Shown: piece by piece, positions 1 to 64,000 of the stretch
How the letters are laid out: each line of letters opens with the position of its first letter
Position numbering within the stretch: position 1 is the first letter of the stretch
Origin: Candidatus Saccharimonadales bacterium
GTDB taxonomy: Bacteria > Patescibacteriota > Saccharimonadia > Saccharimonadales > 2-12-FULL-41-12
Length of the DNA: 64,000 nucleotides
Assembly (NCBI GenBank): GCA_041906505.1
Contig: JAYRJB010000008.1
Coordinates: forward strand, 72,053-136,052
Direction: 5' to 3'
Made by a program: the position numbers and the translations under genes
Notes under the pieces: generated by a model
Databases searched by the model: none
Told to the model about the DNA's origin: nothing
What the model saw: the letters and a program-made list of their open reading frames with translations, nothing else

Positions 1-154
1 TCAAGAGCACGCAGTCGTGCTCGTGCGAGGCGGTCGTGTGAAAGATCTTCCAGGTGTTCGATATCACATTGTGAGGGGCAGCCTTGACTTACAGGGTGTT
101 TCGGATCGAAAGCAAGGCCGATCCAAGTATGGCGCGAAGAAGGAAGGCAAGTAA
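1..154 (+). CDS. rpsL: 30S ribosomal protein S12, C-terminal 50 codons (5' end lies outside the window)
   Basis: Frame 2 reads [50 protein letters not shown], then TAA at 152-154. This is a canonical S12 C-terminus, and rpsG starts 3 nt later. Confidence 0.9.
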
Positions 155-157
155 GCT

Positions 158-637
158 ATGCCCAGGAAAGTTACCAAAACCCTTGTTCGCGATATTCAGC
201 CCGACCGAGTGTACAACAGCGTGCAAGTTCAGCGACTTATTAATCGAGTTATGCTAAATGGCAAGAAACAGCTTGCTGAGCGGTTGGTATACAATGGGAT
301 GCAAAAGGCTGCAAACAAGCTAAAAGTCGATAATCCGCTTGATGTTTTTGAGCAAGCACTCGGAAATGTAAAGCCTCATCTCGAGACGCGATCGCGCCGA
401 GTTGGCGGTGCGAATTACCAGATTCCCTTCGAAGTTAAAGGTCAACGCCAAAACCATCTCACGATGATGTGGTTCGTGGCGGCTGCACGAGCCAGGAAAG
501 GCATGAGCATGGAAGACCGAATCGCACTCGAATTAGTCGATGCCTACAATAACACGGGTACAGCTGTGAAGAAGCGTGAGGATACCCATAAGATGGCAGA
601 GGCAAACCGAGCCTTTGCGCACTTTGCGAGGTATTAA
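158..637 (+). CDS. rpsG: 30S ribosomal protein S7
   Basis: 159 aa. MPRKV... N-terminus and ...HKMAEANRAFAHFARY C-terminus are typical of S7. str-operon position. Confidence 0.97.
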   Translation: MPRKVTKTLVRDIQPDRVYNSVQVQRLINRVMLNGKKQLAERLVYNGMQKAANKLKVDNPLDVFEQALGNVKPHLETRSRRVGGANYQIPFEVKGQRQNHLTMMWFVAAARARKGMSMEDRIALELVDAYNNTGTAVKKREDTHKMAEANRAFAHFARY

Positions 638-640
638 ATC

Positions 641-919
641 ATGTGGTGTGAAAAGGGTTTGAGAGATTGCGCTTACCTAGACGGTATCAACGAGATGAAC
701 AGCAATGCATCACTCGCGCAAATTGTTGGTACAGAGGATCGAGACTTTGCTGATAGCGCAGAGCTCCTATCTGGGGCTACCCAAGAAGCAATAGAATACT
801 CCTTGAAAACGTGCATTCCCGATCAGTGTGGAGCTGTCGGAATGGCATTATTTGGTATGATCGAAAACACCGTAAGAATCAGAATGCTAGAAGATAAATT
901 GGAGAGAAAAATTGGCTAA
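641..919 (+). CDS. hypothetical 92-aa acidic protein with four Cys
   Basis: ATG lies 3 nt after the rpsG stop with GAGG 9 nt upstream. The ORF fills the whole rpsG-fusA gap and overlaps the fusA TTG start by 8 nt. No family recognised. Confidence 0.35.
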
Positions 920-2993
920 GACACCATTAGAAAAACTAAGAAACATTGGAATAATTGCACATATTGATGCGGGTAAAACCACCACAACCGAAGGCATTCT
1001 TTTTCGAACAGGCCTAAAGCATAAAATCGGTGCCGTACATGAAGGCGAAACTACCACCGACTGGATGGAGCAAGAGCGCGAACGCGGTATTACCATCACC
1101 TCTGCTGCCGTAACCTGCTATTGGAAAGATCATCAGATTAACATTATTGATACCCCTGGCCATATTGACTTTACTGTAGAGGTCGAACGCTCCCTACGTG
1201 TTCTAGATGGGGCTGTGACTGTGTTTGATGGCAAAATGGGTGTAGAGAGCCAGTCAGAGACTGTCTGGCGCCAAGCCGATAAATACGGCGTACCGCGAAT
1301 TTGCTTTATCAACAAAATAAACCAAACCGGCGGGGATTTTTATAAGTCTTTGGATAGTATCCATGCGCGACTCAATAAGCGTGCGTTTCCAATTCATCTT
1401 CCGATCGGTTTTGAGCAGACCGTGAACGGCGTTGTTGACTTGATCGACATGAAGGCTTACACCTATAAAGACTTCAAGGATAAGGAACTCGTTGTTGGCG
1501 AAATACCAGCCGACATGCTTGACGAAGCCAAGAAATATCGGAGTTTGCTTATCGAGAATGCTGTTGCCGAGGACGAAAAAATTCTAGAGAAGTACTTTGA
1601 AGTAGGCGAGGATGGCCTAAGTGTTGATGAGATCAAACAAGCAATTCGAACCGCTGTGCTTTCTGGTAAGTTTTTTGCGGTAACTGGCGGTGATGGCCGT
1701 GGGGTTATTGTCGAAAAAGTCCTCGACGCAGTTGTCGACTTTTTGCCGAGTCCTACTGATCGAGGATCAACCTGGGGCGAGCATACAAAAACTGGGGATG
1801 AGATAGAACGGAAGCCAGATGCTGCCCAACCATTTGCTGGCCTAGCTTTCAAGATTGCCACCGATCCATTTGTCGGAAAGCTCTGTTTTGTTCGTGTTTA
1901 CTCTGGAAAACTTCAAGCCGGCAGCTATATTTTGAACAGTTCTACTGGCGAGAAAGAACGCATCGGACGTATTGTTCGAATGCAAGCTGATAAACGCGAG
2001 GATGTGAACGAAATAACTGCCGGCGACATTGCGGCCGTTGTCGGATTAAAGAGCACTACTACTGGGAACAGTCTGTGTGATCCAAATAATCCAATTGTGC
2101 TGGAGAGCATCTCTTTCCCAGATCCACCGGTGAGTATTGCTATCGAGCCAAAAACCAAAGCCGACCAAGAAAAGATGAGTCTAGCGTTGGGTCGCCTTGC
2201 AGAAGAAGACCCTACTTTTCGCATAAAGGTTGACCACGAAACTGGCCAAACCATTATTAGCGGCATGGGCGAACTTCATCTGGAAATCATTGTTGATCGA
2301 ATGAAGCGAGAATTTAATGTCGAAGCCAACATTGGCCAGCCTCAAGTTGCGTATCGCGAAACAATTCGCAAAGACGCTGTTGAATCCGAAGGCAAGTTTG
2401 TCAAACAAAGCGGCGGTCGGGGCCAATATGGTCACGTCTGGATTCGTCTGAGCCAAAACGAGCAAGGCAAAGGTTTCGAGTTCATCAACTCGATCAAGGG
2501 TGGTGCAGTTCCAAGTGAGTACATCAAACCAGTAGAAGAAGGCATAAAAGAAGCTATGAATAATGGGGTTCTGGCTGGTTATCCAGTGGTCGATGTGAAG
2601 GCTGAGCTGTATGATGGCAGCTACCACGATGTGGACTCCAGCGAAATGGCCTTCAAGATCGCAGGATCCATGGCACTTCAAAGTGGTGTAAAAAATGCAA
2701 ACCCAGTATTACTTGAGCCGATCATGAAGGTTGTTGCAGTCACACCCGAAGACTTTATGGGTGACGTGATAGGTGACCTTAACAGCAAACGTGGACGTAT
2801 CGAGTCAATGGATGATCTTGCCAACGGCATTAAGCAGATAACTGCCTATGTACCACTTGGTGAAATGTTTGGCTATACGACCAATCTTAGGAGCATGAGT
2901 CAAGGTCGTGCGAGCTCTAGTATGGAGCTTGACCACTATGCTGACGTGCCAAGTCATGTGACTGAGGCAATTGTCGCTAAAAGCGCAAAATAA
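912..2993 (+). CDS. fusA: elongation factor G
   Basis: 693 aa. Motifs [12 protein letters not shown] and [11 protein letters not shown] start with GGAGAG upstream. str-operon order. Confidence 0.98.
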
Positions 2994-3248
2994 ATGAGCT
3001 GGCAGGACCTCGTATACGGTGTTGGTAATGTCCTATTCGCCGTTGCGCTCATCCCCTCAATTAAGAGCTCTGACAAGCCACACATCAGAACCAGTATTCT
3101 TAATGCATTTGTTTTAGTATTCTTTGTGATTGCAGGTATTAGCTTAGAATTGTATTTCACCGCAGTAGTGACGGCTGTGGTTGTGGGTCTGTGGGCACTT
3201 TTAGCACTGCAAAAATATAACGACTCGAAAGGCAGGCGACATTCATGA
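2994..3248 (+). CDS. small 3-TM membrane protein (SemiSWEET/PQ-loop-like topology, tentative)
   Basis: ATG directly abuts the fusA TAA. 84 aa with three hydrophobic spans. IPSI sits where PQ-loop proteins carry PQ. Confidence 0.5.
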   Translation: MSWQDLVYGVGNVLFAVALIPSIKSSDKPHIRTSILNAFVLVFFVIAGISLELYFTAVVTAVVVGLWALLALQKYNDSKGRRHS

Positions 3249-3448
3249 CAGAGGACAAGCAAACTGAGCTACTAAAGCTGGCGAATCGTCATGCGCGAGA
3301 AGTTGATCTATTTGACCAAGAAGCAGTAGAAAAATCTGTGCTTGAAGCAACAGAGTTGCGCAGCAGGCCTGTGTCTGAGGAAGGTATGCCCATCAGATTA
3401 ATTAAAGCAGTTGGGCAGCATATAGTTCGCAAGAACGAACAAGAATAA
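3245..3448 (+). CDS. hypothetical 67-aa acidic helical protein
   Basis: ATGA overlap with the preceding ORF suggests translational coupling. No family recognised. Confidence 0.4.
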   Translation: MTEDKQTELLKLANRHAREVDLFDQEAVEKSVLEATELRSRPVSEEGMPIRLIKAVGQHIVRKNEQE

Positions 3449-3489
3449 TCATAGTTTTGGTCGCATAGTTAGCCCAACCGTAACAGGGG

Positions 3490-3518
3490 TTTACAAACCT
3501 ATTCCGATTAGATACGAT
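3490..3518 (+). promoter_or_regulatory. candidate sigma70-type promoter for tuf
   Basis: TTTACA (3490-3495), 17-nt spacer, TACGAT (3513-3518). AAGGAG RBS precedes the tuf ATG. Confidence 0.4.
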
Positions 3519-3602
3519 ATATCGGTAACATGAGTGTTTCGCTAGCTATGTCTATGCCCTCATAAATACAACTTTAGATAATTAACTATGTAAGGAGTTA
3601 GA

Positions 3603-4787
3603 ATGGCCGATACCTTTGATCGCAGCAAGCCACACGTAAACGTTGGAACGATGGGTCATGTTGACCACGGGAAGACAAGCTTGACTGCAGCAATCACAAT
3701 GACGCTTGCAAAGCGTCTCCCAAGCGACGTAAATAAGCCGATCGCTTATGACCAAATTGATAACGCGCCGGAAGAAAAACAGCGCGGGATTACGATCGCG
3801 ACCTCACACCAAGAGTATGAGTCCGAGAAGCGGCACTACGCCCATGTCGACATGCCCGGGCACGCCGACTACGTAAAAAACATGATTACCGGTGCGGCCC
3901 AGATTGATGGCGCAGTATTGGTTGTCTCAGCGGCAGATGGTCCAATGCCTCAAACACGCGAGCACGTGTTGCTTGCAAAACAAGTTGGCGTTCCTAGCAT
4001 CTTAGTTTTTATGAACAAGATGGATCTTGCTGATCCCGAGTTGGTAGAGCTTGTCGAAATGGACATCCGCGAGCTGCTTGCGAAGTATGACTTCGACGAG
4101 AACGCGCCAATTATTAAAGGCTCAGCTACCAAAGCGATTGAAGGCGACGAGGCAAATATGGATGCCATTATGGAGCTTGTGAAGGCAATGGATGACTACA
4201 TTCCAGAGCCAAAGCGTGAACTTGATAAACCGTTTCTTATGCCAGTCGAGGATGTATTTTCTATCAAAGGTCGAGGAACCGTCGCGACTGGTCGTATCGA
4301 AACCGGTATTGTAAAAGTCAACGACGAAGTAGAGATTGTTGGTATTCGTGACACCCAAAAGTCAGTGGTTACCGGTGTTGAAATGTTCAAGAAGCTACTT
4401 GATCAAGGTCAAGCCGGTGATAACGTCGGAGTGCTCCTAAGAGGCATCGAAAGAGACGACATCGAGCGCGGACAAGTACTGGCTAAGCCTGGTTCAATCA
4501 CTCCTCATACCGAATTTGACTCTGAAGTTTATATTTTGACCAAAGAAGAAGGTGGACGACACACGCCATTCTTTAAGGGTTACAAGCCCCAGTTTTACTT
4601 CAGAACCACTGACGTGACTGGCGAGGTAGAATTGCCAGCCGACAAAGAAATGGTAATGCCTGGCGATACCGTTACTTTTAAGGTCAAGTTGCTGGCTCCA
4701 ATTGCTATGGAGCAAGGGCTTCGATTTGCGATCCGCGAAGGCGGCCGAACGGTCGGCGCGGGTGTGGTGACAAAAATCGTTAAGTAG
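3603..4787 (+). CDS. tuf: elongation factor Tu
   Basis: 394 aa. Motifs [15 protein letters not shown] and [17 protein letters not shown]. Confidence 0.98.
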
Positions 4788-4807
4788 CACCAAAACAAGT
4801 GTGAATA

Positions 4808-4833
4808 AAAGCCCCAGAAAACGGGGCTTTTAT
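4808..4833 (+). terminator. Rho-independent terminator after tuf
   Basis: AAAGCCCC / GGGGCTTT 8-bp stem, 7-nt loop, then a T-run. Confidence 0.75.
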
Positions 4834-4835
4834 AA

Positions 4836-4864
4836 TTGCAAGAATTAACTAAATGCAGTATAAT
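4836..4864 (+). promoter_or_regulatory. near-consensus promoter
   Basis: TTGCAA (4836-4841), 17-nt spacer, TATAAT (4859-4864). The ATG at 4876 lies only 11 nt after the -10 box. Confidence 0.65.
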
Positions 4865-4875
4865 AATCATTAATT

Positions 4876-5190
4876 ATGAATACTGCAGAGTCTTGGCCAG
4901 AAAGTACCACATCGCATTTCCAAATAGTGGAATCGACCCTAGAGGATTACAAAGACGCGCTTCTCGGCGAGAAGGTGGTGCATTGGTGGGGTGATGAACG
5001 AGACAATGTGTACCTAACCCAAACGCGACGATCGGGTGAGACTCTCGTCTTGAATGATCTTGATGAGATAGGCCTCGGGCCCGTACGTGCCTTTATGGCT
5101 GAAATTGGTGTTGGGTACAAAGGTTTAATGACCCAAGAAATGCTATCGCAAAGAATTGATGACCTTACTCGCGGAAACGCAGAGGCTTGA
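4876..5190 (+). CDS. hypothetical 104-aa acidic protein
   Basis: ORF directly downstream of its own terminator and promoter pair. No Shine-Dalgarno, so probably near-leaderless. No family recognised. Confidence 0.5.
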   Translation: MNTAESWPESTTSHFQIVESTLEDYKDALLGEKVVHWWGDERDNVYLTQTRRSGETLVLNDLDEIGLGPVRAFMAEIGVGYKGLMTQEMLSQRIDDLTRGNAEA

Positions 5191-5345
5191 GAAGTTTCCT
5201 AATATTTTTTGAAATACTTAAAACTAGACTATCAACAAATAATTTGTTAATGTAACCATACTTTATTGCATGCTGACTAAAAGTCATTTCCTCTAGCGCG
5301 AGATGATGTTACAGCGAATTCTAATGAAAGGAACAACACCTTATA

Positions 5346-5789
5346 ATGGCTGAATCAACCAAGAAACCCAAAACATCTCAAAAAGAGAAAAAGGCAAAGC
5401 CGACTGTTATAGCCGCAGCTAAGGAATCAAAGCCCACAACAAAACCTACTGTCACACCAAGTTCGAAGCCCGTTGCTGCCGACGGAAAGCAACGTATTCG
5501 AATTCGCTTGAAAGCTTATGACCATAAAGTTATTGATCAATCTGCTAAGCAAATTGTTGATACTGCGCTCCGCACCGGTGCCACTGTAGCGGGGCCGGTG
5601 CCACTCCCGACTCGCAAAAGCACGTTTACCGTTGTGAAGAGTCCGCATGTATACAAAAAGGGTCGTGAACAGTTTGAAATGCGAGTTCACAAGCGCCTTA
5701 TCGATGTGCTTGAGCCGACTCCGAAAACAATTGACTCCCTCATGAACCTTTCTCTTCCTGCTGGCTGCGACGCCGAAATAAAAATGTAA
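5346..5789 (+). CDS. rpsJ: 30S ribosomal protein S10 with a ~45-aa Lys/Pro/Thr-rich N-terminal extension
   Basis: The core [25 protein letters not shown]...PLPTRK...[23 protein letters not shown] is canonical S10. The preceding 45 aa are low-complexity. Confidence 0.95.
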
Positions 5790-5807
5790 CCCTCAGGCGT
5801 ATCAATT

Positions 5808-6089
5808 ATGAGAACCATAAGACTACAAGAGTCTGCCTCGATGTTTCTACTTAGCATTGAGCCGCCACTCGATGACGAAGAACTTGGCCTCTTACCGCTT
5901 GCACAAGTGGCAGATAACGATGTCGACGAAAGTGCGAATTCGCGTATCTATCGCTGGAGCGACGAGACAATAGTCGCATACCCAAGCGTTGTTTTTGATA
6001 ACGACCCGGCTAAGCTTGCCCAGCACGCAGAGGAAGTTGCAGAAGCGTTGGGGCAAACCAGCCTTCAAGGCGTCCTGCAAAAAGTGTAG
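5808..6089 (+). CDS. hypothetical 93-aa acidic protein
   Basis: ORF 18 nt after the rpsJ stop. No clear RBS. No family recognised. Confidence 0.35.
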   Translation: MRTIRLQESASMFLLSIEPPLDDEELGLLPLAQVADNDVDESANSRIYRWSDETIVAYPSVVFDNDPAKLAQHAEEVAEALGQTSLQGVLQKV

Positions 6090-6107
6090 AACAACTCCTA
6101 ATGATTG

Positions 6108-6136
6108 TTGACCAAAGCAGTAATCTGTGATAAAAT
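6108..6136 (+). promoter_or_regulatory. candidate internal promoter with extended -10
   Basis: TTGACC (6108-6113), 17-nt spacer, TGaTAAAAT (-10 at 6131-6136). Confidence 0.55.
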
Positions 6137-6170
6137 ATGTAATTACTAAAAGGAGATGTAAGTTAGAGTC

Positions 6171-6770
6171 ATGGAAATAAGCCCAAATGTAGAGCATTAT
6201 GCTGATGCGAGTCCCAACAGAGTTGGGGGAGTGATTGACAATCTTAAGCAAAGACTTGCAGTTGGCGCTGCGGTGATTGCGGCTTCGTTTGCTGCGGCCC
6301 CTGGTGCTGAGAATTTTGATAATGAGGCCCAGGCAAGCCAAGTACCGGCAACCGAGGTAAATCCGATAAGCGAGTCGGGAGTTAGTTTTTCTGATTGCGC
6401 AAACGCTGCGCTTGCGCACACGGCTAGTTTTCGAACACGAGTAACCACAAACCGAACAAACGGCCGGATCACCAATGCGGTCGGGAGATTTACTGGACAG
6501 ATTGAAGTACCGTCTATTGTCGAGTGTGATGGGGTGCGAACTGTTCGTGTATCGGGGATAGCAAATCGACACCTGGTGACACCAGTCTTGACTCTGGTTG
6601 GCAGAAACAAAGACAGGGAATCAATTTCTGGCCACTTCTCAGCAACGCAACAATGTAAAAAAGTCGGCCGTATCTTTTCATCGATGTTGATAAGAACAAC
6701 CTACAGTGATGATGGGCGCACGGTAACTTCTACAGATACCGTTCGAGCGGATCGTCCGAACAAGTGCTAA
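6171..6770 (+). CDS. hypothetical secreted or membrane-anchored 199-aa protein with four Cys
   Basis: Hydrophobic segment LAVGAAVIAASFAAAPGA near the N-terminus. The rest is Thr/Arg/Val-rich and probably beta-rich. The long antisense ORF reads as junk-like. Confidence 0.5.
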   Translation: MEISPNVEHYADASPNRVGGVIDNLKQRLAVGAAVIAASFAAAPGAENFDNEAQASQVPATEVNPISESGVSFSDCANAALAHTASFRTRVTTNRTNGRITNAVGRFTGQIEVPSIVECDGVRTVRVSGIANRHLVTPVLTLVGRNKDRESISGHFSATQQCKKVGRIFSSMLIRTTYSDDGRTVTSTDTVRADRPNKC

Positions 6771-6860
6771 CAGGCAAAGCTACATTGTAAACTCTGGTAG
6801 TAGTGAGGCCCGGTTGTGTGGTGTACTTTTTCATCATATGCTTTAATACTGCTTATAGTT

Positions 6861-7130
6861 ATGGCAAAGAAAAAAACACAAACATCTTCTTCTGAAACCG
6901 ACGGAGCTTATTTTTTAAAAATTGTACTGTATATGATTGTGGGGAGCGCCTGGATTCGAGTGACCACCAAGGCCGGGGCAGTATATCCTTTGCCTTTTGG
7001 CGCTGTCGTTGCCTTGCTATTTGCTAGCCATGAACATTTTCAGCTTGATCGAAAAATCGAGTATGCGATTATTCTTGTGAGTATGTTCATCTCGTTTTGG
7101 CTGCCCATTGGGCTGTATATAAATTTGTAG
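6861..7130 (+). CDS. small membrane protein (~89 aa, 2-3 TM)
   Basis: MAKKKTQTSS... followed by hydrophobic spans. The ATG at 6861 is preferred over the GTG at 6816. Confidence 0.45.
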   Translation: MAKKKTQTSSSETDGAYFLKIVLYMIVGSAWIRVTTKAGAVYPLPFGAVVALLFASHEHFQLDRKIEYAIILVSMFISFWLPIGLYINL

Positions 7131-7143
7131 AATATACAACGTA

Positions 7144-7173
7144 TTGACAGAGGTAACACAAACGTGTTAATCT
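7144..7173 (+). promoter_or_regulatory. candidate promoter for rplC and downstream genes
   Basis: TTGACA (7144-7149), 18-nt spacer, TGtTAATCT (-10 at 7168-7173). About 135 nt of leader follows. Confidence 0.45.
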
Positions 7174-7312
7174 GTTATCTAGTAGTTAAAATTCTTGTAC
7201 TTGGTGTATTGCACAGGTCTACGAGTTACAGTGGTAGAAACCGGCAATTACCAAGCGTTTTTATGTAACGCTAAATACGCGAACAAGAATAGTAAAGAAA
7301 GGCTAGAAGAGC

Positions 7313-7927
7313 TTGAAAGCGTTTGTGACCCGAAAAGTTGGAATGACAAGCACCATCGATAGTGAAGGTGTGGTGCAGGCTATTACCTTGCTTTCGGCAT
7401 CGGACAATGTGGTGACGCAAGTAAAGTCAACTGAAACCGACGGCTATAATGCGCTACAACTCGGTTTTGAGGAAGAAAAGCGGCAACTAAAGCCACAGCT
7501 AGGTCACCTCAAGCCCGCGAAAACAAACGCTAAAATTATGCGTGAGATTCGCCTCGATGACGACACTACCGAACTAAAGGTCGGCGACCAACTTAGCGCC
7601 GATCTTTTTAGTGTGGGGGACATCGTACATGCGACGGGAACCAGCAAAGGGAAGGGATGGGCCGGCACCATAAAGCGACATAATTTTCATCGACAGCGCA
7701 AAACACATGGTGGAAAGGGCAATACTCGAAAAGCTGGATCTATCGGCTCAATGTACCCGCAGAGGATATTTAAGGGTAAAAAAATGGCCGGTCAGATGGG
7801 TAGCGAGCAGGTGACCATTAAAAATCTAACTATTGGCCTGGTTGACACTGAGCACAGTCTCATCGGTGTGATTGGTGCAGTACCAGGTCCACGCAAAAGT
7901 ATTGTTGTGTTGCGAGGAGCGAAATAA
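7313..7927 (+). CDS. rplC: 50S ribosomal protein L3
   Basis: 204 aa, TTG start, MKAFVTRKVGMTS... typical of L3. Conserved operon order. Confidence 0.96.
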   Translation: MKAFVTRKVGMTSTIDSEGVVQAITLLSASDNVVTQVKSTETDGYNALQLGFEEEKRQLKPQLGHLKPAKTNAKIMREIRLDDDTTELKVGDQLSADLFSVGDIVHATGTSKGKGWAGTIKRHNFHRQRKTHGGKGNTRKAGSIGSMYPQRIFKGKKMAGQMGSEQVTIKNLTIGLVDTEHSLIGVIGAVPGPRKSIVVLRGAK

Positions 7928-8565
7928 TGGCCACCCCTACCTTTACAAAATCTGGAGCGAAGTCGACTAGTTCCGTGAAGCTTGACAAGAATGTGTTTGA
8001 AGTTGAGGTTGCGAACCACCGCTTGCTCAAGGACGCCTATCATGCATACCTTGATAATGGGCGGCACAATCTTGCGGTCACAAAAACACGTGGTCTGGTT
8101 CGTGGTGGCGGGAAAAAACCCTGGAAGCAAAAAGGCACAGGCCGGGCTCGATTCGGAAGCTCAAGAGTTCCCATTTGGAGAGGCGGAGGAATTACTTTTG
8201 GTCCTACGGGAAACGAGAACTACTCTAAGAAGTTAAATCAAAAAGCCAAACGTACAGCTATACGACAGGCACTGACACTGGCGGCGCAGGCCAATAAGCT
8301 GTGCATTATTGAGGCTTTTGAAGTCCAGGATGGCAAGGTTAAGTCTGCCCTAGAATTGCTGAACAAAATTAATGCCAAGGGTCGCGTATTAATCGTTGTC
8401 GAGAACAAATCCGAAGAGATGAAGCGAGCAACAAACAACCTCGAAGCAACTATACTTGTTCAAGCGAAGTATCTCAACACATTTGACATACTCAACGCCG
8501 ATACTATCGTGGTGACAAAAAATTCGCTCAACATCATTTCTGATTGGCTTGGAGGTGAAAAATAA
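7927..8565 (+). CDS. rplD: 50S ribosomal protein L4
   Basis: 212 aa. Motif GGGKKPWKQKGTGRAR. ATG overlaps the rplC stop. Confidence 0.96.
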   Translation: MATPTFTKSGAKSTSSVKLDKNVFEVEVANHRLLKDAYHAYLDNGRHNLAVTKTRGLVRGGGKKPWKQKGTGRARFGSSRVPIWRGGGITFGPTGNENYSKKLNQKAKRTAIRQALTLAAQANKLCIIEAFEVQDGKVKSALELLNKINAKGRVLIVVENKSEEMKRATNNLEATILVQAKYLNTFDILNADTIVVTKNSLNIISDWLGGEK

Positions 8566-8933
8566 TGACCAAGCTGACTATCTTAAAGCCTAGAATGAGC
8601 GAAAAAACATACGCCTCATCTCAGTCGACCAACACCTATGTATTTGATGTGCCAACATCGAGCAACAAACACGAAATTGCCAACCAAGTTTCCTCGCAGT
8701 TCAGTGTGGACGTAATCAATGTGCGCACTGCAACTATCAAGGGAAAGCGCAAACGAACCGTTCGACGAGGCGGTAGATCTGTGATTGGCGTTCGCTCCAA
8801 TTTCAAAAAAGCCTATGTCACTCTGAAAGACGGCGACTCCCTGCCGATTTTTGCAGCTATTGAAGAGCAAGAAAAGAAAGAAGCCAAGGCGGCGGAAAAG
8901 GCCCAAAAAAAGGCCAAAAAGGAGAGTAAGTAA
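8565..8933 (+). CDS. rplW: 50S ribosomal protein L23 with a Lys/Glu/Ala C-terminal tail
   Basis: 122 aa. L23 core (MSEKTY...YVFDV) plus the tail EEQEKKEAKAAEKAQKKAKKESK. Confidence 0.93.
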   Translation: MTKLTILKPRMSEKTYASSQSTNTYVFDVPTSSNKHEIANQVSSQFSVDVINVRTATIKGKRKRTVRRGGRSVIGVRSNFKKAYVTLKDGDSLPIFAAIEEQEKKEAKAAEKAQKKAKKESK

Positions 8934-9769
8934 TGGCAATAAAATTGTATAAGCCAACTACTCCAGGCCGGCGCGGTATGACCTCGCAGGATTTTGATTC
9001 TATTACCGCCAAGAAGCCGCTCAAAAGCCTTGTTGCAACCAAACGCCAAAAAAGTGGTCGCAATAACCAAGGCCGAATTACCACTCGACATCGAGGGGGA
9101 GGTGCAAAACGACGCTATCGCATTATGAACTTTAATCTTGAGCCTGGTCTTAGTGCCACTATTGAGCACATCGAATACGACCCAAACCGATCGGCACACA
9201 TTGCAAGAATAATTGACAGCAACGGACAGTATCACTACATTCTTGCCAGCATAGGCATGAAGCCGGGTCAAAAGATTGTGGCCGGCGAAAAGGCAACCAT
9301 CGAAAACGGTAATCGACTGGCGCTTAAGAGTATCCCGACCGGTAGCGTGCTTCACGCGATTGAGCTTACGCCCGGCAAAGGCGCACAAATTGTCAGAAGT
9401 GCTGGATCAAGCGCTCAATTGATGGCCAAAGAGGGTGAGTATGCGCAGATTCGACTGCCAAGCGGCGAAGTTCGACAAGTGAGTATTGATTGTATGGCTA
9501 GTATTGGCGTCGTGGGAAATGAGCAACACCAAAACATTAAGATCGGAAAAGCTGGTCGCCGTAGGCGAATGGGTGTGAGGCCAACTGTTCGTGGTGTGGT
9601 GATGAACGCCGCTGACCATCCGCACGGTGGTGGTGACGGTGGGCGTCACGGGATGGGTAAAGATCCGCGCACCCCTTGGGGACAGAAAACATTGGGCTTT
9701 AAGACTCGACGTCGCAAAAGCACCACCAAGTACATCATAAGAAGCCGTCATCAAGCGAAAAGGAAATAA
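8933..9769 (+). CDS. rplB: 50S ribosomal protein L2
   Basis: 278 aa. [14 protein letters not shown] and HPHGGG motifs. Confidence 0.97.
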
Positions 9770-9771
9770 TC

Positions 9772-10047
9772 ATGAGTAGATCGTTAAAAAAAGGACCATT
9801 TGTAGACCCAAAACTTGCGAAAAAGGTTGCCGCCTTGGGTAGCGAAGACCGAACCATTATCAAAACGTGGGCTCGTTCAAGCGCTATTCCGCCAGAGTTT
9901 GTTGGCAAAACAGTGGCTGTCCATAACGGCAAGGTACACGTCCCGGTGTTTATTACAGAGAACATGGTTGGCCATAAGCTGGGAGAGTTTTCGCCTACAC
10001 GTAAGTTCCGAACACATGGCGGGAAGCTCGCGAAAGGAAAAAGTTAA
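9772..10047 (+). CDS. rpsS: 30S ribosomal protein S19
   Basis: 91 aa. [13 protein letters not shown]-terminus. Confidence 0.97.
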
Positions 10048-10445
10048 TGAGCGTTAAGGCAACGGCAAAGGGTGTTCGTATGAGCCCACGTAAAGTTGGG
10101 GTGGTTGCTGCGTTGGTGCGCGGTAGAACAGTTGAGGAGGCGCTCACGATACTCTCAAATACTCCCCGGCGCTCAGCGCTACCGGTGAGAAAAGTGATAG
10201 AAAGTGCCAAGGCGAACGCCGATAATAACCACTCCCTAAAGCCCGAGACTCTAAAAATTACCTACATTAGCGTCACCCCTGGACCTCGGTTGAAGCGATA
10301 TCGCCCCGCAGCGCACGGACGTGCTCTGCCGTTTCAGCGAAAAACCAGCCACATCTTTGTTCAAGTTGACGGCGAGGTGCGAGCAGCCAAAAAGGCATCT
10401 GCCAAGTCAAGTAGTAAAACAGCAGCGAAAAAGGAAGCAAAGTAA
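10047..10445 (+). CDS. rplV: 50S ribosomal protein L22 with a basic C-terminal tail
   Basis: 132 aa. L22 core plus an AAKKASAKSSSKTAAKKEAK tail. Conserved order. Confidence 0.94.
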   Translation: MSVKATAKGVRMSPRKVGVVAALVRGRTVEEALTILSNTPRRSALPVRKVIESAKANADNNHSLKPETLKITYISVTPGPRLKRYRPAAHGRALPFQRKTSHIFVQVDGEVRAAKKASAKSSSKTAAKKEAK

Positions 10446-11074
10446 TGGGCCAAAAAGTTAACCCAATTAGTATGCGCCTCCAGGTCAATAAAGATTGGCG
10501 AAGCAAGTGGTTTGCAAGCAAACGCGATTACGCAGCATATCTTACCCAGGATCTTGAGGTGAGGCGACTCATTAAAGACATGCTTGGCTCAAGAGCAGCT
10601 ATTAACAAAGTTGACATCGAAAGGTCGCCGAATATCGTGACTGTTACCATCTCTACTGCGAAGGCGGGGGTTGTCATCGGACGTGGTGGCACGGGAGCTC
10701 AAGAGCTTAAAGCACGGATTGAAAAAGTGTACGGCGTGCAGACGCGAGTCAATATTGAGGAAATCAAGAAGTCAGAAATGTACGCAAAACTGGTTGCTGA
10801 AAATATTGCTTTTCAGCTTGAACGCAGAATGTCCTTTAGGCGCGCGATCAAGCAAGCGGCCGCCGCAACAATGCGAGCCGGAGCACAAGGTGTTCGAATT
10901 GAGGTCGCGGGACGCTTAAACGGTGCGGAGATGTCGCGTCGTGAAAAAGAAGTTGCAGGGAGTGTACCGCTTCATACACTTCGGGCCGATATTGATTATT
11001 CATCTGCCCGCGCCCATACAACTGCCGGGATTATTGGCGTGAAGGTTTGGATATACAAGGGGGAGACGGTCTAA
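10445..11074 (+). CDS. rpsC: 30S ribosomal protein S3
   Basis: 209 aa. [13 protein letters not shown]-terminus with a KH-domain core. Confidence 0.97.
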
Positions 11075-11487
11075 TGTTGATGCCAAATAAGACCAAGTTT
11101 CGACGAGTACGAAAGGGCCGAATCAAGGGACCGGCAACGTCTGGTAACACTATTGCATTCGGTGATTTTGCGCTGCAATCGACAGGCACCGAACGGATAA
11201 GTAGTCGCCAGATCGAATCGGCCAGACAAGCCATGACGCGCTATATAAAGCGCGGAGGCAAAATATGGATTCGAATATTTCCTCATACCCCCGTTACCAG
11301 AAAGGCGCTTGGACTCAAGATGGGTGGCGGGAAAGGTTCGCCAGAGTTTTTCGTTGCAAAAGTACGCCCTGGAACGATTCTATTTGAGATGCAGGGTGTA
11401 TCCGAAGAAGTTGCCCGAGAAGCTATGCGACTTGCGAGCCATAAACTTCCGGTTAAGACAAAGTTCATTACGAGGGAGTCAGACTAA
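11074..11487 (+). CDS. rplP: 50S ribosomal protein L16
   Basis: [16 protein letters not shown]. The ATG overlaps the rpsC TAA (TAATG). The track ORF starting at 11047 is an upstream in-frame extension. Confidence 0.95.
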
Positions 11488-11687
11488 TGAAGACCGCTGA
11501 GATCCGAAAAATGAAAACGACCGAAATTATGGATAGTGTGGCAGCGCTAAGAGTTGAGATTGTCGAGCTTCGTCGTCGAATTCACATGGGAGAAACCCAA
11601 AATGTCCGTATATTGCGCAGTAAGCGTAAAGATTTGGCTCGGATGCTAACAATTATGAGTGAACAGCTCTCAAAGGAGAATATATAA
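11487..11687 (+). CDS. rpmC: 50S ribosomal protein L29
   Basis: 66 aa, helical. Positioned between rplP and rpsQ. Confidence 0.92.
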   Translation: MKTAEIRKMKTTEIMDSVAALRVEIVELRRRIHMGETQNVRILRSKRKDLARMLTIMSEQLSKENI

Positions 11688-12004
11688 TGGCAAAAACCTT
11701 GATCGGTACGGTGTCTTCTGTTTCCGCTGACAAGACTATTGTCATTACGGTTCATACACGGAAAACGCACCCACTTTATAAGAAACAATACTCAGTTACG
11801 ACGAAATATATTGCCCATGATGAGAAGAACCAGTGCAGTGTCGGTGACAAAGTTGCTATCGAAGAAACCCGACCTCTCTCTGCGAGAAAACGCCATACCC
11901 TTAAAGAGGTTATTGGTAAGGCCAAGCTTTCCAGAGAAGATCTTGATGTGATCGAGAAGGAGTCGAAGGTGGCGCCAAAGGATGACGAGGAGGCGAAGTC
12001 ATGA
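11687..12004 (+). CDS. rpsQ: 30S ribosomal protein S17 with an acidic/basic C-terminal tail
   Basis: 105 aa. S17 core ([16 protein letters not shown]...) plus a tail of about 25 aa. Confidence 0.94.
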
Positions 12005-12369
12005 TTCAGCAAGAGTCGCGTCTAAGCGTCTGCGACAACAGTGGCGCCAAGGAGATTTTGTGCATTCGTGTGCTCGGGGGAACTCGAAGACGTTACGCAC
12101 ATGTCGGCGACGTTATTACTGCAACTGTCAAACAAGCAAATCCCAATGGTACCGTGAAGAAGAAAAGCGTTGTTCGTGCGGTAGTTGTTCGTACGACCAA
12201 CGTCATTAAGCGCAAAGATGGTTCAACGATACGATTTGACGACAATGCTGCCGTAATTATCGGCGACGATAAACAGCCGCGCGCAACGCGCATTTTTGGC
12301 CCGGTTCCCAGAGAGCTTCGAGATATGGGATATAACAAAATAATTAGTCTTGCTCCAGAGGTACTTTAG
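12001..12369 (+). CDS. rplN: 50S ribosomal protein L14
   Basis: 122 aa. [18 protein letters not shown]-terminus. Confidence 0.97.
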
Positions 12370-12371
12370 CT

Positions 12372-12719
12372 ATGAAAGTAAAGTCTAAAACAGTGTATAA
12401 AATCCGACTCAAGAAGGGTGATGAGGTTGTAGTTATTGCTGGAAAGTACAAGGGCAAAACAGGAAAAGTAATTGCGACGCATCCAACGCTCAATAAAGTT
12501 ACGATCGAAGGAATTAACGTCGTAAAAAAGGCCATTAAGCCAAGCACCAACAATAAATATCCACAAGGCGGAATTATTGAGATTACCAAACCGTTGTGGG
12601 TGAGTAAAGTTGCAGTTATTGAGCCAACTACAAAAAAACCAAGCAAGATTGGTTATCAGATGGCAAAAGATGGTACAAAAACCCGCGTGTATAAAAGGAC
12701 AGGAAAGGTAATTAAGTAA
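12372..12719 (+). CDS. rplX: 50S ribosomal protein L24
   Basis: 115 aa. KOW motif KKGDEVVVIAGKYKGKTGKV. Confidence 0.95.
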   Translation: MKVKSKTVYKIRLKKGDEVVVIAGKYKGKTGKVIATHPTLNKVTIEGINVVKKAIKPSTNNKYPQGGIIEITKPLWVSKVAVIEPTTKKPSKIGYQMAKDGTKTRVYKRTGKVIK

Positions 12720-13300
12720 TGGCTACAGCAAAAGCATCCTCCACAGCTACTTTGCCGCGATTGAAGCAGCTTTACTTGACGACCTATGCAAATGAGCTTA
12801 AGGAAGAACTAAAGCTTAAGAATGTTCATGAGATTCCAAAACTCGAGAAGATTGTTATCAACGTCGGGCTGGGGCGTTCAAAGGATGACAAAAAAATGTT
12901 TGAAGTCGCGGCCAACACGTTGGCAAAAATAACTGGCCAAAAACCAATTGACACTTATGCGAAGCTATCAATTGCATCATTTAAGCTTCGAGAAGGCAAT
13001 AAGATTGGGCTCAAAGTGACGTTGCGTGGCGATCGAATGTACGAATTTTTAGACCGATTAATAAATTTGGTGCTTCCAAGGCTTCGTGATTTTCACGGTG
13101 TTAGTAACCGAGCATTTGATAAGCAGGGTAATTATGCCATCGGGCTCAGAGAGCAATCTATCTTTCCTGAGCTTAGCTTCGAAGAGACGACGACCGCACA
13201 TGGGTTACAGGTGACCATCGTGACTGACACAGATAATCAAGACTACTCAAAAGCACTATTAACCAAGTTTGGAATGCCGTTCCAAAAGGAGACTAAATAA
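12719..13300 (+). CDS. rplE: 50S ribosomal protein L5
   Basis: 193 aa. Typical L5 core. Conserved order. Confidence 0.96.
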
Positions 13301-13569
13301 TGGCAAAGAAATCGATTATTGCCCGCGATGAAAAGCGTGCACAAATGATACAGAAATATGCCCAAAAGCGGGCGGCGCTCAAGGCTGTAGGTGACCAGGA
13401 AGGCTTGCATAAGCTACCCAGGAACTCATCTCCCACCCGAAAGAAAAATCGCTGCAGCGAAACTGGACGACCTCGTGGCTATATGAGGACGTTTGGATTA
13501 AGTCGAATTTCTTTTAGAGAGCACGCAAGCAAGGGAGAGATCCCAGGTGTAACGAAAGCGAGTTGGTAA
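13300..13569 (+). CDS. rpsN: 30S ribosomal protein S14 (89-aa form with a single Cys)
   Basis: [13 protein letters not shown]...[33 protein letters not shown]. Confidence 0.95.
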
Positions 13570-13571
13570 TT

Positions 13572-13967
13572 ATGGTCTCAACTGATCCAATTTCAGATAT
13601 GCTCACGCGAATTCGCAACGCAATCGCGGTCTCTAAAACAGAGGTTCGCATGCCGTATTCTAAGGTGAAGTATAATGTCGCAACCTTGCTACAGTCACAC
13701 CGATTTATAGATAAAGTCGAGGCTGACGGAGAGGGCATTGATAAAGCGTTGATAGTCACAATAAATAACGAAGCGTCAAATGCCCGAATTACAGAAATTG
13801 TCCGCTTGAGTAAGCCTGGCCGCCGTATGTATGTCAGTGCGGATAAGATTCCTGTCGTAAAACGCGGCCGTGGTATTGTCATTGTTTCGACGTCAAAAGG
13901 CATGATGGTTGGTGACGAAGCAAGGAAGACCCACTTGGGCGGCGAATTAATTTGTAAGGTTTATTAA
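13572..13967 (+). CDS. rpsH: 30S ribosomal protein S8
   Basis: MVSTDPISDMLTRIRNA. The ATG at 13572 is preferred over the in-frame TTG at 13563. Confidence 0.95.
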   Translation: MVSTDPISDMLTRIRNAIAVSKTEVRMPYSKVKYNVATLLQSHRFIDKVEADGEGIDKALIVTINNEASNARITEIVRLSKPGRRMYVSADKIPVVKRGRGIVIVSTSKGMMVGDEARKTHLGGELICKVY

Positions 13968-13976
13968 GGAAGCATT

Positions 13977-14516
13977 ATGAGTCGAGTAGGAAAACTACCA
14001 ATCAAGCTAGAAAGCGGTGTGACAATTACTGTCGATAACGATGCGATTACAGTTGCGGGTCCCAAAGGAACCTTGTCACAGTTCACTATGCCCGGCATTG
14101 TTGTGAAGCAGCAGGATAGTGAAGTGATCGTCAGCAGAGAAAGTGATATCCCAGAGCACCGCGCCAAACATGGTTTAATGCGTACTTTAGTTGCAAATAT
14201 GGCCACTGGGGTGAGTAAAGGGTTCGAAAAGAAGCTCGAGGTTAACGGCGTAGGTTTTCGGGTTGCTCTGGCTGGTAATCAGATCAAAATGAATCTCGGA
14301 TTCTCACACGAAGTTGTGTATACGCTTCCGCAAGGCATCACTGCCACTGTCGAACAGAATATCATCACGATTTCGGGAATTGATAAGCAGCAGGTGGGGC
14401 AGGTGGCCGCCGAAATCCGATCACTCAAAAAACCCGAGCCATATAAAGGTAAAGGCATCAAATATGTTGGTGAGCGTATCATTAGGAAGAGCGGAAAGTC
14501 GGGTAAGGATAAGTAG
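13977..14516 (+). CDS. rplF: 50S ribosomal protein L6
   Basis: 179 aa. MSRVGKLPI N-terminus. Confidence 0.96.
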   Translation: MSRVGKLPIKLESGVTITVDNDAITVAGPKGTLSQFTMPGIVVKQQDSEVIVSRESDIPEHRAKHGLMRTLVANMATGVSKGFEKKLEVNGVGFRVALAGNQIKMNLGFSHEVVYTLPQGITATVEQNIITISGIDKQQVGQVAAEIRSLKKPEPYKGKGIKYVGERIIRKSGKSGKDK

Positions 14517-14518
14517 CT

Positions 14519-14875
14519 ATGAATAGATTGCAATCAAAAAGAGATAATGCCGCAAGACGAGCTCACAGAACCCGAGCAACTGTTATCGGGACATCGCAGC
14601 GACCACGGCTATCGGTCCATATTACGAACCTACATGTTACCGCTCAGATTATTGATGACTCCAAAAAAGTTACCCTCGTGAGCGTGACAACCGTTGGACA
14701 GAAAGACGTAAAGGGCACAATGACATCTAAGGCCGAATGGGTTGGGTCAGAAATAGCCAAGAAGGCCAAAGCCAAAAAAATCAAACAAGTTGCGTTTGAT
14801 CGTGGAGCCAAGCTGTATCATGGACGAATAAAAGCGCTCGCAGACAGCGCTCGTAAGGAAGGACTGGAGTTTTAA
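14519..14875 (+). CDS. rplR: 50S ribosomal protein L18
   Basis: 118 aa. The C-terminus FDRGAKLYHGRIKALADSARKEGLEF is typical of L18. Confidence 0.95.
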   Translation: MNRLQSKRDNAARRAHRTRATVIGTSQRPRLSVHITNLHVTAQIIDDSKKVTLVSVTTVGQKDVKGTMTSKAEWVGSEIAKKAKAKKIKQVAFDRGAKLYHGRIKALADSARKEGLEF

Positions 14876-14877
14876 TT

Positions 14878-15453
14878 ATGGCAGACACACCTCAAAAGAC
14901 GCGCCCAGCACCGGCGCATTCCGAAGAGAAGCAATATGACGAAAGGGTCGTGCACATTGATCGTGTCGCGCGGGTGGTAAAAGGTGGACGAAGATTTCGT
15001 TTCCGTGCGCTTGTAGTAGTTGGCGACCACAAAGGTCGCGTTGCTGTTGGTATTGCAAAGGGCGCTGATGTAACGGCGGCGGTCGCAAAAGCGGTAGAGT
15101 CAGCGAAGAAGAACTTCACAACCCTAAAGCTTTACAAAGGAACATTTCCCCACGAAGCACAGGCAAAAGTCGCTGGTTCTAACATCCTGCTCAAGCCAGC
15201 AAGTGCTGGTACGGGACTTATTGCTGGTGGAGTAGTGCGCACAGTCCTTGAAGTTGCAGGTGTGAGCAACGCACTTTCAAAATCGCTGGGCTCAACAAAC
15301 AAGATTAACACTGCATATGCAACACTTGAGGCTTTGAAAAGCATGGAGTCGGCTGATAAATGGGTTACGCGGATAGACAGACCTATCTCAAAACCGAAAA
15401 AATCCACGACCACAAAGACAGGCACAAAAGCAGTGTCTAAGGATAAGAAATAA
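14878..15453 (+). CDS. rpsE: 30S ribosomal protein S5 with a basic C-terminal tail
   Basis: 191 aa. Motif [19 protein letters not shown]. Tail [22 protein letters not shown]. Confidence 0.96.
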
Positions 15454-15920
15454 TGAAGTTTAATGAGCTAAATCTTACACCAAACAAGAAGCCCAAACGC
15501 GTAGGACGTGGTATTTCTGCTGGAAGGGGTAAAACTGCTGGAAGAGGCACAAAAGGCCAAGGTTCGCGTAAAAGTGGGGGTGTCAGGCCGGGCTTTGAAG
15601 GTGGGCAAATGCCTCTCTATATGCGTATACCAAAACTGCGAGGATTTACGTCACATCGAACGAAAACCAGGCAAGTCTACACCAGCGACCTTCAGACACT
15701 TGGTAAAACAGAAGTAACAACTACAGTGCTGGCAGATGCTGGACTCATAGAGAACCCTTATGTAAAAACCAAACTAATCGTCAAGGGCGATCTCACAAAA
15801 AAGATGGTTGTGAAGCTTCAGTACGCAAGCGCGCCCGCCGTTGCGCTGCTGCAAAAGGCTGGGGGTAGTTTTGAAAAGACAGAACAGCTAAAAAGACCTT
15901 CAACACGCAAAAAGTCGTAG
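15453..15920 (+). CDS. rplO: 50S ribosomal protein L15
   Basis: 155 aa. G/R/K-rich N-terminus [21 protein letters not shown]. The start overlaps the rpsE stop by 1 nt, so no rpmD lies between them. Confidence 0.95.
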
Positions 15921-16008
15921 AGAAGTAGAGAAATCTAGGGTACAATATCACTTGATAGTCGAGAGGTGTGTAGCCCGAGATAACAAAGAGGGTAAATAAG
16001 AACGATTC

Positions 16009-17496
16009 ATGAATTGGAAGGTAATTTGGAAATCACTGTCAGACAGCGATATGAGGAATCGTATTCTCATTGTTCTGGGTATCCTGGTTATCTTTCGGGT
16101 CTTGTCGCATATTCCAATTCCACTCACAAACCCTCAAACCTTACGCCAAGTTCTTGAAACACTATTTACCTCGTCCGACACACCACAGTTCTTAAGCTTT
16201 TTGAACGTGCTCTCTGGGGGAGCACTGGCTAATTTTTCCATTATGCTGGTGGGTCTTGGTCCATACATTAATGCCAGCATTATTATGCAGTTGCTCACCA
16301 AGGCAATTCCTAAATTGGAGGCACTGAACAAAGAGGGCGAATTTGGGCGTAAAAAGATAAATCAGTACACCAGAATGCTTACGCTGCCACTAGCAATCAT
16401 CCAATCCGTTGGAGTTATATATCTTGTCAAACAGCAAGCTGCGCAAGTTGCGGGCCTTGGAGACATAACAGCGGGGAGTGGTGTTGGGCAATGGATTTTG
16501 ATGATAACCGCATTGACCGCGGGGGCAATGATGCTGATGTGGTTGGGTGAGTTGATAACCGAGCAGAATATTGGAAATGGTATTTCATTACTGATAACCG
16601 TTGGTATCGTGTCATCGCTGCCAGGGACGGTTGCATCGCTGCTTTCGTCTGTGGTTGCAGGAGATGCAAAATGGAGTGTATTTGGACTAACCCTCCCAAT
16701 TGATAAAAAAGGCTTCTTGCTTGCTATTGGCCTTGCTTTGGCGGCGTTTATTGTGACGCTTATTGTCGTCCGCTTAAACGAGGCGGCAAGGCGGCTTACT
16801 GTGCATTATGCCAAAAGGGTGCAGGGCAATAGAACGTATGGGGGTGTAACAACTATGTTGCCCGTGAAGTTAATTACGGCCGGAGTTGTGCCGATAATTT
16901 TTGCAGTTGCGTTTTTAAGCGTGCCAAGTTTCGTTGGGCAAATATTTAGCAGTAGTCAGAGCGCCAGACTGCAAGAAATTGGTGGAAACCTTTTGGCGTG
17001 GTTTCAGCCACCGACGTCTCAATCTCTCACCTCTGGTGATTGGCATGCGTACATTTACCCCGTTGTGTATTTCCTGCTAGTGTTTTTGTTTACGTTCTTC
17101 TATACCAGTATTGCCTTCAATGCAAAAGAAATCGCCGAAAACCTTCAAAAGCAGGGAGGATTTATTGAGAGCGTTCGTTCTGGATCACAGACAGAAAAGT
17201 ACTTGTCTAAAGTGGTAACGCGACTTACGCTTTTTGGCGGACTCGCACTAGGGCTGCTCGCGGTGCTGCCGATTATCGGTGAGGCATACCTAGGGAATAA
17301 TCTGGCAATTGGCGGTACGAGTATCTTGATTCTTGTGTCAGTATCACTTGAGACGCTGCGACAAGTCGAATCACGTGCATTAATGATTACCTACAACCAA
17401 TACGACGGTACCGACTTTTTTCAAGAAGTTGAACCAGAGCAAAAGCGACGCAGATTCATACCAAAGCGATTGCGAAAAAATAAATCTAAGAAATAA
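16009..17496 (+). CDS. secY: preprotein translocase subunit SecY
   Basis: 495 aa, polytopic. Position after rplO. Basic C-terminal tail. Confidence 0.95.
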   Translation: MNWKVIWKSLSDSDMRNRILIVLGILVIFRVLSHIPIPLTNPQTLRQVLETLFTSSDTPQFLSFLNVLSGGALANFSIMLVGLGPYINASIIMQLLTKAIPKLEALNKEGEFGRKKINQYTRMLTLPLAIIQSVGVIYLVKQQAAQVAGLGDITAGSGVGQWILMITALTAGAMMLMWLGELITEQNIGNGISLLITVGIVSSLPGTVASLLSSVVAGDAKWSVFGLTLPIDKKGFLLAIGLALAAFIVTLIVVRLNEAARRLTVHYAKRVQGNRTYGGVTTMLPVKLITAGVVPIIFAVAFLSVPSFVGQIFSSSQSARLQEIGGNLLAWFQPPTSQSLTSGDWHAYIYPVVYFLLVFLFTFFYTSIAFNAKEIAENLQKQGGFIESVRSGSQTEKYLSKVVTRLTLFGGLALGLLAVLPIIGEAYLGNNLAIGGTSILILVSVSLETLRQVESRALMITYNQYDGTDFFQEVEPEQKRRRFIPKRLRKNKSKK

Positions 17497-17509
17497 CCCA
17501 AAACTACCC

Positions 17510-17539
17510 TTTACAAATCCAGTACTAATCTGTTACAAT
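17510..17539 (+). promoter_or_regulatory. candidate promoter for infA
   Basis: TTTACA (17510-17515), 18-nt spacer, TGtTACAAT (-10 at 17534-17539). Confidence 0.5.
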
Positions 17540-17558
17540 TTACGTCTAGTTATATTTT

Positions 17559-17780
17559 ATGGCCAAAAATAAGGAAGTTATCGAGCTCTCGGGTGTTATC
17601 ACCGAAACACTGCCAGGAACTCAGTTCCGGGTAGAGCTTCAAAACGGTCATGAAATCATAGCTCATGTCGCTGGTAAGATGCGGAAACACTACATTCGCA
17701 TTGTTCCAGGAGACAGCGTTACGGTCGAGTTGACCCCTTATGATCTTACAAAGGGCAGAATCACCTATCGCAAATCGTGA
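17559..17780 (+). CDS. infA: translation initiation factor IF-1
   Basis: 73 aa. [43 protein letters not shown]... is canonical IF-1. Confidence 0.97.
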
Positions 17781-17897
17781 ATCCACGACATTAATAACTA
17801 AAAATACGCAGTGTGTCGCAGGGGAAAGCCCTCGATCCGTATACCTCCCCGTTCGTAAAGATCTGGGTGATATGAAGCCAGAAAGGAATCTCGCTGG

Positions 17898-18014
17898 ATG
17901 AAAGTACGTGCAAGTGTAAAGAAGATCTCCCCCGACGACAAAATAGTGCGTCGCAAGGGTCGTCTCTACGTGATCAACAAATTTAAGCCAAAGCATAAGC
18001 AGAGGCAGGGATAG
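17898..18014 (+). CDS. rpmJ: 50S ribosomal protein L36, Cys-less form
   Basis: Hand-translated and absent from the ORF track (38 aa): [38 protein letters not shown], then TAG at 18012-18014. The usual Zn-ligand positions read S, D and N. Confidence 0.9.
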
Positions 18015-18017
18015 TTT

Positions 18018-18404
18018 ATGGCGCGAATCTCTGGAGTAACAATTCCAAACGAGAAGCAAGTGCACGTGGCGCTCACATATATTTATGGAATAGGCCCAAA
18101 GCATGCAGCAGACGTTTTAAAGAAGTCTAAAGTCGAGCCAACAGTAAGAGTAAAAAATCTCACCGATGCCGAAATTGGTCGAATATCGGAAACAATAAGC
18201 AATGATTATATTGTCGAAGGCGAGTTGCAACGAATTGTAACCGGCAACATCAAGCGCCTAAAGGATATTAATTCTTATCGGGGACTACGTCACAAGTCGA
18301 ACCTCCCCAGCAGAGGCCAGCGAACGAAAACGAACGCTCGCACCCGACGTGGCAAAAAGGCAACGGTTGGTGGTACTGCAAAGAAAGCACCGTCAAAGAC
18401 GTAA
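18018..18404 (+). CDS. rpsM: 30S ribosomal protein S13
   Basis: 128 aa. MARISGVTIP N-terminus. Confidence 0.97.
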   Translation: MARISGVTIPNEKQVHVALTYIYGIGPKHAADVLKKSKVEPTVRVKNLTDAEIGRISETISNDYIVEGELQRIVTGNIKRLKDINSYRGLRHKSNLPSRGQRTKTNARTRRGKKATVGGTAKKAPSKT

Positions 18405-18418
18405 GATAGGACTAAAAT

Positions 18419-18811
18419 ATGGCTGAACCAACGGTACCAAAGAAAAAGAAAGCAAAGCGATCTGTTCCAGCAGGGCAAGTTCATGTATACGCCTCTTTTA
18501 ACAACACGATCATAACAATTACTGATTCAAGCGGTGGTGCTCTGGCAAGCGCAAGTGCGGGTGGCTGCGGATTTCGAGGAAGCAAAAAAGGCACAGCCTA
18601 TGCTGCCCAAGTTGCCTCCGAAAAGGCTATCGCAACCGCCAAACAACAGCATAATCTTGCAAAAGCCGATGTGTTTATAAAAGGAGTTGGACTTGGGCGT
18701 GAGTCAGCTGTTCGAGCGCTCGCAGCCGCAGGCATTTCTGTAGAATCAATTACCGATGTGACAACAGTTGCTCACGGCGGCGTAAGACCGAAGAAAGCAA
18801 GGAGAGTATAG
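18419..18811 (+). CDS. rpsK: 30S ribosomal protein S11
   Basis: 130 aa. Typical S11 core. Conserved order. Confidence 0.96.
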
Positions 18812-18812
18812 G

Positions 18813-19427
18813 ATGGCTCGAGACACGCATTCAATTGTAAAAATGAGCCGTCGTGAGGGGTATGCGTTGCATCCAAAGGCGCATAAGGCACTCGTGAAGC
18901 GGCCAACACCTCCTGGCCAGGCACAACGTTCGTTCAGAACTAAGGCTAGCCAGTATTCTTTGCAGCTCCGAGAAAAGCAAAAAGTGAAGAGACTCTATGG
19001 ATTACTAGAAAAGCAATTTTCGAACTTGATGAAAGAAGCCAATCGTACCGAAGGTCAGTCGGGTGAAATACTTCTACGTTTTTTGGAACAGCGCGCCGAC
19101 AATGCGGTATACCGGGCCGGTTTTGCGGTGAGCCGACGCGCATCTCGACAATTGGTTACCCACGGTCACTTCGAGCTTAATGGACGACGAGTGGACATTC
19201 CTTCCATACGACTTAACCCAGGTGACACACTTGTTGTTCGGCCAACTTCACAGAAGACTGATTACTTTAAACGACTTGACGACGTTAGCCCTGCGGGTAG
19301 CGACCTGCCATCTTGGATTAAAGTTGACCGCAAAAAATTTACAATCACAGTTACCGGCATTCCATCGAGAGAAGAAGTTGAACCAGATATCAATGAGCAA
19401 TTAATTGTTGAGTATTACTCACGCTAG
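18813..19427 (+). CDS. rpsD: 30S ribosomal protein S4
   Basis: 204 aa. S4 domain SRRASRQLVTHGHFELNGRRVDIPS. Confidence 0.96.
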   Translation: MARDTHSIVKMSRREGYALHPKAHKALVKRPTPPGQAQRSFRTKASQYSLQLREKQKVKRLYGLLEKQFSNLMKEANRTEGQSGEILLRFLEQRADNAVYRAGFAVSRRASRQLVTHGHFELNGRRVDIPSIRLNPGDTLVVRPTSQKTDYFKRLDDVSPAGSDLPSWIKVDRKKFTITVTGIPSREEVEPDINEQLIVEYYSR

Positions 19428-19448
19428 CTAAATAGGAGGCTAAACAAA

Positions 19449-20396
19449 ATGTCTAAAATGATTCACACCCCAGGAGTAGTACACATAAATGAACACGACG
19501 ATACAAGCACAACGTTTAGTATTGAACCGCTCCATAGTGGCTATGGAATGACGCTTGGGAACAGCTTGCGCAGAGTGCTATTGTCTTCGATTGCTGGTGC
19601 AGCTATTACAGGAGTCAAATTCGAAGGTGCAAGCCACGAGTTTACAACTCTTCCAGGCGTGAAAGAAGACTTGGTAGAGATCATACTTAACTTAAAAGGA
19701 GTTAAGTTTCGCATTTTCAATGACGAGCCACAGACGCTTCGTGTGAGTAAAAAGGGAAAAGGCACACTAACAGCAAAAGATATACAAGTGAATGCCAACG
19801 TAGAGGTGGTGAATCCAGATCACGCGATTGCCACTCTTGATGATGCCAGTGCGAACGTTGCATTTGACGTTATCGTCGAAGTTGGTCGTGGCTATCGGAC
19901 TGTAGAAGAGGTTTCCAACAGAAAAGTCTATTCAGATATGATCGCCGTTGACGCTATCTTTAGCCCCGTGCAAAGAGTGCGATATAAAGTCGAAAACACC
20001 CGCGTCGGACAGATGACCGACCTAGACAAGCTGGTTATTACCGTTGATACTGACGGTACAATTACACCAAAAGATGCATTCGAAGAGGCTTCTGCGATTT
20101 TAGTAAACCAGTACACGGCGTTGGCTGGTCAGACAAAAGTCGAAGCTTCTGCGCCACTGACAGCCAGCAATGTAGACAGCTCTGCGAGCGGTGAAGGGGA
20201 TGACTCACCGGCATTAATGACATCAATTGAAGATCTAAATCTTTCTGCGAGGACAACCAATGCCCTGGTAAACAACGATATCCACACCTTAAAGGATCTT
20301 TTCTCGCTCAGCGATGCCGAACTCCGTGACCTAAAAGGCTTTGGGAGTAAGGCGCTGGATGAGGTAAAAGAAAAAATGGCGGAGATGGAGTTTTAG
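19449..20396 (+). CDS. rpoA: DNA-directed RNA polymerase alpha subunit
   Basis: 315 aa. N-terminal domain LHSGYGMTLGNSLRRVLLSSI. C-terminal domain LNLSARTTNALVNNDIHTLKDL. Confidence 0.96.
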   Translation: MSKMIHTPGVVHINEHDDTSTTFSIEPLHSGYGMTLGNSLRRVLLSSIAGAAITGVKFEGASHEFTTLPGVKEDLVEIILNLKGVKFRIFNDEPQTLRVSKKGKGTLTAKDIQVNANVEVVNPDHAIATLDDASANVAFDVIVEVGRGYRTVEEVSNRKVYSDMIAVDAIFSPVQRVRYKVENTRVGQMTDLDKLVITVDTDGTITPKDAFEEASAILVNQYTALAGQTKVEASAPLTASNVDSSASGEGDDSPALMTSIEDLNLSARTTNALVNNDIHTLKDLFSLSDAELRDLKGFGSKALDEVKEKMAEMEF

Positions 20397-20399
20397 TCG

Positions 20400-20855
20400 A
20401 TGCATCGTCACGCATATAAAGGTCGTAAGTTTGGGCGAGAGCGAGACCAGCGTCGAGCGCTAATAAAGGGACTCGCGGATTCGCTAATAAAGTATGAGTC
20501 GATCGAGACAACACTACCAAAAGCAAAGGAAATTGTGCCCTATACTGAACGGCTCATCACAAAGGCTAAAAAAGGCGACCTTCATAGCCGTAGACAGATT
20601 ATTGCACGGCTTCAAACACTAGAGAGTGCCCATAAGCTCGTTGATGAAATTGCTCCAAAACTACAAAGTCGATCAAGTGGCCACCTAAGAATCGAAAGAA
20701 CGACAACACGCCGAGGCGATAATGCACAGCTTGCTCGAGTCAGCTTTGTAGACGATCTTTCGGTGGAGCTCAAGAAAAAGGCACAACCGGCAACCAAACC
20801 TACGCCTACAACAAAGAAACCGACTGCCAAGAAGAAAGAAGTGGTAAAGAAGTAA
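20400..20855 (+). CDS. rplQ: 50S ribosomal protein L17 with a basic C-terminal tail
   Basis: 151 aa. L17 core plus the tail KKKAQPATKPTPTTKKPTAKKKEVVKK. Confidence 0.94.
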   Translation: MHRHAYKGRKFGRERDQRRALIKGLADSLIKYESIETTLPKAKEIVPYTERLITKAKKGDLHSRRQIIARLQTLESAHKLVDEIAPKLQSRSSGHLRIERTTTRRGDNAQLARVSFVDDLSVELKKKAQPATKPTPTTKKPTAKKKEVVKK

Positions 20856-21298
20856 TGAAAACTTATTCTGCAAAACCTAGCGACGTCGTCCGCAAGTGGT
20901 ATGTTGTTGATGCGAGTGAAGTGCCTCTCGGTAGACTTAGTACTCGTGTTGCCGAATTGCTCATAGGCAAAGGCAAGCCAATCTTTACGAAGCATATAGA
21001 TTGCGGAGATTACGTCGTGGTCGTAAACGCCGAAAACCTAGTAGTGACAGGGAAAAAAGTTGAGGATAAGAAGTACTATAAGCATAGCCACTATCCTGGA
21101 GGACTTCGAGAGACGACTCTCAAATATGAGTTAGAAAAGGATCCAAAAAAGGTGGTACACCAAGCGGTTCGGGGCATGTTGCCGGTTAATAAGCTGCGAG
21201 ACGACAGGCTTGCACGTCTCAAAATTTACGTTGGCATAGAGCACGAGCACGCTGCCCAAAAACCAGAGAAGCTTTCATTAAAGAAAGGTAACAAATGA
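20855..21298 (+). CDS. rplM: 50S ribosomal protein L13
   Basis: 147 aa. MKTYSAKPSDVVRKWYVVDA N-terminus. Confidence 0.96.
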   Translation: MKTYSAKPSDVVRKWYVVDASEVPLGRLSTRVAELLIGKGKPIFTKHIDCGDYVVVVNAENLVVTGKKVEDKKYYKHSHYPGGLRETTLKYELEKDPKKVVHQAVRGMLPVNKLRDDRLARLKIYVGIEHEHAAQKPEKLSLKKGNK

Positions 21299-21687
21299 AT
21301 TATTTTTACGCACTTGGTCGCAGGAAGAGTGCCACCGCAAGAGTTCGAGTCACCAAAGGCAAAGGCAATTTTTTAGTAAACAACAAACCGGTGAATGACT
21401 ATTTTGAAAACAGCCAAGCACTTTTAGGCGAACTAAAGAAACCAATGTTGGTACTGGAGCTTGACGACACAAAATTTGATGTAAGCGTCAAGGTCAACGG
21501 CGGCGGACATGCAGGCCAAATTGATGCAATTCGGCTTGGAATCGCGAAGGCTCTTGTGCAGCTGAATCCAGATTACAAGAACACGCTTCGGCGCGCAGAG
21601 TTGCTTGGACGTGACCCCCGCGAAAAAGAACGGAAAAAGTTTGGGCTCAAAGGGGCTCGTAAACAGCGCCAGTTTACAAAACGATAG
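21295..21687 (+). CDS. rpsI: 30S ribosomal protein S9
   Basis: 130 aa. C-terminus KFGLKGARKQRQFTKR. Confidence 0.96.
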   Translation: MNYFYALGRRKSATARVRVTKGKGNFLVNNKPVNDYFENSQALLGELKKPMLVLELDDTKFDVSVKVNGGGHAGQIDAIRLGIAKALVQLNPDYKNTLRRAELLGRDPREKERKKFGLKGARKQRQFTKR

Positions 21688-21779
21688 GACAATCAATACT
21701 ATCTTGGCGACATTAATTGCCGCGTGGTATGGCCATTTCTTTCAACGAAACTATGGTATCTAGGATATAATATTTAGCA

Positions 21780-22811
21780 ATGAGCAAACCTGTTATTCTG
21801 ACTGGACTTCGTGCGAATAACGATTTGCACTTAGGAAATTATTTTGGGAGCTTATTGCCAATAATTGATATGGCGAATGAGCGTGCGGGTCAATATCAGA
21901 TCAATTTGTTTGTGCCCGACCTTCATAGTTTTACTACACCTATCGATCACACGAAGCTCCAGGCTCAAATTTTTGAAAATCTTCAAGCATTTGTTGCGGC
22001 TGGTTTTCCTATAAATAAGGCTGATGTGTATGTCTATCGGCAGAGTTTTATTCCGGCCCATAGTGAGATGACATGGATACTGGATTGCTTTACGAGTTTT
22101 GGTGAAATGAAGCGCATGACTCAGTTTAAGGAAAAAAGTGCCGGTCATTCGGATAGGGTGAGTGTCGGGCTGTTCAACTACCCGGTGTTAATGGCGGCGG
22201 ATATACTGCTTTATAACGCTACATATGTGCCGGTGGGAGACGATCAAACACAACATCTGGAGTTTACGCGAGATATCGCGCAGCGCATGAATGCAATGTT
22301 TGGTGAACTATTCACTGTCCCCGCTGATGTAAAGGCGCAGCACAACTTTTTTGGCAAAGATCAAGGAGTTCGAATAAAGGACCTAGCAAATCCTGCCAAA
22401 AAAATGAGCAAGAGCTCCGAAAGTGACAAGGGGGTTATTTTCCTTAATGATGCCCCAGAAGTTGCGGCCAAAAAAATCATGTCAGCAACAACGGATAGTC
22501 TTGGTCGTATTCAGTATGATCATCAGAATCAGCCGGGCGTCAGTAATCTTATTGATATTTTAGCGCTGCTGCGACAGTCAAATCCTAACCAAGTGGCTGC
22601 CGATCACGACGGCGACAATTACGGAGATTTTAAACGAATTGTTGCAAATTCGATTGCTGAATTTTTGACGAACTATCAGAGTAGACTGGCAGTTGCAAAT
22701 AAGGCAGAGATTGTTGAAGCGCTGGACAAAAGCGAATCGGCGGTAAAGACTGTGGCGAACGACACACTGCTTCGAGTTCAGAAGGCGGTAGGATTAAGAG
22801 CTCGTGACTAA
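21780..22811 (+). CDS. trpS: tryptophan--tRNA ligase
   Basis: 343 aa. HLGNYFG (HIGH-type) and KMSKS motifs. TATAAT at 21766-21771 lies 8 nt before the ATG. Confidence 0.9.
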   Translation: MSKPVILTGLRANNDLHLGNYFGSLLPIIDMANERAGQYQINLFVPDLHSFTTPIDHTKLQAQIFENLQAFVAAGFPINKADVYVYRQSFIPAHSEMTWILDCFTSFGEMKRMTQFKEKSAGHSDRVSVGLFNYPVLMAADILLYNATYVPVGDDQTQHLEFTRDIAQRMNAMFGELFTVPADVKAQHNFFGKDQGVRIKDLANPAKKMSKSSESDKGVIFLNDAPEVAAKKIMSATTDSLGRIQYDHQNQPGVSNLIDILALLRQSNPNQVAADHDGDNYGDFKRIVANSIAEFLTNYQSRLAVANKAEIVEALDKSESAVKTVANDTLLRVQKAVGLRARD

Positions 22812-23652
22812 GACTGTTTCTCGCTTGGACACGCGTTTGAGCGAACGCTACCCAGAATTTAGTCGCGCGCAGCTTCAGAAATTTATTAAGGCTGGAGAAG
22901 TAAAGCTGAACAATAAGCTGGCAACCAGAGCCAGTCAAGCAGTACTTGATGGCGATGTTGTTGAGCTTTTTCGCAAAAATGTACCAAATTTGAGCAATAG
23001 CAACTTAGACCTGCCGGTGCTCTACGAAGACGATGATTGCGTGGTTATCGACAAGCCAGTAGGTATCCTCGCTCACAGCAAGGGGGTAGACAACCCAGAA
23101 ATAACCGTTGCTTCTTGGGTCGGACTGAGGAGCGGCTTTGATTTTCCAAGTCAATCAAATCGTACGGGAATAGTTCATAGGCTTGATAGGGCTACAAGTG
23201 GCGTTATGATAGTTGCAAAGAACCAGAAGGCTTTAGGGGCTCTACAAAAGCAATTCCAGACAAGAAAGGCTAAGAAAGTGTACCGTACGCTGGTCCAAGG
23301 ACACCTCAAGCAGCCTCACGCAATCCTCGACTTGCCAATTGAAAGAAACCCAAAAGCACCCCAAAAATTTAGAGTCGGAGCCAACGGAAAATCAGCAACA
23401 ACAGAATATAGGGTCTTAAAGTCCCTTGATGAATTTGATTATCTTGAGCTGCGCCCAACAACCGGCAGGACGCATCAGTTGCGAGTACATATGAAATATC
23501 TAGGACATCCAATAATAGGTGACAGCTTTTATGGGGGTAGGCCAGCGAGTCGACTTTATTTGCACGCCTATAGCTTAGAAATAACCCTACCGAATCGATC
23601 AAGGCAAACGTTTATCGCTGCTGTTCCTAAGGACTTCTTACTGGGTTTATGA
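22804..23652 (+). CDS. rluD: RluA-family pseudouridine synthase with N-terminal S4 domain (RluD-like)
   Basis: 282 aa. Catalytic motif HRLDRATSGVMIVAKN. GTG start overlapping the trpS end. Confidence 0.8.
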   Translation: MTKTVSRLDTRLSERYPEFSRAQLQKFIKAGEVKLNNKLATRASQAVLDGDVVELFRKNVPNLSNSNLDLPVLYEDDDCVVIDKPVGILAHSKGVDNPEITVASWVGLRSGFDFPSQSNRTGIVHRLDRATSGVMIVAKNQKALGALQKQFQTRKAKKVYRTLVQGHLKQPHAILDLPIERNPKAPQKFRVGANGKSATTEYRVLKSLDEFDYLELRPTTGRTHQLRVHMKYLGHPIIGDSFYGGRPASRLYLHAYSLEITLPNRSRQTFIAAVPKDFLLGL

Positions 23653-24521
23653 TTATGGAGACCCCAATGTTTCATCCAATAACGCAAAAGAAGATAAACC
23701 TATTGCTGAATGATCCCCCGCAAGCCGTGGGTATTATTGGAGAACCAAAAAGCGGCAAAGGGTTTGTCGCAAAGTATGTTGCGGCCAAGCTTTTGGGCCT
23801 AGAACTGTCGGATCTGTCAAAATACCCATATTGTCTTCGCTATGACGTCGAAAGTGAGAAATTTGGTATTGATGAAATTCGAGATCTCCAAAAAGCACTC
23901 AGTATAAAGGTGCCCCGCCAGACGAACATTAATCGAGTTGTTATTTTGGAGCATATTCATTCGCTGGGGCATGAAGCACAAAGTGCGCTACTTAAGACAC
24001 TTGAGGAACCACCTTCATATACTTCAATTATTGTCACGTTTAATCATCCTGCGTCAGTATTAGAAACCGTTAGGTCTCGGCTTCAAGAAATCCAAGTTTT
24101 ACCGGTTTCTGAGGCTGACGCAAAAGCGACACTATCTTCCTACAAGACAATCGAACTAGAACAAGCATACGCAATAAGTGGCGGACGGGCTGGTCTTATG
24201 ATGGCATTACTCGGAGAGTCTGATGATCAGCAAACGATTCATGCAATAACGCTCGCGAAGGAGATATTAAAGAAGACTAAATACGAGAGGCTTTGCATGG
24301 TTGACGTGTTAACAAAGAAGCCAGAAATTCCCACATCTGACCTGCTTGAGTCAATTCGAATCATATTAAGTGCAGCATTTCAGAACTCAATAAAGGGGGC
24401 AAACATATCGCAACAAAGCGCCTCCCTGCACAGGTTAAGTCGAGTGTACGATGCAATTCAAGACAACCAAAAGGGCGCGAACCAAAAACTAACCTTGTCT
24501 CGCCTTTTCGCAGCGCTCTAA
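23649..24521 (+). CDS. holB: DNA polymerase III delta-prime subunit
   Basis: 290 aa. GEPKSGKG P-loop-like segment and LLKTLEEPP motif. ATGA overlap with rluD. Confidence 0.75.
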   Translation: MIMETPMFHPITQKKINLLLNDPPQAVGIIGEPKSGKGFVAKYVAAKLLGLELSDLSKYPYCLRYDVESEKFGIDEIRDLQKALSIKVPRQTNINRVVILEHIHSLGHEAQSALLKTLEEPPSYTSIIVTFNHPASVLETVRSRLQEIQVLPVSEADAKATLSSYKTIELEQAYAISGGRAGLMMALLGESDDQQTIHAITLAKEILKKTKYERLCMVDVLTKKPEIPTSDLLESIRIILSAAFQNSIKGANISQQSASLHRLSRVYDAIQDNQKGANQKLTLSRLFAAL

Positions 24522-24541
24522 TGCTATAATGTTCTGAATAT

Positions 24542-25201
24542 ATGTATGAACTTGTACTTATTGCTGGGCTAGGCGCCCTCACTTTTCGGGCGTTTTCAAA
24601 ACACTCAGAAGAAGAACCCGACATTCCCCACCGAATTGGCGAACGAATTGGGAGGCTTTGGGGTGTTGTGCATCAAGGCATGCGAGAAAACCGTTTGCTA
24701 AGGGCTGAAAAGGCACTGCTTACTATTTTAAAAATCGATGAAAAAAATGCTGCCGCCTACAATAGATTAGGTATTTTGTATGCAAAGCAAAAAGAATACA
24801 AGGACGCAATTGATTGTTTCGAAATAGCCTGTAGTATTGAGCCAACCGCCTCAAGCTTGCACAATTTGGGGCTTATTTATTACGAAACCGAAAACTACGA
24901 AAAGGCAGTGACGGCATTCGAGGAGGCCCTAAAATTAGAGGACACAATGGCAGCAAGACACATTGCACTTGCAAAAGCCTTGGAGCGCCTTGGAAATGAA
25001 AAACAAATGCTAGAAGAACTTGAAAAAGCTAGTGAGATAGAGCCGACCCACGAGGTGTTTGCAATGCTTGAGAGAACGTATCGCTCTATGGGGATAGAAG
25101 ACAAAGCCGACTTAATAGAAGATAAGCTAAAAAAGATGAAAGTTCCATCTGGCAAGCGAAAATCTCGTATTCGTCGTCCCTCAAAACGCGTCGTCGTATA
25201 G
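24542..25201 (+). CDS. TPR-repeat protein with N-terminal hydrophobic segment
   Basis: 219 aa. Repeated A..Y..LG..Y....Y..A...F..AL TPR pattern. TGcTATAAT at 24522-24530 lies 11 nt upstream of the ATG. Confidence 0.7.
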   Translation: MYELVLIAGLGALTFRAFSKHSEEEPDIPHRIGERIGRLWGVVHQGMRENRLLRAEKALLTILKIDEKNAAAYNRLGILYAKQKEYKDAIDCFEIACSIEPTASSLHNLGLIYYETENYEKAVTAFEEALKLEDTMAARHIALAKALERLGNEKQMLEELEKASEIEPTHEVFAMLERTYRSMGIEDKADLIEDKLKKMKVPSGKRKSRIRRPSKRVVV

Positions 25202-25251
25202 CTTCGTTCCTTTTCTCATATTCACGCCGCATTAGCCAAGAGGTAAGGTTA

Positions 25252-25752
25252 CTAAGAAACGGCGATTGTCTTGTTGCGTAGCTCGCTTCTTAGTCGCATC
25301 CAAATTTTGCCGAGCTCGTTTCGTCCATCGCGGTTTGGACCCCAACCCCAAAAATCGTCTTTTGGAGAGTCTTCAACTATGTCCAAGTCACCACTAAGCT
25401 CAAGCTTTTGTTGTACATATGGATTCTGGAGTAGCTTGAGTCTACATATTTCGTACATAATGTCTACTTTGACGTCATCCCAATTTTCTGGAGCCCTATG
25501 GCTATTTGCTTTGGCAATTTTATATGCGTCGTGGGCTGAACGAGCGTCAAAAATTTCTTCTACCAATTCTGGCGCGGTTTCAAAAAAATGTGAGGCTTGA
25601 TAGGCGTGTTCGGATGTTGGCCACCGTCTATTGGCATAGTCGACTTGAAACGACGAGAAGTTGTTGAAAGGGTAAAACTCACGGGGATAAAAACCAATGA
25701 CGTTGCCAGATGTATCTAATTCTGGGTCTCTAAATTGCTTTGGCCTCTGCAT
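25252..25752 (-). CDS. NADAR (DUF1768/YbiA-like) domain protein
   Basis: 166 aa. FYPFNNFSSFQVDY...WPTSEHAYQASHF and ...WGWG... are NADAR hallmarks. Confidence 0.75.
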   Translation of the reverse strand: MQRPKQFRDPELDTSGNVIGFYPREFYPFNNFSSFQVDYANRRWPTSEHAYQASHFFETAPELVEEIFDARSAHDAYKIAKANSHRAPENWDDVKVDIMYEICRLKLLQNPYVQQKLELSGDLDIVEDSPKDDFWGWGPNRDGRNELGKIWMRLRSELRNKTIAVS

Positions 25753-25756
25753 AGCC

Positions 25757-26329
25757 CTACTTCCTTTCCAGTATGTCTAATAATATAGGGAGTTCTTCAT
25801 TTTTCATGTTGTGGCCAATTCTAAAGTGTCCATAGCCATCTAATTCAATAATTTGAGCTTGAGGAATAGTAGTGGCTATCCGCTCAACATTTCTGTGAAT
25901 TGCAATATCGTCATCTAGGGAGTTAAGTATAGCTATGCACCCTGCACGTTCGGCGATGTTGTTGTCTGGTTTATATTGCGAGAAATCGCCATATTTTCCG
26001 TCAAAATCACGGTATGGTGCCACTAGTATGGTTTTTTCAACAGATATGCTCTTATTCTCCGACAGCCACCTAAGAATGAATTCGGCTCCCGCGCTGTGAC
26101 CTACGAGGCAGGTGTGCTGATCAACGTGGTTTGCTTCGAAAACTTCCTTCCAAGCTTGGTATATTGGGAAGTAGGGCTGCGGTAGGGCAGGGATCGTTAC
26201 ATCGACATTCCTCGCTGCCAACTGGCGGCCAAGCCACGGGAACCAATTAGCTTCGTGTGGCTTAGGCTCACTTGGGTCTTCGTAGCGCTCCCTCGTTGGC
26301 TTACCGTGAAGAAGGATTGCGTTTTTCAT
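25757..26329 (-). CDS. alpha/beta serine hydrolase (YdeN/RBBP9-like)
   Basis: 190 aa. Nucleophile elbow VGHSAGA with C-terminal GYGHF. 4-nt gap to the NADAR gene. Confidence 0.7.
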   Translation of the reverse strand: MKNAILLHGKPTRERYEDPSEPKPHEANWFPWLGRQLAARNVDVTIPALPQPYFPIYQAWKEVFEANHVDQHTCLVGHSAGAEFILRWLSENKSISVEKTILVAPYRDFDGKYGDFSQYKPDNNIAERAGCIAILNSLDDDIAIHRNVERIATTIPQAQIIELDGYGHFRIGHNMKNEELPILLDILERK

Positions 26330-26401
26330 AAGACTTACTTCACTATATTAGCGAACACAGTGCCCAATTTCTTTTTCTTTGCGATACTGTACGACAAAAT
26401 T

Positions 26402-26791
26402 TCATTGAATTTGTGGGTATCTATCAGCATTTTCTCTATAATAATCAACCCATTTATCATTTTCATCGACTTCAACATATTCGATGTAGTAACCCTTGCT
26501 AAAAGAGCCACTTCTCTTGTTTTTGAGATTTTTTTGGGCAGCAACTTCGGTTTTCGTTAGGCCATAGGCTACTACGAGGTCATCAATGGCCTGCTGTACA
26601 TCTGCGATTTCAGAAGCGATATTGTCATTATCTGCATCATAAATTTCACGCGATTCTTCTTGGATCTTTTTGACCAACTCTTTTACAAGCTCGTTTTCTG
26701 TCAATTCTCGGTAATGAGGTTTTGCCCCAGAAGCAATTTGTTGATCAACAATTTTGTCTCTCACAAGCTTTTTGAACTGAAACTTCAGCAT
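26402..26791 (-). CDS. MazG-like / PRA-PH-like nucleoside triphosphate pyrophosphohydrolase
   Basis: 129 aa. The N-terminus KKLVRDKIVDQ... and the acidic helix pair (EESRE, EIADVQQAIDD) are typical of all-alpha NTP pyrophosphatases. Confidence 0.6.
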   Translation of the reverse strand: MLKFQFKKLVRDKIVDQQIASGAKPHYRELTENELVKELVKKIQEESREIYDADNDNIASEIADVQQAIDDLVVAYGLTKTEVAAQKNLKNKRSGSFSKGYYIEYVEVDENDKWVDYYRENADRYPQIQ

Positions 26792-26880
26792 AGCTATACT
26801 CTAGCGCATTTTCGGAGAAAGTTCTAAGCTCGCAATATTTTTATCAGTCGTCTATCGTCACTGCTGAAGTTGCAGTTAAC

Positions 26881-27717
26881 TTATTCCCTACTGAGGGATA
26901 TTTGCGGGTTTCCTTTCAATCTGTCCAGCCTCACTAGAACAAGTCTAGCTTCGTCGAGTGGACGTAAAGTTCCATCTGACTGGTGCAAACTCGCGTCCGT
27001 AAGGGCCAATACATTTCTAAAGCCCTTGTCATGAAAGTGACGGGCATCCTTATATTCTACACCATCGACTTTACCAGAAATAGTTTGCCACCACATATCC
27101 CTGCCCATTGGATCGTCCAGTCTATAGTAAACCGATCCACTCGCTTTAGGCAGTTCAAGCCACTCCTCAACGGTAACAGTTGCTGTGAAGTCTTTTCCAG
27201 CATATTGTTCGTTGAATTCCTGAAGCCAAACTCGGCTAATTTCGTTTGGTACCCTTACTTCATGTACTTCATCTACACCGCGCCCTACTGTCTCAGCCAT
27301 GAATTTTGGATAAATAAGTCCGTCTCGTTCCAAATTTTCAATAGTATCTAAGACTTGATTTAGGCTCGCTACATCAGTAAGTCTGTTGCCAAATGCCATA
27401 TTGCCGTACGAACCGAACGCACCTTCCATATTCGCAGATAAACTAAGTATCTTGTAATTATGTGCGTCGTATAACCCCATGCTTGCAGACGGCAAAGGAT
27501 CTTCTTCCGAAGTTTGATCTTCGCTGAAATACTCATAGTCGATTGCCCGTACTGGTACTATTTGTGCCGTTGCTTTGACTGCGTAATTACCCACATACTG
27601 CTGCCTATTGGGAATTCGGCTCTCGACTTCTTCTGAACGGCTCAACGTAAAGCTAAGAAATCTTTCAAGAACATCTGGTGATAAATTTTGTTCACCGCTA
27701 GGGATTACCTCACTCAT
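26881..27717 (-). CDS. hypothetical 278-aa protein
   Basis: Start set at MSEVIPSGEQ (ATG at 27717). A consensus promoter sits immediately upstream. The longer track ORF runs into the tRNA-like element. No family recognised. Confidence 0.6.
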   Translation of the reverse strand: MSEVIPSGEQNLSPDVLERFLSFTLSRSEEVESRIPNRQQYVGNYAVKATAQIVPVRAIDYEYFSEDQTSEEDPLPSASMGLYDAHNYKILSLSANMEGAFGSYGNMAFGNRLTDVASLNQVLDTIENLERDGLIYPKFMAETVGRGVDEVHEVRVPNEISRVWLQEFNEQYAGKDFTATVTVEEWLELPKASGSVYYRLDDPMGRDMWWQTISGKVDGVEYKDARHFHDKGFRNVLALTDASLHQSDGTLRPLDEARLVLVRLDRLKGNPQISLSRE

Positions 27718-27724
27718 AAAGCAA

Positions 27725-27753
27725 ATTATAATACCCATTCTAGAATATGTAAA
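27725..27753 (-). promoter_or_regulatory. near-consensus promoter giving a leaderless transcript
   Basis: Minus strand: TTTACA (27753-27748), 17-nt spacer, TATAAT (27730-27725). The ATG (27717) begins 7 nt after the -10 box. Confidence 0.6.
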
Positions 27754-27755
27754 TT

Positions 27756-27838
27756 TGGTGCAGGGTGTTGGGTTCGAAGACTGCTCCAACAAGTTGTAGT
27801 CGTAGGCTTGACCCACCATGCCAAAAGAAAAACCCTGC
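27756..27838 (-). pseudogene. degenerate tRNA-like element sharing its acceptor stem and 3' end with the adjacent tRNA-Tyr
   Basis: Reverse complement: GCAGGGT...GTTGG[AGCAGTC]TTCGAACCCAAC-ACCCTGC-ACCA. The acceptor stem, discriminator and CCA match tRNA-Tyr. The T-loop carries a 7-nt insertion, and no anticodon arm can be folded. Confidence 0.5.
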
Positions 27839-27854
27839 TAAAGGGTTCATCTTT

Positions 27855-27940
27855 TGGTGCAGGGTGTAGGATTCGAACCTACGAAGGCATAAGCCATCAG
27901 ATTTACAGTCTGACGTGTTTGACCGCTTCACTAACCCTGC
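27855..27940 (-). tRNA. tRNA-Tyr (GTA), class II with long variable arm, CCA encoded
   Basis: Hand-folded: GCAGGGT TA GTG-AAGCGGTCAAA-CAC G TCAGA CTGTAAA TCTGA TGGCTTATGCCTTC GTAGG TTCGAAT CCTAC ACCCTGC A CCA. Confidence 0.9.
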
Positions 27941-27955
27941 AAAATGTACTTGGCT

Positions 27956-28031
27956 TGGAGCCGACGGCCGGATTCGAACCGGCGACCCGCTGTTTACAAA
28001 ACAGCCGCTCTAGCCACTGAGCTACGTCGGC
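27956..28031 (-). tRNA. tRNA-Thr (TGT), CCA encoded
   Basis: Hand-folded: GCCGACG TA GCTC AGTGGCTA GAGC G GCTGT TTTGTAA ACAGC GGGTC GCCGG TTCGAAT CCGGC CGTCGGC T CCA. Confidence 0.9.
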
Positions 28032-28043
28032 ATAGACCCAGGA

Positions 28044-28073
28044 ATTTTAACAGATTAAACCATCTAATAGCAA
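28044..28073 (-). promoter_or_regulatory. candidate promoter for the minus-strand tRNA cluster
   Basis: Minus strand: TTGCTA (28073-28068), 18-nt spacer, TAAAAT (28049-28044), about 13 nt before the tRNA-Thr 5' end. Confidence 0.4.
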
Positions 28074-28120
28074 GAAGGCGTGGTAGGGTAGTTTTTGCAC
28101 AAGATTTGCTTAGGTATGTT

Positions 28121-28129
28121 TGCTATAAT
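28121..28129 (+). promoter_or_regulatory. candidate extended -10 promoter for tRNA-Thr(GGT) and rpmG
   Basis: TGcTATAAT, with the hexamer at 28124-28129, 22 nt upstream of the tRNA. No good -35 box. Confidence 0.4.
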
Positions 28130-28151
28130 TGATCCTATTCGTTCGTCTCGT

Positions 28152-28226
<75 letters not shown>

Positions 28227-28264
28227 AGTTTACATATAGCTTACAATCTGTTAGAGTAATACAA

Positions 28265-28471
28265 ATGGCGACAAAGAGTAACAAAAGAAAATTGGTTGGT
28301 CTTGTTTCTGAAGAAACGGGGCATAGGACCTATTATACGAAAAAGAACCTTCAGAACACCCCGGATAAACTAGAGCTCAGAAAGTATGACCCAATTGCCC
28401 GTCGGCATGTCTTATATGTTGAAACCAAGAAAAATCTTGGCCGAAACGAAGTAAAAGCCCGCAAAAAGTAA
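28265..28471 (+). CDS. rpmG: 50S ribosomal protein L33, Cys-less form
   Basis: 68 aa. ...[34 protein letters not shown] matches the L33 core and contains no Cys. Confidence 0.88.
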
Positions 28472-28480
28472 ATTTAATTA

Positions 28481-30442
28481 CTATTCGAGCTTTAGGTCTA
28501 GGCTTTCTGTGTCACCTTGTCTGTGTTGTAGGTCAAGCAAAGTGTTTATGTATTCGGCATGACTCCACACAAGTGGTGTGACTGACTTTGGTGTGCCGTC
28601 TAGGGGATTCACTTGCTCTGGAAACATTCCGCTAGGAAGCGCTCGCTCTTCCACCCAGTGGATGAGCTTCTTGGCTGAATCAAACTGACCGGCTCGAATG
28701 AAGTATTGAGCTACCCACAGAGTGGCAATTATCCAGGGGTTAGAAACGTTGTCGGAAACGCGGAAATAGTTATCGCCTTCGTACCTGGGCCACCCCCCCG
28801 ACTCGAGCGAGCTACGGAGACTGCTTATTGTTTGCTCTATGGCATGAGACGGATTTACATCTTTCGGCGAGAAGCCGAATGTCATAACTCCGTACATACT
28901 TGATATGTCGACAGTATTGTCAAAGTCGAGAGAATCAGTTTCTTGGTTGTATAAAAACCCTTTCCGAAAAGTTTGATTGTCAGGATTAACAAATACTGGA
29001 AAGCGATCAACTAGTTTATCGCACGCAGCAGTCCACTTTTCTTTTTGTTCAGACGTTCCAAATTTTTCTGCCAGCTCACTCGCAACCTGTAACCCCGCAA
29101 ATACGGTTGCGGTTGTATACGTCGTGGTAAGAAATTTTTCCTCCCACAAATCATAACTTGCATGAGGCAAATCTGTGCCAGGGTCAATAAAGCTGCTGAG
29201 GAAATCAGCGCATTTGACTACAAGACTTTCGTAGAGTTCTTTTACAAAATCTGCATCCTTACTGTAATCGTAATATTCGCCTAACGCGATAAGTAGGGTC
29301 GCAGTTTCGTCTTCTTGTATGGCCAGTTCTCGGCGCTTTCCATGGACTAAAGGGTGCCAGGTGCTTCCTATGGCGCGGTCTGGCTGGTATTTATGCATTA
29401 AGTAGCCATCTTTTGTTACAAGATCTCGGCAAAACTTGATAAAGGCTTTTGGCTCTTCTGTGTAGCCCAAACGAATTAACGGCCAAATTGCGTAGGCGCC
29501 GTCTCTTGGCCATACATAGCTATAATAGTCTCTTCCGTAGTTATAAATACTACTGTCGCACGAGGCGATAACACCTCCGCGACTGTCGATGTGGGCTTTT
29601 ATGGTCATGAGAGACTTGCGGGCAAGGAATCGCTCTTTTCCTGGTAGTACCGAGAGTCGAGCATCACTTATGGCTAACCACTCTTGCCAATATTGTTCAT
29701 GAATTTTTTGACGCTTATCGAGGCCCTTTCTCATAACTTCGTGAGTGTTGTCGCAGGCATATTGAGAATCGTCCGCAACAACCCAATAGTCTGTCTGGGC
29801 TTCGTCACCTGGCTGTATTTGATAGCAAAAACGAATAACTGAGTCTACGCCGGCGTGTTCGACTGGGTGGTTTGATAATTCTCCGTCCTCAGCATCAACA
29901 TAGGTTCCTGCTTTGCCCTCAATCCCATAGTTTCCAACGGCGTATTGGTCAAATTCCTGGCTGCCGCTACGTCCGCCAATGAGTAAGCAAACTCGACCCT
30001 TGTAATCCAGGATATAGTTTCCATCTGGCTCATATAATGCGGTGTCGCCGCGTCCTGCACTAGAGATTTGAAAGACCTGGTGCATGAACAAACGTATCTC
30101 TTGCAGTGAATCAGTCAAGTTTTTTACATAGATTCTTCTGCACCAAGTGTCATATTCGTGATCGACAAAATCAATGGTGCGCAGCGAGACCCCCAAGACC
30201 TTGTTTGTCATAATGCAGGTTGCGGTAAGTGCGTCCGATGAGAGGTCGACACTGCAATCCCAGGCATCATCGTCCGTCCAGCTAAATGCGCCACCAATCC
30301 AAATACCAATTTTGTGGTGTAGACTCCGAGCGGTGGTAAGATTTTCGAGCCCAACATATGGAAAGTAGAAGTCATGCACATGACCACGCTCGTTGAGTCC
30401 GACTGCTAGGCGGCCATTGCTTAAGATAGCCGATCTTGCCAC
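28481..30442 (-). CDS. glycoside hydrolase family 15 (glucoamylase-like)
   Basis: 653 aa. WPRDGAY motif and an (alpha/alpha)6-type C-terminal region. GTG start overlaps the GH57 stop by 1 nt. Confidence 0.8.
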   Translation of the reverse strand: MARSAILSNGRLAVGLNERGHVHDFYFPYVGLENLTTARSLHHKIGIWIGGAFSWTDDDAWDCSVDLSSDALTATCIMTNKVLGVSLRTIDFVDHEYDTWCRRIYVKNLTDSLQEIRLFMHQVFQISSAGRGDTALYEPDGNYILDYKGRVCLLIGGRSGSQEFDQYAVGNYGIEGKAGTYVDAEDGELSNHPVEHAGVDSVIRFCYQIQPGDEAQTDYWVVADDSQYACDNTHEVMRKGLDKRQKIHEQYWQEWLAISDARLSVLPGKERFLARKSLMTIKAHIDSRGGVIASCDSSIYNYGRDYYSYVWPRDGAYAIWPLIRLGYTEEPKAFIKFCRDLVTKDGYLMHKYQPDRAIGSTWHPLVHGKRRELAIQEDETATLLIALGEYYDYSKDADFVKELYESLVVKCADFLSSFIDPGTDLPHASYDLWEEKFLTTTYTTATVFAGLQVASELAEKFGTSEQKEKWTAACDKLVDRFPVFVNPDNQTFRKGFLYNQETDSLDFDNTVDISSMYGVMTFGFSPKDVNPSHAIEQTISSLRSSLESGGWPRYEGDNYFRVSDNVSNPWIIATLWVAQYFIRAGQFDSAKKLIHWVEERALPSGMFPEQVNPLDGTPKSVTPLVWSHAEYINTLLDLQHRQGDTESLDLKLE

Positions 30443-31644
30443 TAGATTGCCCCTGCACGTAGCCGCACATCGTGCCAGGCATTCATGTAGTAAATAAACG
30501 CGTCATAGGGATTTTCGTAAGGACTGAAGTAGGCGTGAATATCTCCGTCGTTAAACCATTTTGTGCACATGTAATAAAAATGATCTGAGGTTTGGAGCCG
30601 ACGCCAATCTTCGATGAGGTTGTGGTCGCCAGAATGCATAACCGCATCCTTGATTTCGTATATTGCACGTAGCGCTTCTTTCTGCATGTCATTTCCTGTC
30701 CATGCGGAAAGGTCTCTCTCGGTGTCTGCCCAGGTCACTATATTTGGCATGTCAACTTGATCAACCGCCTCATAGCTTTCAGCTGCCTCAGTGACAGTCA
30801 TAAAAGTGTTTTCGTGGGTTGACAACCATTCTTTGGGGAGATGCTCCAAGAAGTCAAAAATACCGGATTCTTGCCATTGGTGTTCCCCAAATGTTTCATA
30901 ATCCATGAAAAGATTAAAGATCGAGGCTTCTCCAGACGCATGAAGCCAATGGGCAAACTTGCTGGCAGTCAGCGGCCATTCAGCCCAGTGCCTATCGCCA
31001 AAACGAAACGCAACATCATCGCTCAGTCTGTAGTTTTTAAGTAGCAGCTTTATGTCGCCCTCGACATAGGTTGGGCGATAGACAAAATTTGGACTTCTCC
31101 ATCCCAATATTGGATCCCACCCTTCCGCCAGAATGGCTTTATAGCCCGCTTTGTCTGCCCACCACGCTAGATCATTGTTGTAGGCAAGCTCGGTGTTTCT
31201 GAAACACTTAGGGGTTTGGCCGAAAACCTCCGCGATTAATTGCTTGTGGCGATTAACTTGATGTTCAAATTCTTCCTTGTCATAAAAAAATGCCAGGCTG
31301 TGGTGATATGTTTCGCCCACAATTTCAACTTTACCTGTCTCGCAAAGGGCCTGAAACGACTGGAGGGCGGCAGGCGACCAGCGCTGCATCTGCTCGATCG
31401 CTGTTCCAGAGATAGATAGACTAAGCTTAAACGCTGGGTATTCACGGAGAAGTCGCAGAAGCCGAGCATTGGTTTGCAGATAGGACTTTTCGGTGACCTT
31501 GTGCAGAATACGCTGGTTGCTCGTTCGATGATCGTATGCACCGTCAAAGTAATTATGATCGTGTCCTACAGAGTAAACAGTATAGTCCCGCACTCGAAAC
31601 GGTTGGTGGACATGAAGATATAGTACAATCGCTTTTTTGCTCAT
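30442..31644 (-). CDS. glycoside hydrolase family 57 (alpha-amylase / 4-alpha-glucanotransferase type)
   Basis: Start set at MSKKAIVLYLHVHQPFRV (ATG at 31644), in an ATGA overlap with the upstream glycosyltransferase. HQP motif. Confidence 0.8.
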   Translation of the reverse strand: MSKKAIVLYLHVHQPFRVRDYTVYSVGHDHNYFDGAYDHRTSNQRILHKVTEKSYLQTNARLLRLLREYPAFKLSLSISGTAIEQMQRWSPAALQSFQALCETGKVEIVGETYHHSLAFFYDKEEFEHQVNRHKQLIAEVFGQTPKCFRNTELAYNNDLAWWADKAGYKAILAEGWDPILGWRSPNFVYRPTYVEGDIKLLLKNYRLSDDVAFRFGDRHWAEWPLTASKFAHWLHASGEASIFNLFMDYETFGEHQWQESGIFDFLEHLPKEWLSTHENTFMTVTEAAESYEAVDQVDMPNIVTWADTERDLSAWTGNDMQKEALRAIYEIKDAVMHSGDHNLIEDWRRLQTSDHFYYMCTKWFNDGDIHAYFSPYENPYDAFIYYMNAWHDVRLRAGAI

Positions 31645-32834
31645 AGTGCAAGCTGTGTTTTCTGTTTGTAAATATCCATAAATATGTGTGCGGCCTTGTC
31701 CCAAGAGTGCTTTGACAGCTCCCCGCGAGCATTATTAATCAGCGCCGACGAAAGGCTTTGGTTTCTGATAACGGCCACAATTTGATCGGTCATTTTGTCT
31801 ATGTCCCAAAAGTCAGCTTTCAAACAATTGCCAAGGACTTCTGAGACACCTGATTGCTTGCTGATTAGCGAGGGAGTGTCATACACAATTGCCTCAAGGG
31901 GTGTGAGTCCGAACGGCTCAGAGACAGAAGGCATGACAAAAAGATCAGCAATGCCAAACGCATCCCTCCATTGTTTTCCGCGCTGAAATCCCACAAAAAG
32001 AACGTTTTTAGAAATTCCGAGCTTTGCACTGAGCTCAATGAGTTCATGATGCTGGTCACCCGCGCCAACCAATAAGAAGATGGTTTTTGGCTCAAATTCC
32101 AAGACCTGCTGGGCCGTAAAGAGCAGATTGCTTAGTCCTTTTTGTACGGTATGGCGCCCCACGTTTGAGACAATTGTGTAGCCATTTGATTTTAGTCTCG
32201 AAAGATATCGATAGGCGTTGTCATTGTCCAGCGCGGGCATAGAATATGCATCAATGCTGTTATGGGCAACATGAATCTTTTCAGCAGAAATCCCATACTC
32301 TTGTACAATTTTTCGTTTTGTGAACTCGCTCACAGCGACAATTTGATCCGCCAGGTGCAGGCCCATCTCTTCAATCTCGTGGACATGCGGGTGACCACTC
32401 TTGTTGCCGGCGCGATCGGACTCTATAGAGTGGATATGTACTATCAATGGTCTGCCACTTAACTCCTTGGCGCGCAAACCTGCCCGAAAAGTGAGCCAGT
32501 CATGAGCGTGGATTACATCATACTCGTCTAATTGTTCAATACGCGCAACGCGATCTGCATAAATGTCTTGGAGTTCAAATATTGAACTTCCTTCGTGTGT
32601 GCCAGCAGGAACAACGCGATCCACCGAATCGTAGATGCCAAGAAATGTGCGGGGCGATGCGATCTTGGCAGAAATCACTCGCATATGTGCACATTCATGA
32701 GTTGCAGTATATGGAACCACGAAAGTAATATCTGCACCTTTTTTTGCGAGCGTCTTGGTGAGCTGGTAGCATGCTACTCCAAGGCCACCACTGTTATGTG
32801 GAGGCAATTCCCACCCGAGCATAAGAACTTTCAT
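31641..32834 (-). CDS. glycogen-synthase-like GT-B glycosyltransferase (GT4/GT5)
   Basis: 397 aa. MKVLMLGWELPPHNSGGLGVACYQL N-terminus and EPFGLTPLEA motif. Confidence 0.75.
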   Translation of the reverse strand: MKVLMLGWELPPHNSGGLGVACYQLTKTLAKKGADITFVVPYTATHECAHMRVISAKIASPRTFLGIYDSVDRVVPAGTHEGSSIFELQDIYADRVARIEQLDEYDVIHAHDWLTFRAGLRAKELSGRPLIVHIHSIESDRAGNKSGHPHVHEIEEMGLHLADQIVAVSEFTKRKIVQEYGISAEKIHVAHNSIDAYSMPALDNDNAYRYLSRLKSNGYTIVSNVGRHTVQKGLSNLLFTAQQVLEFEPKTIFLLVGAGDQHHELIELSAKLGISKNVLFVGFQRGKQWRDAFGIADLFVMPSVSEPFGLTPLEAIVYDTPSLISKQSGVSEVLGNCLKADFWDIDKMTDQIVAVIRNQSLSSALINNARGELSKHSWDKAAHIFMDIYKQKTQLAL

Positions 32835-32893
32835 CGAAAGAGCCTTTTCCTTTTTTTGTCTTGCTTTTTAAGTTAAACCACCTAGATACCATT

Positions 32894-32923
32894 ATTATAA
32901 ACCCCGCAACGGTGTAAGCGCAA
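32894..32923 (-). promoter_or_regulatory. candidate promoter of the glucan operon, overlapped by a palindrome
   Basis: Minus strand: TTGCGC (32923-32918), 18-nt spacer, TATAAT (32899-32894). The inverted repeat AAGCGC-AA-GCGCTT at 32916-32929 covers the -35 box. Confidence 0.45.
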
Positions 32924-32985
32924 GCGCTTTACGGATGTCAATTGCGTATATTTTTTCGACAAATTTTCTGAAAAAGCGTATGAGC

Positions 32986-33312
32986 CTATTTGCGCCTGGC
33001 GACTCTGTACTGCCTTACGGCAAGTTCGGCAAGTAGGCCTTGAGGACTTGCGTCGCGAACCGCTAAAATTGCATCTTGCGTAGTGGTATCGAGCACCTCT
33101 AAGACGTTAAAGTCGATCTCCGAAGCAACAGTTAGAATTGCCAGACTTTGCGCGGCTTCGTTTCCGGCAACTTCTGCGTCGTGCAATCTGTAGTTGTACC
33201 ATGCATCTCTTTGTTGGGCGTGGCCATAGTTGTCAGCCGGATTTGCAGCAAGACCAGGAAAGTCAAACAATTCACCTCTGATCAACTCATGAATTGGTCG
33301 CGTATTGCTCAT
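32986..33312 (-). CDS. hypothetical 108-aa protein
   Basis: The ATG at 33312 has AAGGA 8 nt upstream. The longer TTG start at 33372 is less likely. No family recognised. Confidence 0.4.
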   Translation of the reverse strand: MSNTRPIHELIRGELFDFPGLAANPADNYGHAQQRDAWYNYRLHDAEVAGNEAAQSLAILTVASEIDFNVLEVLDTTTQDAILAVRDASPQGLLAELAVRQYRVARRK

Positions 33313-33403
33313 TCTAGGGTCCTTGATTAATGCAGTGGTTTTAAGTCTAGGCGCGAAACTTTTACCATGCAAGCATAAACATCATCTTTCGCAAGTCTTA
33401 ATC

Positions 33404-33814
33404 TCACTTACGATGACGGGTTTCTCGGAGTATTTTTTCGTAAGAGTTTTTGTCGCCGTATGGCGCAAATTTTTCTTGGTACGCAAAGGCTGGGTTGTCT
33501 GGTTGATTATTATGCTTTACACCACACCAGTAATATTCAGTCCGATGGGCAATTTCGGTGAAGTACATGAACACGCCGTTCGCATAGGCGCAGTACGCGC
33601 AATTAAGCTTATCGATTGGATTAATGTAGCTAAGCTTTCGTCTATCGAGGTTGACATAGTCCCGCAAACGGACTTTTTCAATTCCGTAAATTGGGAATGC
33701 GATAACTTGGTATAACGCCATTAGCGCATGCACAAAAAGTGTCGGTATAAACGGCAGCCAAATAAAGGGGACCGTGATAAGGTGGAGTGCATTTCGTTTA
33801 TTAAAAACTTTCAT
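33404..33814 (-). CDS. hypothetical membrane protein with CAYCAYANG motif
   Basis: 136 aa. N-terminal TM hairpin followed by a Cys/aromatic-rich soluble part. Confidence 0.5.
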   Translation of the reverse strand: MKVFNKRNALHLITVPFIWLPFIPTLFVHALMALYQVIAFPIYGIEKVRLRDYVNLDRRKLSYINPIDKLNCAYCAYANGVFMYFTEIAHRTEYYWCGVKHNNQPDNPAFAYQEKFAPYGDKNSYEKILRETRHRK

Positions 33815-33825
33815 AGCTGTATGCC

Positions 33826-33900
33826 TGGCAGGGGCACGTGGAATCGAACCACGATCTAGGGTTTTGGAGACCCTTATACTAGCCGTTGTACTATGCCCCT
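33826..33900 (-). tRNA. tRNA-Trp (CCA), CCA end encoded
   Basis: Hand-folded: AGGGGCA TA GTAC AACGGCTA GTAT A AGGGT CTCCAAA ACCCT AGAT CGTGG TTCGATT CCACG TGCCCCT G CCA. Confidence 0.88.
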
Positions 33901-33983
33901 CTACGTTGAACTAGTTTAACAGATGGGAACCAAACAAGAAACACTTCCCTAAAGGGCAAAACTCTGGTATACATAGTAGAACA

Positions 33984-34643
33984 ATGTCGGTAAAAAATAC
34001 CCTAACCAAGCCCTTTATAATTATGCTTTTTGGCTTTCCCGGGTCTGGGAAAACAGGCTTTGCAAAGCAATTTGCGGAAACTCTCGGTATTGCTCATCTT
34101 CAAGAAGATCGGATTGCCTCTGAGCTGTTTGGTGAACGTCAACCTGGTGATGACCCTGCGCTGAAGCGAATGATGCATTATGTAACAAAAGAGTTTTTGC
34201 GAGCAGGTGTTCCAGTGGTGTATAACGCTGACGTGCCAAGACTACAAGACCGCAGAGAGTTAAGGGAAATTGCCAAACAACACAAAGCTGGAGCTGTGCT
34301 GGTATGGCTTCAAGTTGATGCTGAGACTGCATTTGCCAGAACTCAAGGAAGAGACCGGCGCAAAGCCGAGGATAAATATGCCAAAGCGTATACACCGGCT
34401 GTTTTTCAGTCTGTGCTTGGAGCAATGCAGAATCCCTCTCATGAAGATTATGTGGTGATCAGTGGGAAACATACGTTTCATACCCAGAGAAATGCAGTTA
34501 TGAAGAAGCTTTACGAGCAAGGAATTGTAACGCCAGAGGAAGCAACCCAAGGAATGGTCAAGCCAGAGCTTGTAAATATTGTCCCGCAATTATCTCTTGG
34601 TGGATCCCAGGAAGTTCCGCGACGAAACATATCAGTTCGATAA
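33984..34643 (+). CDS. P-loop ATPase/kinase (AAA_33 / zeta-toxin-like fold)
   Basis: 219 aa. Walker A motif FGFPGSGKTGFA. Confidence 0.6.
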   Translation: MSVKNTLTKPFIIMLFGFPGSGKTGFAKQFAETLGIAHLQEDRIASELFGERQPGDDPALKRMMHYVTKEFLRAGVPVVYNADVPRLQDRRELREIAKQHKAGAVLVWLQVDAETAFARTQGRDRRKAEDKYAKAYTPAVFQSVLGAMQNPSHEDYVVISGKHTFHTQRNAVMKKLYEQGIVTPEEATQGMVKPELVNIVPQLSLGGSQEVPRRNISVR

Positions 34644-34646
34644 TTC

Positions 34647-35360
34647 ATGCGCAAAACAGAGATTGAGCACCCCAAAATCGGGAAAGTAGTTATTGCCAAG
34701 AAAAAAGGCATGAAGTTGATGCGCATCAGAATTGGCAACAGCAACGAAGTGTTAGTATCGTCTCCTTGGTTTGTCTCAAATCGCTCCATTATGAAATTTG
34801 TTGACGATAAGATAGAGTGGATCACCAAGAATCAAGCTGGTTCGCAGTTGACGCTATATGACGGAATGGGGCTTGGTTCACGTGGGGTACTCAACGTTGA
34901 GCAGGGTGCAAAAACCTTCAAGGCAAAAACGCACGCCGAGGGAGTAGTTGTGTACCTACCTGTTGGTTTGGGGATCAATGACTTCCAAACCAAGATTTCT
35001 GACGCGATAATTACGTACTTAAAGAACGAAACCGAAGCTACTTTGCTGCCAAGATTGCTCGAGCTTTCCACGCAGCACAATTACCATTTTCATCAAGCTC
35101 GAGTCAAAAAGCTAAAAAGCCGTTGGGCGAGCTGCGATCAGTCAAAAAACATTACAATCAATGCATTTCTGGTGCAACTAAACCAAGACCTTGTCGATTA
35201 TGTGCTTTTGCATGAACTCGCCCACACCGCGCACATGAACCATAGTTCTAGGTTTTGGAGCCAGGTATCTCAGACTTGCCCAGAGTACAAAAGACTAAGA
35301 AAAGAACTAAAAGCATTTCGTCCACGACTATACGATCGTTTTAGCTCAAGCGAGTTATAA
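34647..35360 (+). CDS. YgjP-like metal-dependent hydrolase (DUF45 / M48 superfamily)
   Basis: 237 aa. HELAHTAHMNHSSRFW zinc-binding motif near the C-terminus. Starts 3 nt after the kinase stop. Confidence 0.75.
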   Translation: MRKTEIEHPKIGKVVIAKKKGMKLMRIRIGNSNEVLVSSPWFVSNRSIMKFVDDKIEWITKNQAGSQLTLYDGMGLGSRGVLNVEQGAKTFKAKTHAEGVVVYLPVGLGINDFQTKISDAIITYLKNETEATLLPRLLELSTQHNYHFHQARVKKLKSRWASCDQSKNITINAFLVQLNQDLVDYVLLHELAHTAHMNHSSRFWSQVSQTCPEYKRLRKELKAFRPRLYDRFSSSEL

Positions 35361-35374
35361 GGCATAATAGCTTT

Positions 35375-36544
35375 ATGTCAACTTCAAGTGATGCTTCGCA
35401 ACCCAGTGAGCTACAGGCTCTAATTAGAGAGCAGCAAGCAGACTCTCCCGCATCAGCCGCTTTTGAGCGAGAACGACTCCTAAGTCTTATTAACAGTATG
35501 GCCGACGCAGTAATCGCAACCGACGAATATGGCAAGATTATGCTGTACAACGGCGCCGCACTTAACATACTTGACATTAATGCAAATTTACAAAACAAAT
35601 CGATAGATGAGCTGGCGACTATTGTGGATCGAAATAACCAAGTTGTAAATGTCAGCGACTTTGTTACAAAAGTAAAGACACAGATTACTGACAGAGATTT
35701 GCGCATAAAGTATCCAGACGAGAGCTACAGCAATCTCTACATCAGTGTTGCGCCAGTGCGGCTTGGGTTTGGAAAAGAGGGCACAAAAGGCTTTGTCGTG
35801 CTTCTGAGGGATATTACGAGGGAAAAGTCGCTTGAGGAAGAACGAGATGAATTTATTAGCGTGGTAAGCCATGAGCTTCGGACACCAATCGCGATTGCTG
35901 AGGGTAATATTGGCAATGCAGAGTTCATTGTCGACAAGTCTGGAGGAGATGCGAAGATCAAGGATGCGCTAAAGGTTGCCCACGAACAAATTATCTTTTT
36001 GAGTGGCATGATAAATGACCTTGCAACGCTCTCCCGTGCCGAACGCGGAAAACTTACCTTGATTGTGGAGCCAATAAATGTCTATGAATTAATTGAAGAC
36101 TTAGCAAGTACCTATACTCCAGACGCTGAAAAAAAGAACCTACAGCTCAATACCAAGAGTGACCCTGGCCTAGAATTGCTACACTCCAGCCAGTTGTATG
36201 TGAAGGAAATTCTGCAGAATTTTGTTACCAACTCGATTAAGTACACCGAGGAGGGCAGTGTTTCTATTGCTGCCAAGCAAGAAGAAAATGGCGTTAGATT
36301 TGAGGTAAGTGACACCGGGATTGGTATTAGCAAATCCGACCAAGAAAGAGTCTTTGACAAGTTTTTCAGAAGTGAAGATTATAGAACGAGGGCCAATAGC
36401 GGAACGGGGCTTGGATTATATGTGACAATAAAATTAGCACGAATAATTCATGCAGAGATTGATCTTGAAAGCGAACTAAATAAGGGTTCGACGTTTTCGA
36501 TCTTTATACCAAGCCTAGAAGATAGTAATCTTGACAAGAGTTAA
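35375..36544 (+). CDS. cytoplasmic sensor histidine kinase (PAS-HisKA-HATPase_c)
   Basis: 389 aa. H-box SHELRTPI, N-box and G-boxes (DTGIGI, GTGLGL). No TM segment. No response regulator in the window. Confidence 0.85.
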   Translation: MSTSSDASQPSELQALIREQQADSPASAAFERERLLSLINSMADAVIATDEYGKIMLYNGAALNILDINANLQNKSIDELATIVDRNNQVVNVSDFVTKVKTQITDRDLRIKYPDESYSNLYISVAPVRLGFGKEGTKGFVVLLRDITREKSLEEERDEFISVVSHELRTPIAIAEGNIGNAEFIVDKSGGDAKIKDALKVAHEQIIFLSGMINDLATLSRAERGKLTLIVEPINVYELIEDLASTYTPDAEKKNLQLNTKSDPGLELLHSSQLYVKEILQNFVTNSIKYTEEGSVSIAAKQEENGVRFEVSDTGIGISKSDQERVFDKFFRSEDYRTRANSGTGLGLYVTIKLARIIHAEIDLESELNKGSTFSIFIPSLEDSNLDKS

Positions 36545-38067
36545 GTTTTTGGCAGTTTTGGCACAATATTAACCACAGGCAAACAGATGTTTCTTCCTCT
36601 CCATATAACGCTGCCAAATTCATATGCCCACATCGAATAATTGATTGCAACTATTTCCAGAACTACGTTATACGGCAACAGCAAGGCTGCAAGCAATTCG
36701 TTTCTGTCGGTAATCATTTTATAGACTCGCAACTGCGTGAGTATTAGTAAGAGCGAGGAGGTTGCTGAAAGACCGATAATCGCGACGTTGAGCGTTGATA
36801 AACCACCCAGCAGAGTGAGTACTGGGCCAAATAAGAACAGGAAGTACCATGCGGTAGTGAAGGCGATGGTTTCTGGTCTGCGGTGAAGTTCAGGATATCT
36901 AGTTCGGATTGCCGTATTCCACTGCGCCTCCAAACTTTTTACACTGAAAAGGGTAAGCTCATTCGAGGCCCTCAAAAACAAATAATGCATTTTTGTTGCC
37001 AAAGCGATAGCTCTCTCTGGTCTAATATTTTGCCGAAGTCCATGAAATCCACCCAGCTCTTCGAGGTGTTGTTTCTCGATTATCCAGCAAGTGCTCAACA
37101 CCGGGGGGCTTTTATGGGTAGTTCTGGGTATAGCAAGTTCTCGCCAGTATCGCATTGGCTGAAGTAAATAACTTCCGTTCACTCTGTCATTTCGCTTTGG
37201 GAGTACGCTGAGCATCCTCAGTTTTTTCTTAGACATGATCTCGACAAGTTGTCTCAAAAAGGCATTATCCATTCGAACGTCGGTCCCGCAAAAAAGCAAC
37301 ACATCACCACTCGAATTATCAAGTAGTTGCTGGTACGCATACGTTTTTGCAATCCACGGAACGGGAGGAGGGACACCTTTCAAAAAGCGAACGCCTCTAT
37401 GTGCAAAGCTACGAATAATATCCGAAGTCTTGTCCTGGGAACAGTCATCAAGGACAAGTATTTCAAGTTTTGGGTAATTGCTCTCTAAAATGTTTTCTAA
37501 GCAGTCTGTAAGTTCGCTCGTTTCGTTTCTTGCAGGTATTGCGACAGTTAATGTCGGAAGCTCCTCATCGGCAAGATGTCTGTGCAGAGTAGGTGCTGCT
37601 GTAATGCCAAACATGTGTGCGCTTTGGCGATATAAAACAACCGCGACAATGAGTTGGACGATAGCAAAACATAACAATGCGTCTACGAAGTTCACTGCTG
37701 CCTCAACCTTGCTCAAAATCAATATTGCGCCTGTTGCTGTGAGTAAGATTGCTTCACTCCTTAGGGTTATCTGTCTGAGCTGGATCGTGTTAATCCTATT
37801 TTGAGCTATCCTAAGCGAAATGATCACACGGTACGCTTGGGTAAAAATGAACAAAAAACCAATTATTACCGGTTCAGAAGTGATAAATATACCAACAAGA
37901 ACCCCGATAATTGCGCAATTAATATAGGCAAAAAATCGTCTGTAATTCCACAATATTTTGGTAAGCGGCAACAACGACAGCAACGTAGTTAGCGCAAAAA
38001 GCACCAGCTTTGTTGTTTCGATATTGTTTTCGATAAAGAATTTTTCCATGTTTATTCTGCCCACCAC
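36541..38067 (-). CDS. membrane-embedded family 2 glycosyltransferase
   Basis: 508 aa. N- and C-terminal TM bundles flank a GT-A core (LTVAIPARNE, VLDDCSQD). Confidence 0.75.
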   Translation of the reverse strand: MVGRINMEKFFIENNIETTKLVLFALTTLLSLLPLTKILWNYRRFFAYINCAIIGVLVGIFITSEPVIIGFLFIFTQAYRVIISLRIAQNRINTIQLRQITLRSEAILLTATGAILILSKVEAAVNFVDALLCFAIVQLIVAVVLYRQSAHMFGITAAPTLHRHLADEELPTLTVAIPARNETSELTDCLENILESNYPKLEILVLDDCSQDKTSDIIRSFAHRGVRFLKGVPPPVPWIAKTYAYQQLLDNSSGDVLLFCGTDVRMDNAFLRQLVEIMSKKKLRMLSVLPKRNDRVNGSYLLQPMRYWRELAIPRTTHKSPPVLSTCWIIEKQHLEELGGFHGLRQNIRPERAIALATKMHYLFLRASNELTLFSVKSLEAQWNTAIRTRYPELHRRPETIAFTTAWYFLFLFGPVLTLLGGLSTLNVAIIGLSATSSLLLILTQLRVYKMITDRNELLAALLLPYNVVLEIVAINYSMWAYEFGSVIWRGRNICLPVVNIVPKLPKT

Positions 38068-38192
38068 AACAAATGACTACTACTACGTATGATACAACAC
38101 TTGAATAAAGCTACCAGATGCGCTATTCTTGACAAAGAAGACCTACTCACGCTATGAGTAGGTTTATTTAATGGATCGGGAGAGTTTAAGGA

Positions 38193-38591
38193 ATGGGCGA
38201 GGCTGAAGAGTCGAAGAAGAAAGCAAAAATACGGCGAACGCCCACTGTTCGCGAAAGGACCAAAACCCAACGGTCTGCAAAGCCTAGGCGACTAAAGGCG
38301 ACGGCTTCATCCATCGTTTCGCCCATTAAAAAAGCCCACAAAACGGGAAAAAAAGAATACAATCTACCCCTTCCAGACAATAAAGTGGGTAAAATTTTGG
38401 GTACCCGAGTAAGATTGGTTCCAAGATTCTTGCGAGAAGCATGGGCGGAAATCAAACTTGTCACATGGCCGACGAGGAAAGAAACAATTCGACTGACGAT
38501 TGCGGTTTTTGTTTTTGCTTTTATCTTCGCCGTGTTTGTTGGAATCCTCGATTTAATACTAGATAAAATATTTAGAAGGATAATTTTGTAA
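38193..38591 (+). CDS. secE: preprotein translocase subunit SecE with a long basic N-terminal extension
   Basis: The C-terminal core FLREAWAEIKLVTWPTRKETI plus one TM is canonical SecE. nusG follows. Confidence 0.85.
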   Translation: MGEAEESKKKAKIRRTPTVRERTKTQRSAKPRRLKATASSIVSPIKKAHKTGKKEYNLPLPDNKVGKILGTRVRLVPRFLREAWAEIKLVTWPTRKETIRLTIAVFVFAFIFAVFVGILDLILDKIFRRIIL

Positions 38592-38594
38592 ATT

Positions 38595-39137
38595 ATGAGT
38601 AAACGATACGACTCACACAAGCAATGGTACGCAATTCACACTTATAGTGGTTATGAGGAGAAGGTTGCTGAAAGTATTCGACAAAGAGCTGATAGCTTAG
38701 ATATGGCAGACAAGATATTTGAAGTGCTTGTTCCTAAGGAAAAAATGATTGAAATAAAAAATGGCAAGCGAAAAGTTGTCGAAAAGCGTATTTTTCAAGG
38801 ATACGTTCTTGTTCATATGAAACTTTCAGAAGACGCGTGGTACATTGTTCGCAACACGCCAAATGTGACAGGTTTTGTGGGTACAGGAATCGATCCTTCA
38901 CCGATATCTGATGACGAAATGGAAAAGATAAATAAGCGGATGGGGCTCGAGCAGCCAAAGCACAAAATTGACTTTAATGTAGGTGAAGTTGTGAATATCA
39001 CCGACGGGCCTTTTAAGGGCTTTGATGGATCAATTAGCGAAATTGACCTAACCAAGGGCAAGATAAAAGTGTTAGTGAATATGTTTGGAAGAGAAACGCC
39101 TGTCGAGCTCGACAGCTTGCAGGTAAAACGCGTCTAG
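38595..39137 (+). CDS. nusG: transcription termination/antitermination factor NusG
   Basis: 180 aa. WYAIHTYSGYEEKV N-terminus. KOW motif GEVVNITDGPFKGFDGSI. Confidence 0.95.
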   Translation: MSKRYDSHKQWYAIHTYSGYEEKVAESIRQRADSLDMADKIFEVLVPKEKMIEIKNGKRKVVEKRIFQGYVLVHMKLSEDAWYIVRNTPNVTGFVGTGIDPSPISDDEMEKINKRMGLEQPKHKIDFNVGEVVNITDGPFKGFDGSISEIDLTKGKIKVLVNMFGRETPVELDSLQVKRV

Positions 39138-39164
39138 ACAACAGGGGTAGCTATCTGATATAAT
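39135..39164 (+). promoter_or_regulatory. candidate promoter for rplK
   Basis: TAGACA (39135-39140), 18-nt spacer, TATAAT (39159-39164). It overlaps the nusG stop. Confidence 0.5.
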
Positions 39165-39243
39165 TACACTGTTACGCACTTCTGTCTAAATGTAAGAGAA
39201 AGGGAAGGAGAGTGTTGAAGTAATTCTTCGCTCGAAAAGAACT

Positions 39244-39678
39244 ATGGCCGATGCCAAAAAAGTCAAAGCAAATCTTAAAATGAAAATTCCAGCTGGTAAA
39301 GCAAGTGCGGCGCCTCCTGTGGGGAGCACGCTTGGTCAATACGGAGTAAATATGATGGATTTCATTGGGCCGTTTAATGATGCAACCAGGGATCTCGGAA
39401 ATGTAACCGTAACGGCGCATATAACTATCTATGATGACCGCTCGATGGACTTTCGAACCGTTGGAGCGCCTGCCGATGATTTAATTCGCGCCAAACTAGG
39501 AATACAGAAAGGTTCGGGACGACCAAATACTGAAAAAATTGAAAAAAAACTATCTGATGCTGATCTTACTTCGATTGCCGAAGCAAAAGCTGGCGACATG
39601 AATACCGAGGATATTGCCTCAGTGAAAAAGATGGTTGCCGGAACCGCGCGAAGTATGGGTGTTGAAGTTGAGCAATGA
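39244..39678 (+). CDS. rplK: 50S ribosomal protein L11
   Basis: 144 aa. Motif KIPAGKASAAPPVGSTLGQYGVNMMDF. Confidence 0.96.
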   Translation: MADAKKVKANLKMKIPAGKASAAPPVGSTLGQYGVNMMDFIGPFNDATRDLGNVTVTAHITIYDDRSMDFRTVGAPADDLIRAKLGIQKGSGRPNTEKIEKKLSDADLTSIAEAKAGDMNTEDIASVKKMVAGTARSMGVEVEQ

Positions 39679-39956
39679 TCCAAAAAAGAGTGCTTATGGC
39701 TCTAGATACTGAAAATCTTGAACTGTTCGTTCGCAAAGAAGTTGCGTTGCCGGAAGGGCATGTGAGTAATCAAAATGGCTATGACGAACAAAGGCCAAAT
39801 GATGCGCAAGAAGCTACGCAAGCTACTGGCGTTGCTCCCCCGCTTGAACGTACGCCACTCAGTGTGGAGGCTGTACAGGAACGTTTGCGACCAGACTCTG
39901 AAGAGAGAACTGTTGGACCCGTGTTGGCAGCAATTATTAGGTTTCGTAAGAATTAA
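39675..39956 (+). CDS. hypothetical 93-aa protein between rplK and rplA
   Basis: ATGA overlap with the rplK stop. No family recognised. A competing ORF exists in another frame, so coding status is uncertain. Confidence 0.3.
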   Translation: MIQKRVLMALDTENLELFVRKEVALPEGHVSNQNGYDEQRPNDAQEATQATGVAPPLERTPLSVEAVQERLRPDSEERTVGPVLAAIIRFRKN

Positions 39957-39963
39957 TTAACTT

Positions 39964-40004
39964 GTGGGAGGCAGGGCATTTGCGATGCCCGCCGTAATTA
40001 CCAC
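39964..40004 (+). promoter_or_regulatory. candidate L1-binding leader hairpin (rplA autoregulatory element)
   Basis: GTGG-GA-GGCaGGGCAT-ttgcg-ATGCCCGCC-GTAATTA-CCAC lies 15 nt upstream of the rplA ATG. It contains the GGGAG element seen in L1 mRNA and rRNA sites. Confidence 0.4.
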
Positions 40005-40018
40005 GAAAGGACAAAATC

Positions 40019-41047
40019 ATGTCAGATTCAAAAAAAGCCAAAAAGCCTTCTAAGGCAACCCCGGCCGATAACAAGATACTAAAAAAGGCCGAGGCAATTG
40101 TAGAAGAGCAAGTTACGGAGAAGATCGCAGAGCTGGTTGAGACCGAAGCAATCGCAGAGGCAATAGTTGAAGTCGAGCATCAAATTGACGACGAAGCTGT
40201 AGTTGTAAAGTCAACGGCGAAAGCTGGAAAGCGCAGCGCAAAGGCAGTTGCCGAGAAGCAGAAGACAGCTGAGAAAGAAGCGCGGAAAAAGACAGCAGCC
40301 GGGCAGGAATCACAACCAAAACCGAAAGCACCAATAAAGCCAACTCGAAGCCGGGCAGAACGACGAGCGAAGAAGTATCGAACGCTCGCAAAGCTGGTTG
40401 ATGCCCAAAAACTTTACGAAGTCAATGAGGCGGTCGCACTTGCACTTAAAACGTCGACCACCAAGTTTGACTCAACAGTTGAGCTGCATATTCGCTTAAA
40501 TGTTGACCCAAGGCAAGCTGATCAAAATATTCGAGATAATCTAGTATTGCCCGCAGGAACGGGAAAAAAGGTTCGTGTTGCAGTGTTCGCCGAAGAGGAT
40601 GTTGCAAGCGCCGCTCTAAAGGCAGGTGCCGATGTGGCGGGCGAAGCGGACTTCTTGGCGCAACTCGATAAAGAAGTGATCGATTTTGATGTACTGATCG
40701 CGACACCAAGTGTTATGGCTAAATTGAGTAAGTATGCACGTGTTTTGGGTCCAAAAGGATTAATGCCGAATCCAAAGAGCGGGACTGTCACGAAAGACGT
40801 GAACAAAGCTATTTCGGCTGCAAAAGCTGGGCGGGTGGAATATAGGGTGGACAGCACCGGCATAGTACACGTTGGGGTAGGAAAAGTTAGTTTTGGGCCC
40901 GACAAAATTGGGCAAAACGTTGACGCGCTTCTGGCAAGCATAAAGCAAAATAAACCAGCTAGCCTCAAGAGTTCTTATGTGCGCTCTGTTACCATTTCTA
41001 CCACCATGGGACCGGGAATAAAAATTCAACCCTCAGCACTTAACTAA
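40019..41047 (+). CDS. rplA: 50S ribosomal protein L1 with a ~110-aa N-terminal extension
   Basis: 342 aa. The canonical L1 core starts near ...RRAKKYRTLAKLVDAQKLYEVNEAVALALK. The preceding ~110 aa have an acidic helical half and then a Lys/Ala-rich half. Confidence 0.93.
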   Translation: MSDSKKAKKPSKATPADNKILKKAEAIVEEQVTEKIAELVETEAIAEAIVEVEHQIDDEAVVVKSTAKAGKRSAKAVAEKQKTAEKEARKKTAAGQESQPKPKAPIKPTRSRAERRAKKYRTLAKLVDAQKLYEVNEAVALALKTSTTKFDSTVELHIRLNVDPRQADQNIRDNLVLPAGTGKKVRVAVFAEEDVASAALKAGADVAGEADFLAQLDKEVIDFDVLIATPSVMAKLSKYARVLGPKGLMPNPKSGTVTKDVNKAISAAKAGRVEYRVDSTGIVHVGVGKVSFGPDKIGQNVDALLASIKQNKPASLKSSYVRSVTISTTMGPGIKIQPSALN

Positions 41048-41091
41048 TCTTTGGCTTATATCTCATATTTGTTGTTGTATAGTCCATTCTC

Positions 41092-41121
41092 TTGCCTCCC
41101 ACCCCAAAACCCGGCTACAAT
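41092..41121 (+). promoter_or_regulatory. candidate promoter for dcd
   Basis: TTGCCT (41092-41097), 18-nt spacer, TACAAT (41116-41121). GGAGG lies 7 nt before the TTG start. Confidence 0.5.
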
Positions 41122-41147
41122 TGGGTGAGTAACAGCGGAGGTCCTCG

Positions 41148-41855
41148 TTGACGGTTTACAGTAACACGCAGATTCGACAGGCGTTAAACAATCAACACAT
41201 CGTCATCCATCCATATGTTGAAGAACATGTGGCTGGTAGTAGTGTCGACGTCACGCTCGGCCATTATTACTATCGAACAGAAAGACCAAGTGAAGGTGGT
41301 TTTTATAATCCATTTGACGAAAAAGCTGTTGAACAGTACTTTTCTGGTGCTATGAAGGCTGAAATTCACAATAAATGGGCCAAAACCCACGGCAGGGTTC
41401 CTTTTAAGAACATCCCTCTGTCCCAGCCAATTATTGTGCTAAGACCTCACGAGCGAATCCTGGCCCATACACACGAATTTATCGGTATTCGAGCTCCAGG
41501 AACGACCACAATGCAAGCTCGAAGCACTTGGGGAAGAAACGGGATTTCGGTTTGTCTCGACGCGGGCTGGGGTGATCCAGGCTATATCAATCGCTGGACA
41601 ATGGAAATCTACAATATGAACCAGCACGAAAGTGTTGTCTTGCCGGTTGGCGAACGAATCGCCCAGCTTGTTTTTTACGAGACCGGACCAGTCGAAGCTG
41701 AGTATAAGAGTTTAAGCGGAAAATATCAGTCGGACAAAAGTGCTGATTTGGATACGATTATCGCGAATTGGAACCCAGAGCAAATGCTTCCTAAAGCCTA
41801 CAAGGATGTTCGTCGTAAGCCACTGAAAGTCGAGGGTCTATCGGACTATGATTGA
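41148..41855 (+). CDS. dcd: dCTP deaminase family protein (possibly bifunctional dCTP deaminase/dUTPase)
   Basis: 235 aa, TTG start. Dcd-like blocks SSVDVTLG, ARSTWGRNGISV, AGWGDPGY..RWTMEIYN and GERIAQLVF. Confidence 0.8.
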   Translation: MTVYSNTQIRQALNNQHIVIHPYVEEHVAGSSVDVTLGHYYYRTERPSEGGFYNPFDEKAVEQYFSGAMKAEIHNKWAKTHGRVPFKNIPLSQPIIVLRPHERILAHTHEFIGIRAPGTTTMQARSTWGRNGISVCLDAGWGDPGYINRWTMEIYNMNQHESVVLPVGERIAQLVFYETGPVEAEYKSLSGKYQSDKSADLDTIIANWNPEQMLPKAYKDVRRKPLKVEGLSDYD

Positions 41856-41894
41856 ACCTCTCTATTCCATAGATTATGGGGTGGGGGGAGTGTC

Positions 41895-44213
41895 ATGACG
41901 CAAAGAGGAATATTTATTGTGCTTGAAGGGACCGACGGATCCGGCAAAGGCACGCAATTCAACCTTTTAGCCCACAAACTTGCCTTAGAGGGTTACGATG
42001 TAGTAACCTTCGACTTTCCTCAGTATGACCAAGAGTCAAGCTATTTTGTAAAGCAGTATTTGAACGGCAAGTATGGCACATCTGAAGAAGTCGGGCCGTA
42101 CACTGGTTCATTATTTTATGCACTTGATAGGTACCAGGCAGCTCCCAAAATCAAAGAAGCTCTCCAAGCAGGGAAAATTGTTTTAGCCAATCGATTTACC
42201 GGCTCGAACATGGCGCATCAAGGTACTAAATTTGATCACGTCGAGGAGCGAAAAGGCTATTTCTTGTGGCTGGATGCAATTGAATTTCGGACTTTGAACA
42301 TACCAAGGCCAGATCTTTCTCTGGTACTTAGAGTACCCGCCGAAATTGCCCAAAGGTTAGTTGATAAGAAGGCAGCCCGAGGTTACACGGATAAAAAAAG
42401 GGATCTACATGAGATGGATCTTGAGCATATGAAAAAGTCGGTTGAAGTATATGACAGCTTATGTCAGCTATTTCCAAAAGACTTTAAGCAACTTGACTGT
42501 GTGCGCAACAATCAACTTCTCGACATTGAAACAATACATAATATTATTTGGGAGACAATAATGCCGTTACTACCAAGCAAATCGTCCAAAACTACTAAGC
42601 TCACAGACGCTCATAATTCTGCAATTTCACAGAATCAATTGATAAAGAAAATTGATGATCGCTACGCAATAACTGAGGCGGGCGAAGAAGCCCTAAAGTC
42701 GGTTGTTACAAACACGAAGAGTGATGTGTACGGCTTCTATGACAGTATTAGTCCTATTACGATCGCTGCAGCTATGGCCAGACTTAGCCGCCGTGGCGAC
42801 GACATGAGGATAACCTTACTTGACGAATTTCTGGGCGCAGCAGGAAAAGATGAGCAGCTACTCAAAAGAGTCATTACTGCGTATGGCGATGATTCTGTCC
42901 AGCAACTCGCCGGACAGCATGTGGTCGTAGAGGGAGCAAGCAACCTGCTTACGAAGAAGCTCGAGTGGGGACGATTGGCGGCATATCTCGAACAGTCAAC
43001 CCGCTACATATATTTTGACCAGAAGGACGCCGCTGGCCGCTACAAGTACTTTATTCCGACAACCTTAGACCAAGAGACGAAAGCGCTGTACATAAAAACA
43101 AACGATAAAATCTTTGATCTATACTCGAGTATGGTGCATGATTTAACAGCTTATGTTCGTAACACTTCTTCGGTACCAAAAGCCGAGCAAGATGTTGCTT
43201 GGAATGGTGCTACTAGAGCTCAAGCCTGTGATGCGGTACGTCCGGTTTTGCCGGTCGCGACCAAGTCAACAGTTGGAATATTCGCATCTGGACAAGCCCT
43301 TGAAAGCCTTATCATGCACCTACTATCAGACGAATTAGTTGAGGCGAACGAAACAGGAAAGAAGATTTTAGCCGAAACTCGAAAAACCGTTCCAATGTTC
43401 CTTGAAAGAGCTGATAAGCCAGATAGAGGTGGTGCGATGGTTGCCTACCGCGCGGAAACAGCAAAGCAAGTAGCCAATTTTGCGAATAAACATGTTCCCG
43501 ATACCTATAGCACGGCGTACGAGGCCGTTACCCTCACGAATGTCTGGCCAAGAAATGAGATGGACCTAGTTCCCAATATGCTCTACGAATACAGTTCTCA
43601 TTCTCTCCAAGAGCTAGAAGCTGAAGTTTCAAAATGGCCATACGAAAGAAAGCTTGAAGCCTTCAACTCATATATGGGTGAGCGTCTAAATCGAAGACAG
43701 CGTCCAGGTCGAGCAATCGAAAACGCTCACTACAGCTGGGACATCGTGTGCGATTACGGTATATTTCGGGACCTGCAGCGTCATAGAATGGTTGACGATA
43801 TGGCTTGGCAACAGCTTACCCCACGCTATGGTTATGAGGTTCCAGCGTTAGTTGAAGAGGCTGGTTTGACAGAAAAGTTTGAAACTTGCTTTGACCTAAG
43901 TCTGAAACTGTACAGTGTGTTGCAAGCAGGGGGCTACGGGTACGAGGCGCAATACGCCACGCTACTTGGGCACAGAATGCGCTGGAAAATGACATTTAAT
44001 GCTCGCGAGGCATTCCACTTTATTGAGCTACGCACGACCCCACAAGGACATCCTGGCTACAGGTTGTTGACGCAAAAAATTTATGAAAAGCTCAAGGAAG
44101 CACATCCTCTCATTGCTGGCGCAATGAAGTTTGTAAATCAAGGTGAGGACCCAGAGCTGGCGCGTTTGGCAGCAGAGCGCTACACGCAGTTTAAGCTAAA
44201 GAACTTGCAGTAG
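41895..44213 (+). CDS. tmk-thyX: fusion protein: N-terminal thymidylate kinase plus a C-terminal double-length ThyX-like flavin-dependent thymidylate synthase region
   Basis: 772 aa. Residues 1-~215 carry IVLEGTDGSGKGTQ (P-loop) and LDRY (Tmk). Residues ~270-772 carry ThyX-like blocks SPITIAAAMARLSRRG, FRDLQRHRM and NAREAFHFIELRTTPQGHPGYR. Confidence 0.7.
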   Translation: MTQRGIFIVLEGTDGSGKGTQFNLLAHKLALEGYDVVTFDFPQYDQESSYFVKQYLNGKYGTSEEVGPYTGSLFYALDRYQAAPKIKEALQAGKIVLANRFTGSNMAHQGTKFDHVEERKGYFLWLDAIEFRTLNIPRPDLSLVLRVPAEIAQRLVDKKAARGYTDKKRDLHEMDLEHMKKSVEVYDSLCQLFPKDFKQLDCVRNNQLLDIETIHNIIWETIMPLLPSKSSKTTKLTDAHNSAISQNQLIKKIDDRYAITEAGEEALKSVVTNTKSDVYGFYDSISPITIAAAMARLSRRGDDMRITLLDEFLGAAGKDEQLLKRVITAYGDDSVQQLAGQHVVVEGASNLLTKKLEWGRLAAYLEQSTRYIYFDQKDAAGRYKYFIPTTLDQETKALYIKTNDKIFDLYSSMVHDLTAYVRNTSSVPKAEQDVAWNGATRAQACDAVRPVLPVATKSTVGIFASGQALESLIMHLLSDELVEANETGKKILAETRKTVPMFLERADKPDRGGAMVAYRAETAKQVANFANKHVPDTYSTAYEAVTLTNVWPRNEMDLVPNMLYEYSSHSLQELEAEVSKWPYERKLEAFNSYMGERLNRRQRPGRAIENAHYSWDIVCDYGIFRDLQRHRMVDDMAWQQLTPRYGYEVPALVEEAGLTEKFETCFDLSLKLYSVLQAGGYGYEAQYATLLGHRMRWKMTFNAREAFHFIELRTTPQGHPGYRLLTQKIYEKLKEAHPLIAGAMKFVNQGEDPELARLAAERYTQFKLKNLQ

Positions 44214-44751
44214 CTGTAACGCCTGGTAAAATCATTGCCCGATTTGTCGCAACAACAGACTCGTTATCTTGCATGGCTACGATGTGTGACTTTTGGCTTG
44301 CTTCTTGGAGAGCGTAATCAATTTCTTGTAGTCGATCTTGTTCAACAACGCCCAGATTTGTACTAAGCCGTGCATCGACAAGCATAAGCTCAAGGGCACT
44401 CGCACCCAAATTCTTTACTGTCGCTTGCGTACAATCTGTTGACTTAATTGATTTTCTTAGCTCAAGGCTACCAATTACACCCAAACCGTACTCTCGAAAG
44501 ACTAGCCCCGCAATAGTGTGCAGAATGAACCGTCCCCGCACGTCGTCCTGTTGTAAGTGGATCTGATGGCGCTGAAAGCCGTTTTCAAATGCAGCTTTCA
44601 CTTGAGGTATATATAACTCATTGATACGAGCTGTTCGGTCTGGATTTCTTTCCATAATTGACTTGAGAGACTCAGAGTCCCGGTCTCTGTCAATTACTTG
44701 CCAACCACATTTGGCAGTCAATTTTGCTTGTTTGATAAGGTCATACATCAC
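44191..44751 (-). CDS. hypothetical 186-aa protein
   Basis: GTG at 44751 or ATG at 44748. Its 3' end overlaps the tmk-thyX 3' end by 23 nt in convergent orientation. No family recognised. Confidence 0.5.
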   Translation of the reverse strand: MMYDLIKQAKLTAKCGWQVIDRDRDSESLKSIMERNPDRTARINELYIPQVKAAFENGFQRHQIHLQQDDVRGRFILHTIAGLVFREYGLGVIGSLELRKSIKSTDCTQATVKNLGASALELMLVDARLSTNLGVVEQDRLQEIDYALQEASQKSHIVAMQDNESVVATNRAMILPGVTATASSLA

Positions 44752-44760
44752 ATATCTCTT

Positions 44761-44798
44761 AAAAAATAATACTCCAAACCCTTTGACGGCATCTGGAG
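44761..44798 (-). terminator. candidate intrinsic terminator/attenuator inside the minus-strand 5' leader
   Basis: Minus strand: GCTCCAGA-13 nt-TTTGGAGT stem followed by ATTATTTTTT. It ends about 10 nt before the start codon. Confidence 0.4.
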
Positions 44799-44928
44799 CT
44801 TCACTTTTTAGCCTTTACCTAGCAAAACTCCTCTGATCGCTAACTTCGGCACTTCACCATGCACACAATAGAGATATCTACGCGGGATGGCTTAGCCAAA
44901 TACGAAATAGGAGTTTTCACAATATGCG

Positions 44929-44956
44929 ATTATATACTGATTATTTTTTGTGTCAA
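44929..44956 (-). promoter_or_regulatory. near-consensus leftward promoter
   Basis: Minus strand: TTGACA (44956-44951), 16-nt spacer, TATAAT (44934-44929). About 170 nt of leader precede the 44751 ORF. Confidence 0.6.
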
Positions 44957-44979
44957 TATATGTGATTTGCAAAAAAATA

Positions 44980-45008
44980 TTGACACACGTCGAGTGCAGT
45001 GGCAATAT
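44980..45008 (+). promoter_or_regulatory. candidate rightward promoter
   Basis: TTGACA (44980-44985), 17-nt spacer, CAATAT (45003-45008). Its -35 box is the right arm of an 11-bp inverted repeat shared with the leftward promoter. Confidence 0.5.
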
Positions 45009-45096
45009 TGTGTCTGTGAACAGCGTAATTTCACTCGCACTGATTCTGCTCGACAGACCGAGCGGGTGATTTGTTGTTGTGCATTATCGCGACAAG

Positions 45097-45121
45097 CTCC
45101 CGCAACTAAGCGGGAGTTTTT
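45097..45121 (+). terminator. intrinsic terminator/attenuator in the rightward 5' leader
   Basis: CTCCCGC-aactaa-GCGGGAG followed by TTTTT. It lies 26 nt upstream of the ATG at 45148. An upstream GCGGGTG (45062-45068) could pair with the 5' half as an antiterminator. Confidence 0.65.
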
Positions 45122-45147
45122 AATTGTATGAGAAGGAGTGAGTAAAA

Positions 45148-45492
45148 ATGAAAGAAAAATCACCAGAGCAAATGCTGCGCGAAACCCGTGCGCTTGCGAC
45201 AAAAGTTGAGAATGACAGATTGGGCAAAACTATAATCCAGTCATTTACAAATGGTGAGATACGGCAAGTCTCGAACTACGGGGAGGGAGCTCAACAGAAT
45301 TCAGCTGTAATCCGTGAACCTTTTACAGCCGGAGAACCGACAGCAGGCCTTGAGCCTACACAAGAGCCAGACGAGACTATTGATAAAGGTAATTCTGTGC
45401 AAGAGGTAGTCGTAAGGGTTGGTGAAACATCACTAAATATTTCTGGGGTTTTCTCTCCAGATAGATACGCGATACTTGCGCCGTTAGAGTAG
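45148..45492 (+). CDS. hypothetical 114-aa protein
   Basis: AAGGAG RBS 9 nt upstream of the ATG. No family recognised. Confidence 0.55.
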   Translation: MKEKSPEQMLRETRALATKVENDRLGKTIIQSFTNGEIRQVSNYGEGAQQNSAVIREPFTAGEPTAGLEPTQEPDETIDKGNSVQEVVVRVGETSLNISGVFSPDRYAILAPLE

Positions 45493-45521
45493 TTGCTCTG
45501 ATTGCCATATTCTGCTAAAAT
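45493..45521 (+). promoter_or_regulatory. candidate promoter of the rplJL operon
   Basis: TTGCTC (45493-45498), 17-nt spacer, TAAAAT (45516-45521). Confidence 0.55.
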
Positions 45522-45612
45522 ATGTCGTTAGTTACCGAAGACAGTAGCGTCTCGAGACAATTGAGATTAAGAATGCTACCGAGGAGTAAATATTTAGCAG
45601 CACGCTTATATT

Positions 45613-45641
45613 AGTCTTTGGTTTCATCCAGAGGCTTTTTT
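45613..45641 (+). terminator. intrinsic terminator within the rplJ leader (attenuator candidate)
   Basis: AGTCTTTGG-tttcat-CCAGAGGCT is a 9-bp stem (two G-U pairs) followed by TTTTTT. It lies 55 nt before the rplJ ATG. Confidence 0.5.
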
Positions 45642-45696
45642 ATGGTCGATACATCGCTTCTGGAATCAATGTAACACATGTAATGAAGGTCAAAAT

Positions 45697-46224
45697 ATGG
45701 CTTTAACAAAAGTAAAAAAACAAGAGGTTGTGGGCGAAGTCGGTGCGTTGTTATCGACGTCGAAATTAACAGTTGTTGCGGAGTATCAAGGCACCAGCGT
45801 GAAAGCCATGCAAGGCCTAAGAGCATCTGCTAAAGAGCAGGATACGATAGTCAAAGTTGTTAAGAATAGGCTCGTAAAGCAAGCTCTTGCAACTAATGAT
45901 GTCTTTAAGGACGCTGATACCTCAGCGTTGTCTGGTCAGTTACTCTACGTGTTCAATGCACATGATGAAGTGGCGCCAGCGCAAGTACTCGCCTCGTTTG
46001 CAAAGACCAACCCCAATATCAAGTTTGTGGGTGCGTACTCTACTGACGGGTCATTTATGTCAGCTGAAGACGTAACAATGCTTGCAAATCTACCAAGCAA
46101 AGATCAGCTACGTGCGCAGCTAGTTGGTACTATCGCCGCTCCACTGAGTGGGTTTATCAACGTAATGAGCGGTAATGTGCGCGGTGTATTAAATGTCTTA
46201 AATGCTCGAGCAGAAAGTTTATAA
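45697..46224 (+). CDS. rplJ: 50S ribosomal protein L10
   Basis: 175 aa. Typical L10 organisation. Directly precedes rplL. Confidence 0.93.
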
Positions 46225-46238
46225 TAAGGAGAAGAAAT

Positions 46239-46646
46239 ATGTCTGATAATGAAAAGGTAGCCGTACCAAAAGAATTTGAAAAACTGGTGGCTGAGCTTGA
46301 TAAGCTGAGTGCCATTGAGATTAGCAAATTCGTGAAGTTTCTAGAGGAGTACTGGGGTGTGAGTGCCGCCGCTCCAGCCGTCGCGGTTGCTGCGGCACCG
46401 GCAGGTGCGGGAGATGCACCAGCAGAGGAAGCTAAGAGCGAGTACGATGTCGTTCTTAAGGATCCAGGTGCTCAGAAGGTTGCTGTTATTAAAGCGGTAA
46501 AGGATATTACGGGCTTGGGTCTTGGCGAAGCGAAGGCTTTAGTCGATGGCGCTCCAGGAACAATCAAAGAGAAGGCACCAAAGGAAGAGGCTGAAGCTGC
46601 AAAGAAAACCCTAGAAGAAGCAGGAGCCACGGTAGAACTTAGCTAA
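46239..46646 (+). CDS. rplL: 50S ribosomal protein L7/L12
   Basis: 135 aa. Ala-rich hinge [16 protein letters not shown] and C-terminal domain [27 protein letters not shown]. Confidence 0.97.
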
Positions 46647-46679
46647 GTTAATCTGTGTCAACAAAGTTTCTTGCGAAAG

Positions 46680-46711
46680 AACCCACCAGAAGTAAATTTG
46701 GTGGGTTTTTT
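46680..46711 (+). terminator. Rho-independent terminator after rplL
   Basis: ACCCACCA-9 nt-TGGTGGGT followed by TTTTT. Confidence 0.75.
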
Positions 46712-46801
46712 ATCCACAGCTAATATTTACTTCTTATATTTTTCGTGCTACGCTTGCGATAAGTGTAATGTACAACAAACACTTCAACAGAGACGATACA
46801 A

Positions 46802-47311
46802 ATGGCAGATGTTCCAGACAAACAGATAAAGCGACTTAGATCTCTAATTGCAGAAGCGGAGACGTCTCTTGCGGCTGCAAAAGAGCTATTGATGAGCCTT
46901 TTGGGCGACGACCCGATTGCGACTACGATCGTCAAGGAAGAAAACATCGGTAAAGTAATTGAAGGTGTGTTTGACGGTCAAAATATGGTCGGGAGCGACA
47001 GTAAAACCTACCCTGTTCCTGCCAACTACGCCAGCAAGTCAAAGCTTGTGCAGGGTGATATTCTAAAACTTACAATTGCCGATGACGGCACATTTCTATA
47101 TAAGCAGATCGGTCCAATACCACGTAAGCAGGTTGTAGGATCTCTAGAGCTTGTTGACGGACATTATTTTGTGCATGTGGGCGATAAAAAATATCGTGTA
47201 CTACTTGCGAGCGTTACTTACTTCAAGGCAAAACCTGGCGATCAAGTGAGCGTCAATATTCCGCAAGATGAAGTTGATGCCGAGTGGGCAGCCCTGGAGG
47301 CCGCGCTCTAG
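46802..47311 (+). CDS. hypothetical 169-aa protein
   Basis: N-terminal coiled-coil-like helix, then a beta-rich domain. No family recognised. Confidence 0.55.
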   Translation: MADVPDKQIKRLRSLIAEAETSLAAAKELLMSLLGDDPIATTIVKEENIGKVIEGVFDGQNMVGSDSKTYPVPANYASKSKLVQGDILKLTIADDGTFLYKQIGPIPRKQVVGSLELVDGHYFVHVGDKKYRVLLASVTYFKAKPGDQVSVNIPQDEVDAEWAALEAAL

Positions 47312-47425
47312 CGCACACCATAACACAAGACAACTTTTGACGTATCTGCGCGTTTCTGCGGAAGTGTCTTGACGTAATTAATACATTCGCGCTTGTGTAG
47401 TCTAGTCACTATAATGACAAGATGA

Positions 47426-48895
47426 ATGGGGAAAGCATTATATCGCACATATAGGTCAAAATCATTTGACGAGATACTGGGCCAAGAACACGTTACGACG
47501 ACGTTAAAGAATAGCCTAAAAAAAGGGTCTATTTCGCACGCCTATCTTCTTACGGGTCCACGGGGGGTTGGAAAAACGAGCGTTGCTCGGCTACTTGCGT
47601 TCGGGGTTAATAAGCTTGACTATACAGAAGACGTTCAACACCTTGACATAATAGAAATTGATGCAGCTTCGAATCGGCGCATCGAGGAGATACGGTCGCT
47701 AAGAGATACTGTTAATATTTCTCCAGTGTCTGCTACCTACAAAGTGTATATAGTTGATGAGGTGCATATGCTGACGAAAGAAGCATTTAATGCCTTGTTA
47801 AAAACACTAGAAGAACCACCAGCCCACGTTATATTTATTCTTGCAACAACGGAAGTGGGTAAGCTTCCCGAAACTATCGTCAGTCGTTGCGTAAGGTTTT
47901 CCTTCAAACCAATACAAGCTGAGCAAATTCAAAAACATCTTGCTGACATTGCAAAAAAAGAGAAACTTTCAATTGATGATGACGCTTTGCGTCTGATTTC
48001 TGAGCATAGCGGTGGCAGCGTGAGAGATGCCATCTCATTGCTTGATCAAGTAAAAAACGTGAATGACAGTGTGACAATCATTGACGTGGAGCGTATGATG
48101 GGCCTTGCGTCCGATGACATAATTAGCGGACTATTGCTGTCTATTGCCAACGGTGATTTGCGGCGTCTCAGCGAAACTCTGACAAATGCAAAAGTGTTTG
48201 GTGTCAGCGATATTATTCTTGCCTCCCAAATTGGTCAAGCTATTCGGAACGGTCTTCTAAGCCCCAATCAATCGGTTCTAACAACAGAGCAAGCCCTAAA
48301 CGTTCTTAGTAGCCTTTTAGATGTACCCAGCGCGTATATGCCATCAGCAAAGCTAGAGTTAGCTTTATTTGGCGCGTGCATTGAAAATACTTCGGATAAG
48401 AACCCAAAACCACAAAATCCTGCGCATGTTCAAGATAAAAACGAAAAAAGCAACGAAAGCCAAGTTCCTGTCGACAGCATTCAAGAACACCACACCGTCA
48501 CCAAGCCCAAAACCGCAAAAAGGGAGCAAACCCGAGACAAACTGTCGGCGAATAATGAGATTTGGGAGCAAGTGCTCAACCAGTTGAAGGCCAAGCACAA
48601 CACCTTATATGGTGTTGCTAGAATGGCAAGCGCGGAGTGTACCAGCACGACACTACGTATGGCATTCCGGTTTCCGTTTCATTATAAAAAAATGGACGAT
48701 GCCAAGAGCAAAGAAATTATGCGCTTGGTGCTCCATGATCTTGGCTATGCACATATAGAAATTGAAGTCGCGCTTGACACTTCAGTCGCGCCGCCAAGAA
48801 TCTCCCAGAAAAAGCATCAAGCGGAAAATGAGAGCACTGCTGAAATATCAACCATTACCAATATATTTGGCGCACCAGAGATGTTAGAATCTTAA
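47426..48895 (+). CDS. dnaX: DNA polymerase III subunit gamma/tau
   Basis: 489 aa. Motifs GPRGVGKTS, DEVHML, LLKTLEEPP and SRC. TATAAT at 47410-47415 lies 10 nt upstream of the ATG. Confidence 0.92.
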   Translation: MGKALYRTYRSKSFDEILGQEHVTTTLKNSLKKGSISHAYLLTGPRGVGKTSVARLLAFGVNKLDYTEDVQHLDIIEIDAASNRRIEEIRSLRDTVNISPVSATYKVYIVDEVHMLTKEAFNALLKTLEEPPAHVIFILATTEVGKLPETIVSRCVRFSFKPIQAEQIQKHLADIAKKEKLSIDDDALRLISEHSGGSVRDAISLLDQVKNVNDSVTIIDVERMMGLASDDIISGLLLSIANGDLRRLSETLTNAKVFGVSDIILASQIGQAIRNGLLSPNQSVLTTEQALNVLSSLLDVPSAYMPSAKLELALFGACIENTSDKNPKPQNPAHVQDKNEKSNESQVPVDSIQEHHTVTKPKTAKREQTRDKLSANNEIWEQVLNQLKAKHNTLYGVARMASAECTSTTLRMAFRFPFHYKKMDDAKSKEIMRLVLHDLGYAHIEIEVALDTSVAPPRISQKKHQAENESTAEISTITNIFGAPEMLES

Positions 48896-48899
48896 TTAC

Positions 48900-50264
48900 A
48901 TGGATGATATAAGCGACAACACAAAAGTGCCGCCACAAAATATCGAGGCAGAAGCTAGTCTACTTGGTGCGCTGCTAATTGACGCTGATGCAATAGTAAA
49001 AGTTGCAGATACGGTTTCTGCGGATGATTTTTATGACCCCAAACACACCCACATCTACGCCGCCATACAGAAGCTCTATAACAAACATAGTCCAGTTGAC
49101 GTACTTACACTAAGTGACCAGTTAAAGAATGATGACCTGCTTGAGACGGTCGGGGGTGCTGCATATCTAACCGAGCTTACTAACTTCGTTCCCACCGCAT
49201 CACATGTGAATGAATACGCAGATATTGTTGCAACCAAAGCAATGCGTCGAAGGCTGATTAAGGCCAGTCGTGACATCACTAAGATCGGATATGACGAGGC
49301 CGAAAGTCTGCAATCTATTATTGAACAAGCAGAGGCGAGGCTTTTTGATGTAAGTAACCGCCATATCCGTCAAGATGTAATAAGTCTTGAGAAAATATTA
49401 AATGAAAGTTTTGAGCGACTTGATGAACTCCATAAAGACAAGGGAACCATTCGAGGCATTCCTACGGGTTTTAAGGATCTTGACAATGTGCTCGCAGGTT
49501 TACAGAGGAGCGATCTGTTTATTGTCGCTGCCCGCCCAAGTATGGGCAAAACGGCCTTTTCGCTTAATTTGGCGCACAACATCTCTATCAAATCTGGACA
49601 ATCGGTACTATTATTTAGCCTTGAAATGAGTAAGGAGCAATTGGTTGATAGGCTTCTTGCGATGGAATCCGGTGTTGATGCCTGGAGTCTACGAACTGGA
49701 AACCTTACCGATTCGGATTTTGAGAAAATTGCCCACGCCATGGGCACGCTAAGCGAGGCACCAATTTACATTGATGATAGTCCTGGAATAACGGTAGCTG
49801 ATATGAGAACAAAAGCACGTCGAGAAGCTCATCTGCGACCAATTGGTCTCATTATTGTTGATTATCTTCAGTTAATGAGCGGAGGAACAAGATACGGTGG
49901 TGAGGGGAACCGAGTGCAAGAAATATCGGAGATATCTCGTGGGCTAAAAGGCATTGCGAGAGAACTAAACGTGCCACTGATTGCCTTAAGTCAGTTAAGT
50001 AGATCTGTGGAAAGTAGAAACCCACAAATACCCCAGCTGGCTGATCTAAGAGAATCTGGTTCGATTGAACAGGATGCAGATGTGGTGGCCTTCTTGTACC
50101 GCGAGGAGTATTATAACCCCGACACCCAGAGGAAAAATATTACAGATATATTTATTAAGAAGCATCGAAACGGCCCAACTGGTGCTGTCGAGCTATATTT
50201 TGATCGAGAGAAGCAGCGATTTAGGAGCTTAGAGACAAAGCACACAACACCATTTGATGCTTAA
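48900..50264 (+). CDS. dnaB: replicative DNA helicase DnaB
   Basis: 454 aa. PPQNIEAEASLLGALLID N-terminus. Walker A ARPSMGKTAF. Confidence 0.95.
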   Translation: MDDISDNTKVPPQNIEAEASLLGALLIDADAIVKVADTVSADDFYDPKHTHIYAAIQKLYNKHSPVDVLTLSDQLKNDDLLETVGGAAYLTELTNFVPTASHVNEYADIVATKAMRRRLIKASRDITKIGYDEAESLQSIIEQAEARLFDVSNRHIRQDVISLEKILNESFERLDELHKDKGTIRGIPTGFKDLDNVLAGLQRSDLFIVAARPSMGKTAFSLNLAHNISIKSGQSVLLFSLEMSKEQLVDRLLAMESGVDAWSLRTGNLTDSDFEKIAHAMGTLSEAPIYIDDSPGITVADMRTKARREAHLRPIGLIIVDYLQLMSGGTRYGGEGNRVQEISEISRGLKGIARELNVPLIALSQLSRSVESRNPQIPQLADLRESGSIEQDADVVAFLYREEYYNPDTQRKNITDIFIKKHRNGPTGAVELYFDREKQRFRSLETKHTTPFDA

Positions 50265-50298
50265 ACAGTCTTTTGGTTTCTGTTAAACTATCAGCTAT

Positions 50299-51471
50299 AT
50301 GATACGCAAGTTTAAGAAGTTTGCTGCTCAATATGGAGTGGCGACCTTGACTGTTTTGGTGACTTTATTGATCGTTGGGCTAATTGTTTTGCCAAAGCTT
50401 GGCGGCCTTGTGCCCACTGCCTCCGAACAGGCAAAAGTCATAGGAGTTAATAGCCGGGAGCAGCTGCTGGAAAACATAGCATTTTTCCCGCAAAAAATTG
50501 TTCAAGTTGGGTTACATAAGCTTGACGAAGGAAATGTTACACTGCTTCGAGCTTCGTCGGTGCTAATTGTTGCTGTGAGCTTGTTGGCTTTGTTCTCTGT
50601 TTTGTCAAAATGGCACACAAAACGTGTCGCATTTCTTAGTTGTTTTTTGTTCATCACGTCGAGTTATGTACTTCACGACGCACGATCTGCCAACCAAGAA
50701 GTCGCGTATCTTGCAGCGATTCCATTTCTTTTACTTATTGGTACTTGGCTAAAATCAAAAAGAAATGTCAAAAAACTACCGATTGCTGCGCTTCTTGTCG
50801 CACTTTTGCTCTATAGCCCAGGGGTGTGGTTGCTTGTTGGCGTTTCCGCAGTTGTGTTCAGAAAACGCCTTGTACTTGCGTGGAGGTTTGTGGGTGCACG
50901 ATTACAGATAGCGACCATAGTAATGTTTTCCGCGCCATTACTTCCGCTTCTTTATGCTGTTTTCAAATACCCAAACCAAGTTGTAGCACTGGCGGGGTAC
51001 TCGAGCGACTTGACGCTTTTACAGTTCTGCAAGAATCTGGCTAGTATTCCTGTAGACGTATTTATTAACGGCCCAAATACGCCTAGCACTTGGGTCGTGG
51101 GTACGCCGATACTAGACATATTTACTGCCACAATGTTTCTACTTGGGTTCGTTGCCTATATAAGGGGTCATCATCCACTACGCATGCGTCTCTTAGTTGG
51201 CTACTTGGTACTGTCCTCATTACTCGTTGCGCTGGGTGTAGCAACCCTAGGGCTCATCCTGCCAGTTATCTACATATTTGCCGCAAACGGCATAGCCAAT
51301 ATGCTACAGAGTTGGTTTGTTGTATTTCCTCGCAATCCGATTGCAAGAAATATTGGGCTAGTAATTATTATAGCTGCGGTAATTCTGACTGCCCGATACC
51401 ACGTAATCCGGTACTATGACGCTTGGCCGAGCATTGAGGCGACTCAATCAGCGCTATCAGTGGTACAATAG
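50299..51471 (+). CDS. polytopic membrane protein of unknown function (~10 TM)
   Basis: 390 aa, mostly hydrophobic spans. No family recognised with confidence. Confidence 0.6.
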   Translation: MIRKFKKFAAQYGVATLTVLVTLLIVGLIVLPKLGGLVPTASEQAKVIGVNSREQLLENIAFFPQKIVQVGLHKLDEGNVTLLRASSVLIVAVSLLALFSVLSKWHTKRVAFLSCFLFITSSYVLHDARSANQEVAYLAAIPFLLLIGTWLKSKRNVKKLPIAALLVALLLYSPGVWLLVGVSAVVFRKRLVLAWRFVGARLQIATIVMFSAPLLPLLYAVFKYPNQVVALAGYSSDLTLLQFCKNLASIPVDVFINGPNTPSTWVVGTPILDIFTATMFLLGFVAYIRGHHPLRMRLLVGYLVLSSLLVALGVATLGLILPVIYIFAANGIANMLQSWFVVFPRNPIARNIGLVIIIAAVILTARYHVIRYYDAWPSIEATQSALSVVQ

Positions 51472-51494
51472 AAGTACTTGAAAGAGGAGAAATA

Positions 51495-51788
51495 ATGAGT
51501 AAATTTGATCAAGCAAAAATGTTAATGAAAGTTAAAAAAATGCAGAAAGAGCTGCAGAAACAAGTGATCACGGTATCGGCAGGCGATGAGGCGGTTATTG
51601 TAGAGATTACGGCTGATCAAAAAATTAAGCGAATACATATTGACCCCGAGCGAGTCGATCTTGAAGACATGCGACCAACCGAAAAATACGTAGAGGAAGC
51701 AGTAAAACAAGCGATCTCTGAAAGCCAGAAAGTTGCTGCCGAAAAAATGCAACCCATGATGGGCATGCTGGGTAATCTCGGTCTTTAG
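51495..51788 (+). CDS. ybaB: YbaB/EbfC nucleoid-associated protein
   Basis: 97 aa. MKVKKMQKELQKQ N-terminus. AGGAG RBS. Precedes recR. Confidence 0.85.
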   Translation: MSKFDQAKMLMKVKKMQKELQKQVITVSAGDEAVIVEITADQKIKRIHIDPERVDLEDMRPTEKYVEEAVKQAISESQKVAAEKMQPMMGMLGNLGL

Positions 51789-51802
51789 GCAGTCATTTTA
51801 GT

Positions 51803-52408
51803 ATGCGCGTACTTCCCAAAGCACTCATATCGGCTATGGATGCGCTCGGTGTTCTTCCGGGCGTTGGTCCCAGAAGCGCTGAGCGATATGCATACTATTT
51901 GCTGCGCGCACCTGCAGCCAAGTCGCTTCACATTGCAAAGACGCTTGAAGATTTGCACAACAAGGTTAAGTATTGTCCGAAAACATTTGCACTTATTGAT
52001 GCTAATCTAGCCGTATCTCCACTGTATGAAGACCCTAGGCGCAATAAGAAGCTGGTAGCCGTTGTCGAGGACCCATTTGACATACTTGCTCTCGAGAGAA
52101 CTGGCAAGTTCGACGGCACATACCATGTACTCGGTGGATTAATATCTCCTATTGATGGTGTTGGTCCCGAACAGCTACACCTTAGAGAACTCTCGCAACG
52201 CGTCAAGGAGGACAAGGTTTCCGAGGTCATCATTGCGACAAACGCCAGCGTCGAAGGCGAGTCTACCGCATTGCATATTGCAAAACTGCTCGAACATTCG
52301 TCTACAAACATAACCAGACTCGCCCAAGGCCTCCCTATAGGACTAGACCTGGAATACGCTGACCAAATTACGCTGGGTCGAGCTTTAGAGGGCAGAAGGA
52401 TGTTGTAA
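51803..52408 (+). CDS. recR: recombination protein RecR (zinc-finger Cys largely lost)
   Basis: 201 aa. HhH motif LPGVGPRSAERYAYYLL and a Toprim region. The usual C4 finger region reads KYCPKTFALIDANLAVSPLYEDPRR. Confidence 0.9.
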   Translation: MRVLPKALISAMDALGVLPGVGPRSAERYAYYLLRAPAAKSLHIAKTLEDLHNKVKYCPKTFALIDANLAVSPLYEDPRRNKKLVAVVEDPFDILALERTGKFDGTYHVLGGLISPIDGVGPEQLHLRELSQRVKEDKVSEVIIATNASVEGESTALHIAKLLEHSSTNITRLAQGLPIGLDLEYADQITLGRALEGRRML

Positions 52409-53400
52409 TGAGCCACGCCCTAAAAAGTTTAGTTGAATCGTCGACCACAATTGTGGTGATCCAGGCCGATAATCTTGACGGCGATAGCCTGGCCTCAGCA
52501 CTTGCGCTCGAAAGTATTCTTGAAGACATGGGCAAGAGCGTGATTATGTATTCTGGGGTCGAGGTGCCCAGCTACCTTCGATATATTGACGGCTGGGATC
52601 GGGTGGTGCATTCATTGCCACGGAATTTTGACATGTCAATTGTGGTCGATACGAGCGCAATAATTTTACTAGAGTCGCTGTCTAAAAGCGGGGAGTTGGC
52701 TTGGTTAAAATCAAAGCCGTGTGTAGTGATCGACCATCACCAAACCGAGCCCACGATAGATTTTGCGAAGGAAGTTATCGTTCGGCCTGCGGTGGCAACC
52801 GGGGAAATACTATATTCTTTGTCAAAAGAGAGTAATTGGCCAATCTCTAAGGTCACGTCAGAGCTACTTGCAATCTCTGTCCTGTCTGACAGCTTGGGAC
52901 TCATGAGTGAGGCAACTACGTCTAATACAATTCGCATGATTGCTGAATTAGTCGACGGTGGTGTTTCGCTTGCAGCGCTCGACGATAAACGAAAAGCCCT
53001 GCAAAAAAAGTCTCCAGAAATCGTGCGCTACAAAGGTCAGTTGTTGTCACGAATTACTTACAGTCCAGACGAGTCTATAGCATTTATACATATACCGTGG
53101 GAAGAAATTGAAAAGTATTCCCACCAGTATAATCCAGCAATGCTGGTAATTGATGAGATGAGGATGGTTGAAAAAGTTAAGCTCGCGATCGTCCTAAAGT
53201 CATATCCTGGCGGCAAAGTTACTGGGAAAATAAGAGCAAATTACGGGTTTGGGGTTGCGGATAAGCTCGCAGAACATTTTAATGGAGGTGGACATAAGTA
53301 CGCGGCTGGATTCAAGCTGTTAGATGGCCCTAACATTAATGAGCTACAAGCTAACTGTACTAAAATTGCAGTAGAACTTTTGAGATCAAGCAAAACATGA
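52408..53400 (+). CDS. DHH/DHHA1 family phosphoesterase (NrnA-like)
   Basis: 330 aa. DHH motif VIDHHQTE. DHHA1 motif GGGHKYAAGF. Confidence 0.85.
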   Translation: MSHALKSLVESSTTIVVIQADNLDGDSLASALALESILEDMGKSVIMYSGVEVPSYLRYIDGWDRVVHSLPRNFDMSIVVDTSAIILLESLSKSGELAWLKSKPCVVIDHHQTEPTIDFAKEVIVRPAVATGEILYSLSKESNWPISKVTSELLAISVLSDSLGLMSEATTSNTIRMIAELVDGGVSLAALDDKRKALQKKSPEIVRYKGQLLSRITYSPDESIAFIHIPWEEIEKYSHQYNPAMLVIDEMRMVEKVKLAIVLKSYPGGKVTGKIRANYGFGVADKLAEHFNGGGHKYAAGFKLLDGPNINELQANCTKIAVELLRSSKT

Positions 53401-54794
53401 ACCTTTCAAACACCCTCACACGACATGTCGAAAAGTTTACTTCTTCCGACGACAACAAGGTCACGATGTACTCGTGTGGCCCGACAGTCTATGATTCGCA
53501 AACTATAGGCAACTGGACTGCCTACATTCGATGGGATACGCTTGCGAGAATACTTGTCTATCTACACTATGACTTGGTGTGGTATATGAATATTACGGAT
53601 GTTGGACACCTCACTAGCGATGAGGACAGCGGAGAAGATAAGCTGCAAAAGGGTGCCAGGCGAGAAAATACCACTGCTTGGGCAATAGCCAGTAAATACA
53701 CGGCCGAATTTGAAGATGGTTTACGACAACTCAACATTACGCTGGACCCAACTCATTTGGTAAAAGCCACTGACAATATTCCAGAACAAATAGCCCTTAT
53801 TGAGACGCTAGAACGAGGCGGCCACACATACTTAACCGCGGATGGAGTGTACTTTGACAGCTCAACATTTCCAGATTACGGTAAGCTTGCTCAACTTGAT
53901 GTCTCTGGATTAATGGCTGGCGCGAGAGTAGGAATGGGAGAAAAGCGACACCCAACCGATTTTGCGCTATGGAAATTCTCAGTTCACAATGAGCAAAGAG
54001 ACATGGAATGGGATAGTCCCTGGGGAAAAGGGTTTCCTGGGTGGCATATCGAGTGTTCTGCCATGGCAACAAAGTACTTGGGTGAAACTATCGATATTCA
54101 CACCGGCGGCATAGACCATATTCCAATTCATCACACGAATGAGATTGCGCAAAGTGAGTCCGCAACAGGGAAGAAGTTTGTTCGTTACTGGGTGCACAGT
54201 AATTTTATGAAGGTCAACGGTCAAAAAATCTCAAAAAGTTTAGGAAACGGCTATACGCTTGCTAATCTCCACGAAAAAGGTTTCTCACCCCTAGATTTTC
54301 GTCTATTTGTACTACAAAGTTCGTATCATTCAGAAACAAATTTTACGTGGGCTGGCCTCGAATCTGCAAAACACCGGCGGATCGCACTACAAGCAATGGC
54401 AGATTTGCGCTTTCAATTCGATAAGAGAGGAAAGGATATAACGAGCCTTCTTGAGGAAGTTGGTAGTTCGATTGTGTATAGTTTACAGGACGACATAAAC
54501 TCTCCGAGTGCACTTACTGCGCTATCAAAGCTCGTTGATGAAGCAACCATGCCGATTATGCTCGACAATGCTACACAGTTCGAGACATTCCTTGCCACTG
54601 TGGACGACCTACTGGGACTAGAGTTGCGTGCTTCACGCGACATAACACCCGTCCAAAAAAAGATTATTGCGAAACGTGAAGAGGCTCGTCAACGCAATGA
54701 TTGGAAATCAGCAGATCAATACCGTAAAGAGTTATTGTCAGAAAATATTGCTATCAACGACACCGCAATCGGCCCACTATGGCGGAGGGTATAG
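53397..54794 (+). CDS. cysS: cysteine--tRNA ligase
   Basis: 465 aa. Motifs CGPTVYD, GWHIECSAM and KISKSLGN. The HIGH position reads TIGN. Confidence 0.92.
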   Translation: MNLSNTLTRHVEKFTSSDDNKVTMYSCGPTVYDSQTIGNWTAYIRWDTLARILVYLHYDLVWYMNITDVGHLTSDEDSGEDKLQKGARRENTTAWAIASKYTAEFEDGLRQLNITLDPTHLVKATDNIPEQIALIETLERGGHTYLTADGVYFDSSTFPDYGKLAQLDVSGLMAGARVGMGEKRHPTDFALWKFSVHNEQRDMEWDSPWGKGFPGWHIECSAMATKYLGETIDIHTGGIDHIPIHHTNEIAQSESATGKKFVRYWVHSNFMKVNGQKISKSLGNGYTLANLHEKGFSPLDFRLFVLQSSYHSETNFTWAGLESAKHRRIALQAMADLRFQFDKRGKDITSLLEEVGSSIVYSLQDDINSPSALTALSKLVDEATMPIMLDNATQFETFLATVDDLLGLELRASRDITPVQKKIIAKREEARQRNDWKSADQYRKELLSENIAINDTAIGPLWRRV

Positions 54795-54797
54795 CCT

Positions 54798-55880
54798 CTA
54801 ACTTCCCGATGCTTGTTGCTTGTTTTGAAAGTGATCTTCTATCAATACTTTTATGCAACCAGCTGTGGGAATTGCCAAGAACGCCCCAAGAAAGCCACCA
54901 AAACCAACCCCAAGTAAGGCCGCAACAAACACAATCAAAGGGGTAAGGTCATTCGTCTTTGCTTGTATTATTGGCTGAATGGTTACATTCTCGATTTGCT
55001 GATAAACAATAAAATAGACAATTGCAGCAAGAGCAAGAGGCGGGGATACGAGTAGGCAAGCCAAAACGACAATTGTCGAGCCAATAAATGACCCGATCAG
55101 CGGGAGCAGAGAGAATAGCCCGATAATACCACCCAAGGCAATCGGGTTAATTGGGGCGTTAAAGATTTGACTCATGATAAAAAGAGCAATTGTGGCAAAA
55201 ATACCCCCAAGCACGGCTACAACTACCTGTCCGTTTACGTAACCAACCACAACCCTATACATCTTTCTCGCTAGGCGCCGCCGATGTTCACGTTTTTCTT
55301 CGGGCATTATTGAAAGAATTCTTTCTAGCCACATAGGACCCTCAATGAGCATCATAAATGTAAGCACAAACACGATTATCGCGCTTAAGATTGCGGTCAG
55401 TACTGCATTCGCCGTAGATAGGGCAGGTTGGCTGACATCGGAAAATCTATTCTTAAAGCCATCAGACACGTTCTTGAGTTCGTCTTGCAGTTGATAGCGC
55501 TCAATAAAGCGCTGTGTCGATGAGCCCTCAGAAGTAAGATTATTTATCTTGCTGGGAACTTCTTTTACAAAATCAGCACTTTGTCGGATCAAGGGCGGAG
55601 TAATAAATGACACAAACCCAACCAGAAACGCGATTACGATAATATATGCTGCGCCAGTCGCGACGGCTCTGTTTTTACTTTTTAGTTTTGAGGCAATCCA
55701 CGACACAGCAGGGTTCAGAGCCAGAGCCAAAAACGTCGAGATAAGGATCAGTATGAGGGGCTTAGAAATATTCCGTAAAAAAGCCAAGGCCAAAAGTGCA
55801 ATAACCACCAATACAAGGATGCGGATAATAGTCCTTGAATCTATACGTATATCAATATGGTTATCGGTTGTTTTTTTCAT
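54798..55880 (-). CDS. AI-2E family transporter (PerM/UPF0118)
   Basis: 360 aa, about 8 TM, with the typical family architecture. Confidence 0.75.
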   Translation of the reverse strand: MKKTTDNHIDIRIDSRTIIRILVLVVIALLALAFLRNISKPLILILISTFLALALNPAVSWIASKLKSKNRAVATGAAYIIVIAFLVGFVSFITPPLIRQSADFVKEVPSKINNLTSEGSSTQRFIERYQLQDELKNVSDGFKNRFSDVSQPALSTANAVLTAILSAIIVFVLTFMMLIEGPMWLERILSIMPEEKREHRRRLARKMYRVVVGYVNGQVVVAVLGGIFATIALFIMSQIFNAPINPIALGGIIGLFSLLPLIGSFIGSTIVVLACLLVSPPLALAAIVYFIVYQQIENVTIQPIIQAKTNDLTPLIVFVAALLGVGFGGFLGAFLAIPTAGCIKVLIEDHFQNKQQASGS

Positions 55881-55898
55881 GTTGTGTTCATATTATCG

Positions 55899-57038
55899 CT
55901 ACTCTTTTGACTCAATGCAATCTGTATATACTTTTAATATTTTTGGCGCCACGTTATGAACATCGTAATTCTTTATTAGCTTTTGTTGTTGGCTGTGAAG
56001 CTGAGCTCTTAACCCCTCATCTGTAATTAGCTTCACAAGCAGGGAAGTCAGCTCTTCAATGTTCAGTGGATCAAAGATGGTTTTTTCGTTTTCTAACACC
56101 GATGCATAGCCCGGATTGCTACCCCCAATGACGACTCCAGCTCCCGCAGCCATTGCCTCGATCAGCACAATGCCAAAGCTTTCACCAGAGATTGATGGAA
56201 ATACTGCAATGTCAGCCCCGGCAAGAGTGCGAGGCTTATCCACTTCATCAATAAATCCTTTGAAGCTCACAAACCCCTCTAAGTTATTGCTGTTTACGTA
56301 GTGCTCTAGACTTTGTCGTTGGGGCCCATCGCCACAAATCGATAAGCTGAAGTTTTCAATGCCCATATCTCGCAACCGCTCAATCGCAAGCAATAGCTGC
56401 CTACACCCCTTTCGTTCAACCAATCGACCTAGAAATAGTAAATGGACAATCGTAGATTTATTGGGACTTAGTTGATTATTAGAGAAGGATAAAATATCAA
56501 CAGCGTTCGGTAAAACCGTAGTTTGAATGCCAAAAGATTCCTTTGCAAAACTCTGTGCAGGCTTTGAAACTGCAAGATGTGCGTCAAAAAGCCTTAGGCT
56601 GCTACGAAGCATAAAACCCAGGACTCTATTGCCGTACTTACTCAAAAAATTATAGGGAAGGATGTGAAATGTGCCGACGATCGCGGTGCGCTTTGGCGCA
56701 AACTTTATTACCTTTGCCGCCATAAATGGGCTGTACGGCACTTGGATGTGCAATACATCAAAATTTTCGCGCCCGAGGAGCGATTTTATTCTCTTATTCG
56801 AAGCAGGTAGCGGTGACGTGAGTCCATTTCCGTTAAATTGAACCTTTAAGTTTCTCGATAATGAGTGTAGGTTCTCAAACTTGGTTGTTGATGTTTCGCC
56901 GCACAAGTAATGCACTTCATGACCCTGTTGTTTCATCCACCGACTGATTGTGAGCACATATTGCTGAACGCCGTCAAGACGATCAAGACCATCGTCAAGC
57001 ACATACCCAATCTTAAGTCTTTGAATTTTTTTTGGCAT
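55899..57038 (-). CDS. GT4 family glycosyltransferase
   Basis: 379 aa. E(x7)E region SGESFGIVLIEAMAAG. Confidence 0.85.
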   Translation of the reverse strand: MPKKIQRLKIGYVLDDGLDRLDGVQQYVLTISRWMKQQGHEVHYLCGETSTTKFENLHSLSRNLKVQFNGNGLTSPLPASNKRIKSLLGRENFDVLHIQVPYSPFMAAKVIKFAPKRTAIVGTFHILPYNFLSKYGNRVLGFMLRSSLRLFDAHLAVSKPAQSFAKESFGIQTTVLPNAVDILSFSNNQLSPNKSTIVHLLFLGRLVERKGCRQLLLAIERLRDMGIENFSLSICGDGPQRQSLEHYVNSNNLEGFVSFKGFIDEVDKPRTLAGADIAVFPSISGESFGIVLIEAMAAGAGVVIGGSNPGYASVLENEKTIFDPLNIEELTSLLVKLITDEGLRAQLHSQQQKLIKNYDVHNVAPKILKVYTDCIESKE

Positions 57039-58140
57039 AGGCCGCCTTATAGATTGCCAAGTATTGATCTATTACCTTACTGTACTCGTACTTCTTTACG
57101 TTTTCTTTTGCCCAATCCAACCATGCGGCTCGAATTTTCTCATCAGTTGCCAGCAATACCAGTCTTCGGGCAAATTCCTTCGTATCCTTTGGGTCAATGA
57201 GTGATATTTGTCCCGTACCAGTTAGAACGCCTTCGTAGCCAGAGTTATTGCCAGCAACGGTTACACAACCACTGGCCATCGCCTCAAGAAGTACGATTCC
57301 AAAACTTTCTCCATACATGGCAGGAGAACAAAATAAATCTGAACGCTGCAATAGCCTCAGTTTTTCCTCTTCCGATATGAATCCAAGGAACTCAACATCT
57401 TTTACTTTAAGTTCGTTGACTAGTTCTTCTAGTTTTTCTCTATCTGGACCATTTCCAGCAATGAGTAATCGGTAATTTGGGTGCCTTTGTTTCACTTCAG
57501 AGAATGCCGCAATCAAGTATTTCACAGCCTTTCTTTTCTCCAAGCGTCCAACGTACAGAATTGTGACACGGTTCGCATCATGAGGGCCGTTACCCACTTT
57601 GTACTTCGACAAGTCAATACCGTTGGGAACTATTAATAGCTGCCTTTTTGAGATCGTCTTTACATAGTTTGTGGCAGCAGGAGATACGGCCGTCATTACA
57701 TCAAGATACTTTAATATTGATTTTGTATAAGGGGTAATCACTCTTTCTATTGTTCGCACAGAAGCTCTCTCGGACATGGCTGCATGAAACGTTCCAATAT
57801 GGATGGCATTTGACCGGATCATTATTTGTCTAGATAAAATCGGAACCCATGGTTCATGAAAATGAATAATATCGAAGTTGTGTTCATCTAGCATCTCATC
57901 TAATCGGTCTGTGTCGACACTCGCTGAAAATTGAGAAACTGTTGCAAAGGTTCGCACAGGTCTGCTCCCGCCCACAATTAAGACATTTTTGGGAATGCGC
58001 TGAGGTATCTCTTTTGGTTGAGGTGTGATGATGTAGGCTTCATGTCCTCTTTTTTCAGCTCCGTCTCGAAGCGCCAGCGCCACTTCCTGTACGCCACCAC
58101 CGATGAATATGTTATAGGGGCAAACAATTCCAATTTTCAT
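57013..58140 (-). CDS. GT4 family glycosyltransferase
   Basis: 375 aa. Motif YGESFGIVLLEAMASG. 26-nt overlap with the downstream GT4 gene. Confidence 0.85.
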   Translation of the reverse strand: MKIGIVCPYNIFIGGGVQEVALALRDGAEKRGHEAYIITPQPKEIPQRIPKNVLIVGGSRPVRTFATVSQFSASVDTDRLDEMLDEHNFDIIHFHEPWVPILSRQIMIRSNAIHIGTFHAAMSERASVRTIERVITPYTKSILKYLDVMTAVSPAATNYVKTISKRQLLIVPNGIDLSKYKVGNGPHDANRVTILYVGRLEKRKAVKYLIAAFSEVKQRHPNYRLLIAGNGPDREKLEELVNELKVKDVEFLGFISEEEKLRLLQRSDLFCSPAMYGESFGIVLLEAMASGCVTVAGNNSGYEGVLTGTGQISLIDPKDTKEFARRLVLLATDEKIRAAWLDWAKENVKKYEYSKVIDQYLAIYKAAYAKKNSKT

Positions 58141-58174
58141 ACAATCTCTTTACTTCTAATTATATCAGCTTAAT

Positions 58175-59092
58175 CTAGGACAGTAGTCTTCTAAGCCGAA
58201 GAGGGACGTAAGGCATTGCGTCCTTTGCGCTCGCAATAATGCTTGGCGCGTGGGCTGGCATTTTTGTAGGCACCACCTCAAAATTTTCAAAAATCACACG
58301 CATGTGTTGTTCTACGGTGTGATTGTCAAAATAGCGGTCATAGTCTGGAGCCACGTGATATGTTTTTGTCGGTAATTGCGCTGTACAGACGTCTAGCTTC
58401 ATCATCATGTGAATCGTAAACATTCTGGTTCGAAGATCATTCATTTTCCAAAGCTGCACCTCAAAATCAATTCTTTTTTTTCGTTCTGTCTCATTTGCAT
58501 CAAAAAGCTTCGAGTGCTTATCTTTTACCATGTTATACGTGGCTCTAATGAAAGGACCACGCAATAGCAACTTCTTGATCACGTACGAAGTCGACCGAAA
58601 CGAACCAAGCCATCCAATACCCCGTAGTGCCCAGTAATTAATCGGACCAAACTTGAAGTCTTGATAATGCACAAACCCAACTGTACTTACCAATATGTCA
58701 ACTTTTGACTCCAGCTCTGGATATTTTTGGAGGGTCCTCACAATAATTGGAAACGCAAAAGACATTCCAACAATTGTGACGCGTCGGCGCTTGTATCGTA
58801 GCTTGATAATAGATGCCAAGTAGTCCGCATAATTATCTAATGTCGGTTTTTCGCCAATCTTATAAAAGCTGTCCATTCCTCCAAAACCCGGTAAATCTGG
58901 CATCGTCACTGCGCCGTATCGGTTCATGACCTCAGCAAATCCAGACATTCTTTCTAAGCTTGAATGGTGGCCATAAAGCAACAAAATTTCTCGATTTTTA
59001 TTTTTGGGCGCCGGAAGTCTTAAAAGCCTTCCATTTAGGCCGTTCACATGGAGGGGTGCAATGTGATTTTTTATTTTGTGTGAGGCTACCAT
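58175..59092 (-). CDS. alpha/beta-fold hydrolase
   Basis: 305 aa. LLYGHHSS plus a GMSFA nucleophile-elbow-like motif. Confidence 0.6.
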   Translation of the reverse strand: MVASHKIKNHIAPLHVNGLNGRLLRLPAPKNKNREILLLYGHHSSLERMSGFAEVMNRYGAVTMPDLPGFGGMDSFYKIGEKPTLDNYADYLASIIKLRYKRRRVTIVGMSFAFPIIVRTLQKYPELESKVDILVSTVGFVHYQDFKFGPINYWALRGIGWLGSFRSTSYVIKKLLLRGPFIRATYNMVKDKHSKLFDANETERKKRIDFEVQLWKMNDLRTRMFTIHMMMKLDVCTAQLPTKTYHVAPDYDRYFDNHTVEQHMRVIFENFEVVPTKMPAHAPSIIASAKDAMPYVPLRLRRLLS

Positions 59093-59141
59093 CGTTAAAG
59101 TAATGTAGCTAACAAGCTACATGATCGCAAATTTTTTGCCT

Positions 59142-60281
59142 TTATTTACCTGCAAAAATTTTACCAAACCGCTTAGATAAACGCACTTTTGCTTGAGGTT
59201 CACTGTCCTGGACAGCATCTTCTCCCTTAAAGACTTCGAGATAAACTTGTAGCGTAGTCACCAGCACAATCATTAATACGGGGCCAAGAATAATGCCAAT
59301 AAAACCAAAAAGTGCTACCCCAGAAAATACAGCCAGCAAAGTAAGGGCTGGGTCAAGTCTAGCCTCTCTTGGCACTAGCCTTGGACGCATGATATTATCA
59401 ATATTTGTCACAATCAAAATATGCCCCAAGATAACAATCAGTCCTCCCACAATATTCCCAGTCAAAAGCATCACGACACCGATTGGCAACACTAAAATTC
59501 CACCACCGAGCGGAATAATAGATAGAGCGATGAGCACTACCGCAAAAAAGAAAAACGCAGTGTGAATGCCGCCAATATACAACAGCACAGCATCGGTGAG
59601 TCCTTGTAGCGTCGCGATAATGAACTGGCCTCTGACCATGGCTTTTGTCATGCTGCCCATTCTTGCAACATAAAGTTCACTAATTTGCCTTCCTAATGGG
59701 TTAATCTTATGGAAAATCCGAATTATTGCATCTTGGTTCTTAAGCATAGATATAAAAACGTATATATAGATAATTGCAATTGTAATAAATCCAATTACGC
59801 CGTTGATTGATGACCAGGCATTTTTTAACAGAGTTTCGCCCAAACCTTCGACCGCTTTTGTCGCCGCTGACGTAATGCTTTGAGAAGTAATGTGAATATT
59901 TAAACCAAGACTTGTAAAAATATCGTTCGCAGAGTCTATAGCCCGCTGACCAATATTTCCAAGATCGAAGCTATTCGCATTCTGCCTTATGGTATCAAGC
60001 AGCGTCACAACTTGAACGCTCGTGATAGCAACCAATAACGATACAGGAATAACGAATGATAGAATTGTCACGAGCAAAGTAATCGAAGCTGCACTGGAAG
60101 GGCTCCGTCCTTTTGCCAGCAACATTTTGTAGACTGGATTGAAAATGAAGGCGACGATAGCTGCAACAACGATAAGTAATATGTATCGCTGCAGAAAAAA
60201 TACCGCTACAACCGCGGCTGTTGCCATGGCAACCGCGAGGGCAATGCGCTGCGATTTATCAACTTTGATTAATTTTTTCAT
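59142..60281 (-). CDS. AI-2E family transporter (second copy)
   Basis: 379 aa, polytopic. Same architecture as the ORF at 54798-55880. Confidence 0.75.
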   Translation of the reverse strand: MKKLIKVDKSQRIALAVAMATAAVVAVFFLQRYILLIVVAAIVAFIFNPVYKMLLAKGRSPSSAASITLLVTILSFVIPVSLLVAITSVQVVTLLDTIRQNANSFDLGNIGQRAIDSANDIFTSLGLNIHITSQSITSAATKAVEGLGETLLKNAWSSINGVIGFITIAIIYIYVFISMLKNQDAIIRIFHKINPLGRQISELYVARMGSMTKAMVRGQFIIATLQGLTDAVLLYIGGIHTAFFFFAVVLIALSIIPLGGGILVLPIGVVMLLTGNIVGGLIVILGHILIVTNIDNIMRPRLVPREARLDPALTLLAVFSGVALFGFIGIILGPVLMIVLVTTLQVYLEVFKGEDAVQDSEPQAKVRLSKRFGKIFAGK

Positions 60282-60402
60282 AATAAATTTTTATTAATTA
60301 TATCATAAAAACTCAAAATATAAAGTAATCGTTCTGTAGATTAATTGCTGGATCAGTCAAATTGTTATGCTATTATTTTTACTAAACGATGTGGATATCG
60401 AC

Positions 60403-61629
60403 ATGACTACAAAGCAGGAAAAAAAGATTATTGAACTACAGCAAGAAAATAGGCAATTGAAAAAAGAGGTGTCCAGGTTACGCAGTAAAACAAGAATCCT
60501 AAAAGGTGGCGGCAGGAGAGCTCTTAAATGGGCAAGCTTTGGCCTTGCCGGGGCAGTCTTTGTGGCAGCAAGCGCAATCTTTTATGTGGGCATGACACTC
60601 ACAAATACAGATAGGTTTATGAGGTCCGTGGGGCCGTTAATCCAGCAGCCTGCGATTCAAGAAGCGGTTGCGAAAAAGACCACCGATGCGCTGTTTGCTC
60701 AAATAGACACTGTACAGCTCGCTACTGAAGTTCTCCCAGATAAGATAGACTTCTTGGCGCCGCAAGTTGCGCGAGAAATCCAAAACGCATCAACAAATGA
60801 AGCACAAAAAATTCTTGCCTCACCTTCTTTCCAAGGTGTCTGGGATAAGACACTTCGAACAGCCCATCAGAACCTTGTAAATAATCTAAGGTCATACAAA
60901 GGCAATGGAACCATATCGGTAAATGATGTGTACAACCAGCTCTCGGCCCAACTTGAAACCACAAAACTAAATTTTCTAACCGGAAAGCAATTACCGAGCA
61001 ATATTGGCGAGATTGTAGTGGTTCAAGCCGACTATTTGCCGGTTGCTCACACTGTTGTCAGTAACATGTCGATCGCCCGCGTCATCTCAATCGTTCTTGT
61101 TCTTGGTCTTTTTTCGCTCTCGATATATCTAAGTGATAACCGGCGAAAAACCATAATCCACATAGGAATATTAGTTGCAGCACTTTCGGTTTTCTTGCTT
61201 GTTTCTCTTAGAATTGGCCAGGAAGTTTTGGTCAATAGCACGCAAGCCTCATTTCGACAGGCCGCCTCTGAAACCTGGAAAATTGTTTTTCAACCCTACT
61301 CCCAAATTTTATGGGGGCAAGTAGTGCTCGGACTTAGCCTCTCTTTCGTTAGTTGGATTGGTGGTAACTCAAAAACTGCAACCAAAACACGATCGAGACT
61401 TCAAGTGCTGGTCGAGGGAAATGCCCACAAAGCAATTTTTAATAATCAAGACCCACCCTTTAGCAAGTGGATACGTCAACAAAGAATGCTACTTATGAGC
61501 CTTGTGCTGTTGGGTTTTTTATTATCCTTACTGTTTATTTCTATAAGTCTGTCGTCAGTAATTTTAGCTAGCCTTATCTCTCTTGCAATTATCTTGGTGT
61601 TATTTGTGCTCGGTGGACCTTCCTCGTAA
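60403..61629 (+). CDS. membrane protein with N-terminal coiled-coil segment
   Basis: Start at MTTKQEKKIIELQQENRQLKKEVSRL (the alternative ATG is at 60367). Several TM spans. No family recognised. Confidence 0.55.
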   Translation: MTTKQEKKIIELQQENRQLKKEVSRLRSKTRILKGGGRRALKWASFGLAGAVFVAASAIFYVGMTLTNTDRFMRSVGPLIQQPAIQEAVAKKTTDALFAQIDTVQLATEVLPDKIDFLAPQVAREIQNASTNEAQKILASPSFQGVWDKTLRTAHQNLVNNLRSYKGNGTISVNDVYNQLSAQLETTKLNFLTGKQLPSNIGEIVVVQADYLPVAHTVVSNMSIARVISIVLVLGLFSLSIYLSDNRRKTIIHIGILVAALSVFLLVSLRIGQEVLVNSTQASFRQAASETWKIVFQPYSQILWGQVVLGLSLSFVSWIGGNSKTATKTRSRLQVLVEGNAHKAIFNNQDPPFSKWIRQQRMLLMSLVLLGFLLSLLFISISLSSVILASLISLAIILVLFVLGGPSS

Positions 61630-61746
61630 GGTTTTGGTAGAAGCCATCAAAAAACTAGTTAGGTAATTTACTCGACTCGCAGCTGTCGAAAAGGTAGCTC
61701 TATCCACACACTGCAAAACATCACTTGGATTATTTAGGCAATGTTA

Positions 61747-61775
61747 TTGCATGACTGTAACTATTCTATTAGAAT
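61747..61775 (+). promoter_or_regulatory. candidate promoter
   Basis: TTGCAT (61747-61752), 17-nt spacer, TAGAAT (61770-61775). GGAG lies 10 nt before the TTG start at 61815. Confidence 0.5.
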
Positions 61776-61814
61776 ATATATCCTAACGGTATCAATTTTG
61801 GAGAATGCTAGATT

Positions 61815-63746
61815 TTGCCACACAAAGAAACGATTCAGAATAAGAGAAATAGAGCTCAAGCAGTTGGACTACTACTTGCGTCAGCTTCGATACCCAAAAC
61901 TTTTCAGCGATCTTTAATGCCCCGGAGCGATGTTGATCAAGCGCTTATTACCGGTATAACCATCGCCCTTGTCTACATGCTCTCCACCGTACTGCAGGAC
62001 GTAACTGAGCTTGGTCTTGATTCGGTGATTGAGGGTGAACACCGAAAAAATATTCAAATTAATGACACGCGGCTAAATGATTCATCGGTAATTGGATCCA
62101 TGGCGCTTGCTTTTGGCTACTGGCTACAATCAAAATTTCCTTATGAATCCGAAGAAAGACTTACGGTTTCGGCCAAAAGAACGGGGGGCTACTGGCTAAA
62201 AAACATTGGCTTGGCCAATTTGGTATACGGTTGTATCGAAGCAATAAACAATAAACTAAGTAGGTCTAAGGCTCGAGCGCAAGAAAGAAATTTGTTGCCA
62301 TATTTGATTGGCGCGGGCCTTATTTTTAGCCTCCTCGATGATCTTAGGCGAACAGACCAAGATCGAAGGGCTGTCCTAAAAAGGACTCTCAAAGATACCA
62401 GACCAATTAAAATTGTCGCGCTCGGCTCTGTAGTAACTGCAGCACTCTTTGGGTTTGCACATGTCGAAAGAAAAGTGGCAAAAGTAGTTGACTCAACCAT
62501 GGAGGAATATGCACCGTTCGCAAAGCGTAGCTGGTTGCCGGTGGGGCATGTACTCACCGCAGGACTAATGGTCTTTGGTCTAGCGAAGGCAGTAGAAAGT
62601 ACGTATAAGCGAATAGAGAATAACTCTGAGAATATTGAAGAGGGATTTCACACCCAACCAAAAACTAGATTATCAAGTGGCGGCAAGGGCAGTGCAGTAA
62701 ACTGGCAAACCCTCACCATCCAAGGCCGCCGTCATATTGGCTCCAAGTTATCTTCGGCCCAGATTTCAGACGTGATGAAAGAAAATGCGGTTGAGCCGAT
62801 AAGAATTTTTGTTGGACTGGATAGTGCTGCGTCCGAGGAAGAACGGGTAGCCCTTGCATTGCACGAGCTGGACAGAACGCAGGCCTTTAGTCGTTCCTAC
62901 ATTGTGGTGGTATCACCGACAGGAACGGGCTACATAAACTACGTTATGAGCGAATCAATAGAATACATGACGAGAGGGAGTGTCGCCTCCGTTGCTATTC
63001 AATATTCAAAACGACCGTCGCCTATGTCGCTTGATAGAGTCGATGAAGGGTTTCGCCAATACAGAATGCTATTGAACGGCATCAAGCGCAAACTTGACAC
63101 CATACCTGCAAAAAAACGTCCAAAGATCATTCTTTTTGGTGAAAGTCTGGGTGCATGGACATCACAAAATGCATTCGTAAACGAGGGTACCGACGGCCTT
63201 CAGTATCTGGCAATCGACAGTGCTCTCTGGATTGGGACACCTGCTGGCAGCAAATGGAAGAAGCAGGTTCTGTCCGGAAAAATGCTCAACGTCGAATCAA
63301 GTCTCGTCGGTAGTTTTGATAACATCAACGATACTAAAAGTCTACGGGCATCGGAACGTTCACGCATACGCTACGTCTTACTTACGCACCATAATGACCC
63401 GATACCTCAATTTAGCTTAGATTTACTTTTAAAGCAGCCCGACTGGATTGACGACCCCAATAAGCGTCCTGCAGAAATACACGGGAAGTTGACGTATCGG
63501 ACTCCGACACTTTTTGTTCAGATGCTTTTTGGAATGAAAAACGCTCTTCGTCCAATACCAGGTAAGTTTGTAGCAGACGGACACGATTATCGAGCCGATC
63601 TGGCGCGTTTCATTAAGTTCACCTACCGATTTAACGTATCACCCACACAACTAACGTCAATCGAAAAACAGCTCCGCCAAAATGAAATAGACAGAGCAGA
63701 TAAAATCGAGTTGGGTATTATCGAAGACAAAGTTCGGAAGCAATAA
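61815..63746 (+). CDS. membrane-anchored alpha/beta-hydrolase (Abhydrolase_9-like)
   Basis: 643 aa. N-terminal TM region, then a hydrolase domain with the GESLGAW nucleophile elbow. Confidence 0.65.
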   Translation: MPHKETIQNKRNRAQAVGLLLASASIPKTFQRSLMPRSDVDQALITGITIALVYMLSTVLQDVTELGLDSVIEGEHRKNIQINDTRLNDSSVIGSMALAFGYWLQSKFPYESEERLTVSAKRTGGYWLKNIGLANLVYGCIEAINNKLSRSKARAQERNLLPYLIGAGLIFSLLDDLRRTDQDRRAVLKRTLKDTRPIKIVALGSVVTAALFGFAHVERKVAKVVDSTMEEYAPFAKRSWLPVGHVLTAGLMVFGLAKAVESTYKRIENNSENIEEGFHTQPKTRLSSGGKGSAVNWQTLTIQGRRHIGSKLSSAQISDVMKENAVEPIRIFVGLDSAASEEERVALALHELDRTQAFSRSYIVVVSPTGTGYINYVMSESIEYMTRGSVASVAIQYSKRPSPMSLDRVDEGFRQYRMLLNGIKRKLDTIPAKKRPKIILFGESLGAWTSQNAFVNEGTDGLQYLAIDSALWIGTPAGSKWKKQVLSGKMLNVESSLVGSFDNINDTKSLRASERSRIRYVLLTHHNDPIPQFSLDLLLKQPDWIDDPNKRPAEIHGKLTYRTPTLFVQMLFGMKNALRPIPGKFVADGHDYRADLARFIKFTYRFNVSPTQLTSIEKQLRQNEIDRADKIELGIIEDKVRKQ

Positions 63747-63765
63747 ATAGTTTATACTAGCGCCT

Positions 63766-64000
63766 ATGTTGGGTAGTGCGTTGATAACACAACTTGGGCT
63801 GTCGATTTTTGTGCTCGGTTATGGCATTCTCCTTTCGCGAGTTATTCCCTCAAAAATTCACTGGCTAACTAACGGCGCCTTTGCTCTTATTGTCTTCACG
63901 ATCGCCCAGCCACTCGGATTAAGTGTGAGCGAGCTGGGGCTTGGGCTTGCCTACGTTCCAAAAGGAGTGCTGATTGCAGCTACGGCATCGCTGGTATTGC
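63766..64000 (+). CDS. membrane protein, N-terminal fragment (continues beyond the window)
   Basis: Hand-translated MLGSALITQLGLSIFVLGYGILLSRVIPSKIHWLTNGAFALIVFTIAQPLGL... with no stop before the window end. Hydrophobic. Confidence 0.4.
   Translation, partial: MLGSALITQLGLSIFVLGYGILLSRVIPSKIHWLTNGAFALIVFTIAQPLGLSVSELGLGLAYVPKGVLIAATASLVL

Follow-up and report, generated by a model that had tools for sequence, protein, structure and literature searches.

The genes for ribosomal proteins S10 and L3, rpsJ and rplC, lie within one operon in other bacteria, and the junction between them is among the most conserved of bacterial operon junctions. Why, then, are they set apart in the stretch of Candidatus Saccharimonadales DNA analysed here (the window, 64,000 nucleotides in all)? 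In the window, rpsJ (Pfam Ribosomal_S10, E=4e-35) ends at position 5789, and rplC, which uses a TTG start codon (Pfam Ribosomal_L3, E=9e-12), begins at 7313 and is followed in order by rplD, rplW, rplB, rpsS, rplV and rpsC. The 1523 nt in between (5790-7312) contain three ORFs on the strand of both genes, together with two sites that resemble promoters. An earlier note on this DNA had described the arrangement as a broken S10 operon with three orphan ORFs between rpsJ and rplC, and its placement of the three ORFs and of both promoter-like sites was confirmed. The features of the locus are as follows.

5245-5253, + strand: predicted -10 region of the rpsJ promoter (TG 5245-5246, TAATGT 5248-5253)
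5263-5324, + strand: structured 5' leader RNA of rpsJ (GUGCUGACUAAAAGUC, a variable hairpin, GAUGUUACAGCAC)
5346-5789, + strand: rpsJ, ribosomal protein S10 (PF00338, E=4e-35 over residues 52-146; dN/dS 0.03-0.06)
5808-6089, + strand: ORF1, small acidic protein (synteny in L081, L083 and L084; dN/dS 0.13-0.21)
6108-6136, + strand: predicted ORF2 promoter, TTGACC-N17-TGaTAAAAT (10/12 consensus positions plus TG; found by the scan)
6171-6770, + strand: ORF2, clade-restricted four-Cys protein (3 homologues; dN/dS 0.09-0.42)
6839-6847, + strand: putative extended -10 of ORF3 (TG 6839-6840, TTTAAT 6842-6847; motif present in homologues, block kept in close relatives)
6861-7130, + strand: ORF3, small membrane protein (45/73 loci; dN/dS 0.02-0.04)
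7126-7133, + strand: upstream block TGTAGAAT, a possible second -10 (includes the ORF3 stop codon TAG, 7128-7130)
7144-7173, + strand: predicted promoter of the rplC operon (-35 TTGACA 7144-7149, 18-nt spacer, TG 7165-7166, -10 TAATCT 7168-7173)
7196-7271, + strand: structured 5' leader of rplC (hairpin 7200-7255, then U-run 7258-7262)
7313-7927, + strand: rplC, ribosomal protein L3 (PF00297, E=9e-12; gene order; dN/dS 0.03-0.07)

The comparative sample was drawn from the 80 best S10 matches and contained 73 Saccharibacteria loci with both rpsJ and rplC. The spacing comparison that the earlier note had proposed, run on these loci, found the interval open in every one: the gap ranged from 177 to 5395 nt (median 1330) and was closed in none. 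A split S10 operon is the standard architecture in all Saccharibacteria loci examined, and the break described by the earlier note is a real separation and not a local insertion. What fills the gap varies from locus to locus. Between 0 and about 7 unrelated genes are found per interval, including NUDIX, YtxH, HAD, adenosine deaminase, LysM-CHAP, beta-lactamase-like and glycoside hydrolase genes as well as unknowns, and the interval ORFs that reach 120 aa or more divide into 72 on the + strand and 17 on the - strand. Four loci (L068, L008, L010 and L078, gap 177-198 nt) are free of cargo and still have the rplC promoter and leader described below. A literature search returned no description of the split, of either leader RNA or of the ORF3 family.

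The invariant part of the interval is its last ~180 nt before rplC, where a promoter is followed by a hairpin and a U-run. The earlier note had placed a second promoter here, and the comparison bears this out: the pattern TTGAC[A/T]-N17/18-TAnnnT was present upstream of rplC in 73/73 loci, with the TG in 72 and the 18-nt spacer in 69, and in one of 78 control windows (450 nt upstream of rpsJ). A generic promoter scan returned 7 sites against 6.5 expected from shuffles, which is not above chance overall, and it did not call the rplC promoter; the evidence for promoters at this locus is therefore their conservation and not the scan. The rplC and ORF2 promoters fit the sigma-70-type extended -10 class, with hexamers spaced 17±1 nt apart and TG one base upstream of the -10, and both are probably active. 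A GTAGAAT-like block was also found at most 32 nt upstream of the rplC -35 in 56 of the 73 loci. In the window this block shares the TGTAnAAT form with the rpsJ -10 block, and it may be a second -10 element upstream of the rplC promoter.

The most conserved element of the interval, which went unnoticed in the earlier note, is the leader with its hairpin and U-run between this promoter and rplC. The hairpin is built from P1 (CUUGGUG/UACCAAG), P2, a GG/CC step, P3 (UCUAC/GUAGA) and the conserved core GGUAGAAACC. Of its 16 predicted pairs, 13 carry compensatory changes; 91.7% of cells were paired, and the covariation of 0.444 compares with at most 0.095 in slid controls and was equalled in 0/500 shuffles. 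A model of the element (R1) gave 73 matches in 1.07 Mb, one per locus; each of them is on the + strand and precedes rplC. R1 also matches in L081-L088, and in L087, where rpsJ is not nearby, the leader stays with rplC. Across the 73 loci the hairpin has a median length of 57 nt and a median dG of -18.3 kcal/mol, its stem begins 16-35 nt past the promoter -10 in every locus, and at least five U follow within 9 nt of the stem in 72/73, the U-run being nearly invariant. The leader lies 19-196 nt from the rplC start codon, in most loci no more than about 100 nt. Between the leader and rplC no second conserved promoter was found, and a scan of the locus found no other terminator-like site between ORF3 and rplC.

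With a stable hairpin and a U-tract that follow a promoter and precede the first gene of the unit, the rplC leader has the anatomy of an intrinsic terminator or attenuator, and it may terminate transcription. Its location and covariation are those of the ribosomal-protein leader class, and it may likewise bind a protein ligand. No Rfam 15 family was found in a very permissive search of 7131-7320 (E up to 10), nor was there a match in a permissive search of 4700-7500. At gathering scores the whole window yielded, elsewhere, tRNAs and an L10 leader (RF00557, 45517-45650) and nothing else; the presence of the L10 leader indicates that this organism does use ribosomal-protein leader elements. Mimicry of rRNA sites is common among ribosomal-protein leaders and is not obligatory. 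On E. coli rrnB and on a TM7-type rRNA operon, the latter retrieved with a 16S probe, the R1 score never exceeded 8.9 bits (E at least 0.9). A pattern search for mimicry was at chance level, and local alignment was not above shuffles save for a weak 5S match (11/300, uncorrected across 12 tests), on which we place no weight. We identified no alternative anti-terminator structure for the leader.

How would such a leader act? The strongest competitor of attenuation, in our view still an unlikely one, is a post-transcriptional leader, that is, a translational operator or a stem for mRNA stability or processing. The sequences flanking the hairpin speak for it. Cognate flank duplexes averaged -9.58 kcal/mol against -8.35 for non-cognate ones (0/2000 permutations as low), and the flanks appear to pair across the U-run, as would fit the fold of a read-through transcript. 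The outer helix that results seems to close around the U-run, which could then be a structural or binding element instead of a terminator tail. Translation is, moreover, the target of many ribosomal-protein leaders (PMC3616713). However, the columns of the U-run, immediately 3' of the stem, belong to the best conserved ones, and the leader stands at so variable a distance (19-196 nt) from the rplC start codon that direct occlusion of the ribosome-binding site would be awkward.

The same hairpin and U-run might instead be an ordinary intrinsic terminator that insulates the rpsJ and cargo transcripts and has no regulatory role for rplC. Stability (dG about -18 kcal/mol), a U-run of at least five in 72/73 loci, the position where the cargo region ends and the lack of another terminator-like site between ORF3 and rplC are all as expected of a plain terminator. 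Yet the hairpin lies downstream of the rplC promoter in all 73 loci, so transcripts begun there must cross it too, and the 16-nt core (AACAGAGGUAGAAACC) and the irregular multi-helix shape are kept across dozens of species, with covarying stems. We consider this reading improbable. A small RNA gene of about 80-100 nt beside rplC, independent of it, is more improbable still. It would account for the strong promoter of its own, the terminator-like 3' end and the high conservation of sequence and structure, but not for the fact that the element is always on the rplC strand and 19-196 nt from the rplC start, with no second conserved promoter before rplC; it is present in a single copy per locus and nowhere else in the 1.07 Mb, and the pairing of the flanks across the U-run fits a longer transcript.

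At the other side of the junction, rpsJ has a predicted promoter and a leader of its own. The rpsJ product (147 aa) carries an N-terminal extension in which Lys, Pro and Thr are abundant, about 50 residues long. When 46 related loci were aligned, the rpsJ -10 coincided with a TGTAnAAT-type block upstream of rpsJ, which we infer to be a promoter; in published work a resistance gene was successfully driven by the N. lyticus TM7x rpsJ promoter (PMC10633639). The 5' untranslated region of rpsJ contains a covarying RNA structure, also unnoticed by the earlier note. RNAalifold predicted 16 pairs, 9 of them with compensatory changes, and the covariation test counted such changes in 11 of 16; 96.1% of cells were paired, with a covariation of 0.497 against at most 0.127 in slid controls and 0/500 shuffles as high. 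Its model (R2) matched in 62 of 86 sources, once in each locus and every time immediately 5' of rpsJ, and Rfam 15 had no match for this leader.

The three ORFs are genes of very different distribution. The first is, as had been read from the sequence, an acidic protein (pI 4.1) of 93 aa from ATG 5808, or 82 aa from ATG 5841. It starts 18 nt past the rpsJ stop codon and is probably co-transcribed with rpsJ. ATG 5808 is retained in three relatives, where the first 11 codons differ at two third positions only; gene callers place the start in these relatives at the second ATG, which corresponds to 5841. A database search returned 2 matches only. Small acidic ORFs directly 3' of rpsJ in L062, L046 and L027 are remotely similar to ORF1, a resemblance that is suggestive only.

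ORF2 is fast-evolving and confined to one small clade. A word-indexed search of 5.8e9 proteins returned 3 homologues only (61-86% identity), and an exhaustive HMMER search of 1.84e9 representatives found no relative beyond its own cluster. It is the 199-aa four-Cys protein that had been described, and Cys76, Cys119, Cys162 and Cys199 are all invariant in the 3 homologues. K26 and R28 precede a hydrophobic segment rich in Ala (about residues 29-46), and LAVGAAVIAASFAAAPGA in this segment is conserved in the homologues. Its Kyte-Doolittle value is below the peak cut-off of 1.6 for membrane segments, and the n-region spans 28 aa; an AF2 model shows a helix at 25-39 but, built from a 4-sequence alignment, is unusable (pLDDT 38). 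A signal anchor is plausible on this evidence, and ORF2 is probably an exported four-Cys protein. The promoter proposed for it by the earlier note, TTGACC-17-TGaTAAAAT, was found by our scan, and the block around it (6104-6150) shows one substitution, in L084, across four relatives, although in the relatives that keep it synonymous change is close to saturation (dS about 0.8). ORF2 would be driven by its own predicted promoter.

ORF3 is the most widespread of the three. Its 89 aa include three predicted helices, in keeping with its earlier description as a membrane protein, and the motif HEHFQxDRKIEYA. Of the 73 loci, 45 have it inside the rpsJ-rplC interval, and in 31 of the 45 no other gene separates it from the rplC leader. 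The family has at least 3379 members, virtually every one of which is listed as a hypothetical protein and lacks a Pfam domain. An AF2 model reached a pLDDT of 80.9, and in a Foldseek comparison of this model with the PDB none of the matches was significant (best E=0.27). A weak resemblance to Pfam YfhO was rejected, since it scored 18.7 bits against a gathering cut-off of 28.5 and covered a fragment of an 835-position model; none of 42 ORF3 relatives was above the Pfam cut-off, with YfhO appearing weakly in 8. The pattern TGnTAnnnT is found upstream of the start codon in 27 of the 45 homologues at nearly fixed spacing, its first base mostly 13-18 nt upstream. This extended -10 would be a promoter giving a leaderless or near-leaderless mRNA. 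Because ORF3 is frequent in the interval and adjoins the rplC promoter in 31/45 loci, it may be tied functionally to the operon and not be neutral cargo.

The earlier note had called all three proteins unrecognisable, and ORF1, ORF2, ORF3 and orfA were indeed all below Pfam family cut-offs. Its term orphan suits ORF2 alone; it fails for ORF3, with its large family, and ORF1 has its suggestive remote relatives. The antisense ORF at 5892-6572 is not considered a gene: in three relatives this frame stays open for at most 82, 85 and 76 aa against 242 here, so it is broken in all three and the earlier view of this 226-aa frame as a shadow stands. All three sense ORFs are syntenic in four lineages at dS about 0.8 and show purifying selection (dN/dS below 0.5 throughout), a test that the earlier note had suggested.

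Could the interval nonetheless be an accident of this genome? Its GC content (0.41-0.53) is the same as that of the neighbouring DNA, no flanking direct or inverted repeats were found beyond chance 12-20-mers, and no integrase or transposase was present in any interval family scanned. The tRNAs of the window lie at 27858-33900, with none in the interval itself, and a mobile element or genomic island was rejected on repeats, composition, gene content and the absence of a tRNA target. That a recent foreign or junk insertion (a mobile element or genomic islet) split rpsJ from rplC in this genome only, which the earlier note had named as what would overturn its reading, is very improbable: ORF1 and ORF2 are almost without homologues and four related genomes have a gene-free interval, but these four retain the rplC promoter and leader without cargo, the split is seen in every locus, and the ORFs are syntenic and under selection in close relatives.

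The reading that we favour, with a probability of roughly 0.7, is that the Saccharibacterial S10 operon consists of two independently promoted units, with the rplC unit behind an attenuator-like leader and the junction between them serving as a cargo slot. The first unit would be rpsJ with its own -10-type promoter and structured 5' leader. The second would start at rplC, its extended -10 promoter firing about 20-25 nt upstream of the irregular hairpin of ~57 nt. A ribosomal protein encoded in the operon, once present in excess, would attach to the conserved upper hairpin and so favour termination at the U-run; by analogy with E. coli this protein might be L4, an identification that is unproven. 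Without such an excess, RNA polymerase would pass the U-run into rplC. The DNA from the rpsJ stop codon to the rplC promoter would be a permissive slot, filled according to lineage with mostly co-directional, self-promoted genes, and it would be free to vary because neither unit relies on read-through from the other. In the window the cargo would be ORF1 (cytoplasmic), ORF2 with its own promoter, and the phylum-wide ORF3 with its own extended -10 near the ATG.

More speculatively, two RNA switches might have rebuilt the control of the whole cluster, with an rpsJ leader responsive to S10 (NusE) and an independently evolved, r-protein-responsive attenuator that makes rplC the first gene of the operon, in an archaeal-like layout, and the junction might be a nursery in which lineage-specific genes for surface and membrane proteins (ORF2, the ORF3 family) arise by very strong promoters. 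We regard this as doubtful and put it forward only tentatively.

Within the candidate phyla radiation only the Saccharibacteria are, to our knowledge, both widely cultivated and by now open to genetic work, and we know of almost nothing about the regulation of their gene expression. The present analysis adds two strongly supported candidates for cis-regulatory RNAs, both before essential, highly expressed genes. A promoter consensus drawn from 73 species-level genomes could serve as a source of expression tools, a use for which the rpsJ promoter has already been taken empirically. In addition, a highly conserved bacterial operon junction is documented as open across the Saccharibacteria loci examined, and an unannotated, conserved family of small membrane proteins (ORF3) is found beside the ribosomal operon in most of the genomes.

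Among known systems, the nearest parallel is the S10 leader of E. coli, whose L4-dependent attenuation has been reviewed (PMC3616713); the title of that paper limits the L4-interacting leader RNA to Gammaproteobacteria. Both are structured 5' leaders of an L4-encoding operon with the L3-L4-L23-L2-S19-L22-S3 block, and in both a strong promoter is followed by a hairpin that directly abuts a U-run. The E. coli leader, however, is upstream of rpsJ, whereas here the leader is upstream of rplC and rpsJ is outside the unit. It has five hairpins (HA-HE) in place of one long irregular hairpin with a possible outer helix, and it is an L4- and NusA-dependent attenuator as well as a translational operator, whereas no Rfam 15 family matches the leader found here.

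In archaea the S10 gene lies beside elongation-factor genes (EF-Tu/EF-1alpha) and not beside L3, which heads the cluster. A candidate L4 leader directly upstream of rplC-rplD-rplW-rplB has been described in Archaeoglobi, where its authors, Eckert and Weinberg 2020, graded the motif as uncertain ('?') (PMC7247131). It shares with the present leader the position directly upstream of rplC and differs in belonging to another domain of life; no relation between the two in sequence or structure was detected, and its Rfam model, if included in release 15, gave no match. The L10 leader (RF00557) resembles the two RNAs of this locus as a covarying, cis-regulatory 5' UTR structure of a ribosomal-protein operon. 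Other bacterial ribosomal-protein leaders are curated and several have been tied to their ligands experimentally, whereas both RNAs described here are outside Rfam and without detected rRNA mimicry. Finally, the junction resembles integration hot spots in being a fixed junction of core genes with lineage-varying genes. It differs from them in its cargo, which consists of small genes of housekeeping type or of unknown function and shows neither integrases nor repeats nor a base composition suggestive of mobility, and in that the slot lies inside what is a single operon in other bacteria.

Three co-directional ORFs (ORF1, ORF2 and ORF3) lie between rpsJ and rplC in the window, in an interval of neighbor-like base composition (GC 0.41-0.53), and rplC is followed in order by rplD, rplW, rplB, rpsS, rplV and rpsC. 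The coordinates that the earlier note had assigned to the three ORFs and to the promoter at 6108-6136 were found to be right. The features of the region are as follows.

3603-4787, tuf, first gene of the region as read
4876-5190, acidic 104-aa ORF (pI 4.4) between tuf and rpsJ
5263-5324, rpsJ leader RNA (5245-5324 with its -10 block)
5346-5789, rpsJ, S10 confirmed by Pfam
5808-6089, ORF1
6108-6136, predicted promoter
6171-6770, ORF2
6861-7130, ORF3
7144-7173, predicted rplC promoter
7200-7255, rplC leader hairpin
7258-7262, U-run
7313-7927, rplC, TTG start at 7313, L3 confirmed by Pfam

The same note had described the S10 operon as broken at this point. The break is real, with three ORFs in between, but it is not peculiar to this genome. 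The 80 best genomic matches to the window's S10 protein, almost all labeled as Saccharibacteria or Saccharimonadales MAGs, were searched by tblastn for S10 and L3, and both genes were found in 73 loci, window included. Since the distance between them was never small in any of the 73 (177 to 5395 nt, median 1330), the break characterizes the phylum, as far as sampled, and is not an accident of the window genome. Its content is lineage-specific: ORF maps of the intervals revealed a mosaic that differs between loci, with recurrent families of NUDIX hydrolases, YtxH-like proteins, a HAD hydrolase, adenosine deaminase, a LysM-CHAP wall hydrolase, a beta-lactamase-fold protein, a glycoside hydrolase and a CxxCxxCC protein. 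No mobility genes were found among the recurrent families. Interval ORFs of at least 120 aa were co-directional in 72 cases and opposed in 17, and four genomes had no interval gene at all (gap 177-198 nt). The spacing between tuf and rpsJ was also variable among relatives, from approximately 74 to 2730 nt. For the window's tuf-rpsJ gap (4788-5345), which holds a TTGCAA-17-TATAAT site at 4836-4864, the gene caller gives a 104-aa gene at the same position in the close relative L081, where two additional genes accompany it.

Whatever the interval holds, rplC is usually preceded by approximately 160-250 nt of non-coding DNA. Alignment of this DNA revealed an upstream block, tGTAGAATttgCAACA; TTGACA and TA(A/C)TCT elements separated by an 18-nt spacer whose last bases are TGn; and, 16-35 nt beyond this promoter, a long hairpin and, after it, CAUUUUUAUG. 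The strict pattern TTGAC[A/T]-N17/18-TAnnnT was present in all 73 loci, with the TG in 72 and the 18-nt spacer in 69; of 78 control windows upstream of rpsJ, each 450 nt long, one contained the pattern. RNAalifold predicted 16 pairs for the hairpin, 13 of them with compensatory changes. A covariance model of this rplC leader gave 73 matches in 1.07 Mb, one per locus and always on the rplC strand; in the model-based alignment 91.7% of cells were paired, and covariation was 0.444 versus at most 0.095 with slid partners (0 of 500 shuffles equal). The hairpin spans a median of 57 nt, its dG has a median of -18.3 kcal/mol, and at least five of the nine bases that follow it are U in 72 of 73 loci. 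The leader was also found in five further loci, including L087, a 1.35-Mb JGI contig. In L087, positions 1-8463 hold the rplC leader and a homologue of ORF3, with no rpsJ within 5 kb upstream; the neighboring genes encode threonine dehydratase and acetolactate synthase, which is atypical of the group's small genomes.

Upstream of rpsJ, a conserved TGTAnAAT-type -10 block is followed by a second structured RNA, in which GUGCUGACUAAAAGUC, a variable hairpin and then GAUGUUACAGCAC were recognized. Its model has 16 predicted pairs and gave 62 matches in 86 sources, one per locus, with 96.1% of cells paired and covariation of 0.497 versus at most 0.127. Its 5' strand, UGCUGACUAAAAG, bears what we take to be a loose resemblance to the boxA element. 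Because S10 is the sole ribosomal protein following this leader, it is the obvious candidate ligand. With its own predicted signals, rpsJ reads as its own unit. Genetic work on Saccharibacteria has employed the rpsJ promoter of TM7x as a strong promoter (PMC10633639). The window's S10 carries a Lys/Pro/Thr-rich N-terminal extension of approximately 50 residues (5346-5500; Pfam domain from residue 52), which differs in length and sequence between relatives. Elsewhere in the window, the Rfam L10_leader (RF00557) matched at 45517-45650, scoring 56.5 bits where the gathering score is 44; at least one classical ribosomal protein leader is therefore in use in this organism.

The earlier note regarded the intervening proteins as unrecognizable, and no Pfam family reached cut-off for any of the three or for the 226-aa antisense ORF, whose dismissal as a shadow frame was borne out by closure of the frame in three of three relatives. 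Tested for purifying selection, the three frames behave as genes: dN/dS was 0.13-0.21 for ORF1, 0.09-0.42 for ORF2 and 0.02-0.04 for ORF3, with 0.00-0.07 for S10, L3 and L4, at a synonymous divergence of approximately 0.6-1.0 between ORF2-bearing lineages. The term orphan holds for ORF2, for which a search of 1.84 billion representatives gave no relative beyond its own 50% cluster, but not for ORF3, which has at least 3379 homologues, practically all "hypothetical" and without a Pfam domain.

ORF1 starts 18 nt past rpsJ with no promoter-like block and is therefore probably co-transcribed with it. A database search gave two matches; within a 606-sequence set, its profile found small acidic proteins directly 3' of rpsJ in two related loci (L062, E 0.014; L046, 0.25), and one iteration brought in a tandem paralogue at 2.9e-6, which is suggestive of remote homology to the L062 and L046 ORFs. 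Approximately 14 loci (e.g. L005, L006, L013, L014, L038, L046, L047, L061 and L062) have such ORFs after rpsJ (66-124 aa, pI 4.1-5.9, starting 2-20 nt past the stop), with kinship to one another or to ORF1 detectable for some only.

ORF2 has only three homologues (86, 78 and 61% identity), on contigs that share the order rpsJ, 81-aa ORF, 196-199-aa ORF, 81-89-aa ORF, rplC. Its four cysteines are invariant, its N-terminal hydrophobic segment is kept, and the product is probably exported; no usable structure model was obtained. Two close relatives, L081 (4001-4600) and L083 (1464-2063), are near-identical in S10, ORF1, L3 and L4 (dS 0-0.12) and differ strongly in ORF2 (dS 0.57, dN 0.24), yet the ORF2 N-termini are identical, which looks like a recombinational allele swap within the protein.

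ORF3 is present in 45 of the 73 intervals and is the final gene before rplC in 31 of these. A confident model (pLDDT 80.9) has three predicted helices, with a conserved HEHFQIDRKIEYA motif between helices 2 and 3, and no significant structural neighbor in the PDB. In L083 (2064-2624) the gene caller gave no ORF3, though the aligned DNA appears to retain the frame; this is probably a missed small gene.

Both ORF2 and ORF3 carry their own predicted transcription signals. The block with the ORF2 promoter (6104-6150) is near-perfectly conserved in four lineages, with a single substitution, in the relative L084. A TGnTAnnnT element lies near the ATG in 27 of 45 ORF3 loci under a strict pattern, at an almost fixed and very short distance; in the window it falls within 6839-6861. 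Because this extended -10 sits so close to the start and no Shine-Dalgarno sequence is visible before the ORF3-family genes of the window and the 45 related loci, the ORF3 mRNA may be leaderless or near-leaderless.

Ribosomal protein leaders, attenuators and variable core-gene junctions are already known in kind. New here are an operon boundary that, throughout the phylum as far as sampled, is shifted downstream by one gene from its usual bacterial position, the large unannotated membrane-protein family of ORF3, and two well-supported RNA structures, the rplC and rpsJ leaders. Rfam 15 contains nothing resembling the rplC leader and lacks the rpsJ leader, and both were absent from the literature searched. 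The architecture of the split locus is firmly supported; how it is regulated, by which ligands, and what the proteins do are matters of proposal.

With a stable, sequence-conserved hairpin and a U-run approximately 20-25 nt past a strong promoter, ahead of the gene that opens a ribosomal protein operon, the rplC leader has the anatomy of a transcription attenuator. The data leave room for a post-transcriptional role, since the two flanks of the hairpin seem to base-pair across the U-run, cognate duplexes being 1.2 kcal/mol stabler than non-cognate ones (0 of 2000 permutations as low); this also fits the fold of a read-through transcript. The hairpin and U-run could simply insulate rplC from upstream transcription, but their location past the conserved promoter and the conserved core of the hairpin argue against this as the sole role. 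No rRNA mimic for the leader was found in E. coli rRNA or the TM7-type rRNA operon. The core (UGCCAAUAACAGAGGUAGAAAC) is weakly similar to the 5' part of 5S rRNA (13851-13871 of the TM7-type rRNA locus, L093), probably by chance (11 of 300 shuffles scored as high, in one of 12 comparisons, uncorrected). The genes for L5 and L18 usually belong to the ribosomal protein cluster downstream. In L093 (3986-13960), 16S and 23S are approximately 4.8 kb apart, and the length of the 23S (3296 nt versus a 2925-position model) suggests an insertion.

For the rplC leader we favor attenuation dependent on a ribosomal protein, a proposal that draws on this anatomy and on the best-studied example, the E. coli S10 leader, in which termination is stimulated by L4 with NusA (PMC3616713). 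The apparent flank pairing, the negative search for an rRNA mimic and the insulator reading set limits to it. By precedent only, L4 would be the ligand; in Archaeoglobi, a leader immediately upstream of rplC has been put forward as an L4 candidate (PMC7247131). Like the E. coli S10 leader, the rplC leader places an attenuator anatomy before a ribosomal protein operon.

Follow-up and report, generated by a model that had tools for sequence, protein, structure and literature searches.

The canonical flavin-dependent thymidylate synthase, ThyX, is a tetramer in which three identical subunits contribute to each active site, and the enzyme of Chlamydia is double-length. That two enzymes acting one after the other in thymidylate metabolism can be fused is known from the DHFR-TS of protozoa and plants, where this has been linked to metabolite channelling. 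That protein, which couples folate recycling, brings together ThyA and DHFR, while the fusion that we discuss here combines ThyX and Tmk, of unrelated folds, and couples phosphorylation of the dTMP product. A ThyX with a duplicated domain has also been mentioned, as uncharacterised (Valas and Bourne, 2009; PMC3224940). In the searchable literature, we found no paper that deals with a fusion of Tmk and ThyX, or with ThyX of Saccharibacteria. The original prediction, which did not recognise a described fusion of this kind, was right as far as this literature goes, but annotation pipelines do label the protein (JGI: 'thymidylate kinase/thymidylate synthase ThyX'). The fusion is a variant of known enzymes, common in sequence databases and named by pipelines, of which we found no study.

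The window, that is the whole 64-kb stretch of Saccharibacteria DNA that was analysed, carries two genes between rplA (40019-41047; Pfam L1, 1e-59) and rplJ (45697-46224). Both lie on the forward strand: a dcd-like gene (41148..41855) and a tmk::thyX open reading frame (41895..44213). They were predicted as a pair inserted between the two ribosomal protein genes. The coordinates bear out the pair; the local insertion did not survive, because the arrangement is phylum-wide. Throughout the phylum one meets the order rplK-rplA-dcd-tmk::thyX-rplJ-rplL, which about 35 species-level genomes have kept, and this rules out a recent local event. Upstream of rplJ, a ribosomal protein L10 leader (45517..45650, forward strand; Rfam RF00557, 56.5 bits against a gathering score of 44, E 3.5e-07) marks the start of a separate rplJL operon. 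Across the Saccharibacteria phylum, the gene pair lies at the junction of the rplKA operon with this rplJL operon.

A promoter of its own had been proposed for the pair. The promoter-like hexamers upstream of dcd, TTGCCT-18-TACAAT (41092..41121, forward strand), are a weak match at 9 of 12 positions, and we rejected them: the region holds 11 such sites where shuffled sequence gives 6.9 +/- 2.8, which is chance level. The start codon of dcd is TTG, with a ribosome-binding site, GGAGG, 5 nt upstream. The ATG of the fusion comes 39 nt past the dcd stop; since this gap is short, contains a G-rich ribosome-binding site and has no predicted terminator, co-transcription is plausible and the two genes are probably a co-transcribed pair. 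Taken as a whole, we think it probable that they form a conserved Saccharibacteria route to thymidine nucleotides, leading from dCTP to dTDP.

The first step would be the work of a Dcd trimer, deaminating dCTP and probably hydrolysing the resulting dUTP as well, to yield dUMP. The protein belongs to the dCTP deaminase family (Pfam DCD, PF22769, 114.4 bits, 6e-33; TIGR02274, 94.2 against a cutoff of 92.8, thus above it). With 235 aa it is, as had been noticed, longer than usual – solved Dcd structures span 155-204 aa – and this length is conserved: of the 35 Saccharibacteria orthologs that were recovered, 34 fall within 226-238 aa, the remaining one being an 83-aa fragment at a contig end. Catalytic S126, R130 and E153 are present and conserved in these orthologs. 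Among solved structures the best match is 4xjc (1e-17), which we take to be the bifunctional dCTP deaminase-dUTPase of B. halodurans, followed by the bifunctional M. jannaschii enzyme 1ogh, while the E. coli-type dCTP deaminases have the lowest scores. The published determinant of the bifunctional subtype (PMC3360063) has two parts: a Ser/Asp/Gln set for dUTP hydrolysis and, at the second position ahead of the catalytic Asp, Phe or Trp in place of Arg. Here W141-G-D143 is at least 90% conserved among the Saccharibacteria orthologs, S126, D143 and Q173 are all present, and Trp141 occupies the position of E. coli Arg126, the same Trp aligning in 1ogh and 4xjc. The original prediction had made its route conditional on a bifunctional Dcd, and this determinant speaks for one: as the protein has Trp, not Arg, ahead of the catalytic Asp, direct conversion of dCTP to dUMP is likely.

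Compared with the bifunctional enzymes M. jannaschii MJ0430 and M. tuberculosis Rv0321, with which it has in common the catalytic Ser/Arg/Glu, the aromatic residue ahead of the catalytic Asp and the hydrolysis set, the Saccharibacteria protein is about 30-60 residues longer. An insertion (about 25-40 residues) that follows residue ~46 and a tail of about 30 residues at the C-terminus account for the extra length. These additions are without counterpart in characterised enzymes, so that its behaviour is uncertain, and they leave some room for a monofunctional dCTP deaminase making dUTP, with a separate dUTPase needed elsewhere in the genome. TIGR02274, moreover, spans both types, and is barely exceeded. 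We nevertheless find this unlikely: the Arg that blocks hydrolysis in the E. coli enzyme is replaced by Trp141, the hydrolysis residues are in place, the nearest named solved relative, 1ogh, is bifunctional and the E. coli-type enzymes come last, and there is no dut paralog within the 64-kb window.

Downstream of this putative dUMP-forming enzyme, the second gene encodes a single polypeptide of 772 aa, made of a Tmk domain, a flexible linker and a tandem ThyX. The Tmk domain (residues 1-225; 41895..42569, forward strand) is of the mycobacterial type ('class I') and bears out the prediction of a thymidylate kinase at the N-terminus. Its match to PF02223 covers residues 10-201 (67 bits against a cutoff of 27, E 2e-18), and it carries the P-loop GTDGSGKGTQ (12-21), the DRY motif (LDRY, 77-80), NRF..SN (99-105) and a basic LID (VDKKAARGYTDKKRD, 156-173). 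M. tuberculosis Tmk (Rv3247c) is its best sequence match, aligned over 183 residues at 1e-17 in a PDB search; by fold, too, it is one of the best, solved Tmk structures giving a Foldseek TMt of 0.84-0.86. The two have in common the P-loop, DR(Y), NR(F/Y)..SN and the Arg-rich LID; the present domain differs in being part of a larger protein and in scoring under the NCBIfam equivalog cutoffs (NF005923, to which Rv3247c belongs, 117.8 against 193; TIGR00041, 65.4 against 83.25). The linker (residues 226-270; 42570..42704, forward strand) is variable, with columns that are not conserved in the family alignment; residues 231-246 are predicted to be disordered (pLDDT <50), and a short beta-hairpin/helix element follows. 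The AF2 model of the full-length fusion had a pTM of 0.52 and retrieved only Tmk structures with Foldseek, so that a model of the ThyX region by itself was needed.

That region was described as about twice the length of a single ThyX, and it does consist of two ThyX units. Half 1 (H1) spans residues ~271-520 (42705..43454) and half 2 (H2) residues ~541-772 (43515..44210), both on the forward strand. Pfam Thy1 (PF02511) matches the fusion in two stretches, with 116.6 bits against a cutoff of 24.8, within residues ~270-772 and in one reading frame with the thymidylate kinase domain; when the halves are scanned separately the E-values are 8e-15 (residues ~290-500) and 8e-18 (residues ~593-738). 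The motifs that had been singled out, FRDLQRHRM (624-632) and NAREAFHFIELRTTPQGHPGYR (702-723), are present in the C-terminal half. The score on TIGR02170, 49.6 against 87.9, is below the equivalog cutoff. Single-sequence phmmer searches of either half against the PDB found no solved ThyX, which makes this a very divergent synthase. Profiles do reach solved enzymes, that of H1 matching M. tuberculosis ThyX (3gwc) and that of H2 the ThyX of PBCV-1, H. pylori and T. maritima. The AF2 model of the ThyX region (pLDDT 80.4, pTM 0.80) shows two ThyX folds in tandem. The best 50 of its 134 Foldseek matches in the PDB (E<1e-3) are all single-domain ThyX, with a TMt of 0.61-0.70, any one solved ThyX accounting for just about half of the model. 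Between themselves the two halves resemble each other weakly (hhalign E 0.003, probability 9.6%), so that the case for duplication rests on each of them matching Thy1 and the ThyX fold. We infer that they are the products of an ancient duplication. Comparison of Saccharibacteria with Actinomycetota (about 40% identity) shows purifying selection on both.

Seventy fusions and 37 diverse tandem ThyX served to tally the residues known from canonical enzymes, and the two halves turn out to have kept different ones. H1 carries YGDDSV and LEWGRLAAYLEQSTRY, the equivalents of S88/R90/Y91 and R147. S334, R360, E366, S368, R370 and R449 are invariant in it, and Y371 is found in 36 of the 37 diverse sequences. 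The RHR, NAR and LR motifs are missing from H1, in which W/G occupy the first two positions of RHR and S/Q those of NAR. H2, by contrast, carries NRR.RPGRA.E, FRDLQRHR and NAREAFH..ELR..PQGH, the equivalents of RHR, R165, R174 and H178. Here E609, R625, R629, R631, R704, R713 and H719 are invariant, with H630 in 35 of the 37, whereas the residues at S-x-R-Y differ from one family member to another and Q stands at the R147 position. The signature RHR(x)7-8S is accordingly absent from any one domain. After RHR (629-631) in H2 comes MVDDMAWQQLTPRY, without a Ser at +7/+8. H1 has W-G-R in place of RHR, yet keeps E366-Q-S368-T-R370-Y371, and the full motif is obtained only with both halves. The Ser that had been reported missing after RHR is thus truly absent from H2, but it has not been lost: it is S368 (LEQSTRY) of H1. 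Less tidy are the equivalents of M. tuberculosis S71, invariant in H1 only, and R190, in H2 only, whose role does not map cleanly.

It is the same fold, with one full set of equivalents of RHR, S-x-R-Y, R147, R165, R174 and H178, as in the homotetrameric enzymes (TM0449, Rv2754c, H. pylori ThyX and PBCV-1 A674R), and the same chemistry is to be expected. What differs from these is that one chain holds two domains, barely recognisable as paralogs, with the signature split between them and Tmk attached. We infer that the C-terminal ~520 residues act as a flavin-dependent synthase, which would convert dUMP to dTMP with FAD, NADPH and methylene-tetrahydrofolate. H2 would give the RHR, NAR, LR and His residues, to bind flavin and part of dUMP, while H1 would supply the Glu-x-Ser-x-Arg-Tyr loop and the Arg147 equivalent, for the remainder of the dUMP/catalytic site. 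With the catalytic residues probably divided in this way, a dimer of the fusion protein would mimic the usual ThyX tetramer, with two complete sites, probably, instead of four. The Tmk domain, on its flexible linker, would then phosphorylate dTMP to dTDP. As it is joined to ThyX, synthesis and phosphorylation of dTMP would share one chain, with their ratio fixed at 1:1; dTMP might be handed over locally, and one may speculate about channelling.

This can be taken further, to a half-of-sites ThyX in which duplication would have made of the homotetramer a pseudo-heterotetramer with two composite sites, and in which the degenerate sites would have been reused for docking of Tmk or hand-over to it, or as allosteric nucleotide sites. 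The degenerate sites do keep invariant residues of their own (for example the GDDS motif of H1 and Arg606 of H2). We give this elaboration rather little credence. Were it true, dUMP would be turned into dTDP without free dTMP, and the replacement of the Tmk domain, described below, would reflect strong selection for physical coupling.

Still less probable, in our opinion, is that the tandem is not a thymidylate synthase. It might be a methylase for another substrate (UMP or dCMP), after the manner of flavin-dependent ThyX-like enzymes of antibiotic pathways, or an inactive regulatory module, binding nucleotides and attached to Tmk. The strong divergence from characterised ThyX seen above, under the equivalog cutoff and beyond the reach of single-sequence searches, would fit such a role, as would the lack of half of the canonical residues in each half and the fact that the duplicated form has never been characterised. 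But the losses are exactly complementary, and one full dUMP/FAD/catalytic set is invariant across phyla, unlike in a decaying pseudoenzyme. The region is, besides, fused to an enzyme that consumes dTMP and adjoins one that makes dUMP, in the unfused state too, and neither thyA nor a second thyX is found within the 64-kb window.

That the 772-aa frame, present as predicted, could be an assembly or frameshift artefact joining separate tmk and thyX, such as exist side by side in some related genomes (L033, L035), is effectively refuted, given the same uninterrupted architecture in independent assemblies, an in-frame linker and a junction without composition shift. Thousands of Saccharibacteria proteins of about 770 aa have this architecture in public genomes. 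Thousands were scored, and the matches listed include more than 240 independent full-length homolog clusters, of 759-815 aa with one exception of 714 aa (P0315); they stem from NCBI, JGI, ENA and Logan assemblies, including contigs of more than 1 Mb, and the ~35 species-level genomes come in addition. An exact look-up of the protein of the window gave no identical record; its nearest relative (P0001) is 94% identical. Searching databases with the family profile brought solely further Saccharibacteria fusions, that is more abundance and no added diversity. In deeper Saccharibacteria lineages, dcd-tmk-thyX and tmk-thyX are found as unfused neighbours. In one Saccharibacteria subclade the Tmk domain has been replaced by a non-orthologous, canonical Tmk of E. 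coli/Pseudomonas type, and the fusion has been kept. Homologs, gene order, unfused neighbours and domain swap together establish that the fusion is real and selected.

The tandem ThyX is itself more widespread. At E<1e-30 its family comprises 659 representative clusters; many of these are 510-560 aa long and align end to end, and in Actinomycetota the double ThyX stands alone, without Tmk. These stand-alone proteins (~510-560 aa; Acidimicrobiia, Microthrix and Bifidobacteriaceae among Actinomycetota, and also Chloroflexi), the duplicated form mentioned by Valas and Bourne, are 38-42% identical to the fusion over the whole tandem region and have the same invariant residues in each half, which places them in the same family. 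They differ in lacking the Tmk domain, dcd or tmk neighbours, and the location between ribosomal protein operons.

Within a single gene family the locus displays three stages: an operon with the genes still unfused, fusion on one occasion, and a later non-orthologous domain swap that kept the architecture. The known chemistry of ThyX, Tmk and Dcd is unchanged by these findings, and the proteins were already abundant in databases. As for the ThyX family, the tandem form is a natural experiment, in which residues of three identical subunits have been separated into two domains; it would permit asymmetric mutagenesis, impossible in a homotetramer. Saccharibacteria are ultra-small epibionts with minimal genomes and are not known to make nucleotides de novo. 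For thymidine nucleotides they probably depend on this gene pair alone, which makes it a candidate for an essential function and possibly a target for selective attack.

Two open reading frames occupy, as the original prediction had it, the interval between rplA and rplJ, with all the quoted motifs where they were expected. ORF 1 (41148–41855, plus strand) encodes a Dcd-like protein of 235 aa and begins with a TTG codon, a GGAGG ribosome-binding site lying 5 nt upstream. ORF 2 (41895–44213, plus strand; 772 aa) starts 39 nt past the stop of ORF 1 and has a G-rich ribosome-binding site. Base composition is even throughout the region. Pfam profiles recover DCD in ORF 1 and, in the single frame of ORF 2, Thymidylate_kin at residues 10–201 together with Thy1 in two stretches; scanned singly, the two ThyX halves match Thy1 at 8e-15 and 8e-18. 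The anticipated joining of tmk and thyX in one frame is therefore there. A search with the 772-aa protein gave 7294 significant matches; the best 120 of these are all 759–795 aa long and 68–94% identical, with full-length coverage and both PF02223 and PF02511, and several carry the label Candidatus Saccharibacteria or Saccharimonadales. In a profile search all 8000 of 8000 candidates fell below 1e-10, and 120 further fusions were listed. The survey of public sequences that had been called for thus finds the fusion abundant, with the same architecture in Saccharibacteria, and among genomes sampled one per species at least 598 contain the family. The order rplK-rplA-(variable)-dcd-tmk::thyX-(variable)-rplJ-rplL recurs in nearly all of the Saccharibacteria loci retrieved, some 40 in number, and the same neighbourhood is found on contigs of 71%- and 94%-identical relatives, one of them 1.19 Mb long. 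As full-length fusions and gene order recur across independent genomes, neither misassembly nor a frameshift can account for the joined ORF.

Each part of the gene pair belongs to a known enzyme family, and fusion proteins are not only abundant in databases but already labelled by annotation pipelines, as 'dTMP kinase', 'FAD-dependent thymidylate synthase' or, at JGI, 'thymidylate kinase/thymidylate synthase ThyX'. The fusion itself misses the equivalog cutoffs for ThyX and Tmk, and also the single-domain ThyX signature. Neither a Tmk-ThyX fusion, nor the complementary division of ThyX active-site residues between two halves, nor the replacement of the Tmk domain within the fusion, both described below, was found in the searchable literature. 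Within the 64-kb window there are no paralogs of dcd, tmk or thyX.

The setting of the pair differs from what had been proposed. The promoter of its own assigned to it, at 41092–41121, is a 9/12 match of a kind that occurs 11 times in the region against 6.9 ± 2.8 in shuffled sequence; such matches are barely above expectation and carry no evidential weight. Upstream lies rplA (40019–41047, plus strand), preceded by secE, nusG and rplK; downstream comes rplJ (45697–46224), then rplL. Directly upstream of rplJ stands a complete L10 leader (45517–45650, plus strand; Rfam RF00557, 56.5 bits for a gathering score of 44), so that the gene pair sits at a natural boundary between an rplKA unit and a separately regulated rplJL unit. 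The idea of an insertion has to be given up: no operon is interrupted, and the arrangement is old and phylum-wide rather than a recent event. The spacers flanking the pair differ in length and content among the retrieved loci.

Several features of these surroundings may be recorded. The rplA product has 342 aa, with the L1 domain confined to residues 143–332 and preceded by an extension, about 140 residues long, that is rich in Lys, Ala and Glu; in the relatives L001 and L002 it has 326–341 aa. Between rplK and rplA, a 93-aa ORF (39675–39956, plus strand) overlaps the rplK stop, and the close relative L002 has at that position an 85-aa gene call without Pfam match. A convergent 186-aa ORF (44191–44751, minus strand), overlapping the final 23 nt of the fusion gene, has no match in Pfam or NCBIfam; it is recognizable only in L002, the 94%-identical relative, while L001 has an unrelated unannotated ORF there. 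In the intergenic region that follows (44752–45147), the minus strand carries a sigma-70 consensus without any mismatch (TTGACA-16-TATAAT, 44956 to 44929), and facing it on the plus strand is a 10/12 match (44980–45009); two terminator-like hairpins also lie here, at 45045–45119. After it comes a 114-aa ORF without family match (45148–45492, plus strand), and a hairpin resembling a terminator lies within the L10 leader (45613–45636). Some 3 kb past the thymidylate module, immediately beyond rplJL and a single small ORF, the plus-strand ORFs 47426–48895 and 48900–50264 are probably dnaX and dnaB, since ORFs at the same position in L001 and L002 carry the corresponding Pfam domains.

That the Dcd protein might be bifunctional had been put forward as a condition. 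ORF 1 just clears the dCTP deaminase equivalog cutoff (94.2 for 92.8). Among solved structures it is closest to 4xjc (1e-17), followed by the bifunctional enzymes of M. jannaschii and M. tuberculosis, and E. coli-type monofunctional enzymes score lowest. In monofunctional Dcd the hydrolytic water is blocked by an arginine (Arg126 in E. coli) that lies two positions ahead of the catalytic Asp; in bifunctional enzymes Phe or Trp takes its place, and the equivalents of Ser102, Asp119 and Gln148 are required as well (PMC3360063). This published signature is present in the window protein, as W141-G-D143, S126 and Q173, along with the deaminase residues R130 and E153. The key positions are conserved across 35 Saccharibacteria orthologs, of which 34 have 226–238 aa, the remaining one being a fragment of 83 aa truncated where its contig ends. 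With Trp141 and the conserved hydrolysis residues, direct conversion of dCTP to dUMP is the better-supported reading of what this Dcd would do.

In the kinase part of the fusion, residues 1–225, the alignment with M. tuberculosis Tmk extends over 183 positions (1e-17), and the top NCBIfam match is the mycobacterial-type NF005923, with a score under the equivalog cutoff. The P-loop, DRY, NRF..SN and an Arg/Lys-rich LID are all found and conserved. Taken from a full-length AF2 model (pLDDT 76.7, pTM 0.52), the domain fits solved structures of Tmk at TMt 0.84–0.86. Residues 231–246 form a linker, non-conserved and of low model confidence.

Whether the ThyX part is a tandem had been left to structure prediction, which indicates that it is. 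Residues 250–772 modelled alone gave pLDDT 80.4 and pTM 0.80, and each solved ThyX spans only half of the model: the top 50 Foldseek matches in the PDB are every one single-domain ThyX of about 200–220 residues (about 225 aligned columns, TMt 0.61–0.70, TMq about 0.3), with no tandem ThyX among them. The N-terminal half (H1, residues ~271–520) and the C-terminal half (H2, ~541–772) are very old paralogs. Aligned to each other by hhalign they reach an E-value of only 0.003, and a single-sequence search with either half finds no solved ThyX; profile matches connect H1 with M. tuberculosis ThyX, and H2 with those of PBCV-1, H. pylori and T. maritima.

Canonical residues were tallied through profile alignments in 70 fusions from Saccharibacteria and 37 diverse representatives of the family, at positions given in T. 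maritima numbering; this numbering agrees with the mutant names S88A, R90A, R174A/K and H53A/D among the Foldseek matches. Invariant in H1 are S334 (T55 position), R360 (R80), E366 (E86), S368 (S88), R370 (R90) and R449 (R147), and Y371 (Y91) is kept in 36 of the 37 diverse sequences; R78 and H79 have become W358 and G359, N163 and R165 have become S465 and Q467, and the R174 and H178 positions vary. Invariant in H2 are E609 (E58), R625 (R74), R629 and R631 (R78 and R80), R704 (R165), R713 (R174) and H719 (H178), with H630 (H79) and N702 (N163) each kept in 35/37; its S-x-R-Y positions vary in the family, the R147 position is mostly Gln (Q686, invariant in fusions) and the T55 position is an invariant Arg, R606. 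Now, three subunits contribute to each site of canonical ThyX, one supplying RHR and the C-terminal Arg, another the Ser-x-Arg-Tyr loop. In the tandem family, then, one full residue set is divided between two domains. The Ser reported as not evident after RHR is indeed absent there in H2, but it is not lost: it stands in LEQSTRY, 260 residues upstream, and was missed because the set is split. A dimer of tandem ThyX would make a pseudo-tetramer in which two sites are complete. One detail goes against so simple an assignment: S71 and R190 of M. tuberculosis ThyX come from the same subunit of the homotetramer, but here the S71 position is invariant in H1 only and the R190 position in H2 only.

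Where does this protein come from? The best 150 of 3393 representative clusters include both stand-alone proteins of 510–560 aa and N-terminally extended forms, most of the extensions being Tmk domains. Stand-alone tandem ThyX belongs to Actinomycetota (Acidimicrobiia, Microthrix, Bifidobacteriaceae), with single matches in other phyla; unlike the fusions, the actinobacterial proteins (38–42% identity) have no dcd, tmk or ribosomal neighbours. A duplication was already noticed elsewhere, a passage of Valas and Bourne (2009) stating that Chloroflexi ThyX 'contains a domain duplication' that 'has not been characterized'. In two deeper genomes labelled as Saccharibacteria the genes are unfused: dcd, tmk and tandem thyX are separate and adjacent at L033 (4148–7608), as are tmk and thyX at L035 (4986–7572), with no ribosomal protein genes within 6 kb at either. 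This is likely the pre-fusion state.

The closest relatives outside Saccharibacteria, both of the tandem ThyX (L042–L082; Acidimicrobiia and others) and of the M. tuberculosis-type Tmk, are actinobacterial. Actinomycetota are the hosts of cultured Saccharibacteria, so that gene transfer from host to epibiont is a possibility.

The fusions fall into two classes. Class I (P0001–P0119), to which the window protein belongs, has a mycobacterial-type Tmk with the P-loop EGTDGSGKGTQ, 59–95% identical to that of the window. Class II (P0283–P0396) has a canonical bacterial-type Tmk with EG[PA]EGVGKTTQ, only 23–27% identical to the window's, for a ThyX part at 66–72%; it matches Pseudomonas (3.6e-24) and E. 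coli (8.8e-19) Tmk and gives no match to that of M. tuberculosis, the window's Tmk showing the reverse pattern. The two Tmk versions are non-orthologous, and the ThyX scaffold that carries them has otherwise been inherited vertically. In trees built from the ThyX part by neighbour joining and rooted on Actinomycetota, class II was monophyletic in 154 of 200 bootstrap replicates and class I in none (0/200), all fusions standing apart from unfused genes and outgroup in 136/200: class II branches from within class I. The simplest history would lead from a tmk-thyX operon, through a single fusion event, to a single replacement of Tmk in place. That the kinase was exchanged while the fusion was preserved argues for selection on physical linkage.

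Follow-up and report, generated by a model that had tools for sequence, protein, structure and literature searches.

A candidate pair of back-to-back attenuators with leaderless leader peptides between two divergent orphan genes of a Candidatus Saccharimonadales bacterium

The intergenic region and its flanking genes

The window analysed here, a whole stretch of 64,000 nucleotides from a Candidatus Saccharimonadales bacterium (contig JAYRJB010000008.1), contains an intergenic gap of 396 bases that is flanked by two divergent orphan genes, orf186 to the left and orf114 to the right (Table 1). An earlier note on this DNA had described a palindrome, promoters, terminators and alternative pairings in the gap, and all of these features are present at the positions assigned to them. 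Promoter geometry, ORFs and pairings were computed directly, as were conservation and covariation in relatives.

In both flanking genes the differences to relatives fall mainly on codon position 3 (80 of 123 between orf186 and its counterpart in L001, with no indels; 50 of 87 for orf114). The only orf186 homologues found are P0002 and the remote P0007, and a metagenome scan with the orf186 alignment gave no contig beyond one already in the comparison set. The AlphaFold2 model of orf186, based on a three-sequence alignment, reached a pLDDT of 37.6 and was too poor for a fold search. For orf114 the one weak similarity is to an ORF of 111 aa that L075 has in this position. Protein searches with both sequences returned genus-level relatives plus the remote P0007 only, Pfam contained no match for either, and no link of these two orphans to amino-acid metabolism was found. 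ARAGORN detected neither tRNA nor tmRNA in the gap. An rplJ leader lies near the region, at 45517-45650. The neighbouring thymidylate genes, which had suggested nucleotide ligands for the leaders, are transcribed separately and show no link to them. Transcription of dcd and tmk-thyX comes from upstream and is directed at the region, orf186 is convergent with these genes, and this idea was dropped.

Table 1. Positions of the genes, promoters and predicted leader elements in the window
Feature	Position	Strand	Description
orf186	44191-44751	-	real coding gene downstream of the predicted left attenuator; almost without known relatives
Leftward intrinsic terminator (predicted)	44761-44799	-	stem GCUCCAGA...UUUGGAGU (44799-44771), then AUUAUUUUUU (U-run 44761-44770)
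Left region 3	44795-44804	-	GUGAAGCUCC; overlaps terminator 5' arm; 2:3 duplex -13.2 kcal/mol
Left region 2	44822-44832	-	AGGAGUUUUGC; predicted partner of region 1 or region 3 (antiterminator)
Leftward leaderless short ORF (putative)	44840-44920	-	GTG 44920-44918, 26 codons, MKTPISYLAKPSRVDISIVCMVKCRS, stop UAG 44842-44840
Left region 1	44909-44917	-	AAAACUCCU, codons 2-4; predicted to pair with region 2, closing a long hairpin (anti-antiterminator)
Leftward promoter	44929-44956	-	TTGACA-16-TATAAT, 12/12 consensus match
Palindrome	44949-44987		TGTGTCAATAT (44949-44959), 17-nt spacer, ATATTGACACA (44977-44987); perfect 11-bp inverted repeat
Rightward promoter	44980-45008	+	TTGACA (44980-44985), 17 nt, CAATAT; weak -10 box
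Rightward leaderless short ORF (putative)	45016-45069	+	GTG 45016, 17 codons, MNSVISLALILLDRPSG, stop TGA 45067-45069
Right region 1	45032-45052	+	CACUCGC (45032-45038) or CUGCUCG (45046-45052) predicted to sequester region 2
Right region 2	45059-45068	+	CGAGCGGGUG; overlaps stop codon
Hairpin between right regions 2 and 3	45074-45095	+	UUGUUGU/GCGACAA; apical part of the predicted antiterminator
Rightward intrinsic terminator (predicted)	45097-45121	+	CUCCCGC (region 3), AACUAA, GCGGGAG (region 4), UUUUU; scan: 45094-45119 plus U-run
orf114	45148-45492	+	real coding gene downstream of the predicted right attenuator; few relatives; strong ribosome-binding site GAAGGAG

The divergent promoters

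As the earlier note had seen, the palindrome supplies one TTGACA hexamer to each strand, with the -35 boxes at 44951-44956 (minus) and 44980-44985 (plus), and the promoters that had been proposed from these boxes were both recovered. The leftward one is the only exact TTGACA-N16-18-TATAAT in the 64 kb, where 0.02 are expected, and 35 of 36 nucleotides are identical in two sister species. The rightward promoter was scored by the promoter scan as 18 nt to AATATT with a 10/12 match, and in the sister species its -35 box is kept while spacer and -10 box are variable. If perfect inverted repeats with arms of 11 bp or more and spacers up to 30 nt are counted, the window has just two, versus a mean of 0.58 in shuffled sequence. 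The second of these is a terminator-like hairpin at 4805-4833. That the divergent promoters should produce leaders of ~105-170 nt, each ending in an intrinsic terminator, is borne out by the sequence.

The leftward leader

The GTG of the leftward short ORF lies 8 nt past the -10 box, where transcription should begin. The frame is open and free of indels in L011 (24 codons), L091 (26), L092 (22), L012 (26), L075 (24), and L027 (25). The peptide has no run of a single residue, but it contains two Cys codons (the proteins of this genome have ~0.5% Cys), and at least two Cys are also present in each of the sister-species versions. The hairpin interior shows 70-78% identity among three sister species with the 24-26-codon frame kept and no indels, and both frame and hairpin are maintained in the three species, with 5 compensatory pairs. 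The whole leader folds better than its shuffles (z = -4.9). Assignments of the hairpin to SRP RNA, 6S RNA, an integron attC site or a type I toxin were dropped because no model matches and the pattern is ORF-like.

The long-range helix of the earlier note is present and comprises 9 bp (44824-44832 with 44909-44917). Its alternative, the pairing of region 2 with the terminator arm, turned out to be longer than claimed: GGAGUUUUGC (44831-44822) can pair with GUGAAGCUCC (44804-44795) over 10 bp including three G-U pairs. The terminator stem and U-run end 10 nt ahead of the orf186 start codon. The hairpin alone has -13.1 kcal/mol (RNAfold) and was missed by the consensus scan because of its 13-nt loop. 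The stop codon is located 8 nt upstream of region 2 and a terminating ribosome would therefore mask the antiterminator only in part; if the leader is folded with a mask of that size, an 8-bp partial antiterminator remains.

The rightward leader

On the other strand, the GTG is found 7 nt past CAATAT, and 54/54 nt of the short ORF are identical in L091 and 51/54 in L011 (100% and 94%), whereas the bases just upstream are variable and the genes in these sister species differ at ~40% of the third positions. The frame is also kept in L092 and L012. Leu, Ile and Val account for 7 of the 16 residues after the initiator, and the short ORF was grouped with the 14-20-codon Ile/Leu/Val-rich leaders of relatives. 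No synonymous variation was found in it among the three sister species, and family C, to which it belongs, does not show the codon-position signature described below. Region 1 corresponds to codons 6-12 (Ser-Leu-Ala-Leu-Ile-Leu-Leu), and a C-to-U change in L011 retains its pairing as G-U. The stop codon overlaps region 2 and is thus placed for masking by a terminating ribosome.

The rightward terminator (-13.0 kcal/mol), which had been proposed from the CTCCCGC/GCGGGAG stem, was also detected by the scan, and 23-24 of its 25 nt are conserved. Likewise, the upstream near-duplicate of the terminator arm exists, as the pair AGCGGGTGATTT and AGCGGGAGTTTT. The stem of the apical hairpin is rebuilt in another register in L011 and L091. 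Compared with shuffles the leader folds at z = -3.0. Two other starts were rejected. The longer ORF from GTG 44950 (39 codons, behind a weak TTCACA promoter) has an equivalent in L011 that stops at 10 codons, and GTG 45010 (ATG in L011) is only 1 nt past the -10 box, in a stretch whose bases vary (45010-45016; TCT, CAT) while all bases from 45016 on are invariant.

In both leaders, the predicted geometry fits a leaderless start at the GTG, without a Shine-Dalgarno sequence. Leaderless initiation at GUG is not known from Saccharibacteria.

Attenuator-like units in related genomes

The whole window holds only two units consisting of promoter, leaderless ORF (10-45 codons) and terminator, the leftward and the rightward one. 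In ~80 related Saccharimonadales genomes, 69 such units are found in the islands between thyX and rplJ, compared with 4 in the 4.4x larger flanking DNA and 2 in shuffled islands, and the island density is 77x that of the flanking DNA. For the offset of the start codon, 120 promoter-plus-terminator pairs from the related islands were used that had been picked regardless of start codons; there, the ATG/GTG frequency peaks 7-8 nt past the -10 box at 15-20% versus ~2-3% at other offsets. The lengths of the leftward short ORFs in relatives form a tight cluster of 23-32 codons.

Families A and B of the leader peptides have synonymous codon variation in relatives, and their divergence by codon position follows the order 3 > 1 > 2 (0.52/0.44/0.35 in family A and 0.42/0.34/0.26 in family B). 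The peptides of both families are strongly conserved and non-repetitive (e.g. KHICRPYGFVLVMAK), more than a codon-run sensor needs. Pfam and NCBIfam contain no match to the leader peptides. Searches with the intergenic region against 90 loci (blastn and nhmmer) returned only the sister species and a weak match in L012. Both leaders recur beside the sole remote orf186 homologue, in L092. In general, the attenuator units are better conserved than the genes downstream, which are not homologous between genomes.

The pairings themselves are supported by the comparison. Taken as family-level statistics in which the window's own units are included, the native 1:2 duplexes of 35 leftward units have a mean of -20.8 kcal/mol versus -14.2 kcal/mol for cross-genome duplexes (p ~1e-4), and native 2:3 duplexes are more stable than cross-genome ones in the leftward (-15.9 vs -10.9 kcal/mol) as well as in the rightward leaders (-8.95 vs -7.08 kcal/mol; permutation p ~1e-4 for both). 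Twenty leftward leaders were also compared in an unfitted MAFFT alignment, from which the window's left leader was left out since MAFFT misaligned it. Here, the antiterminator columns are 84% paired and have 12 double changes, versus 4.1 in shuffles, and those of the terminator are 88% paired and have 15, versus 5.8 (0/500 shuffles in each case). A single alignment column in region 3 changes in step with each of its two partners (GC:11/AU:8 and CG:9/UA:7). Covariation in relatives, the check that the earlier note had proposed, is thus seen for all three pairings (1:2, 2:3, 3:4) of the leftward family. In each leader, as that note had claimed, the terminator's 5' arm is open to capture by a segment that precedes it, with comparative backing in the leftward family.

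Rightward-type Ile/Leu/Val-rich leaders are located directly upstream of ilvA (threonine dehydratase) in L065 and, as judged by eye, in L050 and L051, and in L049 an ilvA operon begins with a leader of this kind. In L026 and L040 the leader is Leu-rich and the gene that follows it is HMGL-like (LeuA/CimA-type). Attenuators of this type usually control genes from the pathway of the amino acid that they sense, although the mechanism does not demand it. In the peptide families of the ilvA- and LeuA-type leaders Ile is enriched 2.6-fold and Leu 2.8-fold.

A proposed switch

Based on the sequence comparisons, the gap probably consists of two back-to-back sigma-70-type promoters, each leading into a leaderless leader ORF and a four-segment attenuator. 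Both leaders are most likely ribosome-sensed transcription attenuators and not riboswitches. From the computed features we infer where transcription starts, that the short ORFs are translated, that transcription terminates, and which signal is sensed. Each transcript would have its first codon, GUG, at the transcription start and would encode a short leader peptide followed by the four segments. Without translation, region 1 would pair with region 2, the 3:4 terminator would form, and transcription would end ahead of the gene. A ribosome that reaches the stop codon would cover region 2, fully in the right and partly in the left leader, and the terminator would form again. A ribosome stalled within the short ORF, however, would occupy region 1, so that the 2:3 antiterminator could form and transcription could read through to orf114 or orf186. 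Given that Leu, Ile and Val make up 7 of its 16 residues after the initiator, the stall signal of the rightward leader is likely to be a scarcity of charged Leu/Ile/Val tRNA. Folding transcripts cut ahead of region 4 with ribosome-sized masks reproduced the three predicted states. In equilibrium folds of the full-length leaders the terminator wins every time, and the switch model therefore depends on co-transcriptional kinetics.

For the leftward family, whose peptides in relatives are conserved and non-repetitive (e.g. ...IAKHICRPYGFVLVMAK), it is conceivable, although on balance unlikely, that the peptides are nascent-chain arrest sensors or dual-function micro-proteins that switch orphan genes in response to a cue other than bulk amino acids. 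If so, they might respond to cysteine, to a molecule from the host or to translation stress, and the paired attenuators would be a host-dependence sensor in an obligate epibiont rather than a relic of biosynthesis control. Their targets would be orphan genes that evolve fast and are located next to ribosomal-protein genes, in a hypervariable island.

Alternative explanations

The earlier note had read both leaders as riboswitch-like, with an aptamer that binds a small ligand (e.g. a nucleotide) and so selects terminator or antiterminator. The better-than-shuffled folds of both leaders, their terminator/antiterminator alternatives, and the almost invariant nucleotide sequence of the right leader among the sister species would agree with this. 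However, no Rfam 15 family matches across 44500-45400, neither at gathering thresholds nor at E<=10, and in 12 related loci no family reached its gathering score; across all searches only tRNAs and the L10 leader were found. The putative aptamer core on the left is variable among the sister species while its frame stays open, and dozens of relatives have a start codon where transcription is predicted to start. A riboswitch also does not account for the coding signature in two families, for the grouping of the relatives' leaders by peptide family, for the Ile-rich peptide before ilvA and the Leu-rich one before the LeuA-like gene, and for downstream genes that are not homologous across genomes. 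Thus, the riboswitch reading is probably wrong and metabolite riboswitches are a highly improbable explanation. Since Rfam gives no match, the core is variable, the frame is open, start codons are in place and the homologues are Ile/Leu-rich, the sensor is most likely the translating ribosome. Just as improbable in our view is that an RNA-binding protein or an uncharged tRNA selects the pairing, in the style of TRAP, PyrR or the T-box. Protein-mediated attenuators do use the same 1:2, 2:3, 3:4 architecture, and the nearby rplJ leader belongs to a family for which autoregulation by L10(L12)4 through transcription attenuation is known from B. subtilis (PMC4538822). But the window has no match to the T-box model RF00230 or any other such Rfam family at these leaders, binding-site repeats are not evident, and a trans-acting factor would not explain why the start codon coincides with the predicted transcription start, why the ORF lengths cluster so tightly, why the stop codon falls at region 2, or why the Ile/Leu enrichment goes with ilvA and the LeuA-like gene.

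Alternatively, the units could be independent genes for small proteins or small RNAs, encoding a hydrophobic micro-protein or a dual-function RNA, with the downstream ORFs expressed by leaky termination and the pairings being incidental. Families A and B are conserved beyond codon runs and carry a coding signature, conservation is higher in the units than in the genes that follow them, and in Sinorhizobium released attenuator RNAs and leader peptides are known to have trans-acting functions (PMC6614838, PMC7298713). Against this, region 3 covaries with region 2 as well as with region 4, which makes no sense unless selection acts on which of the two, terminator or antiterminator, is formed. Moreover, the downstream ORFs start 18-30 nt past the terminator with good ribosome-binding sites and no room for a promoter, and the rightward peptides, at 14-20 residues with charged residues between, are too short for a membrane span. 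We regard independent small genes as distinctly unlikely. A further suggestion of the earlier note, compatible with attenuation, was that the palindrome is a protein operator, in which case a dimeric repressor or activator on both arms would co-regulate the promoters. The perfect 11-bp repeat, with its excess over shuffled sequence, reaches 5 bp past the -35 hexamers. However, the distance between the hexamers is not kept across homologous loci (23 nt here, 22 in L011 and L091, 10 in L092, 7 in L075, ~50 in L012 and ~70 in L027), the outermost arm bases are already changed in L011, recurrence of the half-site elsewhere in the window is not above chance, and no regulator gene was found nearby. 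An operator is unsupported by these data and quite improbable; as judged from the sequences compared here, the palindrome arises as a side effect of two -35 boxes that point away from each other.

Comparison with known systems

The proposed ribosome-sensed switch follows the 1:2, 2:3, 3:4 logic of the enterobacterial attenuators (trp, leu, ilvGMEDA, thr, his, pheA), with the stop codon by region 2 and the terminator shortly ahead of the first gene. The composition of the right peptide resembles that of the Leu/Ile/Val-rich ilvG and leu leader peptides. The enterobacterial leader ORFs are preceded by a Shine-Dalgarno sequence, unlike the leaders here. None of the amino-acid leaders of Rfam (Leu, Thr, His, Trp, Phe) was found in the window, and the best match to any of them was a non-significant one to Phe_leader in L065 (16.2 bits, where the gathering score is 55; E = 8.8). 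With terminating riboswitches the leaders share the expression platform, in which a segment further upstream can capture the terminator's 5' arm, but they have no conserved ligand-binding core or Rfam match, and where the sensor would lie there is an open reading frame.

Leaderless leader peptides have been described for the ilvBNC operon of Corynebacterium glutamicum (IlvL, PMC11857589) and predicted in 14 cases for Deinococcus deserti (PMC4007540). As in these, the start codon of the leader peptide coincides with the (here predicted) transcription start, there are three alternative hairpins of which the first overlaps the 5' end of the short ORF, and branched-chain-rich peptides are located upstream of ilv/leu genes, here in the relatives. 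In contrast to these, the present units belong to Saccharibacteria (Patescibacteria) and lie back to back at a shared promoter region, the leftward units start mostly with GUG, and the targets in the window are orphan small proteins and not biosynthetic enzymes. Sequence similarity to the C. glutamicum and D. deserti leaders was not found. In mycobacteria, leaderless Cys-sensing polycysteine short ORFs constitute a Cys 'ribulon' (bioRxiv 10.1101/834739). They share with the left unit a leaderless AUG/GUG first cistron (here putative) and the presence of Cys, at least two in the left peptide. The Cys codons here are, however, not consecutive, and the mycobacterial elements act translationally, through ribosome pausing that unmasks a sequestered ribosome-binding site, whereas the output here would be an intrinsic terminator.

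Implications for Saccharibacteria

The attenuation mechanism itself is textbook knowledge; new, if the proposal is true, would be its occurrence in Saccharibacteria. Full-text searches of a collection of papers revealed no report in it of attenuators, attenuation leader peptides or riboswitches native to this group. To our knowledge, almost nothing is known about gene regulation in the Patescibacteria (Candidate Phyla Radiation). If the proposed attenuators are real, Saccharibacteria would regulate genes by leaderless translation together with transcription-translation coupling, and there would be several defined leader-peptide families whose conservation exceeds that of the genes under their control. 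The gap between thyX and rplJ would be a hypervariable, attenuator-controlled island that contains ilvA or LeuA-like genes in some lineages and orphan proteins in others, including the one studied here. The leaders might also serve as compact native regulatory parts for genetic tools, and for the cultivated TM7 strains they would provide a testable handle on how an amino-acid-dependent epibiont senses its supply.

Two predicted attenuators between orf186 and orf114

The gap between the divergent genes orf186 and orf114 has a bidirectional promoter driving two leaders, each of which qualifies by its sequence as a conditional terminator with alternative pairings (see the table). This much of the earlier proposal of riboswitch-like leaders stands. 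For the sensor, a leaderless leader peptide that is translated is the most likely candidate, in place of an aptamer. Both proposed intrinsic terminators are there, as are the long-range helix of the left leader and the near-duplicate GCGGGTG/GCGGGAG of the right one. The gap matches no Rfam family, even at E<=10, and at the sequence level the leaders belong to no Rfam, Pfam, or NCBIfam family.

Observed and predicted features of the gap and its surroundings (window positions)
Feature	Position	Strand	Remarks
dCTP deaminase and thymidylate kinase-ThyX fusion (772 aa)	41148-44213	+	inserted between rplA and rplJ
Left start codon GTG	44920	-	8 nt past TATAAT
Left leader peptide MKTPISYLAKPSRVDISIVCMVKCRS	stop codon 44842-44840	-	
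Left region 1, AAAACUCCU	44917-44909	-	
Left region 2, AGGAGUUUUGC	44832-44822	-	
Left long-range helix	44824-44832 with 44909-44917	-	9 bp
Left region 3, GUGAAGCUCC	44804-44795	-	
Left terminator	44799-44771	-	U-run 44770-44761
Right start codon GTG	45016	+	7 nt past CAATAT
Right leader peptide MNSVISLALILLDRPSG	stop TGA 45067-45069	+	
Right region 1, CACUCGC	45032-45038	+	alternative CUGCUCG, 45046-45052
Right region 2, GCGGGUG	45062-45068	+	overlaps stop codon
Right apical hairpin	45074-45095	+	
Right region 3, CUCCCGC	45097-45103	+	
Right region 4, GCGGGAG	45110-45116	+	
L10_leader (Rfam RF00557)	45517-45650	+	56.5 bits vs gathering score 44; directly 5' of rplJ

Genomic setting and conservation

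The genome belongs to the Saccharibacteria (TM7, Saccharimonadales), and its Tmk-ThyX fusion protein finds its best matches in Saccharibacteria metagenome-assembled genomes. The locus reads rplA, dcd, tmk-thyX, orf186 (minus strand), the 396-nt gap, orf114, L10 leader, rplJ, and rplL. The L10 leader was also present in 12 of 12 related loci scanned, and the insertion of dcd and tmk-thyX, fusion included, is kept across about 80 Saccharimonadales genomes. Judged by their divergence orf186 and orf114 are real genes, because 80 of 123 and 50 of 87 differences, respectively, from the closest other species are at third codon positions, without indels. A Pfam search found no domain in either. Known relatives are restricted to the genus except for one remote orf186 homologue. 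Both window leaders precede orphan genes. The 3' end of orf186 overlaps that of tmk-thyX convergently by 23 nt (44191-44213), and an unrelated minus-strand ORF in the related locus L012 has the identical overlap with the thyX end. The conserved ThyX C-terminus apparently determines where the minus-strand ORF stops.

The gap is common to three sister species (window, L001-L011, and L091). Identity to the window is 97% in the left promoter, 94-100% in the right short ORF, and 92-96% in the right terminator, 70-78% in the left hairpin interior, and 55-59% in the stretch before the orf114 start. Because about 40% of the third codon positions differ in the genes of these species, the conserved blocks of the gap are judged to be under selection. 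Across about 80 further Saccharimonadales genomes, the DNA between thyX and rplJ forms a hypervariable island, 0.2-4.3 kb long (surveyed from thyX end to rplJ start in window 44213-45697 and L011-L090). Usually a minus-strand ORF comes first, and some 300-450 nt of gap separate it from plus-strand ORFs. The ORFs are mostly non-homologous between genomes, yet the gaps share a common architecture. The islands contain ilvA in eight loci, an HMGL-like (LeuA/CimA-type) gene in four, and about seven M20 peptidase ORFs across six loci (two in L069).

Predicted leaderless short ORFs in the islands

In the gaps of the relatives an ATG or GTG is found 7-8 nt past the -10 box of each promoter and begins an ORF 14-32 codons long, with leftward ORFs falling in the narrow range of 23-32 codons. 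An intrinsic terminator follows and, 18-30 nt further on, a ribosome-binding site and the next gene. A scan for such units found 69 in the islands, four in 4.4x more flanking sequence, and two in shuffled islands; in the full 64-kb window it found just the left and right units of the gap. Even if no start codon is required, the ATG/GTG frequency peaks sharply 7-8 nt past the -10 box (15-20% vs 2-3% elsewhere).

The encoded peptides form four families: the leftward family A (e.g. ...IAKHICRPYGFVLVMAK), the rightward, Leu-rich family B (e.g. ...LKQLLLLGLxGLCFSMVEA), the rightward family C of 14-20 Ile/Leu/Val-rich residues (e.g. MSLTSIIIKIIETRHQRD and MTKQSMVSLIIVKPHPRA), whose terminator CCCCGC...GCGGGG lies 24-28 nt past the stop codon, and family D, whose peptides end in SKELG. 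Families A and B diverge most at third, then first, then second codon positions, with synonymous codon changes, which is a coding pattern; it was not seen in family C. Family C and D peptides show a 2.6-fold enrichment of Ile, and family B peptides a 2.8-fold enrichment of Leu. Family C leaders directly precede the biosynthetic threonine dehydratase IlvA (PALP and Thr_dehydrat_C domains) in L065, head the ilvA operon in L049, and by eye stand before ilvA in L050 and L051. In L026 and L040 the HMGL-like gene follows family B leaders, and an M20 peptidase gene lies downstream of family D leaders. As read from the sequences, this pairing of leader and gene follows classical amino-acid attenuator logic. 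That the peptides of families A and B are conserved and non-repetitive hints at a role beyond simple codon sensing. By eye, family B leaders also contain five successive UGAAGC/GCUUCA-type segments (plus strand of L013, L020, L035, L047, and L090, e.g. L013 ~8000-8150), which might fold into a series of four hairpins that exclude one another, where three stages are usual.

The right leader of the window is assigned to family C because of its peptide composition, its stop-to-terminator distance (27 nt), and its terminator sequence. Its short ORF lacks synonymous variation among the sister species, and therefore coding selection cannot be demonstrated. No codon run is present in the left peptide, whose stop codon falls 8 nt short of region 2. 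The left frame and hairpin are preserved in three species, with compensatory changes in 5 of 52 predicted pairs, and also in L092, where all four regions are recognisable and the peptide is MKTSNIWHNSVTSMALKRFVIC. There, paired attenuators of like kind precede P0007 (L092 130-496), the only remote orf186 homologue (30% identity). This means that leader and gene remained associated across a long evolutionary distance. Because an A-run precedes and a U-run follows the left terminator (44760-44810), its DNA reads as a weaker terminator on the plus strand too, which also applies to L012 and many relatives. Transcription leaving tmk-thyX through orf186 might be stopped there as well.

Alternative pairings

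In the leftward family the short ORF contains region 1 in its 5' part; region 2, just past the stop codon, is complementary to regions 1 and 3; and region 3, the terminator 5' arm, pairs with region 4. In this family all three pairings (1:2 anti-antiterminator, 2:3 antiterminator, 3:4 terminator) covary. Native duplexes were more stable than cross-genome ones for leftward 1:2 (mean -20.8 vs -14.2 kcal/mol), leftward 2:3 (-15.9 vs -10.9 kcal/mol), and rightward 2:3 (-8.95 vs -7.08 kcal/mol; permutation p ~1e-4 each). Twenty leftward leaders, aligned with MAFFT without fitting, show 12 double changes in the antiterminator (4.1 in shuffles) and 15 in the terminator (5.8 in shuffles; 0/500 in both cases). 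When the register is slid the signal collapses for both, and one region 3 column changes in step with both its partners.

Both window leaders fold better than shuffles (z = -4.9 left, -3.0 right). We folded transcripts cut before region 4 under ribosome-sized masks. Without a ribosome 1:2 formed and region 3 was free, which would leave it to the terminator. A ribosome placed inside the short ORF let the antiterminator form, so that a ribosome stalled there would permit readthrough through pairing 2:3; with one at the stop codon, the antiterminator was lost in the right leader and weakened in the left. These modelled folds reproduce the attenuation model. Full-length equilibrium folds always favoured the terminator, and the model thus rests on co-transcriptional order; a terminator winning at equilibrium is expected for a kinetic switch.

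Promoters and palindrome

The leftward promoter TTGACA-16-TATAAT, present as proposed, matches the consensus at 12 of 12 positions, and no other exact TTGACA-N16-18-TATAAT occurs in the window (0.02 expected). The 11-bp perfect palindrome was likewise recovered and is one of two perfect inverted repeats of at least 11 bp in the 64 kb (0.58 expected). With A and T runs on its flanks, the other (4805-4833; ATAAAAGCCCC, 7 nt, GGGGCTTTTAT) resembles a bidirectional intrinsic terminator. The promoter palindrome, for which a protein operator had been considered as well, consists of two divergent -35 hexamers and their common context. An operator of fixed geometry is unlikely because these hexamers are spaced by 23, 22, 10, 7, ~50 or ~70 nt in homologous loci, and the half-site does not recur beyond chance elsewhere in the window. 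In paired family A and family B leaders the hexamers overlap as CTTGTCAAG, a shared site that reads TTGACA or TTGTCA depending on the strand (L013, L020, L035, L047, L063, L090 and others, e.g. L020 ~8015-8030).

Relation to known systems

Taken overall, ribosome-mediated attenuation with predicted starts, translation, and termination is a probable reading of the gap, with higher confidence for the rightward than for the leftward leader. The two leaders follow the logic of the trp, leu, and ilv attenuators. Described systems that come closest are the Deinococcus deserti attenuators with leaderless leader peptides (PMC4007540), the ilvBNC attenuator of Corynebacterium glutamicum (PMC11857589), and the mycobacterial leaderless Cys-sensing short ORFs (bioRxiv 10.1101/834739). 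For Saccharibacteria and the Candidate Phyla Radiation, full-text searches of the literature covered turned up no report of attenuation or of native riboswitches. The ilvA, HMGL-like, and M20 genes of the islands deserve attention because the lineage is regarded as limited in biosynthetic capability. The mechanism would be of a known kind, and the phylum is, as far as the literature was searched, new for such regulation.
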